Source: a virus
IMG/VR virus record: IMGVR_UViG_3300043493_000078
Length of the DNA: 61,367 nucleotides
Strand: one strand, 5' to 3'
The notes beneath the pieces are model-generated. The model saw only the letters and a program-made list of their open reading frames with translations. It did no database searches and was not told where the DNA came from. The translations under genes and the position numbers were made by a program. Positions 1-61,367 of this stretch are shown piece by piece. Within the stretch, counting starts at the first letter, position 1. Each line of letters starts with the position of its first letter.

Positions 1-127
1 TATGACGGCGGGTCTTTCAGGCACAATGGCCGGCACTATGAAAAACGGCGCGCGCAGAATTTCGAGAACTGGGTGGCGTGGGCCACACATTTCGCGGTCT
101 ATGTGCCGTATCTCAACAAGAACGGAA
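1..127. repeat. Terminal overlap: bases 1-127 are identical to 61241-61367, so the unique genome is 61,240 bp and circular or circularly permuted
   Basis: Read directly: both ends spell tatgacggcgggtctttcaggcacaatggcc...ctcaacaagaacggaa. An ORF continues in frame across the junction. Confidence 0.95.
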
Positions 128-219
128 TCAGCATCCTGAATGCCTGTCCATCATCGGCGATCCACTGTTTTCAAAAGGTCACGCTGGACGACGGGGTGAA
201 CTGGGTCTGTGGGGCGTGA
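1..219 (+). CDS. 3' part of the DUF115/MptE-like (Maf-type) putative glycosyltransferase gene that starts at 60800
   Basis: Frame 1 is open from base 1 to TGA 217-219. Joining across the junction gives a 219-aa protein. Confidence 0.6.
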   Translation, partial: YDGGSFRHNGRHYEKRRAQNFENWVAWATHFAVYVPYLNKNGISILNACPSSAIHCFQKVTLDDGVNWVCGA

Positions 220-220
220 A

Positions 221-712
221 ATGTTGACACACGAACGTCTGCTGTCATTGCTTTCATACGAAAAACATACCGGCATCTTTAGGTGGCGGGTGGCGCGCTC
301 AAATGTGGCTGCTGGCAGTGTCGCTGGCGCAATCAGCAAGATCTCTGGTTACAGGGAAATTCGCCTGGATCGCAGGTTATATGGGGCTGCGCGGTTGGCA
401 TGGTTCTACGTGACTGGGGACTGGCCAAAGGTGACGGTTGATCATTGTGATACCGACCGCACGAATGATGCTTGGGAAAACCTGCGCGAAGCAAGCTACA
501 CCGAGCAAGCTCAGAACAGACCAAACCGTAGCGACAACAAGAGCGGCTTCAAGGGCGTGTCTCGCCATTCGCACAACGCACGATGGATAGCTAACATCTG
601 TATTGAAAAACGACAAACTTATCTCGGCTCGTTTGATGATCCTGCAGTGGCATACGCAGCTTATTTGATGGCGGCGCAAAAACACTTCGGGAAATTCGCC
701 AATGGCGGATGA
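221..712 (+). CDS. HNH homing endonuclease with C-terminal AP2 DNA-binding domain
   Basis: HNH_3-like DHCDTDRTNDAWENLREAS, then AP2-like SGFKGVSRH..RWIANI...YLGSFDDPAVAYAAY. ATG 221 lies 1 nt after the upstream stop. Confidence 0.8.
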   Translation: MLTHERLLSLLSYEKHTGIFRWRVARSNVAAGSVAGAISKISGYREIRLDRRLYGAARLAWFYVTGDWPKVTVDHCDTDRTNDAWENLREASYTEQAQNRPNRSDNKSGFKGVSRHSHNARWIANICIEKRQTYLGSFDDPAVAYAAYLMAAQKHFGKFANGG

Positions 713-1418
713 ATGCATATACATCGGCTACGATCAACGGCCAGCCGAAGTCTTGAGCTTTGCGGTTGCCCGCCATTCCATCAAGCGCAGGCTCAACCTG
801 CCAATCCCGATTTACGGGCTGCTTCTACAAGAGTTGAAAGAAGCGGGACTGTACTTGCGCAACATCGAGGTCCGCGATGGGCGTTTGTGGGACACGATCT
901 CTAATGCACCGATGGCTACTGAGTTTGCGATCAGCCGGTTTCTGGTGCCGTATATCGCGCGCGATGGCTGGGCATTGTTCGTGGATTGCGATGTCATGGC
1001 ACGGGTCAGCCTCACTCAGTTATTCGCATGCGGTGATCCCAGCAAGGCTTGCATGGTGGTCAAGCACGATCACCGTCCAAGCGGCGACACCAAGATGGAT
1101 GGGCAGGTGCAGACCGCCTATCCGCGCAAGAACTGGTCGAGCGTGGTGCTCTGGAATTGCGACCATCCCGGCACGAGGTGCCTGACACCTGCGCTCGTCA
1201 ACGCAAGGCCGGGACTCTGGTTGCATCAGTTCTCATGGCTGGACGACAACGACATCGGCGAACTCGATCCGCGCTGGAATCACTTGGTCGGGGAGGTCCT
1301 GCCACGGCAGGACGCCAAGCTGGTGCATTTCACCAACGGCACTCCGAACATGGCGGGTTATGAGGATTGTGAGTTCGCCGACGAATGGCGGGAAGAGCTC
1401 GAACGGTGGGCCGCATGA
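702..1418 (+). CDS. Nucleotide-sugar glycosyltransferase, GT8/GT-A-like
   Basis: 238 aa with a DxD-type motif (LFVDCDV) and the N-terminal IYIGYD pattern of small GT-A enzymes. Overlaps neighbours by 11 and 4 nt. Confidence 0.55.
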   Translation: MADECIYIGYDQRPAEVLSFAVARHSIKRRLNLPIPIYGLLLQELKEAGLYLRNIEVRDGRLWDTISNAPMATEFAISRFLVPYIARDGWALFVDCDVMARVSLTQLFACGDPSKACMVVKHDHRPSGDTKMDGQVQTAYPRKNWSSVVLWNCDHPGTRCLTPALVNARPGLWLHQFSWLDDNDIGELDPRWNHLVGEVLPRQDAKLVHFTNGTPNMAGYEDCEFADEWREELERWAA

Positions 1419-2380
1419 AATTGCTCGTCATCGGGCCCGACATCCGCGATTTCCGCAGGGTAAAGAACTTCACAGGTGTGCAGGCCTACTATCTTGCGCG
1501 CGAACTGCGAAGGCGCGGTGTCGAACTATGGTTCGTTGACGGCAAGCACGTCAACCCGCTGCAGCAGCTCGCGGCGTTGGACGCTCACGGGGCCGACCAT
1601 GTGCTGGCGCTTGGCCTGCGCTGGTTCACACACAAACCGATTGGCTGCGCAACGATCTTGAAGGGCAAGGTCAATGGCGCGGTCACGCAATTGCACGACG
1701 GCCTGGTGCACGAATATCTGGCCCCGCACCTGATCGGGGTGGATTGCACGTTCACCTTCCGTGACGACAGCACGCGGACCAAGGAGTGGGATCGCTACGC
1801 CAAGACCAACCATTACATCGGATGGGCGGCCGACCCCGACGTTCTGTTCCCGCAGCAGAGCGCGAGCATGCTGAGCGTCTTGATCGACCACTGCTATTAT
1901 AAGGGCGGGATGCCGGACATCACCTCGGACGTCACCGCAGACGTGATGGGGTTCGCGGCAAGGGGCGAGTGGCGTGACCGCTACACGGCGATCCGGGTGC
2001 GCAGGCTCGTCAATGGCGGCGCGGAGACCATCACTGTTGCCAACGTCGAGACGCAGCCGTTCGACCGCAAGCACATTCCATTCGAGGACATCGCCCGCGA
2101 GTATCGGCAGACCCACGTCTACATGGTCACCCACAAGGAAAGCGTTGGGCTCACGTGCCTGGAGCTGGCGTTCTGCGGCGCGCTGACGGTGGCGCCCGTG
2201 GGAATGATCTACAAGGACCGATTACAGACCATCAGCAATATCCAATACAACGGCACGCGCGCGCCGTGGACCGAGGTGCTCAACGCAATCAACATCGGGG
2301 CGGCCGCGAATCTGGCGCGAGAGCAGACCTGGGACAAGGTCGTTGAACGGATGCTGACGTGGTTCGGAGGCTATCGGTAA
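1415..2380 (+). CDS. Hypothetical protein, possible glycosyltransferase
   Basis: ATGA overlap with the upstream gene. The N-terminus MKLLVIGPD...YYLARELRRRGVELWFV resembles a GT-B Rossmann start. Assignment rests mainly on context. Confidence 0.35.
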   Translation: MKLLVIGPDIRDFRRVKNFTGVQAYYLARELRRRGVELWFVDGKHVNPLQQLAALDAHGADHVLALGLRWFTHKPIGCATILKGKVNGAVTQLHDGLVHEYLAPHLIGVDCTFTFRDDSTRTKEWDRYAKTNHYIGWAADPDVLFPQQSASMLSVLIDHCYYKGGMPDITSDVTADVMGFAARGEWRDRYTAIRVRRLVNGGAETITVANVETQPFDRKHIPFEDIAREYRQTHVYMVTHKESVGLTCLELAFCGALTVAPVGMIYKDRLQTISNIQYNGTRAPWTEVLNAINIGAAANLAREQTWDKVVERMLTWFGGYR

Positions 2381-2466
2381 TGTCACAAAATCTGGTGGGT
2401 TTCGTTTGGATATTGGCGCTGCTTGGCGCCGGCATCCTTGTCTACGTGCTGTTCATGCCATGGTAA
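2380..2466 (+). CDS. 28-aa hydrophobic micro-ORF (single transmembrane helix)
   Basis: MSQNLVGFVWILALLGAGILVYVLFMPW. TAATG overlap upstream and a 7-nt overlap with the downstream ATG 2460. Below the ORF-track length cut-off. Confidence 0.4.
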   Translation: MSQNLVGFVWILALLGAGILVYVLFMPW

Positions 2467-3110
2467 CGATCATCGCATGCGTGCGCACCGGTACCGCCTA
2501 TCCGTTCGAGTACGTCATCAAGCTGCGCAACATGGTGCAGCTCCACATGCACCGCCCCTTCGAGTTGGTCTGCATGACCGACCAGCCAGAGCGTTGCGAT
2601 GGAGTGACCTTTATCGACATTGCCGAAATCGCCCTTCCGGGATGGTGGGCGAAGCTTATTCTGTTCGCCCCCGAGTGGCGCGCCCTTCACAAGATCGTGT
2701 ACTTTGACTTGGATACCCTGATCATCAACGACATCACACCACTTGCGGATGTGCCGGGCGAGTTCGCGATTCTGGAAAGCCCGGTGCGGCAAGCGGGCAT
2801 CGCCAGCTATCCCTGCAAGTACAATTCGTCGGTGATGGTGATCGGTGCAGGCATGGCGAGTTTCGTCTGGACCCGCTTCGACCGGCAACGCGATCAGCTG
2901 ATGGCGCGCCATGAGCGATACGGCGACCAGAAGGTGATCGAGGAGCTGTATCCTTCGGCGTTGTTCCTGGCGCCATTGCTGCCAAAAAACTTCTTTATCA
3001 ATTACAGATACCTAACCATGCACAGGCCGCAGGCTTCGGTGGTGAATTTCGGTGGCTCACACAAGCCTGCGAACTGCCAGATCCCATGGGTGCAGCAGCA
3101 GTGGGCGTGA
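2460..3110 (+). CDS. Glycosyltransferase-like protein (GT-A fold, DxD)
   Basis: VTIIACVRTG...YFDLDTLIINDI (DxD). The ATG at 2460 is in frame with ORF 2406-3110. Confidence 0.5.
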   Translation: MVTIIACVRTGTAYPFEYVIKLRNMVQLHMHRPFELVCMTDQPERCDGVTFIDIAEIALPGWWAKLILFAPEWRALHKIVYFDLDTLIINDITPLADVPGEFAILESPVRQAGIASYPCKYNSSVMVIGAGMASFVWTRFDRQRDQLMARHERYGDQKVIEELYPSALFLAPLLPKNFFINYRYLTMHRPQASVVNFGGSHKPANCQIPWVQQQWA

Positions 3111-3751
3111 TGGTCTTCGAGATCGACGGGTTGGCGATCAACATCATCGACATTGACGACCGCATGGTCGTGCACATGCGCGCGGGCGATGGCTACGAGC
3201 ACGACAGTTTGACCGCGTGGGCGCGGCTGATCAAACCCGGTCGGGTTGCCATCGACGTCGGTGCCTACACCGGATTGTTTTCGATCATCGCGGCGTTGCG
3301 CGGCGCTTATGCGGTTGCGCTCGAACCGATGCCGGCAAACCGGTGGCGGCTAAGTGCAAATGCGGCGCTCAACAAGGCAAATGTGAAGATTATCGGGTGT
3401 GCCGCTTCCGACTGTAATGGGATGGCAAAGCTCAATTACAACCCGCGCGTCCCACTTACTACTGGAGCAAGTTTGGAGGTCGGCGTGAAGGCTCACGCAG
3501 AGAGCCTACTAGTGCCGTGTTTGACCATCGATTCGCTCGCGTACACGGAAGTTGCCGCTATAAAGCTGGATGTTGAGCGGCACGAGCTTTCGGTGTTGCG
3601 CGGCGCGATGCAAATCATCAAACGAGATCGTCCTGCGATGTTGATCGAGACGCTGGATGACGAGATGCGAGTCCAGGTCATGAAACTGCTTCCGCGTTAC
3701 GCCGTCGCTGCCGTGCTCGACACGCGGAATACGTTGTTTGTCCCAAAATAG
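3110..3751 (+). CDS. FkbM-family SAM-dependent methyltransferase
   Basis: Motif I AIDVGAYTGLFS and the FkbM signature IKLDVERHELSVLRGA. TGATG overlap with the upstream gene. Confidence 0.75.
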   Translation: MVFEIDGLAINIIDIDDRMVVHMRAGDGYEHDSLTAWARLIKPGRVAIDVGAYTGLFSIIAALRGAYAVALEPMPANRWRLSANAALNKANVKIIGCAASDCNGMAKLNYNPRVPLTTGASLEVGVKAHAESLLVPCLTIDSLAYTEVAAIKLDVERHELSVLRGAMQIIKRDRPAMLIETLDDEMRVQVMKLLPRYAVAAVLDTRNTLFVPK

Positions 3752-3756
3752 AAAAA

Positions 3757-3781
3757 GGGACAGGCGTTGCGCGCCTGCCCC
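3757..3781. terminator. GC hairpin flanked by an A-run upstream (a T-run on the minus strand): terminator-like, possibly bidirectional
   Basis: GGGaCAGGCG ttgcg CGCCTGcCCC, preceded by aaaatagaaaaa. There is no T-run on the plus side. Confidence 0.35.
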
Positions 3782-3811
3782 TCTCCCTTCAGCTGCGTAG
3801 AGCTTCCAGAC

Positions 3812-3859
3812 ACGCACAGCAATGCATTGTTGGACATCATGGACTAAAAGGCCGTGCGC
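3812..3859 (+). repeat. Degenerate copy of the stem/A/N9/core/N9/TG/stem hairpin module
   Basis: ACGCACAGC-A-atgcattgt-TGGACATCA-tggactaaa-AG-GCCGTGCGC. The core matches 8/9 and 7/9 stem positions pair. Confidence 0.4.
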
Positions 3860-3885
3860 TCCACCGTTTTACATAGGAGCGTGAA

Positions 3886-4251
3886 ATGCCACAAGGGCCG
3901 TTCGCGGGGACAGCATATCTAAAAGTCGATGGCGACATGTATCCACTAAAGGGGAACCTGACAGTATCGGCATCGGTGGTCGAGCGCACGGGCATTGCCG
4001 GACAAGACTACGTGCACGGCTACCAGGAACTACCGCGCGTGCCCTACATCGAGGGCGACGTGTCTACGCTGCCAGAGGTCAGCACCGAGTTTCTGGAATC
4101 GGTGATCGACGGCACTGTAACCGCAGAGCTGATCAACGGCACGACCTATGTCCTGCATAACGCTTGGACAAAAGGGCCGATTGACGTGAACACTCATGAC
4201 GGCCAGTTCCGCATTCGCTTCGAGGGGACCGGCTGCGAAGAAATGAAGTAA
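3886..4251 (+). CDS. Tail tube protein (Mu gpM / Phage_tube_2-like)
   Basis: 121 aa, SD taggag, directly upstream of the chaperone/frameshift/tape-measure set. The pattern G.AYLKVDG...GNLT...ERTGIAG is typical of this family. Confidence 0.7.
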   Translation: MPQGPFAGTAYLKVDGDMYPLKGNLTVSASVVERTGIAGQDYVHGYQELPRVPYIEGDVSTLPEVSTEFLESVIDGTVTAELINGTTYVLHNAWTKGPIDVNTHDGQFRIRFEGTGCEEMK

Positions 4252-4261
4252 CAGGAGCCGC

Positions 4262-4612
4262 GTGATGCCAGCTGAATCGGTGGCAAAGGTTATCGAGGCC
4301 AAGAAAGAAGAGCCGAACCCCAACGAGATCGTGGTCGATCTTACCGTTGCCGTGCAGGCGCATGGCGAGACGATCAAGAAGCTCAAGTTCCGCAAGCCGA
4401 CCGGCGGCGACATCATGCAGGCCGAGGTTTGGCCGATAGCGGTTAACCCGCTGACCGGTCAGGTAATGCCAGTACCTGCGGTGATGGGGCAGATGATGTC
4501 GCTGCTGGCGGCCGTGCCGCCATCGACTATCAAGGCGCTTGACGGTTCCGACTTCGCTGACTGCGCGATGACGCTCTCGCGTTTTTTCCAGCCAAGCGGA
4601 TGGTGGAGGTAA
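4262..4612 (+). CDS. Tail assembly chaperone (zero-frame product)
   Basis: 116 aa between tube and tape measure. Contains a slippery heptamer near its 3' end. Confidence 0.75.
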   Translation: MMPAESVAKVIEAKKEEPNPNEIVVDLTVAVQAHGETIKKLKFRKPTGGDIMQAEVWPIAVNPLTGQVMPVPAVMGQMMSLLAAVPPSTIKALDGSDFADCAMTLSRFFQPSGWWR

Positions 4613-4767
4613 TCCTCACGGCATACCGCTTGGCCAAGTACTACTCGCGACCGCCGTCAGAGTTTCTCGCAATGCCGCTCATGGAGCTCGAGCGCCATGC
4701 GTGGTGGACCGACTACCTGATCGAGACGGCAGAAGCAAAGCGGCCAAGGCACAGCAATGGCGGATGA
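4262..4767 (+). CDS. Tail assembly chaperone -1 frameshift fusion product (about 168 aa)
   Basis: The -1 extension PAKRMVEVILTAYRLAKYYSRPPSEFLAMPLMELERHAWWTDYLIETAEAKR... ends 10 nt into the tape-measure gene. Confidence 0.75.
4582..4588 (+). promoter_or_regulatory. Programmed -1 ribosomal frameshift site T_TTT_TTC
   Basis: The zero frame reads CGT TTT TTC. The -1 frame stays open from 4588 for 59 codons to TGA 4765-4767. Confidence 0.8.
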
Positions 4768-7700
4768 CGTTCTCCGATTAAAAGCGACAGTCGTCAGCGA
4801 GGAAGCGCTGGCGAACATTCGCGCGATCGGCCGCGAGATTGGTCTGGTGCCCGCGCGCGCCGGCAAAGGGGTGGCGGAGGTCAACACCCAGTTCGGCAAG
4901 CTGGGCGAGACCTTAAAGAAAGTAACCGGCGACGTTAAGAGTCTGGTCCCGGGGCTGAGTAGCTTTGGCATCGGCGCAGGATCGGCGGGCGCCGCCCTGG
5001 CCGCGTTGGTCGTCAACGCCACCAACGTTTCCCGGAAACTTGTCGACCTAAAATATGCATCACATGAGCTTGCCATGTCCGAGCGCGATCTTCGCGCTTG
5101 GTCACTGGCGGCCGAGAAGGTCGGCATTGCACCCGACTCGATGCGGGCTGGCCTTGCCAGCTTCAAGACCACCATGGACGGGCTGCGCTACAACATCGGA
5201 GGCGTGCGCAGCGAGCTGTACGCGTTGGGTGCCGGTCCCATCGTCGCGCGCATGCAGGCAGCGACCACGCAGGCCGACAAGCTGCGCGAGGCGTTCAAGT
5301 TCAAGGAAACCTTGCTGACGCAGCGCGATGGTCAGCTCAAGGCCCGCGCGTTCTTCGACATGCTGGGTATCGGCGCCGACAAGGTGCGCTTGTCATACGA
5401 GGAGTTTGAGAGGGCACAAGGCAAGATCAAGCCGTTCTCGGCGGAAGACATCGAGAACGCCAGGAAGTTTCATGAGGGGATTACCGATCTCACCCAGGCT
5501 TGGGATCATCTCACCACCAAACTAGGCGTTACGACGTTCCCCGCGCTCACGAGGCTCGTGGAGTTTCTCGAAAAGGCCGTTGGCCTTATGGAGAAGTGGG
5601 AACGGCTCAACGAGAAATACAGTCTAAAGCCTCCTGCATGGACTCCGACCGATCCGACCGGCAAGCCGCTGCCGTTCGATCCAAACAACCCGGCGACATG
5701 GAAACAGCCGGACACGGCGAAGCCGGCAACAGCACCGCCTGCAGTACGGACACCGCAGACGTTGCGCGAGAGGATTCTGCGCTGGCGCGGCAAGCTTCCG
5801 CCGTTGCCTGAAGACGAGCAAGCGCCAGCAGCCCCAACAGTTCAGGAAATGAACGAGCAGCGGCAGATGCTGCTTGGAAAGAAACCGCTGCCGCCGGTCT
5901 CGAAGGGCAGCATGGTGCCCGACTGGGTCACGTCGAAGGTCTGGCAGAGCCTCAAGGACTTCGTCAGCATCCCGGGCAAGGCGATGGGGGGGCGCTATGC
6001 CCCCGGGCCCGAGACACCGGGGCAGTGGTCCGAGGAAGACGAGTTCAGGGCACGGATCGCGCGCGAGCAGGAGATCAAGGACGCGGCGCGTCTGGCCCCA
6101 TGGGCGCTGAGTGCCGGGACGTTCAGCCCAGGTGCCACCCTCCCGCGGAAAGCGGTGCCGGAAAGCGCACCCGGTGCGGCTCGTCAGGCGGGAGACGTGG
6201 TGGAGCAAACAGCTCCACGTCCGACCGTGCAGGAGATGAATGCGCGGCGCGGCAGATGGGGGCGCGCCACCGTGCAACCGATGTCACTGACGGAGGGCGG
6301 TGGCATCACGCTCGACGCCGCACAGTTCAAGGCGCTGGGGCAGAAGCCGCAGCAGGACGCGAGTGAAGCCAGCCGCATCGTCAAGGTCGGCGTGTTCGAT
6401 GCACTGGTCGAGTTCAAGAGCTATGTCGAGGCCGGCGCAGCGCCGAGCGAGAGCGGCGGCATTGTGCCCGCCTCCTTGACGACCGGCGGCATGCGGCCGA
6501 CCGGTGGCATGCCGGGCATGCCAGGATTCGGTGGCACAGGGCCCGGTGCTGCCGGCGTCCCCGGGGGGATTCCGAACCTGACGGCTCCTGGCGCGCCTGG
6601 GGCGGTCCCTGGTGCGCCCGCCGGTCCAGGTGCTCCCGGTGGCCCGGGCGGGCCTCCAGCGGCGCCCGGCGCTCCTCCAGGCGCTGGCGGGCCTCCCGCG
6701 GCACCCGGCACCGGCACCCCTGGCGTGCCGGCGCCAGGCGCGCCCGGCGCTCCCGGTGCCCCGCCGGGCGGCGGCGAGATGGGCGGACCAGCAGCGCTCG
6801 CGTTCGCGCGCCAGCATCTCGGCGAGGATGAAATTCGGGATCAGAGCAAGCTGCAGGACTTCTTCCGGTCGAAGGGCATCAACGTGAATCCACGCACGAC
6901 CGCGTGGTGTGCGGCATTCGTCAACGCCAACCTGCAGCAGGCCGGCATCAAGGGCACCGGATCGCTCGCGGCCGGGAGCTTCACCAATTACGGCACGGCA
7001 GTGAAGCCCGGCGAGGTCCAGCCCGGTGACATCGGTGTCGTTCGCGGGCGCTCGCCACGTACTGGCATAGAGGGTCAGCACGTCGGCTTCCTGACCGGCG
7101 AAAGCCGCATCAATCCCAAGACCGGGCAGCTTGAGTACAAGATGCTGGGCGGCAACCAGGGCGGCACCGCCAGCGGGCAAGGCGGCGTGTCCGAGCAGTG
7201 GCGGCCGGCGTCGAGCTTGCATTTGCGCCGCCCGCCGAGCCCAACCGGCGTTGCTACGGCGCCACCGCAGCCAATCGCACCGAGCGGCGTTTCGCAGCAA
7301 GGCGACACGCCCGCATCCTCTGCCAATGTTCGCTACAACAACCCGGGTGCACAGTATCCAAGCAAAGCTGCAGAAGGCTTCGGGCAGACCGGCTTCGGCA
7401 TCATCGGCGGCGGGCACAAGATCGCGCAATTCCCAACACCGGTGCATGGCGCGGCGGCGAACATTGACCTGTTGTCGCGCAAGTACACCGGCATGACCAT
7501 CGGCGATGCGATGCGAAAATGGAGCGGCGGAAGCCGCGCGGTTCCAGGTCCTTTGGGCAATTACGACCCCAAGACTGTCATCACACCGGAGATGATGCAG
7601 GACCCGCAGTTCGCGATCCCGTTCATGAAAGCTGTCGCTAGTGGCGAGGCTCGCGGTCGCTACCCGATGAGCGATGCGCAGTGGGAGCAGGCGCACCGCT

Positions 7701-8017
7701 GGGTGATGCAGGGTGGGCCAAAGGGCGAGCAAGCGCTGACACGAACGCAGGGGCCATCGAACAAGCCCACGGCATCAGCACAGCCACCGGTCGGCATGAA
7801 TCGCGGCCCCGACCGCATCGATCGCGCCATTGACGCCGGCAACGGTGGCGGCGGCATCAATGCCACAGGCAGCGTCAACGTCACGGTCAACAGCAACGGC
7901 ACCAGGGCATCGACCGACGTGAAGTCGGACGGGATGTTCCAGCAAACCTCTGTGCGCAGCCATCGGCAGATGGCGCCGACCGACAAGCCCGACATCGGCG
8001 CGAGCGGGGAGGAGTGA
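4757..8017 (+). CDS. Tail tape measure protein with embedded cell-wall hydrolase domain
   Basis: 1086 aa with a helical N-terminal half, directly after the chaperone frameshift pair. Confidence 0.9.
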   Translation: MADDVLRLKATVVSEEALANIRAIGREIGLVPARAGKGVAEVNTQFGKLGETLKKVTGDVKSLVPGLSSFGIGAGSAGAALAALVVNATNVSRKLVDLKYASHELAMSERDLRAWSLAAEKVGIAPDSMRAGLASFKTTMDGLRYNIGGVRSELYALGAGPIVARMQAATTQADKLREAFKFKETLLTQRDGQLKARAFFDMLGIGADKVRLSYEEFERAQGKIKPFSAEDIENARKFHEGITDLTQAWDHLTTKLGVTTFPALTRLVEFLEKAVGLMEKWERLNEKYSLKPPAWTPTDPTGKPLPFDPNNPATWKQPDTAKPATAPPAVRTPQTLRERILRWRGKLPPLPEDEQAPAAPTVQEMNEQRQMLLGKKPLPPVSKGSMVPDWVTSKVWQSLKDFVSIPGKAMGGRYAPGPETPGQWSEEDEFRARIAREQEIKDAARLAPWALSAGTFSPGATLPRKAVPESAPGAARQAGDVVEQTAPRPTVQEMNARRGRWGRATVQPMSLTEGGGITLDAAQFKALGQKPQQDASEASRIVKVGVFDALVEFKSYVEAGAAPSESGGIVPASLTTGGMRPTGGMPGMPGFGGTGPGAAGVPGGIPNLTAPGAPGAVPGAPAGPGAPGGPGGPPAAPGAPPGAGGPPAAPGTGTPGVPAPGAPGAPGAPPGGGEMGGPAALAFARQHLGEDEIRDQSKLQDFFRSKGINVNPRTTAWCAAFVNANLQQAGIKGTGSLAAGSFTNYGTAVKPGEVQPGDIGVVRGRSPRTGIEGQHVGFLTGESRINPKTGQLEYKMLGGNQGGTASGQGGVSEQWRPASSLHLRRPPSPTGVATAPPQPIAPSGVSQQGDTPASSANVRYNNPGAQYPSKAAEGFGQTGFGIIGGGHKIAQFPTPVHGAAANIDLLSRKYTGMTIGDAMRKWSGGSRAVPGPLGNYDPKTVITPEMMQDPQFAIPFMKAVASGEARGRYPMSDAQWEQAHRWVMQGGPKGEQALTRTQGPSNKPTASAQPPVGMNRGPDRIDRAIDAGNGGGGINATGSVNVTVNSNGTRASTDVKSDGMFQQTSVRSHRQMAPTDKPDIGASGEE
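6484..6790 (+). other. Pro/Gly/Ala low-complexity linker inside the tape measure protein
   Basis: GMRPTGGMPGMPGFGGTGPGAAGVPGG...APGAPGAPGAPPGGGE. Confidence 0.8.
6791..7165 (+). other. TIGR02594/NlpC-P60-like peptidoglycan hydrolase domain inside the tape measure protein
   Basis: ALAFARQHLGEDE...TAWCAAFVNANLQQAG...GQHVGFLTG...MLGGNQGG, carrying the Cys, His and GGNQ hallmarks of the family. Confidence 0.7.
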
Positions 8018-8018
8018 C

Positions 8019-8615
8019 ATGGAGATCATGCAGCTCAAGAACGCGTGGCGTAGCAAATGGCTCCCGGCGGAATTCCGTGGCGCGCTGTTCTTTGTCGAAA
8101 ACGATGTTCGCAGCGGCGGGCGCCGGGTCACGCTCCACCAGTATCCAAAGCGCAACATCCCCTACGCCGAAGACATGGGCCGCAGCGCCAACCGCTTCAT
8201 CGTGCAAGGTTACCTGATAGCTTTGCCCGGCAATGCGAAAAGCTATCTCGAATTGAAAAACGATCTCATCACGGAGCTGGAGAAGGACGGGCCAGGGTTA
8301 TTGCGGTTGCCGATGATCTATCTGCTCTCGGATGTGACCGTGATGGTGCAGAGCTACAGCATCACCGAGTCGCGCGAGCGCGGTGGCATGTGCGTCGTTG
8401 AGATGGACTTCATCGAGTACGGCGACCCGGTCTATCGGCCGAACATTTCGACGCCGCAGGAGATCACTCAGTCGGCCGACAACCTCGAGCAGACCGTCAT
8501 CAGCCCATGGGGAACCGGCCAGGGAAAAGAGGCGGCGCCCTATCTGGAGAACTACCAGCGCGCGTTGGAGGACGCGCAAGTGCAGATCGGCGACATCCAG
8601 ATCACGGGGGAATGA
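8019..8615 (+). CDS. DNA circulation protein, N-terminal domain (Mu gp43/gpN-like)
   Basis: LPAEFRGALFFVENDVRSGGRRVTLHQYPKRNIPYAEDMGR matches the DNA_circ_N signature. Confidence 0.7.
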   Translation: MEIMQLKNAWRSKWLPAEFRGALFFVENDVRSGGRRVTLHQYPKRNIPYAEDMGRSANRFIVQGYLIALPGNAKSYLELKNDLITELEKDGPGLLRLPMIYLLSDVTVMVQSYSITESRERGGMCVVEMDFIEYGDPVYRPNISTPQEITQSADNLEQTVISPWGTGQGKEAAPYLENYQRALEDAQVQIGDIQITGE

Positions 8616-8618
8616 TGG

Positions 8619-16784: not shown

Positions 16785-19700
16785 GCGATGTCACCGTCAT
16801 CAACGATGACAGCACCGTTGTCATCACTGAATCCCCGTCGGTCGCCGTGAGCGTGGATGCAGAAGTAGTAGTCATCCCGTCGGGGGTGCCTGGGCCTCTT
16901 GGTCCCGGGCTACCCGACATTGCTGCTCTTAAAGCGCTGACGGTCACCAATATTCGTGTCTATGTCGCGGGGTACAATTTTGCTGCCGATGGCGGTGGTG
17001 GAATGTTCAGTGGAGATACAGCATCTGTTGCGACGGCTGATGATGGACTTGTCATTGCGCCAAATGCTGGCGCTGGCCGATGGCTCCGTATATTCGACGG
17101 TCAAAATATCAACGTTAAGTGGTATGGCGTGAATGGTGATGGGGCTACGGAGAGTTCAACGAAACTCAATGCGGCGATGGCAGCGGCAATCGCTGTCAAG
17201 GGAGGTATGTACTTTCCAAGTACCATTTCGCGGTACCTTTTGCCGTCTGCGTTGGTCGTTCCTGACAATACACACGGGCTGCGGATTTTTGGCGATATGG
17301 GTTCCACCCCGGTTGGTGCCGGTTATTCTGGTGCATGCATCGCGACTACTGCGGCCAGTGTCATTGACATGACAGGAACTGCGATCGGCGGCACTGGCTC
17401 TATCAGCGAGATCAGTATCGAGCGCCTTCAACTGCATGCGAGTGGAGCCAACGGCAAAGTAATTAAGGCATGGAATGTCGATCACTTGCTTCTATCACGT
17501 CTGGTCGTTAACGCGAATAATGGCGTAGCCATCGACATGGCTGGCACTGCTGATTTTTTAATAGAACAGGTTCAAGCTTATTCAGGAGGAGGTGCATGTT
17601 TTCGCGCATCTCAAGATGGCGTCGGATCGCAGCCCATCGGTCCCGGCAAGATAGATACCTGCTCTTTTTCGATTACCGGCGGTTCATTCCCGCTAATGTC
17701 GATTACGGGCGAGCCGCTAGGTGTCATTGTCCAGAATTGTGGTTTTAACTGGCCAGATTCGACGGGTGCATCTGTAATCGACATAGACGGGTCTACCTCT
17801 CCAACGCAGGAAGGCTCGATCTCGTTTATTCAGTGTCACGCAGAAAGCACGTATAATACGACCAGCACTGGCACGACATTCAGAATTGGTGCCAACCATA
17901 AAGCTGGTACGATCATCGTTGACGGTGGAAATTATTGGGGCCATGGCGATGGAACCAACTATCAACGGGACTGGATGCAAATTGTTGCTGCGCGTGGCGT
18001 ATTTGTCAGAAATTCGATTGCTTCCAAGCTGACGGCGGCCAATGGCTTCAGCCGGGCGATGATCAGACTTGAGAGCACGTTTCCGGCCGCCGGAGATTCT
18101 TATTCGTTCGATGGTTTGATTTACGACGGCTCTGGCGCGATGTATTCCGATGCTGCCGGCATTTTGTCGGGAACTGGCGATAAGTTCAGCAACAATGTCG
18201 ATATCGGTGGTAGTTTTCGGCTTCACACTCAGCCAGCCGGCTGCGCGCAATTCGATGCGTCTGGTGTTCTCACGTCTACGGGAGCGCCTTGCGGCGGCGG
18301 CAGCGGCTCGTTGACCATCGGCACGACACCGATCAGCGGCGGTGCGTCTGGCCGTGTTCTCTATGAGAATGCTGGTGTACTCAACGAACTTCTGACGACT
18401 GGCACTGGCGACGTGGTGCTGCATTCGTCGCCGGTATTTGCTGGAACGATTACGGCGCAGCAAGCTGGCTTCGCCGGCAATGTCGGGATCACTGCGGCAA
18501 CTCCTTCCACTTTGCCGACAGAAGGTGCGCTGACAATCGTTGGCGGCGCTGGAATTCAAGGTAACGTCAACATTGGCGGTGGACTCGTAGCGGGAGGTGG
18601 ACTTCGCCTACCGGCTCAATCGGCTGGCTACGCGCAGTTCGATTCAGGTGGTGTGCTGTTTTCTAGTGCAGCTCCTACTGTGTCACTGATTGTCGGCACG
18701 ACGCCGATCAGCGGCGGTACGTCTGGCCATGTTTTGTACAATTCTGGCGGCATCCTCAATGACCTGATCACGACCGGTACCGGCAGTGTCGTGATGCACA
18801 ATGCTCCGACATTCGCTGGGGCGATCACGGCACAGTCGGCAGGGTTCAGCGGCAATGTCGGGATCACCGCGATAACGCCATCGACCATGCCTTCGGAAGG
18901 AGCGCTGACGGTTGCCGGCGGAGCGGGAATTCAGGGCAACGTCAATATCGGCGGCGGGCTTGTAGCGACGGGGCTTCGCCTTTCTACGCAATCCGCTGGC
19001 TACGCGCAATTCGACTCGGCCGGTGTGCTGACCTCGACCGGTGGAACGCCCAGCAGCTCGCTGATCGTGGGATCGACGCCGATCAGCGGCGGCGCGACCA
19101 ATCGTGTTTTGTTTCAATCAGGCACCGTCCTCAGCGAGATCGACATTACCGGCACTGGCAATGCGGTGATGCAAAATTCACCGACGTTTACCGGGACGAT
19201 CACGGCGAACCAAGCGGGGTTTTCCGGCAACGTCGGGATCACTATCAACACGCCTTCTACTTCGCCCACGACCGGCGCGCTAACCGTCGCGGGCGGCGTC
19301 GGTGTCGGTGGCGCGCTTAACGTTACCGGAGATTTCCTTGCGCGCGACATCAGGGCTGCGCGCGATGCCACCTCGGGGGTGTTGTACTGGGGCAGTGCCG
19401 GGACAACCAGATATCTGTCCGGCGATGCCTCGGCTTTGCAATTGGGCGGCGTTCCACTCCGCGTCCTTGACGCTACGGCGGCGATTTCCCCTGCGACCGG
19501 CGCACTGACGGTGGCGGGAGGCGTCGGGATCGGTGGCAAGCTGTGGCTTCCCGCAGTTGCGAATATCTTGAACGTCGGTGGCGGTGGACAGGGGACAAAT
19601 TCGGTCTTGAATCTTCGTTACAATTCTTCGGGCTACTGCGGTATTGAAATCAGCTCGAGCACGGCTGGGACTGCCGGTACAATTCTCTCCATCCTGGATA

Positions 19701-20527
19701 GCGCCGACGCTTACGTTGCAACATGGTCTTACGGTGCCGGTCAAAGTTCGCTGGTGTGGGGCGGGAGACCTATCAGCATCGTGCCACCGGTCACCATCAC
19801 GGACCCGACCGCCTCCGCCTCCGCCACCACCGGCGCGCTGACGGTGGCAGGCGGGCTGGGGGTTGCCAAATCTATTAATTGCGGAGAGCCGGTTAAAGTG
19901 AATGGAGCCAGCGGCAATGCAGTCCTCGCTTCTACCCTCATCGGCACCACTGGTTATTCCGGATTGTCCGTTAATCCTCTCGCCTTTGGCGCCGCCTTTG
20001 CCAGTTACCCACATATTCTCATGGGAACGAATATAGGGACGCCTCCCGATTCCGGCCTCACATTTGGCGTTCCGACCGGATCGTTTCATACGCTTGACGT
20101 TAATGGATTGCCGTCACTGGTCGTGCGGGCTGGTTCCGTTACGTTTAACACAGTGGGCACAACGGCGTCAGCCGCCAATGCATTTCTCGATGGTGCAGCC
20201 AGTAACAGCTTGTTGCGTTCGACCTCGACCATCAAGGTCAAGGCCGACGTCAAAAATTTATCGCTGCAGGAAGCGCGCCGGATCGTCATGAGCGCAAAGC
20301 CGATCAGTTATCGTTCGCTCTGCGCTGCCGACGATCCCAAAGCGGAATTCATCGGAATGGTGGCTGAATGGGAAGCCGAGAACGACGCGCGTCTGGTCAG
20401 CCGCTTCGGCGAGGAATGGGGTGGCGTGATGTACGATCGCTATGTGGCGCCGCTATTGGCTGTCGTTGCGGACCAGGAACGCCGCCTAGCCGCGCTCGAA
20501 CAGAAGGGAGCAAAACATGGCACTTGA
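16781..20527 (+). CDS. Tail spike: pectate-lyase-like beta-helix, three about 125-aa repeats, and a C-terminal S74 intramolecular chaperone domain
   Basis: NVKWYGVNGDGATESSTKLNAAMAAA (Pectate_lyase_3-like). The C-terminus STIKVKADVKNLS...MYDRYVAPLLAVVADQERRLAALE is Peptidase_S74-like. Confidence 0.8.
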   Translation: MSDVTVINDDSTVVITESPSVAVSVDAEVVVIPSGVPGPLGPGLPDIAALKALTVTNIRVYVAGYNFAADGGGGMFSGDTASVATADDGLVIAPNAGAGRWLRIFDGQNINVKWYGVNGDGATESSTKLNAAMAAAIAVKGGMYFPSTISRYLLPSALVVPDNTHGLRIFGDMGSTPVGAGYSGACIATTAASVIDMTGTAIGGTGSISEISIERLQLHASGANGKVIKAWNVDHLLLSRLVVNANNGVAIDMAGTADFLIEQVQAYSGGGACFRASQDGVGSQPIGPGKIDTCSFSITGGSFPLMSITGEPLGVIVQNCGFNWPDSTGASVIDIDGSTSPTQEGSISFIQCHAESTYNTTSTGTTFRIGANHKAGTIIVDGGNYWGHGDGTNYQRDWMQIVAARGVFVRNSIASKLTAANGFSRAMIRLESTFPAAGDSYSFDGLIYDGSGAMYSDAAGILSGTGDKFSNNVDIGGSFRLHTQPAGCAQFDASGVLTSTGAPCGGGSGSLTIGTTPISGGASGRVLYENAGVLNELLTTGTGDVVLHSSPVFAGTITAQQAGFAGNVGITAATPSTLPTEGALTIVGGAGIQGNVNIGGGLVAGGGLRLPAQSAGYAQFDSGGVLFSSAAPTVSLIVGTTPISGGTSGHVLYNSGGILNDLITTGTGSVVMHNAPTFAGAITAQSAGFSGNVGITAITPSTMPSEGALTVAGGAGIQGNVNIGGGLVATGLRLSTQSAGYAQFDSAGVLTSTGGTPSSSLIVGSTPISGGATNRVLFQSGTVLSEIDITGTGNAVMQNSPTFTGTITANQAGFSGNVGITINTPSTSPTTGALTVAGGVGVGGALNVTGDFLARDIRAARDATSGVLYWGSAGTTRYLSGDASALQLGGVPLRVLDATAAISPATGALTVAGGVGIGGKLWLPAVANILNVGGGGQGTNSVLNLRYNSSGYCGIEISSSTAGTAGTILSILDSADAYVATWSYGAGQSSLVWGGRPISIVPPVTITDPTASASATTGALTVAGGLGVAKSINCGEPVKVNGASGNAVLASTLIGTTGYSGLSVNPLAFGAAFASYPHILMGTNIGTPPDSGLTFGVPTGSFHTLDVNGLPSLVVRAGSVTFNTVGTTASAANAFLDGAASNSLLRSTSTIKVKADVKNLSLQEARRIVMSAKPISYRSLCAADDPKAEFIGMVAEWEAENDARLVSRFGEEWGGVMYDRYVAPLLAVVADQERRLAALEQKGAKHGT
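18230..19340 (+). repeat. Three in-frame tandem repeats (387 and 372 nt periods) inside the tail spike gene
   Basis: The unit Q.AG.AQFD..GVL.S......L.VG.TPISGG......L......L......TGTG..V....P.F.G.ITA...GF.GNVGIT...PST.P..GALT.AGG starts at 18230, 18617 and 18989. Confidence 0.85.
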
Positions 20528-20810
20528 TTACGAACAGTCGGCGGTATTAATGAAGGATCAGCAATTCATCGATCGCGTGAAGGTCAGTTGCCTGAAATTT
20601 GCCGACTACATCAAGAATGAGCCGGCAAATACGCCGGCGCACTCGACGCGTACGCGCTGGGCCGATGATACGATGAGGAATCCCAATCAAGCGGCCGCCA
20701 CGATCACCCCGCCCACTGTGATGGATACCAATGTTCAGGCCGACGGCGCCGCGATCACGGATGCCAACTTGCAGACGTCGGTAGAAGCAACGGTGAATAA
20801 ACTGCTGTGA
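20517..20810 (+). CDS. Hypothetical protein
   Basis: 97-aa ORF overlapping the tail spike stop by 11 nt. Confidence 0.5.
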   Translation: MALDYEQSAVLMKDQQFIDRVKVSCLKFADYIKNEPANTPAHSTRTRWADDTMRNPNQAAATITPPTVMDTNVQADGAAITDANLQTSVEATVNKLL

Positions 20811-20835
20811 AACCCGGCGCGCGAAGCGAGTCGTC

Positions 20836-21177
20836 ATGAGCGACTTCAACAGCGATCCAACGCCGCCGCGCTGGCTGTTCGTGCTCGTGGCAATCGTCGG
20901 CCTTGCCGTGGCGAGCGTGATCCTGCTCAATTGGCCGTCGAAGGGGGAGCCGCGGTCATGCATGGATACCGAGATGCGCGAGCAGGTGCGCGTGCTTGTC
21001 CTCGCCGGGATCGATGAGGCATTGAAGCAACATGCGCGGCGCATGTTCGACGTCTGGCAGCAGGACCCAGCGCATCAGCCAAAGCGAGCCATCGCCGGGA
21101 TGAATACAGCGATCGGCGCTTACGTCGGCTCGCGCGCCGCTGCGCAGCGGTGGAGCCCGCCGGCATGCGAGAGGTGA
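20836..21177 (+). CDS. Membrane-anchored protein of the lysis cassette (i-spanin- or holin-like)
   Basis: N-terminal TM WLFVLVAIVGLAVASVILL followed by a helical soluble domain, immediately upstream of the endolysin. Confidence 0.35.
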   Translation: MSDFNSDPTPPRWLFVLVAIVGLAVASVILLNWPSKGEPRSCMDTEMREQVRVLVLAGIDEALKQHARRMFDVWQQDPAHQPKRAIAGMNTAIGAYVGSRAAAQRWSPPACER

Positions 21178-21237
21178 CACCATGCGTCTGACTGGCAAGA
21201 GGAAATTCCACGGTTCATTTGCAAGGAGGAACATTAA

Positions 21238-22293
21238 GTGAAGATTTCTGGTCGAGCTAGCTGGTTTGGCGGCCCGCAGGATACCGGCGTTTCGCCGAGC
21301 GAAGGCCTCGCGTTTATTTTTGACGTGTCCGATGCACCGGACCTGTTCCTACCGGAGCAGCCGCCAGGCACGACCGGCCTCGCGCGCCGGCTCGATCCGG
21401 CGGAATACTACGTCGCCTGCCGATGGGACTACGATCAATACCCCAAGCCCTCGCTGCTCGAGCACCTGGCGCGGGTTACGGCCAAGAAGACCGGACGATC
21501 CTTTCTCGCCGCGCCCGCCGACTGGGGCCCCAACGAGAATACCGGCAGGGTCGCCGACCTCTCGCCCGGACTCATGGAGGCTCTCGACATCTCCACCGAC
21601 GACGAGGTCACAGTGGAATATCCGATCGATGAGGGACAAAGCGTCATGCCATATAAAAGCATCGTGATTTCGGCTGGCCACTCTGCGAAGTGTATCGGCG
21701 CAGTCGGTATCCTCGATGAGTACACCGAGAATGTCCACGTCGTGAACGCCGTCGCCGAGAACCTAGTGGCGCGCGGTGTCACGGTCAAGAAATTCATCGA
21801 TACGACATCGACGACATCCAATGAAAACCTCAATCGCATTGTCGACTATCACAACGCGCAGACGCGCGATCTCGATGTCTCGATTCACTTCAATGCCAAC
21901 GTCGACACCAGCAAACCGGTCGGCACCGAGTGCTTGTATGTGACGCAGCTCGATCTGTCGGACGACATCGCCGAGGCGATTGCGGCTGCCAGCGGGCTCC
22001 TCGATCGAGGACCGAAAGAACGCACCGATCTGTTCTTTCTCAACAACACCGAAATGCCGGCGATCCTGATCGAGGTCTGCTTCGTCGATAGCAGTGCAGA
22101 CGTCGATATCTATCACGACAAGTTCGACGACATTTGCGAGGCGATCGCCGACGTGCTCGGCGGCGAGAAGACCCAGCCAATGCCGCCGCGGCCTGACGAA
22201 CAGGTCGTCGAGATTGACATCAATGTGCCGTGCGGCGTGAAGCTCGCGCTGACGGTGAATGGCGAAGCCGTCATGGTCGACGACGAGGGCTGA
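21238..22293 (+). CDS. Endolysin: N-terminal DPBB/RlpA-like domain plus N-acetylmuramoyl-L-alanine amidase (Amidase_3)
   Basis: ASWFGGPQDTGVS at the N-terminus. Amidase_3 motifs ISAGHS..GAVG, DVSIHFNA, GTECLY, PAILIEVCFVD. GTG start behind AAGGAGG. Confidence 0.8.
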   Translation: MKISGRASWFGGPQDTGVSPSEGLAFIFDVSDAPDLFLPEQPPGTTGLARRLDPAEYYVACRWDYDQYPKPSLLEHLARVTAKKTGRSFLAAPADWGPNENTGRVADLSPGLMEALDISTDDEVTVEYPIDEGQSVMPYKSIVISAGHSAKCIGAVGILDEYTENVHVVNAVAENLVARGVTVKKFIDTTSTTSNENLNRIVDYHNAQTRDLDVSIHFNANVDTSKPVGTECLYVTQLDLSDDIAEAIAAASGLLDRGPKERTDLFFLNNTEMPAILIEVCFVDSSADVDIYHDKFDDICEAIADVLGGEKTQPMPPRPDEQVVEIDINVPCGVKLALTVNGEAVMVDDEG

Positions 22294-22320
22294 AGGATCA
22301 TTCCATCAAAGGAGGAAGCC

Positions 22321-22494
22321 ATGACACGAGGTCTCATCTTTTGGGTGCTGATGCTGATCTGGGCCGTGTTCTCGCTGGCCGTATATGGCGGCATTGTCAG
22401 TGGCGCTTATGGCCCTATCGGGAATCGTCTGCTCGATTTCATCCTATTCTTGCTTTTGGGATGGCAGGTCTATGGTCCCCCGGTCAGAGCATAA
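22321..22494 (+). CDS. 57-aa two-TM membrane protein, holin candidate
   Basis: MTRGLIFWVLMLIWAVFSLAVYGG...LLDFILFLLLGWQVYG. SD AAAGGAGGAAGCC directly before the ATG. Below the ORF-track cut-off. Confidence 0.45.
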   Translation: MTRGLIFWVLMLIWAVFSLAVYGGIVSGAYGPIGNRLLDFILFLLLGWQVYGPPVRA

Positions 22495-22538
22495 ACCGAG
22501 CCTCTGGTTGGACAAGGGGACGGCGCGTTGAGGCCGAC

Positions 22539-22569
22539 AGCGCCGGTCACTCGGCGCTCTCATTTTTTT
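22539..22569 (+). terminator. Rho-independent terminator at the end of the late operon
   Basis: AGCGCCG gtcact CGGCGCT, then ctca and TTTTTTT. Sits where transcription converges with the minus-strand block. Confidence 0.7.
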
Positions 22570-22859
22570 GTCGGCAGACCGAACGCTGCAGCTTGCAGGC
22601 CACCGAGCAGAAACCAGTGCCGGCGATCCGGCGCGTGATTGCACGGGCCCGGCGTTGCCTCGCCGAGGCCCATCAGTGCCTTGTCGACCGCCTCCCAGCC
22701 GCCTATCGGCTCGCCAAGCTCTATGGTGGCAAAGGCTTCGACCTCGTTCTTGGTCATGGCGAGCGGCGCGCAGATCGAGCAAGTCCAGCCCATGAGGGCG
22801 GCGTAGACCACGGGACCGCCGTCCGGCGGCAGCGGGACGGAATCATGGGGTGGCATCAT
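22560..22859 (-). CDS. Hypothetical Cys-containing protein
   Basis: 99-aa ORF, last gene of the minus-strand block; contains WTCSIC...CNH. Confidence 0.5.
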   Translation of the reverse strand: MMPPHDSVPLPPDGGPVVYAALMGWTCSICAPLAMTKNEVEAFATIELGEPIGGWEAVDKALMGLGEATPGPCNHAPDRRHWFLLGGLQAAAFGLPTKK

Positions 22860-23055
22860 CGCTGCGTCTCCAGTTCCATTCAGAGTGGGCGTCAGTGGCC
22901 TTATCGCAGCCGAGGTGCTTGCGAAGTAGCGGATCGCTAGTCCATCCCGGCATCATCAAGCAGGCTGCGCACAAAGGCGGCTCCGGGACCTTGTCTGAGC
23001 CATAGCCGAAACTGACGATGTGGCGATTGCATTCGCAACAAGTGAACTCAGCCAT
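22843..23055 (-). CDS. Small zinc-ribbon-like protein
   Basis: MAEFTCCECNRH...PPLCAACLM. The start at 23055 gives an 8-nt ATGGCTGA overlap with the upstream gene. Confidence 0.45.
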   Translation of the reverse strand: MAEFTCCECNRHIVSFGYGSDKVPEPPLCAACLMMPGWTSDPLLRKHLGCDKATDAHSEWNWRRSDDATP

Positions 23056-23260
23056 TGCCAGCGTCCTGTCGTATTTGCCGCGCCACATCTTCCAGCAGGT
23101 CGGGGAGTACTCGCATCGTCGCAAGGTCGGCCTGACACGAAAAGCCGTTGCGGCCCCTGTCGCCTATGATGATGACGATCGCGCCGCCGACGTCCTTGAT
23201 GCCGGATCGCTCACGAACCAGGGTGCACAGGTCGTCATACTTGCCAGGTCCCAATGCCAT
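23048..23260 (-). CDS. Hypothetical protein
   Basis: 70-aa ORF, tightly packed. Confidence 0.5.
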   Translation of the reverse strand: MALGPGKYDDLCTLVRERSGIKDVGGAIVIIIGDRGRNGFSCQADLATMRVLPDLLEDVARQIRQDAGNG

Positions 23261-23478
23261 CAGCCCAACTCCGATTCATCGCAAGCCTCGTACGCATCGG
23301 GCAACGGCACAATCGGCGGCAGGCCGTTCGCGATGCGCCGCGGGTTGGCGCGATCGACGCAGGCTTGGCAGATCGGCTTGCGCGAACCGTTGACGGTTAA
23401 GCTCGGAACATGCACCGGGTTGTAGCTGAACAGCCGGTGGCAGCCGACGCAGGGTGAAGCGCAGAACGCGTATGCCAT
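23260..23478 (-). CDS. Small zinc-ribbon-like protein
   Basis: CASPCVGC ... CQAC pairs in a 72-aa protein. Confidence 0.5.
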   Translation of the reverse strand: MAYAFCASPCVGCHRLFSYNPVHVPSLTVNGSRKPICQACVDRANPRRIANGLPPIVPLPDAYEACDESELG

Positions 23479-23523
23479 TGTCTCACCCCACCTTGACCTT
23501 GCGCGCCGACGTCAGGCCCGCGA

Positions 23524-23871
23524 TCAGCTCGGCACCAACAGGTCGCCGCGCTCGCTCAGCTTCTTCGTCTTGGTTTCGCCGAGGATAAACTCGACGTCGA
23601 TCACGTCACCATCATGCAGCTCAGCCCAGTGCTCGGTGATGTAGTTGTGTGCCACCCGATGGGTGCGCGGGTTGGCAGGAAAATTATACGGATCATATGC
23701 CACCCCGCGACACTGGTTCATGATGTAGATGACGCAACGCTCGTCGGTCTTCCCGCTGTAGCCATCGCGGCGCAGCAGATAGCGCTGGCCCTCGTTGGTC
23801 GGCACCGGTCGAACACAGATCACCGGACAAAACGTCCCCGCGTCCCTTACTTCGAGCGTCTTAACTTCCAT
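23524..23871 (-). CDS. Hypothetical protein
   Basis: MEVKTLEVRDAGTF...; its start overlaps the upstream stop (TGATG). Confidence 0.55.
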   Translation of the reverse strand: MEVKTLEVRDAGTFCPVICVRPVPTNEGQRYLLRRDGYSGKTDERCVIYIMNQCRGVAYDPYNFPANPRTHRVAHNYITEHWAELHDGDVIDVEFILGETKTKKLSERGDLLVPS

Positions 23872-24128
23872 CAGTTCAATCCTTCCGTTGGCCAGCCGGC
23901 ATCGCCGAAAATTATCTTTTCGTTGACGGCGATCAGCTGCATCATCGTATGGAGGAACTGACCTAAGACGACTGCGCGCACATCGGGATGATGGCCGGCG
24001 AGCCACATGGCGAGCAGATCGCAGAGCGCGGCGCCTTGGACGTCAGGCCCCTGGCCGTGCAGCATGGGACCGATCAATCTGACCAGCTCTTGCGAGCGGG
24101 TTGCTTGTTGCGTTGGCTCGTCGGTCAT
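23871..24128 (-). CDS. Hypothetical protein
   Basis: 85-aa ORF with ATGA overlap to the upstream XRE gene. Confidence 0.5.
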   Translation of the reverse strand: MTDEPTQQATRSQELVRLIGPMLHGQGPDVQGAALCDLLAMWLAGHHPDVRAVVLGQFLHTMMQLIAVNEKIIFGDAGWPTEGLN

Positions 24129-24382
24129 GGGCTGCTCGGCGCCGCCGGGCGGCGCGGGAAGAAGGCCCCCGGTGACATCTCCATCGTGATCGCAATCTGA
24201 TACAGTCGGCGGGCGGAGATTGTGGCACCACGCTCATACTTGCTGACCTGTTGAGCCGTCAGCTCGATCTTGTCACCGAGGTCACTCTGGGTCCAGCCTA
24301 GCGCAAGGCGCCGCGCACGCATGCTCTGGCCGATGTGCGTATCGACGACGTTGTTGAGAGTTGGTGGTGATTGAGAGCGCAT
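24125..24382 (-). CDS. XRE-family helix-turn-helix regulator
   Basis: IGQSMRARRLALGWTQSDLGDKIELTAQQVSKYERG is a canonical HTH_3. Confidence 0.8.
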   Translation of the reverse strand: MRSQSPPTLNNVVDTHIGQSMRARRLALGWTQSDLGDKIELTAQQVSKYERGATISARRLYQIAITMEMSPGAFFPRRPAAPSSP

Positions 24383-24669
24383 GACGTGTCACCGCCTCTT
24401 TCATCCAAGCGTTAATTAAAGTTAACAATATCGTCATCATTCCGTCAACAATCTGCTGCAGCAAAAAATGATACCAAAGTTAAGCATAGCTATTGCCGTT
24501 GATGATGGGTCAGTATTGCAGGGGGGGGGGGTGAAAATTTTTGCTACAGGCTCCCGCGGGTCTTAAACGGGGGAGGTAATTATGGGAACCGGCTTGTTAT
24601 TATGGCGATCCCCCCTCCGGTTGGGCCCAAAATGGACTTATAGAAACAAATGAAATTGGTTGTCCGGCC
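24383..24669. promoter_or_regulatory. AT-richer 287-bp intergenic control region upstream of the XRE gene
   Basis: Direct repeats GTTAACAAT and GTCAACAAT, a G11 run, no ORF. Confidence 0.45.
24521..24531. repeat. Homopolymer G11
   Basis: cagtattgca GGGGGGGGGGG tgaaaattt. Confidence 0.9.
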
Positions 24670-25083
24670 TTACGCTTTTTTCAACATAAGGGCGCAGTTA
24701 TCGACGGCACGCAGGATGCGCTTGAACTCACGGCTCTTGACCAGGGTTTGGAGATAGGCGTCGGAACCGCAGTAGCCGCGACTCACCTTGATGATGATCT
24801 CGCGGTCAACCAGCGCTCTCAGATAGCGTTTCACGCTGGTGGCCGGCAGGCCGGTGAGCTTGATGATAGAGATGGCCGTGCAAGGAGGGCGACGGCGGGC
24901 GTCGTTGAGGTGGATGACCATCGCGCACAGCAGCTCGGGGAGCTTCACATCGAGGCTTTTCTCGGGGCGGTACACCGCATGCAGTGAGTGACACATCCGC
25001 AGCAGCATCAGGCTGACCAAGGCGGACTGACGATGCCGTTTTTGCCAGGCTGTCTTGACCATGGCCCCGGCTTCTACCAGCAA
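24670..25083 (-). CDS. Winged-helix DNA-binding protein (MarR/Rrf2-like)
   Basis: ISIIKLTGLPATSVKRYLRALVDREII. Confidence 0.5.
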   Translation of the reverse strand: MLVEAGAMVKTAWQKRHRQSALVSLMLLRMCHSLHAVYRPEKSLDVKLPELLCAMVIHLNDARRRPPCTAISIIKLTGLPATSVKRYLRALVDREIIIKVSRGYCGSDAYLQTLVKSREFKRILRAVDNCALMLKKA

Positions 25084-25173
25084 AAAGCGAACAAAAAGTT
25101 ACCGCAACGGGGAGGAAGATATGACCCACCGACGAGGTAAGGACCGCGGTTGTGCGGCTGATCGATCGCCGTG

Positions 25174-25500
25174 CTAAGAGCAGTCGCGCCCACGTCGAAT
25201 CAGGTTGATCGCGGTTCCGGGATTGAAGCGGCAAATCTCGGCCAGTTTCAGGAATTCGATCACGTCGATGCGCTTGACCTGTCCAGCCTCGACACGCCGA
25301 GTCCACATCTCGGTCCGATCCATCAAGCGGCTGAGTTCGCGCTTGCCGATGTTTCTTTTCTTGCGCCACTCCTTAATGCACTTGATGAGCTTCCTCCGCT
25401 GCGCCAGTTCTGTAGGAGTCATTTCCGTTGGTCCCCTGCTTCTGGATGCGATCTTTTCGTCGCTCATACGTTTAGCCTGCCACATTTTTTGCTGCCGCAA
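25174..25500 (-). CDS. HTH regulator, possible repressor
   Basis: NIGKRELSRLMDRTEMWTRRVEAGQVKRIDVIEFLKLAEI (HTH_3-like). Confidence 0.55.
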   Translation of the reverse strand: MRQQKMWQAKRMSDEKIASRSRGPTEMTPTELAQRRKLIKCIKEWRKKRNIGKRELSRLMDRTEMWTRRVEAGQVKRIDVIEFLKLAEICRFNPGTAINLIRRGRDCS

Positions 25501-25554
25501 AAAGAGCTGTCCAAAAAATGCTTAACGCTGCCTGACAGTTCCCTGACGGAGCCG

Positions 25555-25597
25555 GACAAAAAGAAGGGCCGCCCACGGGGGCGGGTTGCGGGCGGCC
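25555..25597 (-). terminator. Rho-independent terminator downstream of int (minus strand)
   Basis: Minus strand: GGCCGCCC gcaacccgcccccgt GGGCGGCC followed by CTTCTTTTTG. Confidence 0.55.
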
Positions 25598-25671
25598 AAG
25601 TTGTCAGAGCAATCCAAGGGGGTACGACCAGCACCCGGCGGTGTCAAATGTTCCCAAGCAGGTTAGGGTAA

Positions 25672-25709
25672 ATGGCTCGTGGGCTAACCTAGGTTAGACC
25701 CCGAGCCAT
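25672..25709. repeat. 38-bp imperfect palindrome centred on the perfect 14-mer CTAACCTAGGTTAG
   Basis: ATGGCTCGtGGgCTAACCTAGGTTAGaCCcCGAGCCAT; 17 of 19 positions pair. Confidence 0.85.
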
Positions 25710-34346: not shown

Positions 34347-34801
34347 GGCATCACTCCACGCAACAGCTGTCCGCCATGGGAAACACCCCCATGTTGACGA
34401 TCCGTTAGAGACATTAGGTCGTTATTGGTATCTTTTTGCCGCGGGTGGAACTTTTCGGCGTGGCGCTCAAAACCCTGGGCAAACCGTCGCACCGTAAGTT
34501 TAACTCAGCAATATTTTGCGCTGTCAACTGTCCTCAGAATTGATTCGCGCGTAGCGATTTGCGTCTCAGTTGAATTGTCGGACAGTGGCGCACATCAGCG
34601 CACATCAGCGCACAGTTCGCAGCGGCGCAGAAAATATTTTATTTTACCGTTGAGTGCGGCTAACGGTTGTCGTCGTCGCGCGCCACCATCAAATAAATTT
34701 TGCGCCAACTGTCCGCCACTGTCCGTTGTTCACCACCCATACATTGACACTCGCAGACCGCGCACTCAAGTCTGGCGGCTTCTCAAAATATAATTGGGTG
34801 C
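34347..34801. promoter_or_regulatory. Divergent early control region with operator-like repeats
   Basis: C(A/C)ACTGTCC at 34525(+), 34580(-), 34706(+) and 34716(+). GCGCACATCA x2.8 at 34588-34615. TATAAT at 34789. Confidence 0.5.
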
Positions 34802-34807
34802 GTGACA

Positions 34808-35089
34808 ATGAGCAAAGCACGACGACACCGCAAGCGGTCGGAGCCGTGGCGGCGCAACGTGGTCCTGGCGATGGTGCACGTCATGCGCGGCACCGCGCCA
34901 CGCATCGCCGAAGCCTGCGGCATCAATCGCGAGGCGGTGTGGCTCTGGGAGCAAGTGCCGGTGAAGCACGTTCTCACCATCGAGCAGCTCCTGGAAATCC
35001 CGCGTCACCTGATCAGACCTGACATCTATCCGCCGCCGCATGAGGCCGCGACTCAACGGTGGCTCACCAACAACGGGAGAACAACATGA
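34808..35089 (+). CDS. Cro/YdaS-like HTH regulator
   Basis: RIAEACGINREAVWLWEQVPVKHVLTIEQLLEIPRHLIRPDIYP. Confidence 0.6.
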   Translation: MSKARRHRKRSEPWRRNVVLAMVHVMRGTAPRIAEACGINREAVWLWEQVPVKHVLTIEQLLEIPRHLIRPDIYPPPHEAATQRWLTNNGRTT

Positions 35090-35460
35090 CGCTAGAGACT
35101 GACGGCAAGCAGCTCGACAAATACCTGCGCGAGATCGACAAGGCCGACGACAAGTTGATTGCATTGAAGATCGACCATATGGAGCAATGCAAAGGACCGC
35201 GCGGCCGCATTCGCAATATCATGAAGGAAGCGCGCGAGAGCGGCGTCAACATGCCGGCGCTAAGCACGGTCATCGCCGCGCACCGGGCGGAGCGCAAGAT
35301 CGAGCAGCGCATCGCCGAGTTGGAAGCCGACGACGCGGCCGATTACGAGGCCATGCAAGAAGCGCTCGGCGAGTTCGGCGACACCGACCTCGGCAAGGCC
35401 GCGCTGCGCAGAGCCAAGCCCAAAGGCGGCAGCGACAAGCTCGACACGCTGCATTCGTGA
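35086..35460 (+). CDS. DUF2312/GapR-like protein (tentative)
   Basis: Coiled-coil pattern QLDKYLREIDK...IMKEARESGVNMPAL..VIAAHRAERK; ATGA overlap. Confidence 0.35.
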   Translation: MTLETDGKQLDKYLREIDKADDKLIALKIDHMEQCKGPRGRIRNIMKEARESGVNMPALSTVIAAHRAERKIEQRIAELEADDAADYEAMQEALGEFGDTDLGKAALRRAKPKGGSDKLDTLHS

Positions 35461-35479
35461 CCCTTGTCATGCTGCCCCC

Positions 35480-35887
35480 ATGACAGACGACACGGGCAAC
35501 AAGATTACCTTTAACCGCGACAGCAAGTTCGACATTCAGCTCAAGCAAGCGCTGATCGCCGAACGCCGCCTCGGAGACATCTTCGCTGCGGCTACCATCG
35601 AGAAGATCGAACTAAAGACCGAGACATGGCAGTGGGAGAGGACTGGCAACATCTGCATCGAATATAGATGCGATGGTCGACCGTCCGGCATCTCAGTCAC
35701 TGAGGCAGACTATTGGGTGCACGAGTTGCGCCGCGATGACGACACGCTGCTTTACCTGATGTTTCCAGTACCCCGGCTCAAAGAGCTGTGCCGCGCAGCA
35801 ATAAAAGCCGGACGCGCGCGTTCGAATGCCGGCGACGACGGCCGGTTCGATGTCGTTATCCTTCCCCTTCGGGAGTTGCTGAAATGA
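35480..35887 (+). CDS. Hypothetical protein with a possible PD-(D/E)xK motif
   Basis: GDIFAAATIEKIELKTE. Confidence 0.4.
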   Translation: MTDDTGNKITFNRDSKFDIQLKQALIAERRLGDIFAAATIEKIELKTETWQWERTGNICIEYRCDGRPSGISVTEADYWVHELRRDDDTLLYLMFPVPRLKELCRAAIKAGRARSNAGDDGRFDVVILPLRELLK

Positions 35888-36933
35888 CCATGCCAAGCTT
35901 GACACGTGCGGTGCAGAAGGTTGCCGACAAGGTGCCGCTGGCATTGAAGGCGCTGGCCGCGATGGAGCGGCAGCTAACGACAGCGAAAACCTATGAGGAC
36001 ATCTGGCGCATCATCAAGGAGGCCACCGCGCTCAAGGTGTTGATGGGCGAGGTGGCCGAGGTCAAGGCCGCGGCCGAGGATGCGATCCTTATCGGCAACA
36101 AGCGCATCGCCGAAGAACTGAGCAAGGTGCCGAAGGCGAAAGGCGGTGGCCAATTAGGCAAAGGTGGATTTCCCCCAAAGGGGAAATCCAGTGCCGGCCG
36201 CGGGGCGACCGGTATCAAGCATTCGACGCGTTCGCGGCTTGGCAAGCTCGCCGACGTGTCGGCAACCGCTCTCAAAGCCACCGCCGAAAAATTACGCGCC
36301 GCCGGCAAGGACGCCACCGTCGCCGCGGTAGTGCGCGAGATAACCCAGGGCGACAAGAAACAGCGGCGCGCCGCGCGCGAGCGCAGCTTGGCGGCCAAGC
36401 AGCGGGCAATGCCCGAGCAGCGATATGGAGTGATTTATGCCGACCCGCCGTGGCGCTTCACATCATACAGCGAAGACACCGGGATGGATCGCGCGGCTGA
36501 CAATCACTATCCGACCATGGACACGGCAGCCATCGCTGCGCTCGGACCACCGGCGGCTGACGACGCGGTGCTGTTTCTGTGGGCCACGGTGCCGATGATG
36601 CCCGAGGCGCTCAACGTGATGGACGCCTGGGGGTTCATCTACAAAAGCCAGTTTGTATGGATCAAAGACAAGGCCGGCACCGGCTTCTGGAATAAGAACA
36701 AACACGAGCTGCTGTTGATCGGCACACGCGGCTCGGTCCCCGCACCGGCACCAGGGGAGCAATACGAATCCGCAATCACAGCGCCGCGGGGCAAACACAG
36801 CGCCAAGCCGTTCGCGTTTCGCGAGATGATCGAAACGATGTTTCCAACGCTCCCGCGCATCGAGCTGTTCTCGCGTGAGCGCTTCGCCGGCTGGGACGCT
36901 TGGGGCAATGAGTTGGCGGAGGCGGCCGAATGA
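35884..36933 (+). CDS. MT-A70-family N6-adenine DNA methyltransferase (1)
   Basis: YGVIYADPPWRF...LFLWAT... Confidence 0.85.
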   Translation: MTMPSLTRAVQKVADKVPLALKALAAMERQLTTAKTYEDIWRIIKEATALKVLMGEVAEVKAAAEDAILIGNKRIAEELSKVPKAKGGGQLGKGGFPPKGKSSAGRGATGIKHSTRSRLGKLADVSATALKATAEKLRAAGKDATVAAVVREITQGDKKQRRAARERSLAAKQRAMPEQRYGVIYADPPWRFTSYSEDTGMDRAADNHYPTMDTAAIAALGPPAADDAVLFLWATVPMMPEALNVMDAWGFIYKSQFVWIKDKAGTGFWNKNKHELLLIGTRGSVPAPAPGEQYESAITAPRGKHSAKPFAFREMIETMFPTLPRIELFSRERFAGWDAWGNELAEAAE

Positions 36934-37196
36934 GCACTCGAAGGAGAAGGACTCGTTCAATGGATGCACATACCCAAAACGGCAAAGCTTTGAAGTTTCG
37001 GTCCTTGGCGGAAAAACGAGTAACGCTGGCTATGAAAACCATTCGACGCATCGGCAAGCTCTCGCGCCGGGGAAGTTACGACTACGAGCCCGAGCAGATC
37101 GACAAGATGTTTGCGGCGCTCCGCAGTGAGATCGACGCGGCCGAGGTGCAATTCACTCAGCAGGATCGGCAGTTGCCGCTGTTCAAGTGGGATTGA
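36930..37196 (+). CDS. Hypothetical protein
   Basis: 88-aa ORF with ATGA overlap. Confidence 0.45.
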   Translation: MSTRRRRTRSMDAHTQNGKALKFRSLAEKRVTLAMKTIRRIGKLSRRGSYDYEPEQIDKMFAALRSEIDAAEVQFTQQDRQLPLFKWD

Positions 37197-37241
37197 GATC
37201 GGGCAGCGGTGGTTCCTGCGGCGGCGAGGGAGGGCGGTGGC

Positions 37242-38183
37242 ATGAGCTTGGTTGAGTTGCGGCGCAACGTCGACTCCGATGCTTTGGCCATCGGCAATCT
37301 TTGGCGAAAGGCATGCCAGTCGCTCGTCGACAGCACGCGCTACTACATTGAATGCGGGCAGCGACTCATCGACAAAAAAGAAAGTGTCGGGCATGGCAAC
37401 TGGCTGGCTTGGCTCAAGGTCAACGCCGATGTGCTGGGGTTTGATAACGATAGCACCGCCCGCAGATTGATGGCGGCTGCAAAACGTGCGCCAGCGCACG
37501 ATTTGACTGCGGTCGATGCTTTCGATGTCAACCGTCAGCTTTGGGGCCACGAGAAAGCCTCCGGCGCAAAAGGCTACAATCGTATTGCCGGGCCCGACGG
37601 CGCTTGCTGCGGCTTCGAGGAATTGCACCGGCTTGTTGCCGAGGGGATGACTTTCGGCAATCTCTATGTCGATCCGCCGTGGCTATACGACAATCAGGCC
37701 ACCCGCGCAGCGACCGGCAACCATTACGAGGGATTGACCGTCGAGCAGCTGTGCGATGCTGACCTGATGCCGGTCGCAAAGCTCGCCGCGGCTAATTCTC
37801 ATCTGCACCTTTGGACGACCAACGGTTTTCTGTTCGAGTGCCCGCGCATCTTTGATGCGTGGGGCTTCGAGTTCAAATCGACTTTTGTTTGGACAAAATC
37901 AGAAATCGGGCTCGGCAATTATTGGCGTAATTCGCATGAGATTTTGTTGACTGCGGTGCGCGGCGATGCTGAGCGCTTCGACGTGCACAATCTGCGCAGT
38001 TGGATTGAATGCTCGCGTGGCCGTCATAGCGACAAACCAGATCAAGTTCGCGATTTCATCGCGCGGGCCAGTCCGACGCCCCGCATCGAATTGTTTGCTC
38101 GATCTGAACATGACGGATGGCTGTCGTGGGGAAATGAAATCGACAAAACCTTGTTCAGCAAGCGTGTAAAGGAGGTTGCGTGA
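37242..38183 (+). CDS. MT-A70-family N6-adenine DNA methyltransferase (2) with DUF3102-like N-terminus
   Basis: NLYVDPPWLY...LHLWTT... Confidence 0.85.
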   Translation: MSLVELRRNVDSDALAIGNLWRKACQSLVDSTRYYIECGQRLIDKKESVGHGNWLAWLKVNADVLGFDNDSTARRLMAAAKRAPAHDLTAVDAFDVNRQLWGHEKASGAKGYNRIAGPDGACCGFEELHRLVAEGMTFGNLYVDPPWLYDNQATRAATGNHYEGLTVEQLCDADLMPVAKLAAANSHLHLWTTNGFLFECPRIFDAWGFEFKSTFVWTKSEIGLGNYWRNSHEILLTAVRGDAERFDVHNLRSWIECSRGRHSDKPDQVRDFIARASPTPRIELFARSEHDGWLSWGNEIDKTLFSKRVKEVA

Positions 38184-38728
38184 TGAACGAATTATTTCCG
38201 CTCAACGATCCAGCATCGAATGGGCCTAGTGCTCTAACTTTCGCCCGGAAGACTCAGGGCCAGGAGTCGAACATCTCTGGTGGTTTGTGCGAAGAAGCAA
38301 TCCAAAGCTGTTTCCGTCGTCGCGGAATCCTCATTGTTGATTATCGTTCGACGAATGGAGTGCTAGATATTTTCGAGAAGCGCCGACTAGTGCGGAATGT
38401 CCCGTACAAATCTCTTGCCGGATGTCGTTCGCGCAGCGAGTTCGTTTATGAGCACGGGCCGGATATTTCCGTGCGGTTTGAATGCCGGTCACAAAACGAA
38501 CCTGGCAGCGTTGACGAAAAACTGGATTGGCTGATCGATAATGCGGCTGACGCCATGCCCGAGCGTTATGTGTGGATCGTTCTCAACGGGACTGGCGCGC
38601 GTCCAAAAATGATTCAATGGGCGAAGGGCAAAATCGAAAAACTGCGCCGCGTGAAAACAATACGCCTCTACAATCTTGCGGAAGCACAACGGGCGATCAA
38701 ACCATTGGTCGAGCGGGGCGCGGCGTGA
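38180..38728 (+). CDS. Hypothetical protein, candidate PD-(D/E)xK endonuclease
   Basis: GPDISVRFECRSQNEPGSVDEKL. GC looks lower by eye. 4-nt overlap with the MT-A70 gene. Confidence 0.3.
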   Translation: MMNELFPLNDPASNGPSALTFARKTQGQESNISGGLCEEAIQSCFRRRGILIVDYRSTNGVLDIFEKRRLVRNVPYKSLAGCRSRSEFVYEHGPDISVRFECRSQNEPGSVDEKLDWLIDNAADAMPERYVWIVLNGTGARPKMIQWAKGKIEKLRRVKTIRLYNLAEAQRAIKPLVERGAA

Positions 38729-38916
38729 CCGACATCATCACCACTGCAGACAAATTGGCGTGTGCCAAGCGCGAGCTGGCGATGCGCCAACAGCTATACC
38801 CGCGCTGGATCGAAACCAAGAAACTCAGCGCCGGAAAGGCCGCACACGAGCTGGCCGCCATGCGAGCTATCATCGCGGACTACGAGGCCGCGCTCATCGA
38901 GGAGGCGGTTACGTGA
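38725..38916 (+). CDS. Hypothetical protein
   Basis: 63 aa; GTGA overlaps on both sides. Confidence 0.45.
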   Translation: MTDIITTADKLACAKRELAMRQQLYPRWIETKKLSAGKAAHELAAMRAIIADYEAALIEEAVT

Positions 38917-39452
38917 CCGACGTGCTCGCCCTCGACATCGCGACACGCTGCGGGTATGCGCGGGGCCCGGTCGGGCCCGACGCCCCGCGCTGCGGCTCGG
39001 TGCAGTTCGGCAAGACAGGTGCATCGCAGCTCGCCATCTGTGGCCACGCGCTGGAGTGGGCGATCGACACCATCAAAGCGCCGCTGCCCGACATCGTGGC
39101 GATCGAGGATCTGCTGCCGCCGCACGTGACCCGCGGCAAGTCGAACGTCGATCACGATCTGCTCGCGCATCTCCACGGCATCATTCTCGGCGTCTGCTTC
39201 GTGCGCGGCGTGTTCAAAGTGCACAAGTATCCGGTCAGGACCATCCGCAATCACTTCATTGACCTGTCGGCCTGCGCCAAGGGCCAGGCCAAGCTGATGG
39301 TGCAGGACAAATGCAAATTACTCGGGTGGCTTGCGGCTGATGCCGACGCGGCCGATGCCGCCGCTTGCTGGTCCTACGCCTGCAGCCTCATCGACCCAGA
39401 GCAGGCGATCCGAATTTCACCGCTGTTCAACAGAGTGAGGGCGATCGCATGA
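38913..39452 (+). CDS. RuvC-like Holliday junction resolvase
   Basis: VLALDIATRCGYA, VAIEDLL, DADAADAAAC. Confidence 0.75.
   Translation: MTDVLALDIATRCGYARGPVGPDAPRCGSVQFGKTGASQLAICGHALEWAIDTIKAPLPDIVAIEDLLPPHVTRGKSNVDHDLLAHLHGIILGVCFVRGVFKVHKYPVRTIRNHFIDLSACAKGQAKLMVQDKCKLLGWLAADADAADAAACWSYACSLIDPEQAIRISPLFNRVRAIA
39374..39452 (+). repeat. Junction repeat J1 copy a (authentic ruvC 3' end plus SD plus ATG)
   Basis: ctacgcctgcagcctcatcgaccc...ccgctgttcaacagagtgagggcgatcgcATGA. Confidence 0.9.
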
Positions 39453-39619
39453 CCAGGACAGATGTCGAACTCGAACTTCGGCTGCACATGACGAACCTTT
39501 GCCTCGCCGTCCTCAGCAAGGAAGAGGGCAGACTCCGCGAGTGCAAGGACATGCTGGTCGACAAGGTATGTGAACTGATGGCCGCGGCAGAACAGCGCAA
39601 GAAGGAGCAGTGTCTGTGA
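39449..39619 (+). CDS. 56-aa helical protein
   Basis: MTRTDVELELRLHM...; starts in J1a, and its stop overlaps J2a. Confidence 0.4.
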   Translation: MTRTDVELELRLHMTNLCLAVLSKEEGRLRECKDMLVDKVCELMAAAEQRKKEQCL

Positions 39620-39645
39620 TCTCCTGGCGCCACGTCACGCAATGG
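39616..39645 (+). repeat. Junction repeat J2 copy a (truncated start of the ISWRHVTQW gene)
   Basis: GTGATCTCCTGGCGCCACGTCACGCAATGG compared with 42130-42159 ATGATCAGCTGGCGCCACGTCACGCAATGG. Confidence 0.85.
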
Positions 39646-39653
39646 GTGCGCGG

Positions 39654-40931
39654 ATGATCTCTATCCACAAAGGCGACTGCCGTGAAGTGCTACGCACGCT
39701 GCCGGATGAATCCGTGCATTGCGTGGTGACGAGCCCGCCCTATTGGGGCTTGCGGGACTACGGCATTCCGGCGTCGGTATGGGGCGGCGATCTGGAATGC
39801 GAGCACGAATGGGGCGAGCACATCGCCGTCAACGCCACGAACCACACGACCAAGGCGCGCTGGAATCACACCCGCAATGGCCGCGACGAATTGCAGCCGA
39901 TTGAAAAGCGCGTTTCGTGGCTGCGCACTGAGGTCAAGCAAGGGCAGTTCTGCCAGCACTGCGGCGCATGGGCTGGCGCGCTTGGCTTGGAGCCGAGCTA
40001 TCAACTCTATGTCGAATATGCGGTCGAAGTATTCCGCGAGGTCCGCCGCGTGTTGAGGCTCGATGGTACGCTGTGGCTCAATTTAGGTGACACGTACAAC
40101 AACGCGGACAAGTGGGGCGGCGGTGGCGTCAATACCGGCAAGCACACAAAGTCGCCGGATGGCAGCGTGCCGTCTTGGGCTGCGGTCAGACGACGATGGT
40201 CTAGTTCGGGACTCAAGCCAAAAGACCTTTGCGGAATCCCTTGGCGGGTGGCGTTCGCCTTGCAGGAAGACGGCTGGTACCTGCGCCAGGATATCATCTG
40301 GTCGAAGCCCAATCCCATGCCTGAAAGCGTCACCGACCGCTGCACCAAGGCGCATGAGTATCTGTTCCTGCTGAGTAAGAGCGAACGGTATTGCTTTGAC
40401 CAAGCCGCAATCTCGGAGCCATGCGCAGAAAGCACGATCGCGGCTCACGCTGGGCGTTCTCCAACTGGCATTGGACCGCGGTCGCTCGATACGTCGCCAC
40501 CTGGACATCCCACACAGTTGCATCCTGACAAACATCACAACGGACGGGGACTAGGCAACGGAGAATCGCGCGACCTCTCCAGCCGCAACAAGCGCAGCGT
40601 CTGGGAAGTGGCCACGCAGCCTTTATCTGAAGCCCACTTCGCCACCTTCCCACCGGCGCTGATCAAGCCTTGCATTCTCGCCGGGTGTCCGCATGAGGGC
40701 ATCGTCCTTGATCCGTTCGCCGGCGCCGGCACGACCGGCCTCGTCGCCGACCGCCTCGGCCGCAATGCCATCCTAATCGAACTCAACCCCGAATATGTCG
40801 CGATGATCGACCGCCGCATCAGCGCAGATGCTGGCATGTTTGCAGATATCCGGAGCGAGGCGGGAGCTACGCCTGCGGCCTCATCGATCCCGAGCAGGCG
40901 ATCCGCATCTCGCCGCTGTTCAACAGAGTGA
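39654..40931 (+). CDS. N4-cytosine/N6-adenine DNA methyltransferase (N6_N4_Mtase, SPPY type)
   Basis: VVTSPPYWGLRDYG ... VLDPFAGAGTTG. Confidence 0.85.
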   Translation: MISIHKGDCREVLRTLPDESVHCVVTSPPYWGLRDYGIPASVWGGDLECEHEWGEHIAVNATNHTTKARWNHTRNGRDELQPIEKRVSWLRTEVKQGQFCQHCGAWAGALGLEPSYQLYVEYAVEVFREVRRVLRLDGTLWLNLGDTYNNADKWGGGGVNTGKHTKSPDGSVPSWAAVRRRWSSSGLKPKDLCGIPWRVAFALQEDGWYLRQDIIWSKPNPMPESVTDRCTKAHEYLFLLSKSERYCFDQAAISEPCAESTIAAHAGRSPTGIGPRSLDTSPPGHPTQLHPDKHHNGRGLGNGESRDLSSRNKRSVWEVATQPLSEAHFATFPPALIKPCILAGCPHEGIVLDPFAGAGTTGLVADRLGRNAILIELNPEYVAMIDRRISADAGMFADIRSEAGATPAASSIPSRRSASRRCSTE

Positions 40932-40945
40932 GGGCCATTGCATGA
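40867..40945 (+). repeat. Junction repeat J1 copy b (non-functional duplicate of the ruvC 3' end)
   Basis: 71 of 79 nt identical to J1a. It would encode ..YACGLIDPEQAIRISPLFNRVRAIA* in a frame not used here. Confidence 0.9.
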
Positions 40946-41415
40946 AAGCGCTCTCGCTATGGCAACCATGGGCGTCCCTATGGTGTTCCGATGCAAAGGA
41001 ACACGAGACCCGGCATTGGCAGCTTCATCACCGCGGTTGGTTGTTGGTGCATGCGGCCAAGCGACCGATTGATGCAGACACCGACTACGCGTTGGAGATC
41101 ATCTGCAAGGGCGAGTTCGGGGACGAATGGCGCAAGGCCCTTCCGCTCGGAATGATCATCGGCGCCGTGAACATCGTCGATGTCCGCTCAACGACCGCGA
41201 TCTTGAAAGACTGGGGCGTCCCGCCAGGACCGATCAATACTCGCCACTGGATCGATTATCAGTGCGGCAACTATGACGCTGGCCGCTTTGGTTTTCTTCG
41301 GCGCGAGTTCAAACGGTTTGCGCAACCAATTCCCTATCGTGGGCAACAGGGGCCTTTCGATGTCCCCGATGAGATCGTGCAGCCGCTGTTCAACCGAGTG
41401 AGGGCGATCGCATGA
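40942..41415 (+). CDS. ASCH domain protein
   Basis: ALSLWQPWASLW...HETRHW...GWLLVHAAK. The C-terminus QPLFNRVRAIA comes from J1c. Confidence 0.7.
   Translation: MKALSLWQPWASLWCSDAKEHETRHWQLHHRGWLLVHAAKRPIDADTDYALEIICKGEFGDEWRKALPLGMIIGAVNIVDVRSTTAILKDWGVPPGPINTRHWIDYQCGNYDAGRFGFLRREFKRFAQPIPYRGQQGPFDVPDEIVQPLFNRVRAIA
41383..41415 (+). repeat. Junction repeat J1 copy c
   Basis: ccgctgttcaaccgagtgagggcgatcgcATGA. Confidence 0.85.
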
Positions 41416-41612
41416 ATTTGAACAAAGACCCAGAAAGTTGGGCACGTGTAAAGCCAGACGCCTTCCTTGACGGCAACATTGTGCAAGCCCGCAACGTGAT
41501 CGAGATGGCAGTGCAAGATATCGGCCGGCTGGCGGCAGAAAATGTCCGTCTTCAGCAGCGAATTTGGAGCTTAGAAAATGAATTGAAAGATTTGGAGGAG
41601 GAGCCGCTGTGA
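41412..41612 (+). CDS. 66-aa coiled-coil protein
   Basis: Starts in J1c; its stop overlaps J2 copy b (GTGATCTCCTGGCG, 41609-41622). Confidence 0.45.
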   Translation: MNLNKDPESWARVKPDAFLDGNIVQARNVIEMAVQDIGRLAAENVRLQQRIWSLENELKDLEEEPL

Positions 41613-41732
41613 TCTCCTGGCGTGCGCGCCATCGCCAAAATCGAATGCGGTCAGTTCGCTGACCGCCAGGAGCCCGGCCAATGAAGCAGTGGTACCCACT
41701 TGGCGTGTGCCGGGCTCCAACCTATCTCGTCG

Positions 41733-41765
41733 CCGCTGTTTAATCGCGTGAGGGCAACCGCATGA
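41733..41765 (+). repeat. Junction repeat J1 copy d (diverged)
   Basis: ccgctgtttaatcgcgtgagggcaaccgcATGA. Confidence 0.8.
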
Positions 41766-42133
41766 AGAAGAAGTTTTTTCCATTCGACGACGTTAACGCC
41801 ATACACGACATCGGTGAATTGCTTGAATCGCTTGATCTCAGCAAGGCGCGGTCTGCCTTGCTTTGGCAACTGCTGCGTCGATTTGAAATCCAGCTTTGGT
41901 TTATGGAAGACACCGGCGGGCGTTTTCCCCGTATTGAAATCGCTACGTTCTGGGACATGAATCACGTCGCTAGCATGCCTCTGATTGAGTTGCTCGAACA
42001 CCTCGTGACCTTCGATAACGACCTCGGACGTGAGAAAGAGATTGCCGCGCTCAGCAAGCTTAAGAGCGTGATCGAGCAAGCCATCGCGTCACGTCAGCAA
42101 CGGCCGCAGAACGACGCGGAGGCAGCCGAATGA
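41762..42133 (+). CDS. Hypothetical protein (low-GC cassette)
   Basis: 123-aa ORF starting in J1d and ending at J2c. Confidence 0.5.
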   Translation: MKKKFFPFDDVNAIHDIGELLESLDLSKARSALLWQLLRRFEIQLWFMEDTGGRFPRIEIATFWDMNHVASMPLIELLEHLVTFDNDLGREKEIAALSKLKSVIEQAIASRQQRPQNDAEAAE

Positions 42134-42315
42134 TCAGCTGGCGCCACGTCACGCAATGGACGCGTTACGTCCCGCACGAGCGGGCGGAAGATTTTTGCCG
42201 AGTTGGTTGGTGCATCGCCGACGCCTTCGAGCAGACGCCGCATGGCTATTACTGCGTGATGTGCGCCTGGCTGTGCGCGTGCACACCGATCGAGCCGCGG
42301 GAGATGCGGCCATGA
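42130..42315 (+). CDS. 61-aa Cys-rich protein (intact J2 gene)
   Basis: MISWRHVTQWTRYVPHE...CVMCAWLCAC. Confidence 0.45.
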   Translation: MISWRHVTQWTRYVPHERAEDFCRVGWCIADAFEQTPHGYYCVMCAWLCACTPIEPREMRP

Positions 42316-42659
42316 CGGCCTATTACAACGAGGTCGATAAATATGCTGCGCAATGGCTCCGCAATCTCATCGCCGCCGGACATATCGCCAGAGGCGACGT
42401 CGATGAGCGTTCAATTGTCGATGTCTGGCTCCCCTGCAGCGACGGAAAGGCGCGGCCAACTAAATCCGGTATTTTCCCGTTGGCTTCTCGGATTCCCAAC
42501 CGCGTGGGACGACTGCGCGCCTACGGCAACGCGATCGTCCCGCAAGTCGCAGCCGAATTCATAGGGGCCGCCATGGGGCTGTGCGCGTGCAAGCCGGTCG
42601 CTTGTGCGGCCCGTAGCGCTCGCTTTGAGCACGGCGAAAGATGGCGGCCACCAGCATGA
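42312..42659 (+). pseudogene. C5-cytosine DNA methyltransferase remnant with an internal deletion
   Basis: The N-terminus [32 protein letters not shown] is joined to C-terminal motif [18 protein letters not shown]. The catalytic PC/ENV core is absent. Confidence 0.5.
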
Positions 42660-44773
42660 CCGATCAGTTTGCCCAGTTCATCGGTCCCGTTGCACGCTTG
42701 CTACTAGGCGAGCCGAACCGGCAGCAATCAACCGCGAAGGAATTGCGCTATGGCTCGCGCGGCTCGTTCGCCGTCAATCTGACAAAGGGCGTCTGGCACG
42801 ACCACGAGACGGACGAAGGCGGCGGATTACTAGATCTGATTGTGCGCGAGACCAGATGTCCCATCAGCGATGCACCGGCATGGCTCAAGGATCACGGCTT
42901 CGAACTCGACAATGAGCGGCCCAGAAGCAACGGCCCAAACGGGAAAAAATCGCAGCGCCGCATCGATAAAATCTTCCCATACGTGGATTTGAACGGACAA
43001 CTGCTTTTCGAGGTGGTCCGATATTTCCCGAAGGACTTTCGCCAGCGCAAGCCTGACGGCAAAGGCGGTTACGTCTGGAAGCTACAAGATATCAAACTGG
43101 TCCCATATCACCTGCCCGAGATAGCCGAGGCCATTGCGCTCGATCATACCATCTTTGTTGTCGAGGGTGAGAAATGCGTCGATCTACTCTGGTCGTACGG
43201 CATCCCAGCTACCTGCAATCCCATGGGTGCCGGCAAGTGGACAGACGACCTCACTCCGTACTTCGCCAGCGCTGACGTCATCGTCATCGGCGACTACGAT
43301 CCGCAAAAACAACATCCCCGCACTAAAGAGTGGATGTACCACGACGACGGCCGCCCGATCTTACCCGGTCAGGACCACGCGCTCAAAGTCGCTGAGGCGC
43401 TCAATGTCACGGCCAGTCGCGTGCGCGTGCTCGACCTCGCCGAGCACTGGGACGAGATCAAACCAAAAAACGATATTGCCGACTGGTTCGCCACTGGTGC
43501 CAGCGTTGAATTATTTCATGCTTTGGTCGACCACTCCGTCGACTGGACGCCCGAATTGACATTGCGCTTTCCCGAGCCGCAAAGCATCCCTCCGCTGTTT
43601 CCGTACAAGCCACGGCCGTTCACCCAGATACCCCCACGCCAATGGCTGCACGCCAAGCACTACATCCGCCGCCATGTCGTCATGACTGTAGCACCCGGCG
43701 GCTACGGCAAGTCGTCGCTGCTGCTGCTGAACGCCATCGAACTCGCCACCGGCCGCGGCCTCATCGGGCCGCCACCGCGCGAACGTGTCCGCACTGCCTA
43801 CTGGAATGCCGAGGAAGCCGAGCCGGAGGAGATCGAGCGGCGTATCGCTGCCATCTGTGTCGCGCACAACATCGACCCAAAGGAACTTGACGGCTGGCTA
43901 TTTCTAGGCCTCAAGGTCTCCAACGACGAATTCCGCTTCGCTGGCCTGCACGAAGGCAAGATCGCGCCAAACGCGGACCTGATTGAAAAGATCACCAAGT
44001 TCATCCTCGACAACGAAATCGGCGTGCTCATTCTTGATCCGATGGTGCAGTTCCATCGCGTGCAGGAAATCGACACCGCCGCCATGGAATCGCTGGTCAA
44101 GGACGTGCTTCAGCCGATCGCGTACACCACCAACTGCTGCATCGAGTTGAGCCACCACACCCGCAAGGGCGGACAAAACTTTGGTGGCGCCGAGATCACC
44201 GCCGACGATAGCCGCGGCGCAGGAGCTGCCATCAATGCCGCGCGCTCGGTTCGCGTGCTCAACCGCATGACCAAGGGCGAGGCGGAAACCCACGGCGTCA
44301 AGGACGAGGACCGCAGGCTTCATCTGCGCATCAGTCGCGATAAGACCAACATGGCGCCGCCAGGCAAAGCCCGCTGGATGCGATTGGCCTCGATCGACAT
44401 CGGCAACGCGACCGCCACCCTTCCGGCCGACAATGTGCAAGCCGCCACGGCCTGGGACTATCCGAAGGCGTTCGAAGGCGTCACCGTCGAGACCATGCAT
44501 TTCATGCGCGCCAAGGTCAGCAAGCAAAGCTACCGCAAAGATATCCGCTCGCCTGACTGGGTCGGGAGGCCACTGCTGGAACACCTCGGCCTCAACGCCG
44601 ATGACAAGGGCGCCCGCAGCCGGGTTCGTGCCATCCTCGATGTCTGGTTCGACAACGGCGTTCTGACCGTGGAACAACGCCACGACGGCAATCGCCATAA
44701 GCGCGAGTATGTCATCCCAGGCAACTGGAAGGACATGGAAGCGGAGTCACTTCAGCCCTCTTTTTTGGACTGA
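42656..44773 (+). CDS. Bifunctional primase (Toprim) / RepA-DnaB-like replicative helicase
   Basis: IFVVEGEKCVD...VIVIGDYD (Toprim). Walker A APGGYGKSS with LILDP...SHHTRKG (AAA_25). Confidence 0.8.
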   Translation: MTDQFAQFIGPVARLLLGEPNRQQSTAKELRYGSRGSFAVNLTKGVWHDHETDEGGGLLDLIVRETRCPISDAPAWLKDHGFELDNERPRSNGPNGKKSQRRIDKIFPYVDLNGQLLFEVVRYFPKDFRQRKPDGKGGYVWKLQDIKLVPYHLPEIAEAIALDHTIFVVEGEKCVDLLWSYGIPATCNPMGAGKWTDDLTPYFASADVIVIGDYDPQKQHPRTKEWMYHDDGRPILPGQDHALKVAEALNVTASRVRVLDLAEHWDEIKPKNDIADWFATGASVELFHALVDHSVDWTPELTLRFPEPQSIPPLFPYKPRPFTQIPPRQWLHAKHYIRRHVVMTVAPGGYGKSSLLLLNAIELATGRGLIGPPPRERVRTAYWNAEEAEPEEIERRIAAICVAHNIDPKELDGWLFLGLKVSNDEFRFAGLHEGKIAPNADLIEKITKFILDNEIGVLILDPMVQFHRVQEIDTAAMESLVKDVLQPIAYTTNCCIELSHHTRKGGQNFGGAEITADDSRGAGAAINAARSVRVLNRMTKGEAETHGVKDEDRRLHLRISRDKTNMAPPGKARWMRLASIDIGNATATLPADNVQAATAWDYPKAFEGVTVETMHFMRAKVSKQSYRKDIRSPDWVGRPLLEHLGLNADDKGARSRVRAILDVWFDNGVLTVEQRHDGNRHKREYVIPGNWKDMEAESLQPSFLD

Positions 44774-45170
44774 AAACAGCATGTGGAACCACCCCTGCGT
44801 CAGTAGTTCGAAACCACATCTGCGCAACTGGCGCACTGGCGGTCACTGCGAACGTGTTGCTTCAGTGCGTCAGTCTCTCTCTTTTCTTAAGAGAGACTGG
44901 CGAACTGGAGCGACGCAGTGTGTTGGCAGTGCCGACCGTGCGTCGGTGAGTGGTAAGTGGACTGACGCAGATGGTCCCGCGTCTAAACCCTAAAAACAAG
45001 AGCGACTGGCGCCGCCCACAGGCGCGAACAAAATGCAAGCACCTCTCTTGGTTGATATGTACTCAGGCACCGTCACGAGGGCGGGCCTCACCACCCTTCC
45101 CGGATCGCGCTCGCCCCGGCGCCGAGCACGATCAACACCCACACGCGCCGCCGAATGGAAAGGAAGCCAA
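44774..45170. promoter_or_regulatory. 397-bp non-coding region with iteron-like repeats and a 10-bp-stem hairpin (candidate origin or promoter region)
   Basis: ACTGG(C/A)G occurs 5 times. TGCGTCAGT at 44796(+), 44866(+) and 44961(-). Hairpin CAGTCTCTCT/AGAGAGACTG at 44871-44899. Confidence 0.4.
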
Positions 45171-45560
45171 ATGGACATCAGCGAACAGATCAGCTCCGGC
45201 GGATTTATCAAAGTCGCCGATCTTGCCGGCGGACCGCGCCGGGAAGTTATCGCCGAGGTGCGGCCGGGCAGATACCAAAACCCGGATTGCGAGTTCCAGA
45301 GTGGTGCCATACTCACGCTCAACGCAACCAACATGCGCACGATGGCGGCTGTCTGGGGCCCCGAGACCGATGCATGGACTGCCAAGGAGATCGAGCTATA
45401 CGTCGGCAAGACCCAGTACCAGGGGCAAGACCGCGACAGCGTGCTGGTCAAGACGATATCGCCACCGATCCCGATCGCCGAGCGGCCGAAGCCGAAGCCG
45501 GCCGTGGCCGCGCCGAAGCGAGCAGCCCCCGTGGATATGGATGACTCAATTCCGTTTTAG
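45171..45560 (+). CDS. SSB-like protein with a canonical acidic C-terminal tip
   Basis: Ends ...APVDMDDSIPF (compare E. coli SSB ...DFDDDIPF), with a Pro-rich linker before the tip. Confidence 0.5.
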   Translation: MDISEQISSGGFIKVADLAGGPRREVIAEVRPGRYQNPDCEFQSGAILTLNATNMRTMAAVWGPETDAWTAKEIELYVGKTQYQGQDRDSVLVKTISPPIPIAERPKPKPAVAAPKRAAPVDMDDSIPF

Positions 45561-45706
45561 GCTCCCCTGGCCGGGGGACGCACGACCGGGCAGCGCGCGG
45601 CTCGGCGACGAAAGGCAGCCTGCGGCCCTGGCCACGGGCACGCGCCGTTCACACCGCTCAAGGCTGCCGACGCGCGCACCAATTCAGGCCCGGAAAGAGG
45701 CCGCCG

Positions 45707-45943
45707 ATGACTGATCGCGCTATCCTCGAAATGTGGACCGTGTACCACGGCCCGCGCGACTATCCGGGCCAGTACGTGGCGAGAAAGTTTCTGATTATCG
45801 GGGGCCGCGGCGAGCCGGTACCGACTGACGACATGTTCGTGGCGCAGACGCTTGAAGAAATCCGCGAGCTACTTCCGCCAGGACTCTACAACTTGGGGCG
45901 CCAAGACGGCGATCAGCCGCAAATCGTGGAGTCGTGGGTCTAA
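45707..45943 (+). CDS. Hypothetical protein
   Basis: 78-aa ORF. Confidence 0.5.
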   Translation: MTDRAILEMWTVYHGPRDYPGQYVARKFLIIGGRGEPVPTDDMFVAQTLEEIRELLPPGLYNLGRQDGDQPQIVESWV

Positions 45944-45947
45944 ACCG

Positions 45948-46118
45948 ATGGTTGGCAGCGATCACGACCTGGACTATCCGCCCTATCTGCACCGCCAGCC
46001 CGCGGCCGAGGCCGCCGCATCAAGGCGCACGAAGATGAACGAACGCTTGCAAATCGTGATCTGGACGCTGGCCCTCGCAGTGGCAGCCGTCATCGTCATC
46101 GTGATGGTGGCGATGTGA
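45948..46118 (+). CDS. Small protein with a C-terminal TM helix
   Basis: ...LQIVIWTLALAVAAVIVIVMVAM. Confidence 0.35.
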   Translation: MVGSDHDLDYPPYLHRQPAAEAAASRRTKMNERLQIVIWTLALAVAAVIVIVMVAM

Positions 46119-46232
46119 GTGGGCCCGGCTTCATCGTTTGGGTGCAAGGGACGCGGGGGCCCGAGCTGCGATGAAATATCCGCCGCCGCCTGGGCATGCA
46201 TGCTATCGGCCCAGGCCGCTCGAGTGTGATCC

Positions 46233-46631
46233 ATGACTGCGCGCGGTAAACGCACGACTGATCAAGATCGTTACCTCGGTGAAAGAATTCGTGAGGCACG
46301 TCTCTCAGCCGACATGTCCCAGCACGACCTCGCCGAGCTGCTCGGCGTTTCCTATCAGCAAGTCCAAAAATACGAACGTGGTCAGAACCGCGTAAACGGC
46401 GGGCGGATCAATCTGCTTGTGACAGCGCTCAACCGGCCGCTGACGTTCTTCATGCCGGATGTCACCGATGTGCGCGCGCAAGCCGACCCGATGCTCAGCA
46501 AGTTCATCGCAAGCCGCGAAGGGCTCGAGATCGCGTCGACCTTCTTTCGGCTGTCGCCTGCGTGGCAGAGCTACATTCTCAAGCTCGTCAAACTCGCCAG
46601 CGAAACACAAGCCGTGAGTTCTTCGAAATGA
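46233..46631 (+). CDS. XRE-family HTH regulator
   Basis: LGERIREARLSADMSQHDLAELLGVSYQQVQKYERG. Confidence 0.75.
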   Translation: MTARGKRTTDQDRYLGERIREARLSADMSQHDLAELLGVSYQQVQKYERGQNRVNGGRINLLVTALNRPLTFFMPDVTDVRAQADPMLSKFIASREGLEIASTFFRLSPAWQSYILKLVKLASETQAVSSSK

Positions 46632-47218
46632 TCAAGATCGAGTTCGACTACAGCCAGCTCGAGTCGTACGCCAAGTCGTTAAATGCGCGCGCGGATCAGA
46701 TCCCATTCGCCTTGGCGCTCGCGCTCAACCGCTCGGCCGACGTCACCCGAACGCTTCTTATCCGACACACGTGGCCGACGCACGTGCAAGAGCGCAACAA
46801 GTCCTTCATAGCGGCATCGCTCACCACCAAGGATGCGCGTGCTGACAAGCGTTCGCTCGCAGTCGAAATCTACGACAAGCTCGACCGTGGCAACCTGCAG
46901 AAGCAGGCGAAAGGCGGCACCAGAACGCCGAGACTGGGCGGGCACCTCGCTGTCCCGGTCAGTACGATCCAGCGCACGTCGCACGGCGTGCCGTCGCGTC
47001 TGCGCCCCAAGAACCTCAAGACCGCCGCCTTCAAGATACGCGACATGCTGTACACCAGGGACAAGAAAGGTCGATTGAAGCTGCTCTATTCCCTCAAGTC
47101 AGCGACCAAGATACCGAAGCGCGTTCCGTTCTATGAGGACTTCGCGGTATCCATGGAGCGCGAACTGCGCAGGACCATTCCACAGGCGGTTGCCAGGGCG
47201 ATGGCGACGGCACGATGA
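46628..47218 (+). CDS. Conserved phage protein of unknown function
   Basis: 196 aa with ATGA overlap. Confidence 0.5.
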   Translation: MIKIEFDYSQLESYAKSLNARADQIPFALALALNRSADVTRTLLIRHTWPTHVQERNKSFIAASLTTKDARADKRSLAVEIYDKLDRGNLQKQAKGGTRTPRLGGHLAVPVSTIQRTSHGVPSRLRPKNLKTAAFKIRDMLYTRDKKGRLKLLYSLKSATKIPKRVPFYEDFAVSMERELRRTIPQAVARAMATAR

Positions 47219-47469
47219 GGAGGGCCTGATATGACGGCAGACGAATGGCAGCGGCGGGCGCAGGACGGCTGGCGGGGCCTAACCCCCTACCTGGGCCCGC
47301 CCCGGCGCCTGAAACGCGCTGTACGGGCTTCCTACGGCCCGGGCGGGCCATCCCGTTGCAAAGGTACTACAGGCGACAGAAGCCAGGCGGGGTCCTCGCG
47401 ACGGCACCCCTTCAAGATTTCTGGTTTCGAAATTTCTCGGTTTGGTTATGGCTATGACGGAGAGCAACC

Positions 47470-47667
47470 ATGGCGCGCGTAGGGGCGTCGATCAGGTTCC
47501 GGGAGGTGGCGGGGCTGACGGCTTACGCCAGAAATGCCCGCACGCATTCGGAGGAGCAGGTTTTGGAGATTGCGGCGTCGATGCGGGAGTGGGAGCACCA
47601 CCAGCAAAGGCGCCGCCGCGACGATCAGGGGTGGACGGTGCGGCGCAAGCGTGACAGCGGAGGGTAG
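47470..47667 (+). pseudogene. ParB/Srx-like nuclease-domain N-terminal fragment
   Basis: IRFREVAGLTAYARNARTHSEEQVLEIAASMREW matches ParB-N of ParB-methylase fusions, after which the sequence turns into Arg-rich nonsense. Confidence 0.45.
47650..47664 (+). repeat. Direct repeat CGTGACAGCGGAGGG (left copy) flanking the 47668-47997 cassette
   Basis: An identical 15-mer occurs at 47979-47993. Both are followed by a stop and an ATG. Confidence 0.85.
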
Positions 47668-47997
47668 ATGAGTAACACGAACGAAAATGAGATCGCGCAC
47701 ACCTTGCAGGAACTCGACAGACTGCGCGAAGAACGCAAGCAGCTCAATGCCAAGATCGGCAGACTCGTTGACAAAATCAAACGCTGGGACTCTGGCTTGC
47801 GGAAAGCGCGCTCGTTGGAGAAGCGCCTCACAATTGAAAAACGGACTCGCGCCATCTGCGACATGCGTGCTGGTGGTACTACATACAAACAAATCGCGGC
47901 TCACTTTGGCATTTCAATTTGTAGAGCCCGCCAAATCTTTGAAATACAGCGGTGGCGCGAGCAGCGGCGCGGCGCGACCGTGACAGCGGAGGGCTGA
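47668..47997 (+). CDS. Small HTH protein (sigma-70 region 4 / LuxR-like)
   Basis: GGTTYKQIAAHFGISICRARQIFE. GC looks lower by eye. Confidence 0.5.
   Translation: MSNTNENEIAHTLQELDRLREERKQLNAKIGRLVDKIKRWDSGLRKARSLEKRLTIEKRTRAICDMRAGGTTYKQIAAHFGISICRARQIFEIQRWREQRRGATVTAEG
47979..47993 (+). repeat. Direct repeat CGTGACAGCGGAGGG (right copy)
   Basis: See 47650-47664. Confidence 0.85.
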
Positions 47998-48088
47998 ATG
48001 ACCGTGATCAACAAGGAACTTCAATCAACACGAATCGTGACGATTGAGGAGGTGAAGCTGGATTGTGTGCTGGACGGTGCGAAAGTTT

Positions 48089-48367
48089 TCAACGCCGGTT
48101 GCTACGCGCGCGATCCAACAGCCGTTTGATGCGGTCAAATTCATCCGGGTCCATCGTTTCCTGCGCCTTCAATTGGGCATGATAGACTTCGCACCACTTT
48201 TCCACGGTCAGCGTCTTGCCAAGGCTCATCATCATCAGATAGCCGTTGACGGTGGCATCAAAGCAAAGCTGTCGGTGCTCCTCAATCACGTCGCCAGCGG
48301 CAATCCACCGGTCCACCTCGCGCCTGACGTAAGCTGTCTGCTCGCTGGTCATTGCGCTCATCGACAT
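48089..48367 (-). CDS. Hypothetical protein (minus-strand moron cassette)
   Basis: 92-aa ORF. Confidence 0.5.
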   Translation of the reverse strand: MSMSAMTSEQTAYVRREVDRWIAAGDVIEEHRQLCFDATVNGYLMMMSLGKTLTVEKWCEVYHAQLKAQETMDPDEFDRIKRLLDRARSNRR

Positions 48368-48616
48368 GGTTGCCGTTGGCAGTTGGCAGTGCTGGTCCCG
48401 ACGCGACGGCCATCAGCGCCGTAGACGGTGACGGTGCCATCGCGGCTGGTGGTGGTGCTGCCGATCTTGCGGCCGGCGGCATCGTAGTGTGAGGGTGGTG
48501 CCTTGGCTGTCGGTGACCGAGCGGCCGACCACGCGGCCGTCGGGTCCGTACAGCGTCTGCTGTTGGGCCAACGCAGGGGCGAGCAGCACCAGCAGCATGG
48601 CGAAGATGAGGATCAT
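48358..48616 (-). pseudogene. Secreted mini YD-repeat protein interrupted by a frameshift near 48490
   Basis: Signal peptide MILIFAMLLVLLAPALA, then LYGPDGRVVGRSVTDSQGTTLT. The repeat continues in another frame: HYDAAGRKIGSTTTSRDGTVTVYGADGRRVGTS. Confidence 0.5.
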
Positions 48617-48639
48617 GTTCGGTCTCTTCCCTTACCGGT

Positions 48640-49857
48640 TCACTGACTGTGACCCCCTGACGGCGTCAGCACAGCATTGCCTTGCGGCTCGTAGTCACCA
48701 TTCCAAAAGCCGGGAAAGATGGAGCTGATACTTGCGGTGCCCCACTGCGTCCCAGGTTGGTACAGGCGAGCATTTTCTTTGGTGACTCTCTCGGTGCCGA
48801 TAAGCTCGCATGTGATCTTCTCCACCAAGCCTATTGCGCCGTTGAGCGGGAATGACATGCTGTCGTGCGTGATGGATAGCTTGCGAACAAGGTAGAAAAT
48901 CGCAGCGCCGCCGCCGACCTTGTAGCCATTCTTGTCGTAGAACGAGCAGTCCCAAGCTACCGAAGCAAAGTCGGTGCCTGAGGTATTCCGCATCGACACC
49001 AGTTCTTGCAGATATGAGCCATTGCTCACGCCGCGCTGAAACTGGATTTGCAGGCGACCACCCGGTGGTTCGCCGGGGATCGGTGGATCACCAGCATAAC
49101 GACGCTCTTTTTGGTTTTGATCCAACTGCTCTTGGGTCATTCGAACAGGCTGGTAGCCCTTCGGATAGGTGAGCGCGTTGACATTCACCCATAGACAGGG
49201 AGGCGCAGCACCGGCTGGCAGCACGCAGGATGTGTTTCCCCAATAGTTCTGCTCAACAACCACGGTGCCTACAGCGAGTTCGCGGCATTGCGTGGTCACC
49301 TTGGCGCATGCTTGCACGGGGGTCGATACAACAACGTTGCCATCGGCGCGGGCAGCGGTGGTCGTGAGCAGCTCATCGGCAGCGCTGGACCGCTCCAATG
49401 GTATAATCTGCATTGGTTTAAGTTCGTGCTTCAACACCCAGAGGCATGGCGCTGAAGCTCCCTCTGGCACTACACAGACCGCGTCAAGGAAGCGTTTCTG
49501 CGAAAGAACAGCGGTGCCAGCGGTGATGCCGCGACAATGATCAGGATCACTGAGATCGAAAATTCGTCCTGTTGCCTTGCCGGTGCTTAGTGCGCCTTCG
49601 TTAAGAATGGCGCAGCCGATGGCTTCCTCGGTGATGATGTAATCAGCCTTGAGGTCACCGATTATTACGGCTGGTGGTTGGGCTGGTGTCGGCGCGGCCG
49701 GCGTGGTCGCAGCGGAAGGACTATTTGCCGCCAGCCACGTACCGAGGGCAAGTAGGCCAAACAGGCCAACCGAGCCGATTAGACTGTCGGTGCGTTTGCT
49801 GGTTTGGATGCCGTGTCTCCAGGTCATTTTGCTTGCTCCAATTGTTGAAGTTTCCAA
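48640..49857 (-). CDS. Membrane-anchored periplasmic protein with an internal duplication
   Basis: TM LIGSVGLFGLLALGTWLAA. Duplicated CVVPEGASAPCLWV / CVLPAGAAPPCLWV. Alternative start at 49827. Confidence 0.55.
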   Translation of the reverse strand: METSTIGASKMTWRHGIQTSKRTDSLIGSVGLFGLLALGTWLAANSPSAATTPAAPTPAQPPAVIIGDLKADYIITEEAIGCAILNEGALSTGKATGRIFDLSDPDHCRGITAGTAVLSQKRFLDAVCVVPEGASAPCLWVLKHELKPMQIIPLERSSAADELLTTTAARADGNVVVSTPVQACAKVTTQCRELAVGTVVVEQNYWGNTSCVLPAGAAPPCLWVNVNALTYPKGYQPVRMTQEQLDQNQKERRYAGDPPIPGEPPGGRLQIQFQRGVSNGSYLQELVSMRNTSGTDFASVAWDCSFYDKNGYKVGGGAAIFYLVRKLSITHDSMSFPLNGAIGLVEKITCELIGTERVTKENARLYQPGTQWGTASISSIFPGFWNGDYEPQGNAVLTPSGGHSQ

Positions 49858-50021
49858 TTACGGCACACCGTCAGTTTCCCTTACGGTACGCCATTCCGCC
49901 TTGTTAGTCGATTTGGACCCGGTGCTGGACTTGTTGTTTTGCGCCAAACTGTTGATTATCAGCGCCAATCAAGGGAAACGGGCCAACAAATGGGGCTGGA
50001 TGCCTGAGAAGGAGGCCGAAT

Positions 50022-50636
50022 ATGGCGGACGAACAACAAACGCTGAGCGTGGATCAAGCCAATGAGGGCGCCAACCATCCCCGGGGCCCGCTGGTCAACA
50101 CCGAGGAGGCCGGCAAGCTGATCCTGAAGGGGCCGGAACGGATACGGCAGCTGGCCAAGGCGGGCTGGATCGCGCAGGCGGGGACGCCATCGGATCGGCG
50201 TTACCGATTGCTTGACGTGGTACAGGGTTATATCCGCTTTCGCGACGACGAGGACCGGCGCACCAGCAAGATGGCCGCGCACTCGCGCATCACCGATGCC
50301 CGTTCGCGCGAGGTCGAATTGAAAAATGCGCAACGCGAGGGGCGGCTGGTCGACTTGGATGAGGTGCTTGCGGTAATCGAAAGCATTGTCGCCATGTTCC
50401 GGCTGCAGCTTTCCGGGCTGCCAGCCCGTGTCACTCGCGATCTACAACTGCGCCGGACGATCGAGACCGCCATCCATGACATCCTCGACCACATCGCCGA
50501 TCTTGCCGCCGAAAGCGCACAAGCTTTGGGAGCGCGTCGCGCTGCTCATGCGGCCGTCGCGGCCGATGCCGCCGGATCAGTGGGCGGCGACGAACCGGAC
50601 GCATCCGCAAACGGCGGGCGTGCCGGGGCCACGTGA
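50022..50636 (+). CDS. terS: Terminase small subunit
   Basis: HTH-like N-terminus and RYRLLDVVQGYIRFRDDE...AR.REVELKNAQREG, directly before TerL. Confidence 0.7.
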   Translation: MADEQQTLSVDQANEGANHPRGPLVNTEEAGKLILKGPERIRQLAKAGWIAQAGTPSDRRYRLLDVVQGYIRFRDDEDRRTSKMAAHSRITDARSREVELKNAQREGRLVDLDEVLAVIESIVAMFRLQLSGLPARVTRDLQLRRTIETAIHDILDHIADLAAESAQALGARRAAHAAVAADAAGSVGGDEPDASANGGRAGAT

Positions 50637-52509
50637 TCCGTACCTGACGCCGTACATCGTCGAGCCGGCGCGCATGATCGCGTCCGGCCGATACAAGCGC
50701 GTCGTCTTGGTGTTCGGGGCACAGACCGGAAAAACCGAATGTCTTCTGGACGTCGCCGGTCAGCGGCTTGATCAGCGTCCGGGGCCTATTCTGTACGTGG
50801 GGCCCAACAAACAATTCTTGTCTGAGCAGTTCGAGCCGCGCGTAATGGCGTTGCTCGATGAGGCGCCGACGCTGATGGCAAAGGTCGCGCGCGGCAAGCG
50901 CATGACCAAGACCCGCAAGGTGGTTGGCGGCGTGCCGTTCCGCCTCGCGCATTCGGGCTCGTCGACCGCACTGAAGTCAGACCCGGCCGTGCTCGCGCTG
51001 GTCGATGAATACGACGAGATGCGCGACAACGTGAATGAGCAGGGCGGTCCGCTAGGACTGGTCGAGCGGCGCGGCGATACCTATGCCGACTTCGTTTGCG
51101 TGGTGACGTCGACGCCGAAGCGCGGGCGGGCGGCAGCAGTCAAGGATGAGACATCGGGTCTGATGTTCTGGGACGTTGCTGCGACCGAGGATATTCAAAG
51201 CCCGGTCTGGCAACTCTGGCAGCAGGGCACGCGGCACCACTGGTGTTGGCCCTGCCCGCATTGCAAGGATTATTTCGTCCCGCGCTTTGAACTGATGCGC
51301 TACCCGCTCAAGGGGACGCCGATGGAAGCGGCGCGTGAGACGTTTTTGCAGTGTCCAGCCTGCGGCGGCGTGATCCTCAACGAGCACAAGGAGGCGATGA
51401 ATGAACGTGGCCGCTTCGTCGCGCCGGGGCAGTCGATCGATCGGGACGGCAATCTGCATGGCACCCCGCGCGAGCGGTTGACCGTCTCATACTGGGTGTC
51501 GGGGCTTGCTTCACCATTCGTTTCGTTCGGCGAGCGCATCTCGGTGCTGGTCGAGTCGCAGCAGTCCGGCGACGACGCCATGGTGCAGCAAGCGGTCAAT
51601 GCCGGCTTCGGCGAGCTCTATTCGCCGGGTGGCGGCGAAGTCCCCGAATGGATGGAGATCAAGGAGAAGTCCCGGCTGGCTACCTACAAGCGCGGCGAGG
51701 TTCCGGAGGACGTGCTCTATCTGACTTTGGCATGCGACGTACAGCGGCACTCGATCCCGTGGGCGATCCGCGGGTGGGGCGCGCGTGCCACGTCGTGGCT
51801 GATCAATTACGGCTATCTGCGCGGCGATACATCGGAGGAAGATATCTGGGCGGCTCTGGGCGATCTGGTCGTGCAGCCAATCGACGGCATGGCAATCCGG
51901 CTGGCGTTCGTTGACAGTGGCTTCCGCCCAGGCAAGACCGATACGCTGCCGCTCAATCGGGTGTACGAGTTTTGCCGCCGATTCATGCGCAGGGTGCGGC
52001 CGACCAAGGGTTCGTCGGCACCGATGCGGACACCGCTTGTCATCAGCAAGATCGAGGTCAGCCGCAAGGATGGCCGTGCCGCAAAGTACGGGCTCGACCT
52101 TGTGCGGCTCGACACCGACCACTGGAAATCATGGGTGCATGAGCGGCTGCGCTGGCCGCAAGACCGGGCCGGCGGCTGGCATGTGTTCAAAGGCGTGGAC
52201 GACGATTATTGCCATCAGATCGTATCGGAAGCGCGGCTCAAGAAGCCGACCGGGCGCGTGGAATGGGTGCAGCGATCGAGGGCTAACCATTTTTTTGACG
52301 TGGAGGCCATGCAGGCCGCGGCTGGCTATCTGCTCAATGTGCAGCGCATCCCATTGCAAAAGCAAGAGCATAGCACTAAGGATGCAGTCGGCAGGCAGCC
52401 ATCAACCCAATCCGAGGTAGACGGACCGACGCAAGCGCCGCCTGTTCCGCCGATGCTGCGGAGCAGAAGAACGAGGCGCATCGTTCGCTCAACATATCTC
52501 GGAGCATGA
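50476..52509 (+). CDS. terL: Terminase large subunit, lambda gpA family (start uncertain: 50476, 50548 or 50566)
   Basis: PPDQWAA...PYLTPYIVEP...FGAQTGKTE (Walker A), LVDEYDE, CPHC...CPAC zinc motif. Confidence 0.9.
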   Translation: MTSSTTSPILPPKAHKLWERVALLMRPSRPMPPDQWAATNRTHPQTAGVPGPRDPYLTPYIVEPARMIASGRYKRVVLVFGAQTGKTECLLDVAGQRLDQRPGPILYVGPNKQFLSEQFEPRVMALLDEAPTLMAKVARGKRMTKTRKVVGGVPFRLAHSGSSTALKSDPAVLALVDEYDEMRDNVNEQGGPLGLVERRGDTYADFVCVVTSTPKRGRAAAVKDETSGLMFWDVAATEDIQSPVWQLWQQGTRHHWCWPCPHCKDYFVPRFELMRYPLKGTPMEAARETFLQCPACGGVILNEHKEAMNERGRFVAPGQSIDRDGNLHGTPRERLTVSYWVSGLASPFVSFGERISVLVESQQSGDDAMVQQAVNAGFGELYSPGGGEVPEWMEIKEKSRLATYKRGEVPEDVLYLTLACDVQRHSIPWAIRGWGARATSWLINYGYLRGDTSEEDIWAALGDLVVQPIDGMAIRLAFVDSGFRPGKTDTLPLNRVYEFCRRFMRRVRPTKGSSAPMRTPLVISKIEVSRKDGRAAKYGLDLVRLDTDHWKSWVHERLRWPQDRAGGWHVFKGVDDDYCHQIVSEARLKKPTGRVEWVQRSRANHFFDVEAMQAAAGYLLNVQRIPLQKQEHSTKDAVGRQPSTQSEVDGPTQAPPVPPMLRSRRTRRIVRSTYLGA

Positions 52510-52522
52510 TGGGGCTCCCGGT

Positions 52523-52978
52523 TTGCCTTCCCATCCAACGCGCGAAGAATTACTAGCGCAAGTCGAGACCCTGAAGACCGAACTGGCGCGGGCTCGCACG
52601 CGTGTGCGGCCGCACGCAGAGCCGCACGACACAAGTTCACAACACACGGTTATTACCGAGACGCCGCGCCAGACCACCATCGAGACAACGCGAGTCCCGC
52701 CGACCGAACAGCAGCAGTTCAGGGTGCCACGTGGCGTCGTCCGCACGGGTAAGCAGGCAACGCCAGACCAGATCGTCGCGCGCATAACCGCCATCAAGAC
52801 GGTGATCGCATCGGGTGTCGAGGGCGCAGGCTATGGTGACAAGCGCACCGACTTTCGTTCGCTCACCGAGCTTCGGCAGATTCTCAATGGCCTCGAGGAG
52901 GAGCTGGCCGAGGCCCTGGGCATCGGAGGGCGCATCCGGCAAATCCGCATAACCACTGCAGCGGACAAGGGGCTTTAG
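52523..52978 (+). CDS. Head-tail joining protein with a gpW-like C-terminal domain
   Basis: Lies between TerL and portal as in lambda; YGDKRTDFRSLTELRQILNGLEEEL. Confidence 0.5.
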   Translation: MPSHPTREELLAQVETLKTELARARTRVRPHAEPHDTSSQHTVITETPRQTTIETTRVPPTEQQQFRVPRGVVRTGKQATPDQIVARITAIKTVIASGVEGAGYGDKRTDFRSLTELRQILNGLEEELAEALGIGGRIRQIRITTAADKGL

Positions 52979-52981
52979 AAG

Positions 52982-54553
52982 ATGGGCCTCGTTCGCGACA
53001 TGCTGTCGGAAGGAGTGCTGGGCAGGTTCATCTCGCGCACGGGCAAATCATTTCGCAATGACTTCGATGGCGGACGCTCACGCCGACGGCTTAAGAGCTG
53101 GCAGCCGACACAGAATACCGTCAACACCATCCTGACCTCGTCCGGGCACCTGTTGCGCGCGCGCGCGCGCGATGCACTTCGCAACAACCCGCATGCTGTC
53201 GCGGCCTGCGACAGCTTCGTTGCCAACCTCATCGGCACCGGCATCAAGCCGTCGTCACTGCTCTCGGACCAGCCCGATCTTCGCGAGCAGATCATGCAGC
53301 TATGGTTGGATTGGACCGACGAGTGCGACGCCGACGGCATCGCCGATTTCTACGGCATGCAAACAATAGCCGCGCGCGCGCTGTTCGAGGCTGGTGAATG
53401 TTTCATCCGTTATCGCGTGCGCAAGGTTGCGGACGGCTTCCTGGTGCCGTTGCAGCTCCAATTGCTCGAAAGCGAGATGTGTCCCTACCAGCTGAATCAG
53501 CAAGCCCCAAACGGCAATTGGATCATGAACGGGATCGAGCTGGATTACCTGGGGAGGCGGGCAGCCTATTGGTTTTATCCGACTCATCCCGGGGATGCCC
53601 CCATCGAACTGATGCCGGTGATGCAGCCTGTGCGCATCCCGGCGACCGAGATTCTGCACGTCTTCAAATGCACGCGGCCGGGTCAGATGCGCGGGGTCCC
53701 ACTGGTTACCCCTGCACTGGTGCGGATGTTCTTCCTCGACCAGTACGATGATGCCGAGCTGGAGCGCAAACGCATCGCGGCAATGTTCGCGGGCTTCATC
53801 ACCACCGCAACGCCCGAAGACGTGATCCCGATCGACGGCATCGACACCAGCGCCCCGCAGGAAAACATCGCGCTGTCTGGCCTCGAACCGGGCACCATGC
53901 AGACCCTGCTGCCTGGGGAGGACATTAAATTTTCCGAGCCCGCAGACGTCGGCGGAAGCTACGAGGCGTATCAGTATCGCCAACAGCTCTCGCTGTTCGC
54001 GTCTCTGGGTATTCCCTATTCGTTGTGCACGTCCGATCTGCGGCGCGCGAACTATTCATCCCTGCGCGGTTCGATCGTGGAGTACCGGCGCAAGCTCGAG
54101 CAGGTGCAGCACAACGTGTTTGTCTTTCAAATGTGTCTGCCGATCTGGCGGCGCTGGATGGACACCGCGGTGCTGGCGCAGGCGCTCCCGCTGGAGCCGT
54201 CGAGCTACCTGCTGCAGCAGGTCGAGTATCAAAAGGCCAAGTGGATTCCGCAACGCAACGACTGGGTCGATCCGTTGAAGGACCGGCAGGCCGAGAAGCT
54301 CGCAGTGGATGCAGGCTTCAAGGCGCGCAGCGATGTGGTCGAGGCTGAAGGCTACGACCCGGAGGAGAACGACAAGCGCATTGCGGCCGACCAGGAGCGT
54401 GCGGAGCGGCTGGACCTCGTGTTTGCGGTCCACACCGCCGCCGCCACGCAGCCGCTCACGCCGAGCGAGCAGGCCGCCGAGGATGCCAAGCAGCAGGAGG
54501 CCGCCGACGCCGCGGCACAGACGGCCGCCGATGCTCAGGAGGAAGCTGCATGA
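52982..54553 (+). CDS. Portal protein, lambda family
   Basis: RNNPHAVAACDSFVANLIGTGIKPSS, in 523 aa. Confidence 0.9.
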   Translation: MGLVRDMLSEGVLGRFISRTGKSFRNDFDGGRSRRRLKSWQPTQNTVNTILTSSGHLLRARARDALRNNPHAVAACDSFVANLIGTGIKPSSLLSDQPDLREQIMQLWLDWTDECDADGIADFYGMQTIAARALFEAGECFIRYRVRKVADGFLVPLQLQLLESEMCPYQLNQQAPNGNWIMNGIELDYLGRRAAYWFYPTHPGDAPIELMPVMQPVRIPATEILHVFKCTRPGQMRGVPLVTPALVRMFFLDQYDDAELERKRIAAMFAGFITTATPEDVIPIDGIDTSAPQENIALSGLEPGTMQTLLPGEDIKFSEPADVGGSYEAYQYRQQLSLFASLGIPYSLCTSDLRRANYSSLRGSIVEYRRKLEQVQHNVFVFQMCLPIWRRWMDTAVLAQALPLEPSSYLLQQVEYQKAKWIPQRNDWVDPLKDRQAEKLAVDAGFKARSDVVEAEGYDPEENDKRIAADQERAERLDLVFAVHTAAATQPLTPSEQAAEDAKQQEAADAAAQTAADAQEEAA

Positions 54554-54620
54554 GTGACGCCGCCGCTACCACAAAACAAATGCGCGCTGCACCCGTTCGA
54601 TGGCCACGGCGGCGTCCTGT

Positions 54621-54668
54621 ACCCGAGGCACTGGTTCACTGGGCATCAATTGCGCATTGGCCACGGGG
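54621..54668 (+). repeat. Single copy of the hairpin module in the portal/protease gap
   Basis: ACCCGAGGC-A-ctggttcac-TGGGCATCA-attgcgcat-TG-GCCACGGGG; 7 of 9 stem positions pair. Confidence 0.65.
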
Positions 54669-54734
54669 ACGTCTGAGCGAAGCATCTCAGGCTGTACTGC
54701 GCAATATAAGGAAACCCTCTTTCAAAGGAGCAGA

Positions 54735-55736
54735 ATGATGCGGCAGTGGTTCGCCATGAAGGCCGAGGAAAGCGTCGGCGAGATCGTCATCTACGACGCG
54801 ATCGGCAAGTCGTTCTGGGATGACGAGGCGGTCACCGCCAAGGATTTCCTCGATACGCTGGCAGCGCTGGGCGACGTAAAGACGATCAACCTGCGCATCA
54901 ATTCTCCCGGTGGGGATGTGTTCGACGGTGTCGCCATCCAGAACGCTTTGAAGAAACACCCGGCCACGGTGACAGCGCACATCGACGGGATCGCCGCATC
55001 GGCTGCATCCTTGATCGCGATGGCGGCCAACAAGATCATCATGCCGGCCAACACGTTCATGCTGGTGCATCAGGCATCGGGCTTTGCGTACGGTACCGCC
55101 GACGTCGCGAAGGCACTCGCTGCCGATCTCGAACGCATCGATAACAGCGCCGCCGCGACATACGTGGCGCGCACCGGCCAGACCACCGACAAGGTCATGG
55201 CGCTGATGAAAGAAGACCGATTGATGGATGCCAACGAGGCCAAGGAGCTTGGCTTCGCCGACGAGGTTGCGAAAGAAGTCAGGATGCAGATGGCGGCGAA
55301 TTTTTCGCTGCATCTGTTGCCGAAAGCGGCGGCAGCGCGCTTCACCGCCGCAACAGGGGCCGGCCAGCAGCAGCAAGGCTCCCCGCCTCAACCTGCACCG
55401 GTTCTTCAGGGACCGGGGGCCCAGCCCAATACTCCCCCGGTCCCGCCCACCGCCGAGGTGATCGACCTCAACGCCGCCAAGCAGCAAGGCGTCGACGAGC
55501 ATAAAACCTATGTCGCGTCGGTCACCGACCTGTGCACCCTTGCGCGCGTTCTCAATCGGGTCGGCGATTACGTGCGCGCCAGTACGCCGATCGAGCAGGT
55601 GCGCAAGGAGCTGCTCGAACTCAGCGCCGCGCCTGCTGTGAACGTCCTGCCGCAACATCCGCTTGCGGCCCACAGCAACGCGCCGGCTTCGGCATGGTCG
55701 AAGATCACCGACAAGATCAACGCGCGCATGAAGTAA
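54735..55736 (+). CDS. ClpP/S49-type prohead protease with a C-terminal scaffold-like extension
   Basis: INSPGGDVFDGVAIQNAL...IDGIAASAASLIAMAA...MLVHQASG. SD AAAGGAG. Confidence 0.85.
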   Translation: MMRQWFAMKAEESVGEIVIYDAIGKSFWDDEAVTAKDFLDTLAALGDVKTINLRINSPGGDVFDGVAIQNALKKHPATVTAHIDGIAASAASLIAMAANKIIMPANTFMLVHQASGFAYGTADVAKALAADLERIDNSAAATYVARTGQTTDKVMALMKEDRLMDANEAKELGFADEVAKEVRMQMAANFSLHLLPKAAAARFTAATGAGQQQQGSPPQPAPVLQGPGAQPNTPPVPPTAEVIDLNAAKQQGVDEHKTYVASVTDLCTLARVLNRVGDYVRASTPIEQVRKELLELSAAPAVNVLPQHPLAAHSNAPASAWSKITDKINARMK

Positions 55737-55755
55737 AACAAATGGAGCCAGATCG

Positions 55756-56133
55756 ATGTCCAAGTTTCCAATTCAGTATGAAGGTCCGCACCCCGCCGAG
55801 TTCATCCTGTCCGAGGCGAGCGGTAGTCGCTCGCGCGACAATGCCTACTTTGCCGATCCATCGGTCGTGAAGGTCGCACAGCCGGTGAAGAAGACGGCGG
55901 GCGCCACTACCGACACGCCCGCCACCTATGTCGTGGCCACGGTCGGTGCCGACTGTCAGGCACTCGCGATCTACGGCGGGGTCTCATCGTCGGGTGAAGG
56001 GCTGCGCATTGCAGTGCTGACGCGCGACTGCGAGGTCAATGGCAGGCTGATCAACTGGGGGAGCATGTCAACGGCCGAGCAGGTCATTGGCGCCACGACG
56101 CTGGCGACCAACGGCATCATCACCCGCGTTTGA
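55756..56133 (+). CDS. Head decoration protein (gpD-like)
   Basis: PAEFILSEASGSRSRDN; lies between protease and capsid gene. Confidence 0.6.
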   Translation: MSKFPIQYEGPHPAEFILSEASGSRSRDNAYFADPSVVKVAQPVKKTAGATTDTPATYVVATVGADCQALAIYGGVSSSGEGLRIAVLTRDCEVNGRLINWGSMSTAEQVIGATTLATNGIITRV

Positions 56134-56182
56134 CAGTCATTCATCGCTGACCGGATAGGCAGCATAGAAGAGGATCACGACC

Positions 56183-57196
56183 ATGCTCGACATCTTTCGC
56201 AGCGATGCATTCCAAACGGTGCCGCTGACGCTGGCGATCAATAACTTGAAATTCGTCCCTGGCTACATCTCAAGCCATGGTCTGTTCACTGAAAGCAGCA
56301 TCGCCACCACGGCGTTCGTCATCGAGGAGAAGAACAACATTCTGACGCTGGTCGCTCCGACGCCGCGCGGTAGCCCTGGCCACACCATGGACAAAACCAG
56401 GCGCTCGATGCGCATGCTGACGGTCCCGCATTTCGAGATCAATGACGCCATCATGGCCGAAGAGGTGCAGGGGGTGCGCCCGTTCGGCCAGGAGGACGGC
56501 ACCGAATCGGTGATGACCAAGGTGGGCGAGCGCATGCAGTTGGCAGGGCAGAGCCTCGAATACACGCAGGAGCATTCGCGCGTGGGGGCAATCAAGGGAG
56601 TAATTACCTACGCCGACGGCACCAAGCTCGACCTGTTCAACGAATACGGCCTGCCGGTCCCGTCCAACATCGACATGAATTTGGACAGCACTGCCAACGA
56701 CGGCTCGTTGCGGCAGAAGTGCGCAAGCATCATCCGCATCGAGGGCGCAAACTTGGACGGGCAGAGCTTCACCGGCATCGAGGCGATCTGCGGCGACGCC
56801 TTCTTCGATGCACTGATAAAAAATGCAGAGGTGCGCGCCACCTATGTGGCGGCCATGCAGGGCGCCGAGCTGCGCACGCAATACGTTTCGGCAGGCCAGA
56901 CCTGGGGAAGCTTCATCTTCGCCGGCATCCAATGGACCAACTATCGCGGCTATGCATTGGGCGCACCGATGGTCGAGACCAACATGGCGTATCTGTACCC
57001 GCTGGGGGTCCCGAGCCTGTTCCAGACGGTGTTCGCGCCGGCCGACTACATCGAGACCGTCAACACCATGGGTAAGCCGCGCTATGTGAAGCAATACACG
57101 ATGCAAAACGACAAGGGCATCCATCTCGACGTGCAGATGAACGTGATCAACATCTGCACCCGGCCGCTGGCGCTGATGCGCGCCGTAATGACCTGA
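56183..57196 (+). CDS. Major capsid protein, lambda gpE family
   Basis: 337 aa; DAFQTVPLTLAINNLKFVPG...LFTE... pattern of Phage_cap_E. Confidence 0.85.
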   Translation: MLDIFRSDAFQTVPLTLAINNLKFVPGYISSHGLFTESSIATTAFVIEEKNNILTLVAPTPRGSPGHTMDKTRRSMRMLTVPHFEINDAIMAEEVQGVRPFGQEDGTESVMTKVGERMQLAGQSLEYTQEHSRVGAIKGVITYADGTKLDLFNEYGLPVPSNIDMNLDSTANDGSLRQKCASIIRIEGANLDGQSFTGIEAICGDAFFDALIKNAEVRATYVAAMQGAELRTQYVSAGQTWGSFIFAGIQWTNYRGYALGAPMVETNMAYLYPLGVPSLFQTVFAPADYIETVNTMGKPRYVKQYTMQNDKGIHLDVQMNVINICTRPLALMRAVMT

Positions 57197-57214
57197 TCCT
57201 CCCGCCACCAAACT

Positions 57215-57242
57215 GGCGCGGTAAGGCCCGCGTCCATTTTTT
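57215..57242 (+). terminator. Rho-independent terminator or attenuator after the capsid gene
   Basis: GGCGCGG taaggc CCGCGTC, then ca and TTTTTT. Confidence 0.65.
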
Positions 57243-57257
57243 GAGAGGGAAAAAGAC

Positions 57258-57305
57258 GAGCCCAGCAATACACCATTGGGCATCACTGCTTGACTGGCTA
57301 GGCTC
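57258..57305 (+). repeat. Single copy of the hairpin module after the capsid terminator
   Basis: GAGCCCAGC-A-atacaccat-TGGGCATCA-ctgcttgac-TG-GCTAGGCTC; 8 of 9 stem positions pair. Confidence 0.75.
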
Positions 57306-57361
57306 GCCGCTTAAAGGAAGCACAAACCCAGCGTAATGCGCAACGAAAGAGCTGGTAGACG

Positions 57362-57712
57362 ATGGGCGTTGACTTCGACGCATTGGTATTGTCGCCGTGC
57401 GAGGACATTTTTGCGATCGAGTGCACTTTCACGCAGCTCGTATCGAACCCGGCTGCCATTCCGGTGGTGGTGCGTGGCGTCTATTCATCGGGGCCAATCG
57501 ACGTCGGCATGCAGGACGACACGATCTTCGGCGACCAGGAAACATCGCTGGGCATCAGGCTACGCGACTTCGCGGTGGCTCCCGACCGTGGCGATCTCGT
57601 CGAGATTACCGACGCCAGCCATCCCGCGTTCGGGGCGAGGTACTGGATCGGCGACAAAGACCTGGATGGACAGGGAGGTGCCAAGCTGCTGCTGCGCACG
57701 CAGGAACCATGA
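57362..57712 (+). CDS. Head-tail connector/adaptor protein (tentative)
   Basis: 116-aa ORF, first gene after the capsid gene. Confidence 0.4.
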   Translation: MGVDFDALVLSPCEDIFAIECTFTQLVSNPAAIPVVVRGVYSSGPIDVGMQDDTIFGDQETSLGIRLRDFAVAPDRGDLVEITDASHPAFGARYWIGDKDLDGQGGAKLLLRTQEP

Positions 57713-58266
57713 GCTACTGGGCAGGCCAGATACAAGCCAAGGCGATGGAGCTGGCGCAGGCTTATTACGGCACGTGGTTCAAAACCTATCGCATCACGCC
57801 AATGCTGCAGGTGCATCCGCAGGACCTGCCCGTGCTTGGCATCTACATCCTGCGCGAGCGGCGAGAGAACTCGCAGGCCAATCAGGCCGAGCCGAAGTTC
57901 AACACCACCCTGACGTTGGGCTTTTCTGGTGGCGTTCATGTCGAAACCAGCAAGCAGGATCAGTTGAGCGCACTCGAAGACGCGATGTCAGAACTCGATG
58001 AGCTGCTGCTGAGAGAGCCGAGTTTCGTGAAGATGACCGAAGGCATCCCCAGCATGGACCGCACGTCGCAGTTCGCCAAGGTGGGCGAGACAACGCTCTA
58101 TGAAATCCGCATCGAGATGATGCTGCAGAACTCGGAATACTATCCGCCGCGCGTGGATGACACGTTCGAGACGCTCCACGTCACCACCCAGTTCCCGGAT
58201 CAGGCGCACGTCGACAGCGGCACTGAGCAGATCGTGCGCGTGTACGAGTTGGATCAGAATTCATGA
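57709..58266 (+). CDS. Hypothetical virion (neck or tail-completion) protein
   Basis: 185 aa with ATGA overlaps. Confidence 0.4.
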   Translation: MSYWAGQIQAKAMELAQAYYGTWFKTYRITPMLQVHPQDLPVLGIYILRERRENSQANQAEPKFNTTLTLGFSGGVHVETSKQDQLSALEDAMSELDELLLREPSFVKMTEGIPSMDRTSQFAKVGETTLYEIRIEMMLQNSEYYPPRVDDTFETLHVTTQFPDQAHVDSGTEQIVRVYELDQNS

Positions 58267-58946
58267 GCGCGTGGGTGGTGTATTGGTTGCACGACGAACG
58301 CTGCATCTGCTTGCAGAAGCACGGCTATGTTGGCATCAGCGGAGCGTTCATGACGCGACTTGTGGTTCATCAGCGCAACAAGCGCTTCCCGGCAAACTTC
58401 GAGTGGTCGATCATCTTCACGGGCACCAAGAATGAATGCTTGGCTCTAGAACGTACATTGAGACCTGGGTTTGGCATCGGTTGGAATAGAGCGCGCGGTG
58501 GTACGCCGGCAGTCGAATTCACAGCAGAGGTTCGCGAGAAGATGGGCGCGAGCCGTCGTGGTAAGCCACCGACTGATGCGCAACGTGCGCAATTTGTGAG
58601 GCAAAGCGAACGGACTAAGGGCAAGCCGACGCATCCGGGCTTGACCGTCCTGGGCAGACGCCGCCCTCCCGAAGAAATTGAACGCATCGCCGCAAACAAT
58701 CGCGGCAAGGTTCGATCTGCGGAATTTCGCGCCAAGCTGGGAGAATTAAAACGAGGCAATCGCAATCGCGTCGGTAAGCGGCACTCCGAGGAAACCAAAC
58801 GGCAAATTAGTTTAAAGAAACGCGGTGTGCCAGTTCACTCAGATGAGTTCAAAGCAACTCTAAGCGCGCGGCTGCGAGGCAACACCTACACCAAGGGTAA
58901 ACCTTGGTCCACCGCGCGCAGAGCCGCGCACCACCCCCGGCCTTAG
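58263..58946 (+). CDS. Free-standing GIY-YIG homing endonuclease with NUMOD3-like repeats
   Basis: VVYWLHD...GYVGIS...R..VH; repeated G(K/R)..S.E.K motifs (GKRHSEETKRQIS). Confidence 0.75.
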   Translation: MSAWVVYWLHDERCICLQKHGYVGISGAFMTRLVVHQRNKRFPANFEWSIIFTGTKNECLALERTLRPGFGIGWNRARGGTPAVEFTAEVREKMGASRRGKPPTDAQRAQFVRQSERTKGKPTHPGLTVLGRRRPPEEIERIAANNRGKVRSAEFRAKLGELKRGNRNRVGKRHSEETKRQISLKKRGVPVHSDEFKATLSARLRGNTYTKGKPWSTARRAAHHPRP

Positions 58947-58960
58947 AAGGAGACCACACT

Positions 58961-59016
58961 ATGCCTGTGAGCTTCAATTCCATCCCTCAGGGATGGCGGA
59001 TGCCACTATATTGGGT
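58961..59016 (+). CDS. Tail sheath protein, exon 1
   Basis: SD GAAGGAG. MPVSFNSIPQGWRMPLYW(V) is the sheath N-terminal signature. The ORF would otherwise stop at TAA 59021. Confidence 0.7.
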
Positions 59017-59270
59017 TTTTTAACCTAGGCCCCTTTGTCGAGTAATCGACATCGAACAAACCGGGTGAACTCAGGGGACATCCAGACCGGACAATCCTGA
59101 GCCAAGCGCCGAAAGGCGAAGGTGCAACGACCAGAGCGAAAGCTCGTAGGGCCAAGCGGCCCGAAGCGCCCGGCCCCTCGCAAGAGGGTGATGATATGGT
59201 CTCCTCTGCACAGGAATGTGCAGCAGCCGAAAGGCGGCAACGACGGTAGCGTGTCGTTGTGAAGGCAAGG
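59017..59270 (+). ncRNA. Candidate group I self-splicing intron (254 nt, no ORF)
   Basis: U59016-G59029 wobble in a 6-bp P1, terminal G59270, in-frame exon junction. There are five GNRA-capped hairpins: GTAA 59042, GAAA 59111, GAAA 59138, GCAA 59180, GAAA 59229. Confidence 0.6.
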
Positions 59271-60753
59271 CGAAGTCGATCCATCGATGGCCGGTTACCC
59301 GCGCTCGCGGCTGACCTCGCTGATCATCGGCACAATGCTCTCGACTGGACACGCCATCCCCGACGTGCCGATCCCGGTTCCGTCGCAGGCCGACGCGCGG
59401 CAGTTGTTCGGCTATGGCTCGATGCTCGATGCCATGGTGGAGAGCTTCACCAAGAACAATTTTTCGCAAGAGCTGTGGGTGGTGCCGATCGCACAGGCGG
59501 CCGCCGGACAGGCGGCGACCGGCACCCTTACCGTGACCGCACCAGCGACCTCATCGGGGACGCTGCCGATCTACATCGCTGGGCGGCGTGTGCAGACGTC
59601 GGTCATGGCGGGTGAGGATGTCGCCGTCGTCGGCGGCAATATCGCCAAAGCCATCAACGCTGATCCGTCAATGCCGGTCATCGCGACGACAGCGAGCACT
59701 GACGCGCCGCTGGTAACGCTGACCTGCAAATGGAAGGGCGTCGAAGGCAATGATATCGACGTGCGGCTGGCTTATGGCGGTGCACTGGCGGCCGAGATGG
59801 TCCCAGTGGGCCTCGCCATTACGCTGCCAGCCAACAACAAGCTGTCTGGCGGTTCTGGTTCGCCAGTCATCACCACCGCAATCGACAACCTGGGTGACGA
59901 AATCTACGAGTACGTCGCGACCGGCTTCAACGACAGCAACACGCTAAACGCATTGGAATACGAGTACGGCTTCAGTGATAGCGGGCGCTGGGGCTGGCTG
60001 CGGCAGCTCTATGGCCATGTGTTCGGGGCCAAGCGGGGCGATTACCCGACGTTGCTGGCCTATGGCCCCAGCAACAACAGCGGGGTTCTCTCGATCATGG
60101 GAGTCGAGCAGAATTCCCCGACACCGCCATGGAGTTGGGCTGCAGCCTATGCAGCCAAGGCGGCGCGGGCGCTGCTCAATGACCCGGCGCGCCCGCTGCA
60201 GACGCTGGCTCTGGAGGGGTGCCTGCCACCGCCCAAGCATCAGCGTTTCGACAAGGCCCAGTGCAATGCGCTCTCGGGCGTCGGCATCGCTACTCAGGGC
60301 GTCAATGACGGCGGCACCCCGGCGATCCTGCGCGAGAGCACGACCTACCAGAAGAATCTCTATGGTCAGGGCGACGATGCTTATGAAGTGATCCCGACGC
60401 TGGCCACGCTGTCGGCCCTGTTCCGATCGCAGCGGCAGGCCATCACCAGCAAGTTCCCGCGCCACAAGCTGGCCGATGACGGCACTCGTTTCGGCGCCGG
60501 TCAGGCTATCGTGACACCGAAGATCATCAAGGCCGAGCTGATCGCACAATATGTCAACGACCAGTTCCTGGGCCGCGTAGAGAATATCAAGGCATTCAAG
60601 TCCAACTTGATTGTTGAGAGGAACGTGACCGACGTGAACCGCGTCGATGTGCTCTACCCGCCTGACCTGATCAATCAGCTTCGCATATTTGCAGTGCTCG
60701 CCCAATTTCGTTTGCAATATGACAGAGGTGGCGTAACTGGAGTGATCGTCTAA
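59271..60753 (+). CDS. Tail sheath protein, exon 2 (Mu gpL-like)
   Basis: Begins (V)EVDPSMAGYPRSRLTSLIIG..., continuing the sheath N-terminal signature. The ORF track starts this ORF at ATG 59287. Confidence 0.8.
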
Positions 60754-60799
60754 GGCAAATTGTGGCGCGTGTGCGCGCACCCCTGATGAGAGGCGGTTG

Positions 60800-61367
60800 A
60801 TGGATGTCTACGGCAAGATCAGCAAGCCGTTCTGGGACGACAAGCCGGTCGCGGTCGTGGCGGGTGGCCCGTCGCTGATCGGCTTCGATTTCGAGCGGCT
60901 GCGCGGATGCCATTTGCTGGCAGTAAAAGGGGCTATGTTCGACATCCCGTGGGCTGATGCAGGCTTCGGCCTCGACATGCCGCGCTACGAGGAATGGCGC
61001 GACAAGCTCACCAGGGTGCAAAGCCGGGTCTATTGGGCAGTGCCAGAGGACCAGCTTGAAAAGACCGGCCCGCCGCCATCGAAGAACGTAACCTTCCTGC
61101 GCAGGCTCGTGGGCGAGGCGCTATCAACCGATCCTGGTGAAATCTATGGCGGCGGCACCAGCGGGTTCGGGGCATTGCAGATTTGCTTGCACAAGCGAGC
61201 CAAGCGCATCGTCCTGTTCGGTTACGATTATGATGGGGCGTATGACGGCGGGTCTTTCAGGCACAATGGCCGGCACTATGAAAAACGGCGCGCGCAGAAT
61301 TTCGAGAACTGGGTGGCGTGGGCCACACATTTCGCGGTCTATGTGCCGTATCTCAACAAGAACGGAA
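60800..61367 (+). CDS. DUF115/MptE-like (Maf-type) putative glycosyltransferase, 5' part (continues at base 1)
   Basis: VAVVAGGPSL ... GGGTSGFGALQICLHKRAKRIVLFGYDY follows the DUF115 pattern. Confidence 0.6.
   Translation, partial: MDVYGKISKPFWDDKPVAVVAGGPSLIGFDFERLRGCHLLAVKGAMFDIPWADAGFGLDMPRYEEWRDKLTRVQSRVYWAVPEDQLEKTGPPPSKNVTFLRRLVGEALSTDPGEIYGGGTSGFGALQICLHKRAKRIVLFGYDYDGAYDGGSFRHNGRHYEKRRAQNFENWVAWATHFAVYVPYLNKNG
61241..61367. repeat. Terminal overlap, right copy (identical to 1-127)
   Basis: Read directly. Confidence 0.95.

Follow-up and report, generated by a model that had tools for sequence, protein, structure and literature searches.

The sheath-to-tube interval and its enzymes

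The window, by which we mean the whole 61,367-nucleotide stretch of viral DNA analysed here, ends as it begins: bases 1–127 are repeated exactly at 61241–61367, a terminal overlap of 127 bp that indicates a circular genome of 61,240 bp. An integrase gene (PF00589) at 25918–27045 marks the phage as temperate. It is a soil phage, and among cultured hosts it is linked only to Bradyrhizobium, through a prophage. The tail sheath gene (59287–60753; PF04984, E 2.4e-14; PF17482, 2.5e-13; phrog_165, 3e-157) and the tail tube gene (3886–4251; PF10618, 7e-31; phrog_185, 3e-21), both on the plus strand, enclose five enzyme genes on that same strand, here called A, C, D, F and G. An earlier note on this DNA had described the block as a glycosyltransferase/methyltransferase island, and its coordinates and gene content stand with some corrections, as do the shared orientation of the genes and the overlaps of their starts and stops. 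The enzyme folds and families establish that the block is a glycosyltransferase/methyltransferase cassette, an assignment that folds and profiles support for A, D, F and G and, less strongly, for C.

Gene A, the core gene of the cassette, is an unbroken plus-strand reading frame across the junction of the circle (60800–61367, then 128–219; with the repeat, its 3′ end occupies 1–219) and encodes a 219-aa glycosyltransferase of the GT42/DUF115 fold. Its AF2 model (pLDDT 90) has one match in the PDB at E ≤ 0.001, the Campylobacter sialyltransferase Cst-II, alongside 27 viral DUF115/MptE-like fold matches, and its sequence matches the profile of phrog_4603 (2.4e-20). The likeness to Cst-II (GT42) and to the DUF115/MptE-like/Maf superfamily lies in a single Rossmann-type domain, in which the N-terminal GGGPS, the TSG and the G-x-D-Y motifs each align to a Cst-II counterpart; the sequence similarity to Cst-II is not significant (profile E 0.6), and the motif alignment identified no counterpart of its catalytic His188. 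Characterised members of this fold use CMP-activated ulosonic or nonulosonic acids as donors. Cst-II acts on LOS and Maf on flagellin, whereas gene A is phage-borne and shorter than either.

The gene had been called DUF115/Maf-type, and of this description the DUF115/GT42 fold holds while membership of Maf is not supported: the score against PF01973 is 20.7 bits, under the 34.6-bit threshold, and the enzyme is a minimal one. The Maf connection bears on the reading that the cassette glycosylates a host protein, flagellin or pilin, altering motility or blocking flagellotropic or pilus-dependent competitors. That gene A shares its superfamily with the Maf flagellin glycosyltransferases, with a weak PF01973 match of its own and viral MptE-like fold matches, speaks for such a role, as do the PF01973 domains of some close homologues and the presence in one other phage, L015, of a Maf-sized DUF115 protein of 672 aa beside a gene C homologue. 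Gene A, however, is without the extra Maf domains (the L015 protein is about three times longer), its sole significant solved-structure match is Cst-II and not Maf, no flagellar genes are linked to it, and four further enzymes would be unneeded for a flagellin target, so that we hold this role to be decidedly improbable.

The other enzymes also lie on the plus strand. Gene C (702–1418) encodes a GT-A, GT8-like nucleotide-sugar transferase (phrog_28018, 9e-53) with an invariant D95-x-D97; some of its homologues carry PF01501, hhalign scores it at 63% against gene F around the DxD, and its PDB profile matches are weak (WbbM, 0.08). Gene F (2460–3110) encodes a GT-A glycosyltransferase of the GT8 family (phrog_1962, 3e-24) with invariant D83-x-D85 and D156-Q157, matching the profiles of glycogenin (E 4e-6), a Skp1 alpha-galactosyltransferase and LgtC. 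Gene D (1415–2380) encodes a GT4-like retaining glycosyltransferase of the GT-B fold, whose AF2 model (pLDDT 94) has 104 PDB fold matches at E ≤ 0.001, headed by MshA, GlgM, glycogen synthase and BshA and with SenB too among the top matches. Three glycosyltransferase-like proteins with DxD motifs had been described, which is correct for C and F and not for D, where the invariant motif is E242-x7-E250 (EX7E). Gene G (3086–3751) is, as previously proposed, an FkbM-family SAM-dependent methyltransferase (PF05050, 4.9e-12; TIGR01444, 85 bits against a cut-off of 37.7; phrog_8156, 1e-28). No convincing membrane segment was found in A, C, D, F or G (Kyte-Doolittle 19-residue maxima of 0.9–1.8), and no nucleotide-sugar synthesis gene among the window ORFs scanned.

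Two further plus-strand reading frames interrupt this series. Gene B (209–712) encodes a free-standing HNH-AP2 homing endonuclease (HNH_3, PF13392, 6e-10; a weak AP2 match; phrog_99, 1e-60), in agreement with the HNH assignment made earlier; it is missing from all relatives, the closest, L103, included, and is thus a separate, lineage-specific element outside the glycosylation machinery. ORF E (2383–2466), listed before as a 28-aa transmembrane peptide, is indeed hydrophobic (Kyte-Doolittle 19-residue maximum 2.56), but its standing as a gene is doubtful: conservation is confined to the N-terminus and to the nearest relative, L104, and L003–L005 and L027 have no space for a counterpart, so it is probably not a conserved gene. 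In the 134 bp that separate G from the tube gene, immediately after the G stop codon, folding of 3745–3890 gives a GC-rich hairpin (3756–3782) with a weak U tract on the plus strand, which the terminator scan did not flag; the same scan found no terminator-like site on the plus strand at either cassette border. Nor was a sigma-70-like promoter found on that strand at either border with the E. coli consensus, a search that might overlook an alphaproteobacterial promoter used in lysogens.

The cassette in related and unrelated phages

Gene A directly follows the sheath gene in every one of the 45 relatives that have both genes on the contig and a sheath identity of at least 70%. The cassette takes nested forms at these loci: A alone (13), A with F (24), and A, C, D, F and G together (8). 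Eleven more distant relatives are without it, and in ten of these sheath and tube lie 44–217 bp apart, in keeping with the adjacency that the earlier note gave for Mu-like tails; the eleventh, L097, has a different insert of 1.2 kb. The view of the block as an island inserted in the present genome did not survive this comparison, for the cassette is a long-standing feature of the clade and the HNH gene alone is recent. Remnants of gene G in L031 suggest that the cassette there was once larger and has been reduced, and dN/dS values of 0.13–0.31 (sheath 0.15, tube 0.12) indicate that the cassette genes are under purifying selection.

Unrelated phages, too, have homologous sets of A, C, F and FkbM genes within their structural or late regions. 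They lie in the structural/late module of Mesorhizobium and Sinorhizobium HK97-type prophages and of the podovirus MW202512, adjoin capsid, portal and a collagen-repeat protein in L008, and adjoin the portal and the long DUF115 protein in L015. In the Caulobacter phage CcrColossus the set is flanked by a tail protein and the lysis genes; this phage belongs to the phiCbK group, which we take to be strictly lytic, and this would rule out lysogenic conversion in that phage. XacN1, a myovirus of the proteobacterium Xanthomonas that is presumably lytic as well, has an A-like ORF374 adjoining ORF373, the C-terminal half of which is F-like.

Coliphage P1 offers a further point of comparison. Its PmgO is homologous to gene A (hhalign 96.8%, E 2.8e-10), its PmgQ to gene F (99.9%, E 6e-34) and its Dbn to gene D (tblastn against P1 Dbn and P7 Glt, about 30% identity, E ~1e-31). 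The genes pmgO and pmgQ, named as “putative morphogenetic” genes, form one operon downstream of the annotated late promoter LPpmgL, and dbn is located in the ban operon; unlike the present cassette, none of the three lies between sheath and tube. P1 is without a gene C homologue, and the annotation of its regions viewed includes no FkbM gene. To our knowledge the much-studied P1 virions are not known to be glycosylated, which tells against a virion target for the cassette. The P1 homologues are nonessential and dispensable for plaque formation (PMC10695390), as might be expected if the genes were selfish cargo that does nothing for the phage life cycle, or if their enzymes yielded a small molecule or a soluble glycoconjugate; MshA, BshA and SenB, among the top fold matches of gene D, are small-molecule glycosyltransferases. 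Either reading is nevertheless improbable given the clade-wide retention of the cassette, a purifying selection similar to that on structural genes, and the recurrence of the same enzyme set in many phage lineages.

Phage glycosyltransferases of the GT-A and GT-B folds, sometimes several per genome, are also known to glycosylate hydroxymethyl-pyrimidine DNA (Pyle 2024, as cited in PMC12619734), and the cassette might accordingly be thought to hypermodify the phage genome with glycans for restriction evasion, as in T-even and other phages. This seems extremely improbable here: the ORFs scanned include no hydroxymethylase, no thymidylate-synthase-like gene and no phage DNA polymerase, and instead encode three ordinary DNA methyltransferases; the same cassette is present in the integrated prophage of Bradyrhizobium sp. 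BRP22, which is replicated by the host; and a sialyltransferase-fold enzyme with a sugar O-methyltransferase is unlike known DNA glycosylation systems.

Host surface and virion as candidate acceptors

GT8 and GT42 enzymes are known chiefly for their part in making LPS and LOS, and together with GT4 they are typical of such pathways; several gene C homologues are labelled “lipopolysaccharide biosynthesis glycosyltransferase” by JGI. The main alternative to a virion target is that the enzymes work on lipid-linked intermediates of LPS, EPS or capsule in the cytoplasm of a lysogen or an infected cell, and so change the receptor of the phage’s own fibre, excluding related phages or keeping progeny off debris. 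That the phage is temperate fits this reading. Its 1261-aa fibre (16742–20527) resembles pectate lyase weakly (E 5.5e-4), with a score of 20.2 bits that falls short of the 27-bit Pfam threshold, and if the fibre binds a host polysaccharide, modifying that polysaccharide would be biologically sensible. The variable content of the cassette resembles O-antigen locus variation, and a similar gene in the Sinorhizobium prophage Phi3LM21 has been read as LPS-modifying (PMC5537653).

Other features argue against a surface target. The serotype-converting gtrABC modules of Shigella SfV/SfII and that of Salmonella epsilon15 likewise come from temperate phages whose tails are similar and of the Mu/SfV type (the sheath is about 42% identical), and their enzymes also act on sugars; located next to int/att and expressed in lysogens, however, these modules include membrane proteins, whereas the present cassette, with no GtrA/GtrB-type or other membrane protein, consists of soluble enzymes in the tail operon, some 25 kb from the integrase and with no promoter or terminator of its own detected. 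Gene A is fixed in the whole clade, unlike a sporadic moron, homologous sets occur in CcrColossus and XacN1, and the A-like and F-like genes of P1 follow a late promoter; late expression would leave little time for remodelling of the cell surface. On balance we regard a surface target as a serious possibility, though an unlikely one.

Decoration of virion proteins, before or during assembly, by a late-expressed cassette of soluble cytoplasmic enzymes is in our judgement the best reading, and we give it about an even chance; that the acceptor is a virion protein is something we infer from the genes. The late-operon position is weak evidence when taken alone, since unrelated accessory genes use such sites, the homing endonuclease here and an Acb2/Tad1-like gene within the related cassette of L030 among them. 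The idea gains support from the conserved and nested state of the cassette in the clade, its recurrence in unrelated structural or late modules such as that of CcrColossus, the late-operon homologues of P1 and the stained glycoproteins of XacN1. In the latter, at least two virion proteins stain as glycoproteins, which the authors ascribe, without a genetic link, to other glycosyltransferases, ORF328 and ORF334 (PMC5852040). Virion glycosylation had been thought known from actinophages and not from this type of phage; XacN1, albeit a jumbo phage of 385 kb, is a reported proteobacterial case.

The actinophage precedents are the mycobacteriophages Che8 (gp110), Corndog (gp38) and Myrna (Freeman et al. 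2023, as cited in PMC12363180 and PMC12619734). As proposed here, they rely on phage-encoded cytoplasmic glycosyltransferases, and their glycans sit on capsid and tail-tube subunits; they are, however, siphoviruses of Gram-positive actinobacteria, and their virion-protein acceptors contrast with the putative one here. A further difference is that no Ser/Thr-rich C-terminal tails were found in the present phage: in sheath, tube and capsid alike, no clear extension of this kind goes together with presence of the cassette, and only two small loops do so, both phylogenetically confounded. No match to A, C, D or F was found by tblastn in any Mycobacterium phage. We know of no GT42/DUF115-fold core enzyme in mycobacteriophage glycosylation.

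If virion proteins are indeed the target, the cassette would presumably be co-transcribed with the tail genes, and gene A, a minimal enzyme of the GT42/DUF115 fold, may act as its autonomous core. The retaining enzymes F and C (GT8-like, GT-A) and D (GT4-like, GT-B) could then add further sugars from host nucleotide-sugar pools, and G could O-methylate a sugar; the donor sugars and this order of action are likewise putative. Where relatives have gained or lost C, D, F or G, the glycan would change.

Genome layout and the block between sheath and tube

The first 127 bases of the window (1-127) are an exact direct terminal repeat of the last 127 (61241-61367), so the window represents a circularly closed genome of 61,240 bp, the junction of which falls within gene A. 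The 5′ part of the late operon encodes terminase, a lambda-type portal, a ClpP-type protease, a gpD-like decoration protein, an E-type capsid protein and head-tail proteins, and a GIY-YIG/NUMOD3 endonuclease gene (58263-58946) lies upstream of the tail sheath gene (59287-60753). The sheath gene is followed by a block that precedes the tail tube gene (3886-4251), beyond which are the tail assembly chaperone, the tape measure and a Mu-type baseplate. Five enzyme genes make up the cassette in this block, A (60800..61367 continuing at 128..219; 219 aa), C (702-1418), D (1415-2380), F (2460-3110) and G (3086-3751), and they are accompanied by the HNH-AP2 endonuclease gene B (209-712) and the small ORF E (2383-2466, 28 aa). 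All are on the + strand and most ends overlap, in agreement with the co-orientation and start/stop overlap described in the earlier note. At both borders of the block, consensus scans of the + strand were negative for promoter-like and terminator-like sites; late co-transcription of the block is inferred. The sole structure at the borders is a GC-rich hairpin directly after the G stop codon (3756-3782), whose U tract on the + strand is weak and which has a strong run of T on the other strand; the corresponding spacer in the related prophage of Bradyrhizobium sp. BRP22 is 46 bp and leaves no room for a counterpart.

The late operon contains two free-standing homing endonucleases, the GIY-YIG/NUMOD3 gene and B, neither of which occurs in the closest relative (L103) or in the BRP22 prophage. 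B was considered as a part of the glycosylation system and rejected, as it does not occur in the relatives; it is the only recent insertion in the block. ORF E was also rejected as a cassette component, on conservation evidence: it is recognisable solely in the closest relative, in which A is 94% identical, and in more distant ones D and F abut or overlap. The spacer between D and F shows indel polymorphism, since the nearest relative L104 (10460-10733) has about 330 extra bases relative to window 2440-2460, flanked by the short repeat CTGTTCATGCCATGGTAAC.

Several other features of the window were recorded in passing. The tape measure gene (4757-8017) includes a Pro/Gly/Ala-rich low-complexity stretch with a GC of 0.72 (6400-6720) and, further along, a part that looks peptidase- or lysozyme-like by eye. 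The early region carries three DNA methyltransferase genes (35788-36933, 37209-38183 and 39642-40931; two MT-A70 and one N6_N4) and, on the - strand, an ORF with weak matches to IS110-family transposases (29499-30362; PF02371 2e-4, phrog_4285 3e-10).

Enzymes encoded by the cassette

A nucleotide search of 1-4300 against isolated phages gave no match, NCBIfam gave a name to G alone, and single-sequence PDB searches with A, C, D and F returned nothing useful, such that profiles and AF2 models were needed. For A, an AlphaFold model built from 38 homologues (mean pLDDT 90) has a single Foldseek match in the PDB with E<=0.001, the Campylobacter sialyltransferase Cst-II (2x61_B; E 8.7e-4, probability 1.0, TM 0.49), and the GGGPS, TSG and G-x-D-Y motifs of A align with their Cst-II counterparts. 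The catalytic residues of the Cst-II type are His188 and Tyr156/Tyr162; the lid region of A (residues 150-164) is predicted with low confidence, and no invariant His that could stand for His188 was found there. The fold also matches 27 viral proteins, several of them labelled MptE-like or DUF115, and A matches phrog_4603 (2.4e-20), whose label of alpha-2,3-sialyltransferase is an annotation rather than the outcome of a test. At the level of sequence, the A profile has no significant similarity to GT42 members (E 0.6-0.9 against Cst-II chains), and A scores 20.7 bits against PF01973 (MAF_flag10/DUF115), below the gathering score of 34.6; some close homologues do carry PF01973 among precomputed hits. 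The model thus predicts a GT-A-variant single Rossmann fold like that of Cst-II, and given the fold and motif matches and the sub-threshold Pfam score A is assigned to the GT42/DUF115 fold rather than to Maf.

A had earlier been described as a DUF115/Maf-type protein of a family used for flagellin glycosylation. Maf flagellin glycosyltransferases are proteins of about 600 aa with flanking substrate-binding domains. A is a single domain of 219 aa with a sub-threshold PF01973 score and no flagellar linkage: it lies between sheath and tube, and no flagellin or nonulosonic-acid genes were found in the window. The Maf assignment is therefore not supported, and flagellin or pilin, the target that such an enzyme would imply, is kept as a minor alternative.

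Of the other four enzymes, D, modelled at pLDDT 94, has a GT-B fold with two Rossmann domains and 104 PDB matches at E<=0.001, mostly GT4-type enzymes with MshA, GlgM, glycogen synthase and BshA at the top. It has no match to Pfam Glycos_transf_1, and its E-x7-E motif (E242, E250) is invariant; fold and motif together place it with the retaining GT-B family GT4 of CAZy. For F, a 40-sequence profile finds glycogenin (E 4e-6) as well as Skp1 alpha-galactosyltransferase and LgtC, with an invariant DxD (D83-x-D85) and D156-Q157. The GT-A domain, the DxD and the profile match to GT8 structures make F a predicted GT8 enzyme; the window protein itself has no PF01501 match, and weak ones occur in 13 of the 40 homologues. 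C has an invariant D95-x-D97 and a few homologues that carry PF01501, together with weak profile matches to the PDB (0.08 and 0.21) and an hhalign score of 63% against F, for which reasons it is probably a GT8-like glycosyltransferase. G scores above the curated cut-offs of both PF05050 (46.7 bits, cut-off 22.7) and TIGR01444 (85.2 bits, cut-off 37.7), as expected of the FkbM methyltransferase reported before. Of the three glycosyltransferase-like proteins with DxD motifs in the earlier note, C and F retain that description and D does not, having the GT-B fold and EX7E; the glycosyltransferase folds on which its case depended were supported by structure prediction for A (Cst-II fold) and D (GT-B).

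No convincing membrane segment was found in A, C, D, F or G, and no nucleotide-sugar or modified-base pathway among the window ORFs scanned. Glycosylation of DNA, a further minor alternative, was rejected because those ORFs yielded no hydroxymethylase or replication genes; other products are likewise minor candidates.

History of the cassette and its relatives in other phages

The cassette was surveyed in 56 related loci, each with its sheath and its tube gene. A follows directly after the sheath gene in all 45 loci with a sheath identity of at least 70%, and the forms are nested: A alone in 13 loci (sheath-tube gap 0.7-1.3 kb), A+F in 24 (1.2-3.0 kb) and A+C+D+F+G in eight (3.7-4.7 kb). The remaining 11 have no cassette, all with a sheath identity of 64% or less, and here the gap is 44-217 bp in ten and 1.2 kb in L097. 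In this last locus, whose sheath is 54% identical, the 1.2 kb are an insert of another kind, including a 168-aa ORF (3143-3649) that is class I methyltransferase-like by eye. Fragments of G in one A+F phage point to reduction from a larger cassette. The BRP22 prophage, at about 363.5-384.2 kb of contig JADYVX010000003 in assembly GCA_020194175.1, has the full five-gene order and provides the sole connection with a cultured host. When a genome collection was scanned with the A profile, the only matches were Bradyrhizobium sp. BRP22 and a single MAG contig, and the evidence on host range is accordingly thin. Relative to that prophage, dN/dS is 0.13-0.31 for the cassette genes and 0.12-0.24 for sheath, tube and capsid, with synonymous sites close to saturation. 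Conservation, nested forms and dN/dS together indicate that the block is an old, selected part of the clade. The earlier picture of an island inserted between sheath and tube thus holds only for the HNH gene, and the cassette itself is long-standing.

The same enzymes recur outside the clade, where A-like and C-like genes often come with further sugar enzymes, F-like or FkbM genes among them. HK97-type prophages of Mesorhizobium loti and Sinorhizobium fredii have such sets within their head and connector modules, and a podovirus has one that separates capsid and "stabilization protein" genes. In L015 the neighbours are an epimerase, the portal and a DUF115 protein of 672 aa. Caulobacter phage CcrColossus, of the phiCbK group known as strictly lytic, has the set flanked by a tail protein gene on one side and the lysis genes on the other. 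In an HK97-type siphovirus contig (L008) an A-like/C-like pair lies beside capsid, portal and collagen-repeat genes; the 457-aa collagen-triple-helix-repeat protein (6927-8300), encoded between the portal and the pair, may be a fibre that could act as glycan acceptor. Unrelated accessory genes also land at such sites, as seen from an Acb2/Tad1-hairpin (anti-CBASS/Thoeris sponge-like) gene inside the related glycosylation cassette that a Sinorhizobium-type prophage carries (L030, 11549-11797). In L026 (9246-9998) and L023, a distant C homologue is immediately preceded by a KdsA-like gene of the DAHP_synth_1 family (Kdo-8-phosphate synthase type), and a methyltransferase gene and a JmjC gene are also present; this lineage may thus use ulosonic-acid chemistry.

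Coliphage P1 encodes three of the five enzymes, with homologues of A in PmgO (hhalign 96.8%, E 2.8e-10), of F in PmgQ (99.9%, E 6e-34) and of D in Dbn. In P1, pmgO and pmgQ belong to one operon with the annotated late promoter LPpmgL in front. None of pmgO, pmgQ and dbn is needed for plaque formation (PMC10695390). In Xanthomonas phage XacN1 A-like and F-like genes adjoin, and glycoprotein staining of its virions was positive for two or more proteins (PMC5852040).

The acceptor of the predicted glycan

Late, cytoplasmic glycosylation of virion proteins is the reading best supported by these findings, and we would give it an even chance. The enzyme identities, their conservation in the clade and their recurrence elsewhere are established; the acceptor, the donor sugars and the order of action are inferred. 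In this scheme A would be the autonomous core transferase, with F, C and D lengthening the glycan and G adding a methyl group. The main rival, modification of the host surface polysaccharide, is somewhat unlikely: the phage is temperate, the GT families of the cassette are typical of LPS synthesis and a similar Sinorhizobium prophage gene has been read as LPS-modifying (PMC5537653), but the cassette is embedded in the tail operon, lacks membrane partners and is a fixed feature of the clade, and in P1 homologues stand behind a late promoter. Also counting against this rival, homologues occur in CcrColossus and XacN1, which are known as lytic phages. In its favour, the long fibre (16742-20527, 1261 aa) has a weak, sub-threshold pectate-lyase-like match near its N-terminus (PF12708, E 5.5e-4), which hints at a polysaccharide receptor. 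The same fibre also contains three long repeats, each about 90-100 aa, and probably ends in a chaperone-like part.

Ser/Thr-rich extensions or insertions tracking with the cassette were sought in the sheath, tube, capsid, decoration and head-tail proteins, and only two small candidates emerged. At about residues 44-57 of the gpD-like decoration protein (55756-56133), cassette-bearing relatives have a Thr-rich loop, KKTAGATTDTPATY, that could be an O-glycosylation site; three relatives lacking the cassette (L083-L085) have other sequence in its place or a deletion. In the region of beta-sandwich domain II of the sheath, a 2-3-residue S/T-containing insertion (ATTASTDAP) occurs in carriers of the five-gene cassette and in L031 and is absent from most other aligned relatives. 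Both are confounded by phylogeny and therefore serve as leads, not as evidence.

A broader proposal is that virion O-glycosylation is a widespread and hitherto unrecognised system in proteobacterial phages, in which a minimal GT42/DUF115-fold core (A, or PmgO in P1) would put a CMP-activated ulosonic acid directly onto tail or head proteins, and GT8, GT4 and FkbM modules would be gained or lost to vary the glycan. We consider this unlikely as it stands; under it, the donor of A would be predicted to be CMP-activated Kdo, pseudaminic or legionaminic acid.

The closest functional parallel is virion glycosylation in mycobacteriophages; the fold of its core enzyme differs from that of A. In the searchable literature, virion glycosylation with a genetic link is documented only for a few mycobacteriophages, where it shields particles from antibodies. 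When A, C, D and F were compared by tblastn with 50,697 phage records, none of the matches was to a Mycobacterium phage, and no homology to the glycosyltransferases of Che8, Corndog or Myrna (Freeman et al. 2023, as cited in PMC12363180 and PMC12619734) was thus detected. Gtr-type serotype-conversion modules, in contrast, consist of membrane GtrA, GtrB and Gtr(type) by int/att, whereas the window enzymes have no membrane segment and the integrase is at 25918-27045. The searchable literature reads phage glycosyltransferases in Gram-negative hosts as serotype-conversion or DNA-modification enzymes, and full-text searches turned up neither a description of the cassette nor any case of glycosylated virions among phages of rhizobia.

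Were the target instead the host surface, this would be an unusual case of receptor remodelling from a late operon. If virion glycosylation is correct, a conserved, modular tail-operon cassette in a common soil phage clade would extend the phenomenon to Gram-negative phages, with homologues in the structural or late regions of alphaproteobacterial phages, jumbo phages and coliphage P1, and the long unexplained pmgO, pmgQ and dbn of P1 would gain a testable function in a tractable model. It would also bear on phage stability, adsorption and immune recognition, with relevance to rhizobial inoculants and phage therapy; and should the system prove widespread, glycan-coated virions would be a feature of P1 and of many phages from soil, freshwater and marine habitats.

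Follow-up and report, generated by a model that had tools for sequence, protein, structure and literature searches.

The tail sheath gene of this phage is very probably interrupted at codon 19 by a 254-nt group I intron with an IA-like architecture, and splicing would restore a sheath protein of 512 aa (Table 1). The intron is a known kind of selfish element, with relatives at several positions in sheath, tube, and capsid genes. The window, i.e., the whole 61,367-nt stretch of DNA that was analyzed, looks like a complete phage genome with a 127-nt terminal repeat, the genome being that of a circular or terminally redundant phage of about 61.2 kb in which no tRNA genes were present.

Table 1. 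Features of the putative intron, the interrupted sheath gene, and the upstream gene (window coordinates). The helices are those of the predicted intron structure.
Feature	Position	Strand	Evidence
Putative homing-endonuclease gene, free-standing, 227 aa	58263-58946	+	NUMOD3, phrog_314, homologs, AlphaFold2
Shine-Dalgarno sequence AAGGAG, 8 nt ahead of the sheath ATG	58947-58952	+	direct sequence reading
Sheath exon 1, 56 nt, MPVSFNSIPQGWRMPLYW + GU	58961-59016	+	N-terminus patterned like about 100 uninterrupted homologs
P1, GGGU|UU (59013-59018) with guide AGGCCC (59027-59032)	59013-59032	+	guide-exon covariation, 13 junctions
Predicted group I intron, 254 nt, without endonuclease ORF, last base G59270	59017-59270	+	RF00028, covariation, fold z-score
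P2 hairpin, GUAA loop	59037-59050	+	compensatory in 5/5 pairs
P3 5' strand, partner 59167-59173	59061-59067	+	4/6 pairs compensatory and 97.5% paired cells; Rfam alignment
P4-P5-P6-P6a domain	59070-59122	+	covariation; MFE fold
P4; P5	59070-76/59095-101; 59081-83/59089-91	+	covariation
P6; P6a, GAAA loop	59102-03/59121-22; 59107-10/59115-18	+	covariation
P7 5' strand GACCA, partner UGGUC 59197-59201, pseudoknot with P3	59129-59133	+	100% of cells paired, 2/5 compensatory
P7.1 (59134-37/59142-45), GAAA loop	59134-59145	+	compensatory in 4/4 pairs
P7.2 (59149-53/59158-62)	59149-59162	+	compensatory in 3/5 pairs
P3 3' strand	59167-59173	+	covariation
P8 hairpin, GCAA loop	59175-59188	+	covariation; Rfam alignment
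J8/7 (UGAUGAUA) and P7 3' strand (59197-59201)	59189-59201	+	nearly invariant in 46 relatives
P9, GGAA loop	59206-12/59217-23	+	inner 5/5 pairs compensatory; of the outer pairs, one compensatory and one never varying
P9.1, GAAA loop	59226-28/59233-35	+	
P9.2, CAACGAC/GTCGTTG	59238-44/59253-59	+	compensatory in 7/7 pairs
Sheath exon 2, 1483 nt including the stop codon	59271-60753	+	profile match of the spliced 512-aa product

Without splicing, the frame that opens at ATG 58961 ends at a TAA codon (59021-59023). The original prediction had described this short ORF as starting behind a strong Shine-Dalgarno sequence, which is present, and as 19 codons long before the TAA; the stop is borne out, but the ORF has 20 codons (..YWVF*). 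As also claimed, the long sheath frame was already open ahead of exon 2, from position 59263. Joining 58961-59016 to 59271-60753 gave 1539 nt (56 + 1483 nt), i.e., the predicted 513 in-frame codons or 512 aa plus stop, with a product reading ..PLYWVEVDPSMAG.. and, at the U59016/C59271 join, ..MPLYWV|EVDPSMAG... The same N-terminus (MPLYWVEVDPSMAG) was found in about 100 uninterrupted homologs with at most 91% identity, for example in L222 (91% identical), L221 (90%), and Paraburkholderia phage IPK. The spliced 512-aa product aligned in one stretch, end to end, with the phrog_165 profile (residues 1-500 against 1-493 of 493) and also matched Pfam Phage_sheath_1 and Phage_sheath_1C.

Only the U59016|C59271 junction combined a U at position −1, a terminal intron G, and a homolog-like N-terminus. 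The junctions U59019|C59271 and U59018|G59270 would yield YWVFEVD and YWVCEVD, respectively, each with an extra residue absent from the homologs, and the junction 59017|59272 would give the correct protein, but the intron would end on C. G59270 had been proposed as the last intron base, and the introns of all eight sheath-gene relatives examined (8/8) also end in G.

An Infernal scan with the Rfam group I models, which the original prediction had put forward as a check, returned a match to RF00028 at 59008-59223 that spanned the full model (positions 1-253 of 253) and scored 72.6 bits against a gathering threshold of 50 (E = 1.7e-16). The intron of a sheath-gene relative, L007, was also above this threshold (58.9 bits). 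The P5 and P1 registers of the Rfam alignment were forced, with a 1-nt P5 loop, and were re-derived comparatively. The hand-derived P2-P9.2 structure, including the P7 pseudoknot, was analyzed on 46 distinct relatives, gathered by sequence alone (nhmmer) and aligned with MAFFT: 93.2% of cells were paired and compensatory double changes were observed in 47 of the 64 pairs. None of 500 shuffles reached these values, and slid controls were 33-41% paired. The MFE fold reproduced P2-P9.2, with a z-score of −4.7 relative to shuffled sequences. In group I introns, P7 harbors the guanosine pocket, and its compensatory variants here included GACUA/UAGUC and GAUCA/UGAUC.

[quoted passage not shown] The ORFs found in the intron are all short and overlap the folded core. 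A criterion for subgroup IA is a pair of extra helices, P7.1 and P7.2, that follow the 5' strand of P7 and precede the 3' strand of P3 (PMC3984707); having both helices, the predicted structure is IA-like, and we infer that it belongs to subgroup IA2. Taken together, the RF00028 score, the covariation of the core, and the restored frame support the proposal that the insert is a group I intron, the fold, the boundaries, and the frame being established at the level of sequence comparison.

These data also bear on two other readings of the interruption. The first, an assembly artefact, a frameshift, or a translational bypass site, would find some ground in the metagenome assembly from which the window originates, but it is effectively refuted and hardly conceivable in view of the full-length group I model match and of homologous in-frame inserts with exact junctions in many independent assemblies from different samples. 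According to the second, the insert would be a decayed intron that no longer splices, leaving a sheath pseudogene in a defective phage, or the sheath would be made from Met 59287 and lack the MPVSFNSIPQGWR..YWVEVDPSMAGYPR N-terminal peptide. Gene callers do start several homologs at the equivalent Met (P0020, P0021), and in the window the called product has 488 aa from Met 59287. This second reading is nonetheless very improbable: no damage is seen in any core helix, in J8/7, in the U.G pair, or at the terminal G, compensatory changes among relatives maintain these elements, Met 59287 lacks a Shine-Dalgarno sequence, a start there would remove the conserved N-terminal 24 residues, which are nearly invariant across the family, and the genome looks complete, with its terminal repeat. 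Moreover, the start of P0021 was mis-called.

Since the unspliced product stops at 20 residues, and Met 59287 has no ribosome binding site and would give a protein deprived of these 24 residues, splicing of the putative intron would be required for tails. The same shortened call was found for intron-bearing relatives in public catalogs, and recognizing the intron would thus restore in annotations a complete essential tail protein that gene callers otherwise shorten. A 488-aa homolog starting with MAGYPRSRL was not a reliable sign of an intron: it was a true sign for P0020 (L007) and a false one for P0021 (L004), which is an intron-free gene. The sheath gene of L127 also shows a gap, of about 255 nt, but this is due to a domain inserted in frame and not to an intron.

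The 5' splice site is marked by the wobble pair U59016.G59029 in a 6-bp P1. Comparison bears out this pairing, already part of the original prediction: at 13 junctions defined by homology in relatives, among which four exon tetramers occur (GGGU, GGAU, CGCU, and GGUU), the guide has changed so that four pairs with the exon, the last of them U.G, are preserved. An alternative P1 in the MFE fold (UUGGGUU/AACCUAG), in which U59016 is paired to A, was not conserved among relatives, and a search for P10, in which the first bases of exon 2 would pair with the P1 loop, gave nothing convincing.

By analogy with the established behavior of group I introns, the transcript would fold into a P1-P9.2 ribozyme, and an exogenous guanosine bound in P7 would attack the bond 3' of U59016, held in P1 by its wobble with G59029. 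The released exon 1 would then attack after the terminal G59270, and ligation of GU to C would form a Val codon and lead to the 512-aa sheath protein, whereas translation would end at 20 residues without splicing. The predicted sequence at the exon 1 junction of the window on exon ligation is ..UAUUGGGU|CGAAGUC...

Homologous introns were located at four sites of the sheath gene within 22 nt (after nt 41, 47, 56, and 63), in tail tube genes (at least three positions), and in major head genes. The tetramer GGGU and a matching guide were common to sheath site A and tube sites 1 and 3, and GGAU and its matching guide were common to sheath site B and tube site 2. Identity with the window intron was 90% for one sheath intron at site B and for one tube-gene intron, whereas another intron at site A reached only 83%; the core similarity of these introns is therefore decoupled from their insertion site. 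Among the related metagenomic phages, the same intron occurs at several neighboring sites and in three structural genes, and it may be ORF-less, contain its own LAGLIDADG-like ORF (L055), or lie next to GIY-YIG-like or HNH-like ORFs (the latter in L073). Such phages would form a natural series for intron-endonuclease pairing and guide retuning.

Upstream of exon 1, the original prediction had placed a free-standing GIY-YIG gene ending 15 nt before it. The distance between the stop codon of this gene (58944-58946) and the sheath ATG is 14 nt, its start overlaps the stop of the preceding gene (ATGA), and no promoter- or terminator-like sites were found between the endonuclease and sheath genes. 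The gene is free-standing and homing-endonuclease-like as proposed, with a match to the phrog_314 homing endonuclease, but Pfam gave NUMOD3 only (PF07460, 42.2 bits versus 20.4, in three stretches), and the GIY-YIG assignment comes from homologs and from the predicted fold of a divergent N-terminal domain (residues 1-80) that precedes the NUMOD3 repeats. The window protein fell below the cut-off of the Pfam GIY-YIG family (PF01541), with no match even at E ≤ 10. Seventeen of 34 homologs showed weak matches to this family (best E = 3.4e-4), and the homologs in L032 and L099 scored 23.6 and 20.2 bits, respectively, the former passing the cut-off of 22.6 bits. Since the window protein, which is below the cut-off, is linked to L032 by tblastn (E = 1e-22), its membership in the GIY-YIG family would follow by transitive homology.

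In the AlphaFold2 model, the N-terminal domain adopts a beta-beta-alpha-beta-alpha arrangement (E4-10, E22-26, H29-38, E47-54, and H56-66) with a pLDDT of about 90. Five residues (Y7, Y22, G24, E63, and N75) never vary and a sixth, R32, is kept in at least 90% of the sequences, all in the order expected for GIY-YIG. A Foldseek search with this domain returned GIY-YIG nucleases as four of the five top matches (two Slx1, EF2693, and HIGLE), at non-significant values (E = 1.4-2.8, TM-score 0.37-0.47), and the full-length model retrieved nothing. Searches of PDB sequences with phmmer and a profile found nothing relevant, nor did the N-terminal domain alone retrieve anything from PHROGs. The homologs and the model point, if weakly, to a divergent GIY-YIG-like endonuclease.

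The window thus has the layout of collaborative or trans homing, namely an ORF-less intron and a free-standing endonuclease gene adjoining the interrupted gene. Collaborative homing has been documented (PMC3984707; PMC2790892), and an ORF-less intron with a nearby free-standing endonuclease has been proposed as a precursor of mobile introns, with only two phage systems described in a 2014 review (PMC3984707). From their position and co-occurrence, we tentatively suggest that the endonuclease mobilizes the intron in this manner. In a mixed infection, the enzyme would cleave the DNA of relatives that lack it, within or close to the conserved sheath 5' end, and recombinational repair would copy the endonuclease gene together with the intron. 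The intron may also shield its own genome by splitting the target site. The sheath 5' end as the target is in doubt, however, because the sheath 5' sequence of L218, which has the endonuclease and no intron, is almost identical to that of the endonuclease-free L222.

It is quite possible instead that the intron is real and the neighboring endonuclease unrelated to it. The endonuclease would then spread alone by intron-less homing into the intergenic slot ahead of the sheath gene, the ORF-less intron would be immobile, inherited vertically, or moved by reverse splicing into sites matching its 4-6 nt guide, and their adjacency would be a coincidence between two selfish elements favoring conserved late genes. 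Consistent with this, homologs of the endonuclease adjoin uninterrupted sheath genes in at least nine loci; they are 51-55% identical and directly upstream in L216, L218, and L220, and further such loci are L232, L255, L278, and L297. No endonuclease gene of this family was found at the intron-bearing loci L028 and L052, and the introns of L055 and L073 have the other ORFs mentioned above. The independence of core similarity from insertion site fits this reading as well, and the sharing of guides by shared tetramers is what guide-directed reverse splicing would give.

On the other hand, the family was found beside four of eight distinct intron-bearing sheath loci versus six of 93 intron-free ones (Fisher p = 0.003, the two samples having been gathered by different routes), and the endonuclease gene and the intron lie only about 70 nt apart in the window, so that gene conversion would almost certainly carry both. 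Both elements are also jointly absent from the nearest relatives, L221 and L222, in which a spacer of about 95 nt replaces the endonuclease gene. Less in keeping with a link, the intron found with the closest endonuclease homolog (L215, 68% identity) is inserted elsewhere, 15 nt farther upstream. An apparent confinement of the family to intron-bearing loci was an artefact of locus collection, corrected by endonuclease-centered and sheath-centered samples. Across the loci compared, the association of endonuclease and intron is not obligatory in either direction.

A broader and rather doubtful hypothesis is that free-standing GIY-YIG-like endonucleases and one fast-moving intron lineage share a battleground, formed by roughly the first 65 nt of the sheath gene, which are conserved, and by the tube-gene 5' end. 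Any insertion disrupting the long endonuclease target would confer immunity and be selected for it, guide-directed reverse splicing would give access to new sites, and introns would be recruited repeatedly as target-site breakers, beyond being passengers. The basis of this hypothesis is that one intron, with 80-90% identity between its copies, occupies at least four positions in the sheath gene and at least three in the tube gene, with the guide retuned each time.

Two documented systems resemble the collaborative or trans homing suggested here. In cyanophage S-PM2, an ORF-less psbA group I intron is accompanied by the free-standing endonuclease F-CphI (Zeng, Bonocora and Shub 2009; summarized in PMC3984707 and PMC6083498). 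The proposed logic is similar, the endonuclease targeting intron-less alleles and the intron interrupting its site, but F-CphI is of the Endo VII type rather than NUMOD3/GIY-YIG-like, the host gene in the window is a virion structural gene, the endonuclease family described here often adjoins intron-free alleles, and its cleavage target is proposed only. The T4 nrdB intron is mobilized in trans by the free-standing MobE (PMC2790892). There, as we propose here, an intron without a working endonuclease is carried by gene conversion initiated by a neighbor, although MobE is an HNH enzyme and a defunct I-TevIII ORF persists in the T4 intron, whereas the window intron is ORF-less.

The T4 td intron belongs to subgroup IA2, and its endonuclease, I-TevI, is composed of a GIY-YIG catalytic domain, a linker, and a DNA-binding domain. 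The window resembles this system in the P7.1/P7.2-type helices of the intron and in the combination of an N-terminal GIY-YIG-like domain with NUMOD3-type repeats. Unlike the I-TevI gene, which lies inside the intron, the endonuclease gene of the window is outside, and its putative catalytic domain is far more divergent, below the Pfam threshold and with a Tyr-motif spacing of 15 instead of 11 residues.

Group I introns in capsid and tail genes were described in Cluster J mycobacteriophages, where splicing was experimentally verified (PMC3706429). As in the present case, virion structural genes are interrupted, one lineage occurs in two structural genes with and without a LAGLIDADG ORF, and free-standing endonucleases are common. 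The Cluster J phages have other hosts, multiple neighboring sites were not reported for them, and splicing was verified there and is predicted here. Group I introns are known from few virion structural genes, to which the tail sheath gene would be added; a literature search, whose incomplete coverage makes it weak evidence, found no earlier report of a group I intron in a sheath gene.

Group I introns are also found in DNA-polymerase genes of T7-like phages, such as that of Pf-WMP3, which is of subgroup IA2 (PMC3428280). In the T7-like Dickeya phage BF25/12, the DNA pol I gene is split by an intron with an HNH ORF. These T7-like DNA-polymerase introns differ from the sheath intron in interrupting a gene for replication and in containing an HNH endonuclease ORF of their own. 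The BF25/12 and window introns nevertheless have two stretches of the catalytic core in common, one of 42 nt (97.6% identity) and one of 47 nt (87%), which places them by sequence in the same lineage.

The short ORF at 58961-59023 (+), which by direct reading of the sequence encodes MPVSFNSIPQGWRMPLYWVF and stops at a TAA, is preceded by a strong Shine-Dalgarno sequence, as the original prediction had it, and counts 20 codons rather than 19. From position 59263 onward the long sheath frame is open, with its first ATG at 59287. Joining 58961-59016 to 59271-60753 gave 1539 nt encoding a 512-aa protein (..RMPLYWV|EVDPSMAGYPRSRL..), and the predicted split of the sheath gene, its exon coordinates and the restored frame were thus correct. 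Residues 1-500 of the spliced protein matched phrog_165 (tail sheath) in a single stretch (positions 1-493 of 493), and Pfam sheath domains were also matched. A search of 5.8 billion proteins retrieved thousands of sheath homologues; about 100 of the best 120 were uninterrupted, with the N-terminus MP[VI]SF..IP..W[RK].PL[YF]W[VI]E[VT]D.S.AG and no more than 91% identity overall, and the alignment was unbroken from residue 1 in the cultured, Mu-like/SfV-like phages ST64B, SfI, and Paraburkholderia phage IPK. Alternative in-frame junctions were rejected, as each would add a Phe or Cys absent from all homologues, and only U59016|C59271 combines a U at −1 with a G as last intron base. Tail assembly should depend on splicing, given that no ribosome-binding site precedes Met 59287 and that residues 1-24 hardly vary.

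In public gene calls, the sheath start was set at an internal Met (MAGYPRSRL..) in several intron-free genes, such as that of the related phage locus L004 (3929-4001; protein P0021) and other 484-502-aa entries; short length alone is therefore an unreliable sign of an intron. An in-frame insertion of ~80-180 aa follows about residue 43 in some sheath homologues, among them the 607-609-aa proteins P0072 and P0078. The insertion in locus L127 (about 2816-3072) was considered as an intron and rejected, because direct reading showed a domain insertion; those in L212/L213/L233, L296, and L301 are probably in-frame, judging from the gap between tblastn segments and no intron match.

An Infernal scan with the Rfam group I models, which the original prediction had suggested as a check, gave RF00028 (Intron_gpI), aligned with 59008-59223 over the whole model length (72.6 bits, E 1.7e-16; gathering score 50), and no other Rfam family was matched in the window. 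The secondary structure, for which the Rfam alignment was combined with a pairwise comparison to the related locus L007, comprises P1, P2, P3, P4, P5, P6/P6a, P7 (pseudoknot), P7.1, P7.2, P8, P9, P9.1, and P9.2, and six GNRA tetraloops are present instead of the five announced. With both P7.1 and P7.2, this is IA-like subgroup architecture by the criterion of PMC3984707.

With a conserved intron 18-mer as bait, at least 119 stretches from viral and 75 from genomic sequences were recovered. By blastn, a relative of the intron was detectable in 146 of the 202 collected loci, and an nhmmer search on sequence alone gave 190 matches (73 nearly full length). Covariation was analyzed in 46 distinct full-length relatives, aligned with MAFFT without structural guidance. 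Standard pairs filled 93.2% of the cells, versus 70.5% after shuffling and 33-41% with partners slid by 1-3 columns; both sides had changed in 47 of 64 pairs, and none of 500 shuffles reached any measure. Variation was rich in every helix but the retrieval-biased P7.2, with compensatory pairs in P2 (5/5), P7.1 (4/4), the inner five of P9 (5/5), and P9.2 (7/7). P7 was 100% paired, with the variants GACCA/UGGUC, GACUA/UAGUC, and GAUCA/UGAUC. An independent minimum-free-energy fold recovered P2-P9.2 (z = −4.7). The group I interpretation is supported, and sequence evidence shows the predicted ribozyme fold, the two splice sites and the reading frame that their joining restores; it is very likely that 59017-59270 functions as a group I intron with these boundaries. 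Splicing would proceed by guanosine-initiated two-step transesterification, following established group I intron chemistry.

Protein homology fixes 13 junctions, and at all of them the guide sequence, the intron strand of P1, pairs with the four terminal exon bases and ends in a U.G wobble; all four Watson-Crick combinations (g-C, a-U, c-G, u-A) occur at exon position −2. The terminal intron base was G in every sheath-gene relative examined. The P1 with U.G wobble, the terminal G and both boundaries proposed for the window intron therefore have strong comparative support as predicted features. No convincing P10 pairing was found.

Homologous introns, 75-90% identical in their core, occupy four sites in a 22-nt stretch of the sheath gene, and the same lineage splits the tail tube gene (phrog_185; MAQRIAG|IAFLKVDG..) at three positions and a major head protein gene in L087 (6572-6822), whose spliced product matches phrog_267 in one stretch. 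At site A, L055 (3090-3849) has a longer intron (~700 nt) containing an ORF of 147 aa, in which a LAGIVDG motif is present and Pfam LAGLIDADG_3 is weakly matched (18 bits, below cut-off); this version corresponds, as a "mobile intron", to the ORF-less one of the window. An HNH-like ORF (HEVDH..N..N), for which no Pfam match was found, lies upstream of the tube intron in L073. The repeated installation of one lineage at neighbouring sites with re-tuned guides is the less ordinary aspect, and is observed in the related loci rather than in the window itself.

Features of the window and of related phage loci (L-numbers), with insertion sites of the intron lineage and placement of the endonuclease family
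Feature	Position	Strand	Exon end	Loci or remarks
Shine-Dalgarno AAGGAG	58947-58952	+		window; strong, precedes short ORF
Endonuclease ORF, 227 aa	58263-58946	+		window; start overlaps preceding gene's stop (ATGA), ends 14 nt before exon 1
Sheath site B	after nt 41		CGGAU	L007/L008/L053, L074, L215
Sheath site C	after nt 47		CCGCU	L028, L052/L120
Sheath site A	after nt 56		GGGU	window, L034/L193, L055
Sheath site D	after nt 63		GAGGUU	L080
Tube position 1	after G7			L099 9808-10722, L032 1979-2920, L074 4058-4311
Tube position 2	after D14			L073 1805-2065
Tube position 3	after G44			L127 910-1181
Endonuclease with site-A intron	directly upstream of sheath gene			window
Endonuclease with site-B intron	upstream of sheath gene			L007
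Endonuclease with site-D intron	upstream, divergent orientation			L080
Endonuclease with site-A sheath intron	between sheath and tube genes			L034
Endonuclease with tube intron	between sheath and tube genes, directly upstream of tube intron			L099, L032

A free-standing GIY-YIG gene had been predicted 15 nt upstream of exon 1; the gap from its stop codon is 14 nt, and the ORF is of the NUMOD3 homing-endonuclease type. Pfam returned NUMOD3 only (42.2 bits), a part labelled "homing endonuclease" in PHROGs. A database search found just 34 relatives, the window protein included, in which Y7-W-L, G21-Y-x-G24, E63, R67-P, G73-W-N75, and G79-G80 are invariant and R32 and H36 nearly so; these residues follow the GIY-YIG motif order of I-TevI. 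Pfam GIY-YIG was weakly matched by 17 of the 34 (best E 3.4e-4), the L032 homologue clearing the curated cut-off (23.6 versus 22.6 bits) and that of L099 nearly reaching it (20.2 bits). AlphaFold2, applied both to the full-length protein and to its N-terminal domain alone, predicted a confident beta-beta-alpha-beta-alpha domain, for which four of the five top Foldseek matches were GIY-YIG nucleases (two Slx1 entries, EF2693, and HIGLE), with non-significant E-values; sequence and profile searches against the PDB found nothing. From NUMOD3, the relatives' weak matches, the motif order and the predicted fold, we call the product a divergent GIY-YIG-like, NUMOD3-containing free-standing homing endonuclease, its GIY-YIG membership being only partly demonstrated.

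Both elements are missing from the two loci whose sheath is most similar, L222 (91% identical) and L221 (90%): a ~95-nt spacer takes the place of the endonuclease gene, and the sheath gene is continuous. The closest endonuclease homologue (L215, 68% identity) comes with a site-B intron, not a site-A one. In L074, truncated endonuclease remnants (2100-2200, VVYWLYDETC..stop; 3920-4050, KKTCVYWLYG stop) lie upstream of the sheath and tube introns, which suggests endonuclease decay after the introns became fixed. Homologues (51-55% identity) also lie directly upstream of unbroken sheath genes in L216/217, L218/219, and L220, and the family adjoins such genes in L232, L255, L278, and L297 (upstream) and in L250 and L264 (downstream), on either strand. 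This family seems to land preferentially in the slots on either side of the sheath gene. L216 has a second NUMOD3 protein gene 3' of its sheath gene.

Of 80 metagenomic loci sampled by their sheath gene, seven had the endonuclease family and only one the intron. Like the L215 pairing and the homologues next to unbroken sheath genes, this argues that neither element strictly depends on the other. Among distinct loci whose retrieval did not involve the endonuclease, a member of its family lay beside 4/8 intron-bearing versus 6/93 intron-free sheath genes (Fisher p = 0.003; 0.015 without the window), a figure that is indicative only, since the two samples were gathered by different routes. Alternatively, intron and endonuclease may be independent, new sites being reached by guide-directed reverse splicing; this is supported by intron similarity that does not follow insertion site and by the same guide sequence at sites having the same exon tetramer.

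We tentatively propose, short of an even chance, that the neighbouring endonuclease mobilises the window intron or is shielded by it. I-TevI-type GIY-YIG enzymes have long bipartite targets, so that insertion at any of sites A-D could break one target, an attractive potential explanation for the site cluster. The window intron contains no endonuclease ORF and lies ~70 nt from the free-standing gene; if this enzyme started double-strand-break repair in a co-infecting relative, both should thus be co-converted. Such transfer would amount to trans homing, as for T4 free-standing MobE and the nrdB intron (PMC2790892), or to collaborative homing if the target overlaps the insertion site, as outlined for the S-PM2 psbA intron and F-CphI in PMC3984707 and PMC6083498. 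No promoter- or terminator-like site was found between the endonuclease and sheath genes.

An ORF-less intron next to a free-standing endonuclease gene has precedents, though rare ones (PMC3984707). Precedents also exist for group I introns in phage structural genes, a kind into which the window intron fits: Cluster J mycobacteriophages have them in capsid and tail genes, one lineage, sometimes carrying a LAGLIDADG ORF and sometimes not, being shared by two genes (PMC3706429), and a capsid gene intron of Tuc2009 is cited in the same paper. A literature search of incomplete coverage found no earlier report of a tail sheath gene intron. The lineage also occurs in cultured phages, such as Dickeya phage BF25/12 (KT240186.1), whose annotated "DNA polymerase I" consists of two CDSs around an HNH endonuclease gene and whose core blocks are 97.6% (42 nt, 21467-21508) and 87% (47 nt, about 22061-22107) identical to the window intron. 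This intron gave no Rfam match at the gathering threshold, probably because of its 546-nt ORF insertion.

An exact 127-nt direct repeat (1-127 and 61241-61367) points to a circular or terminally redundant assembly, in which the phage genome is complete at ~61,240 bp. Gene order continues across the window ends, with the tail tube gene N-terminus at 3904-4017, uninterrupted. The gene 3' of the sheath gene (60800-61366) is MptE-like (weak Pfam match), not the tube gene, and resembles the phrog_4603 "alpha-2,3-sialyltransferase" family (PHROGs E 4.5e-13). Several function-unassigned genes lie between the sheath gene and the tube gene in relatives.
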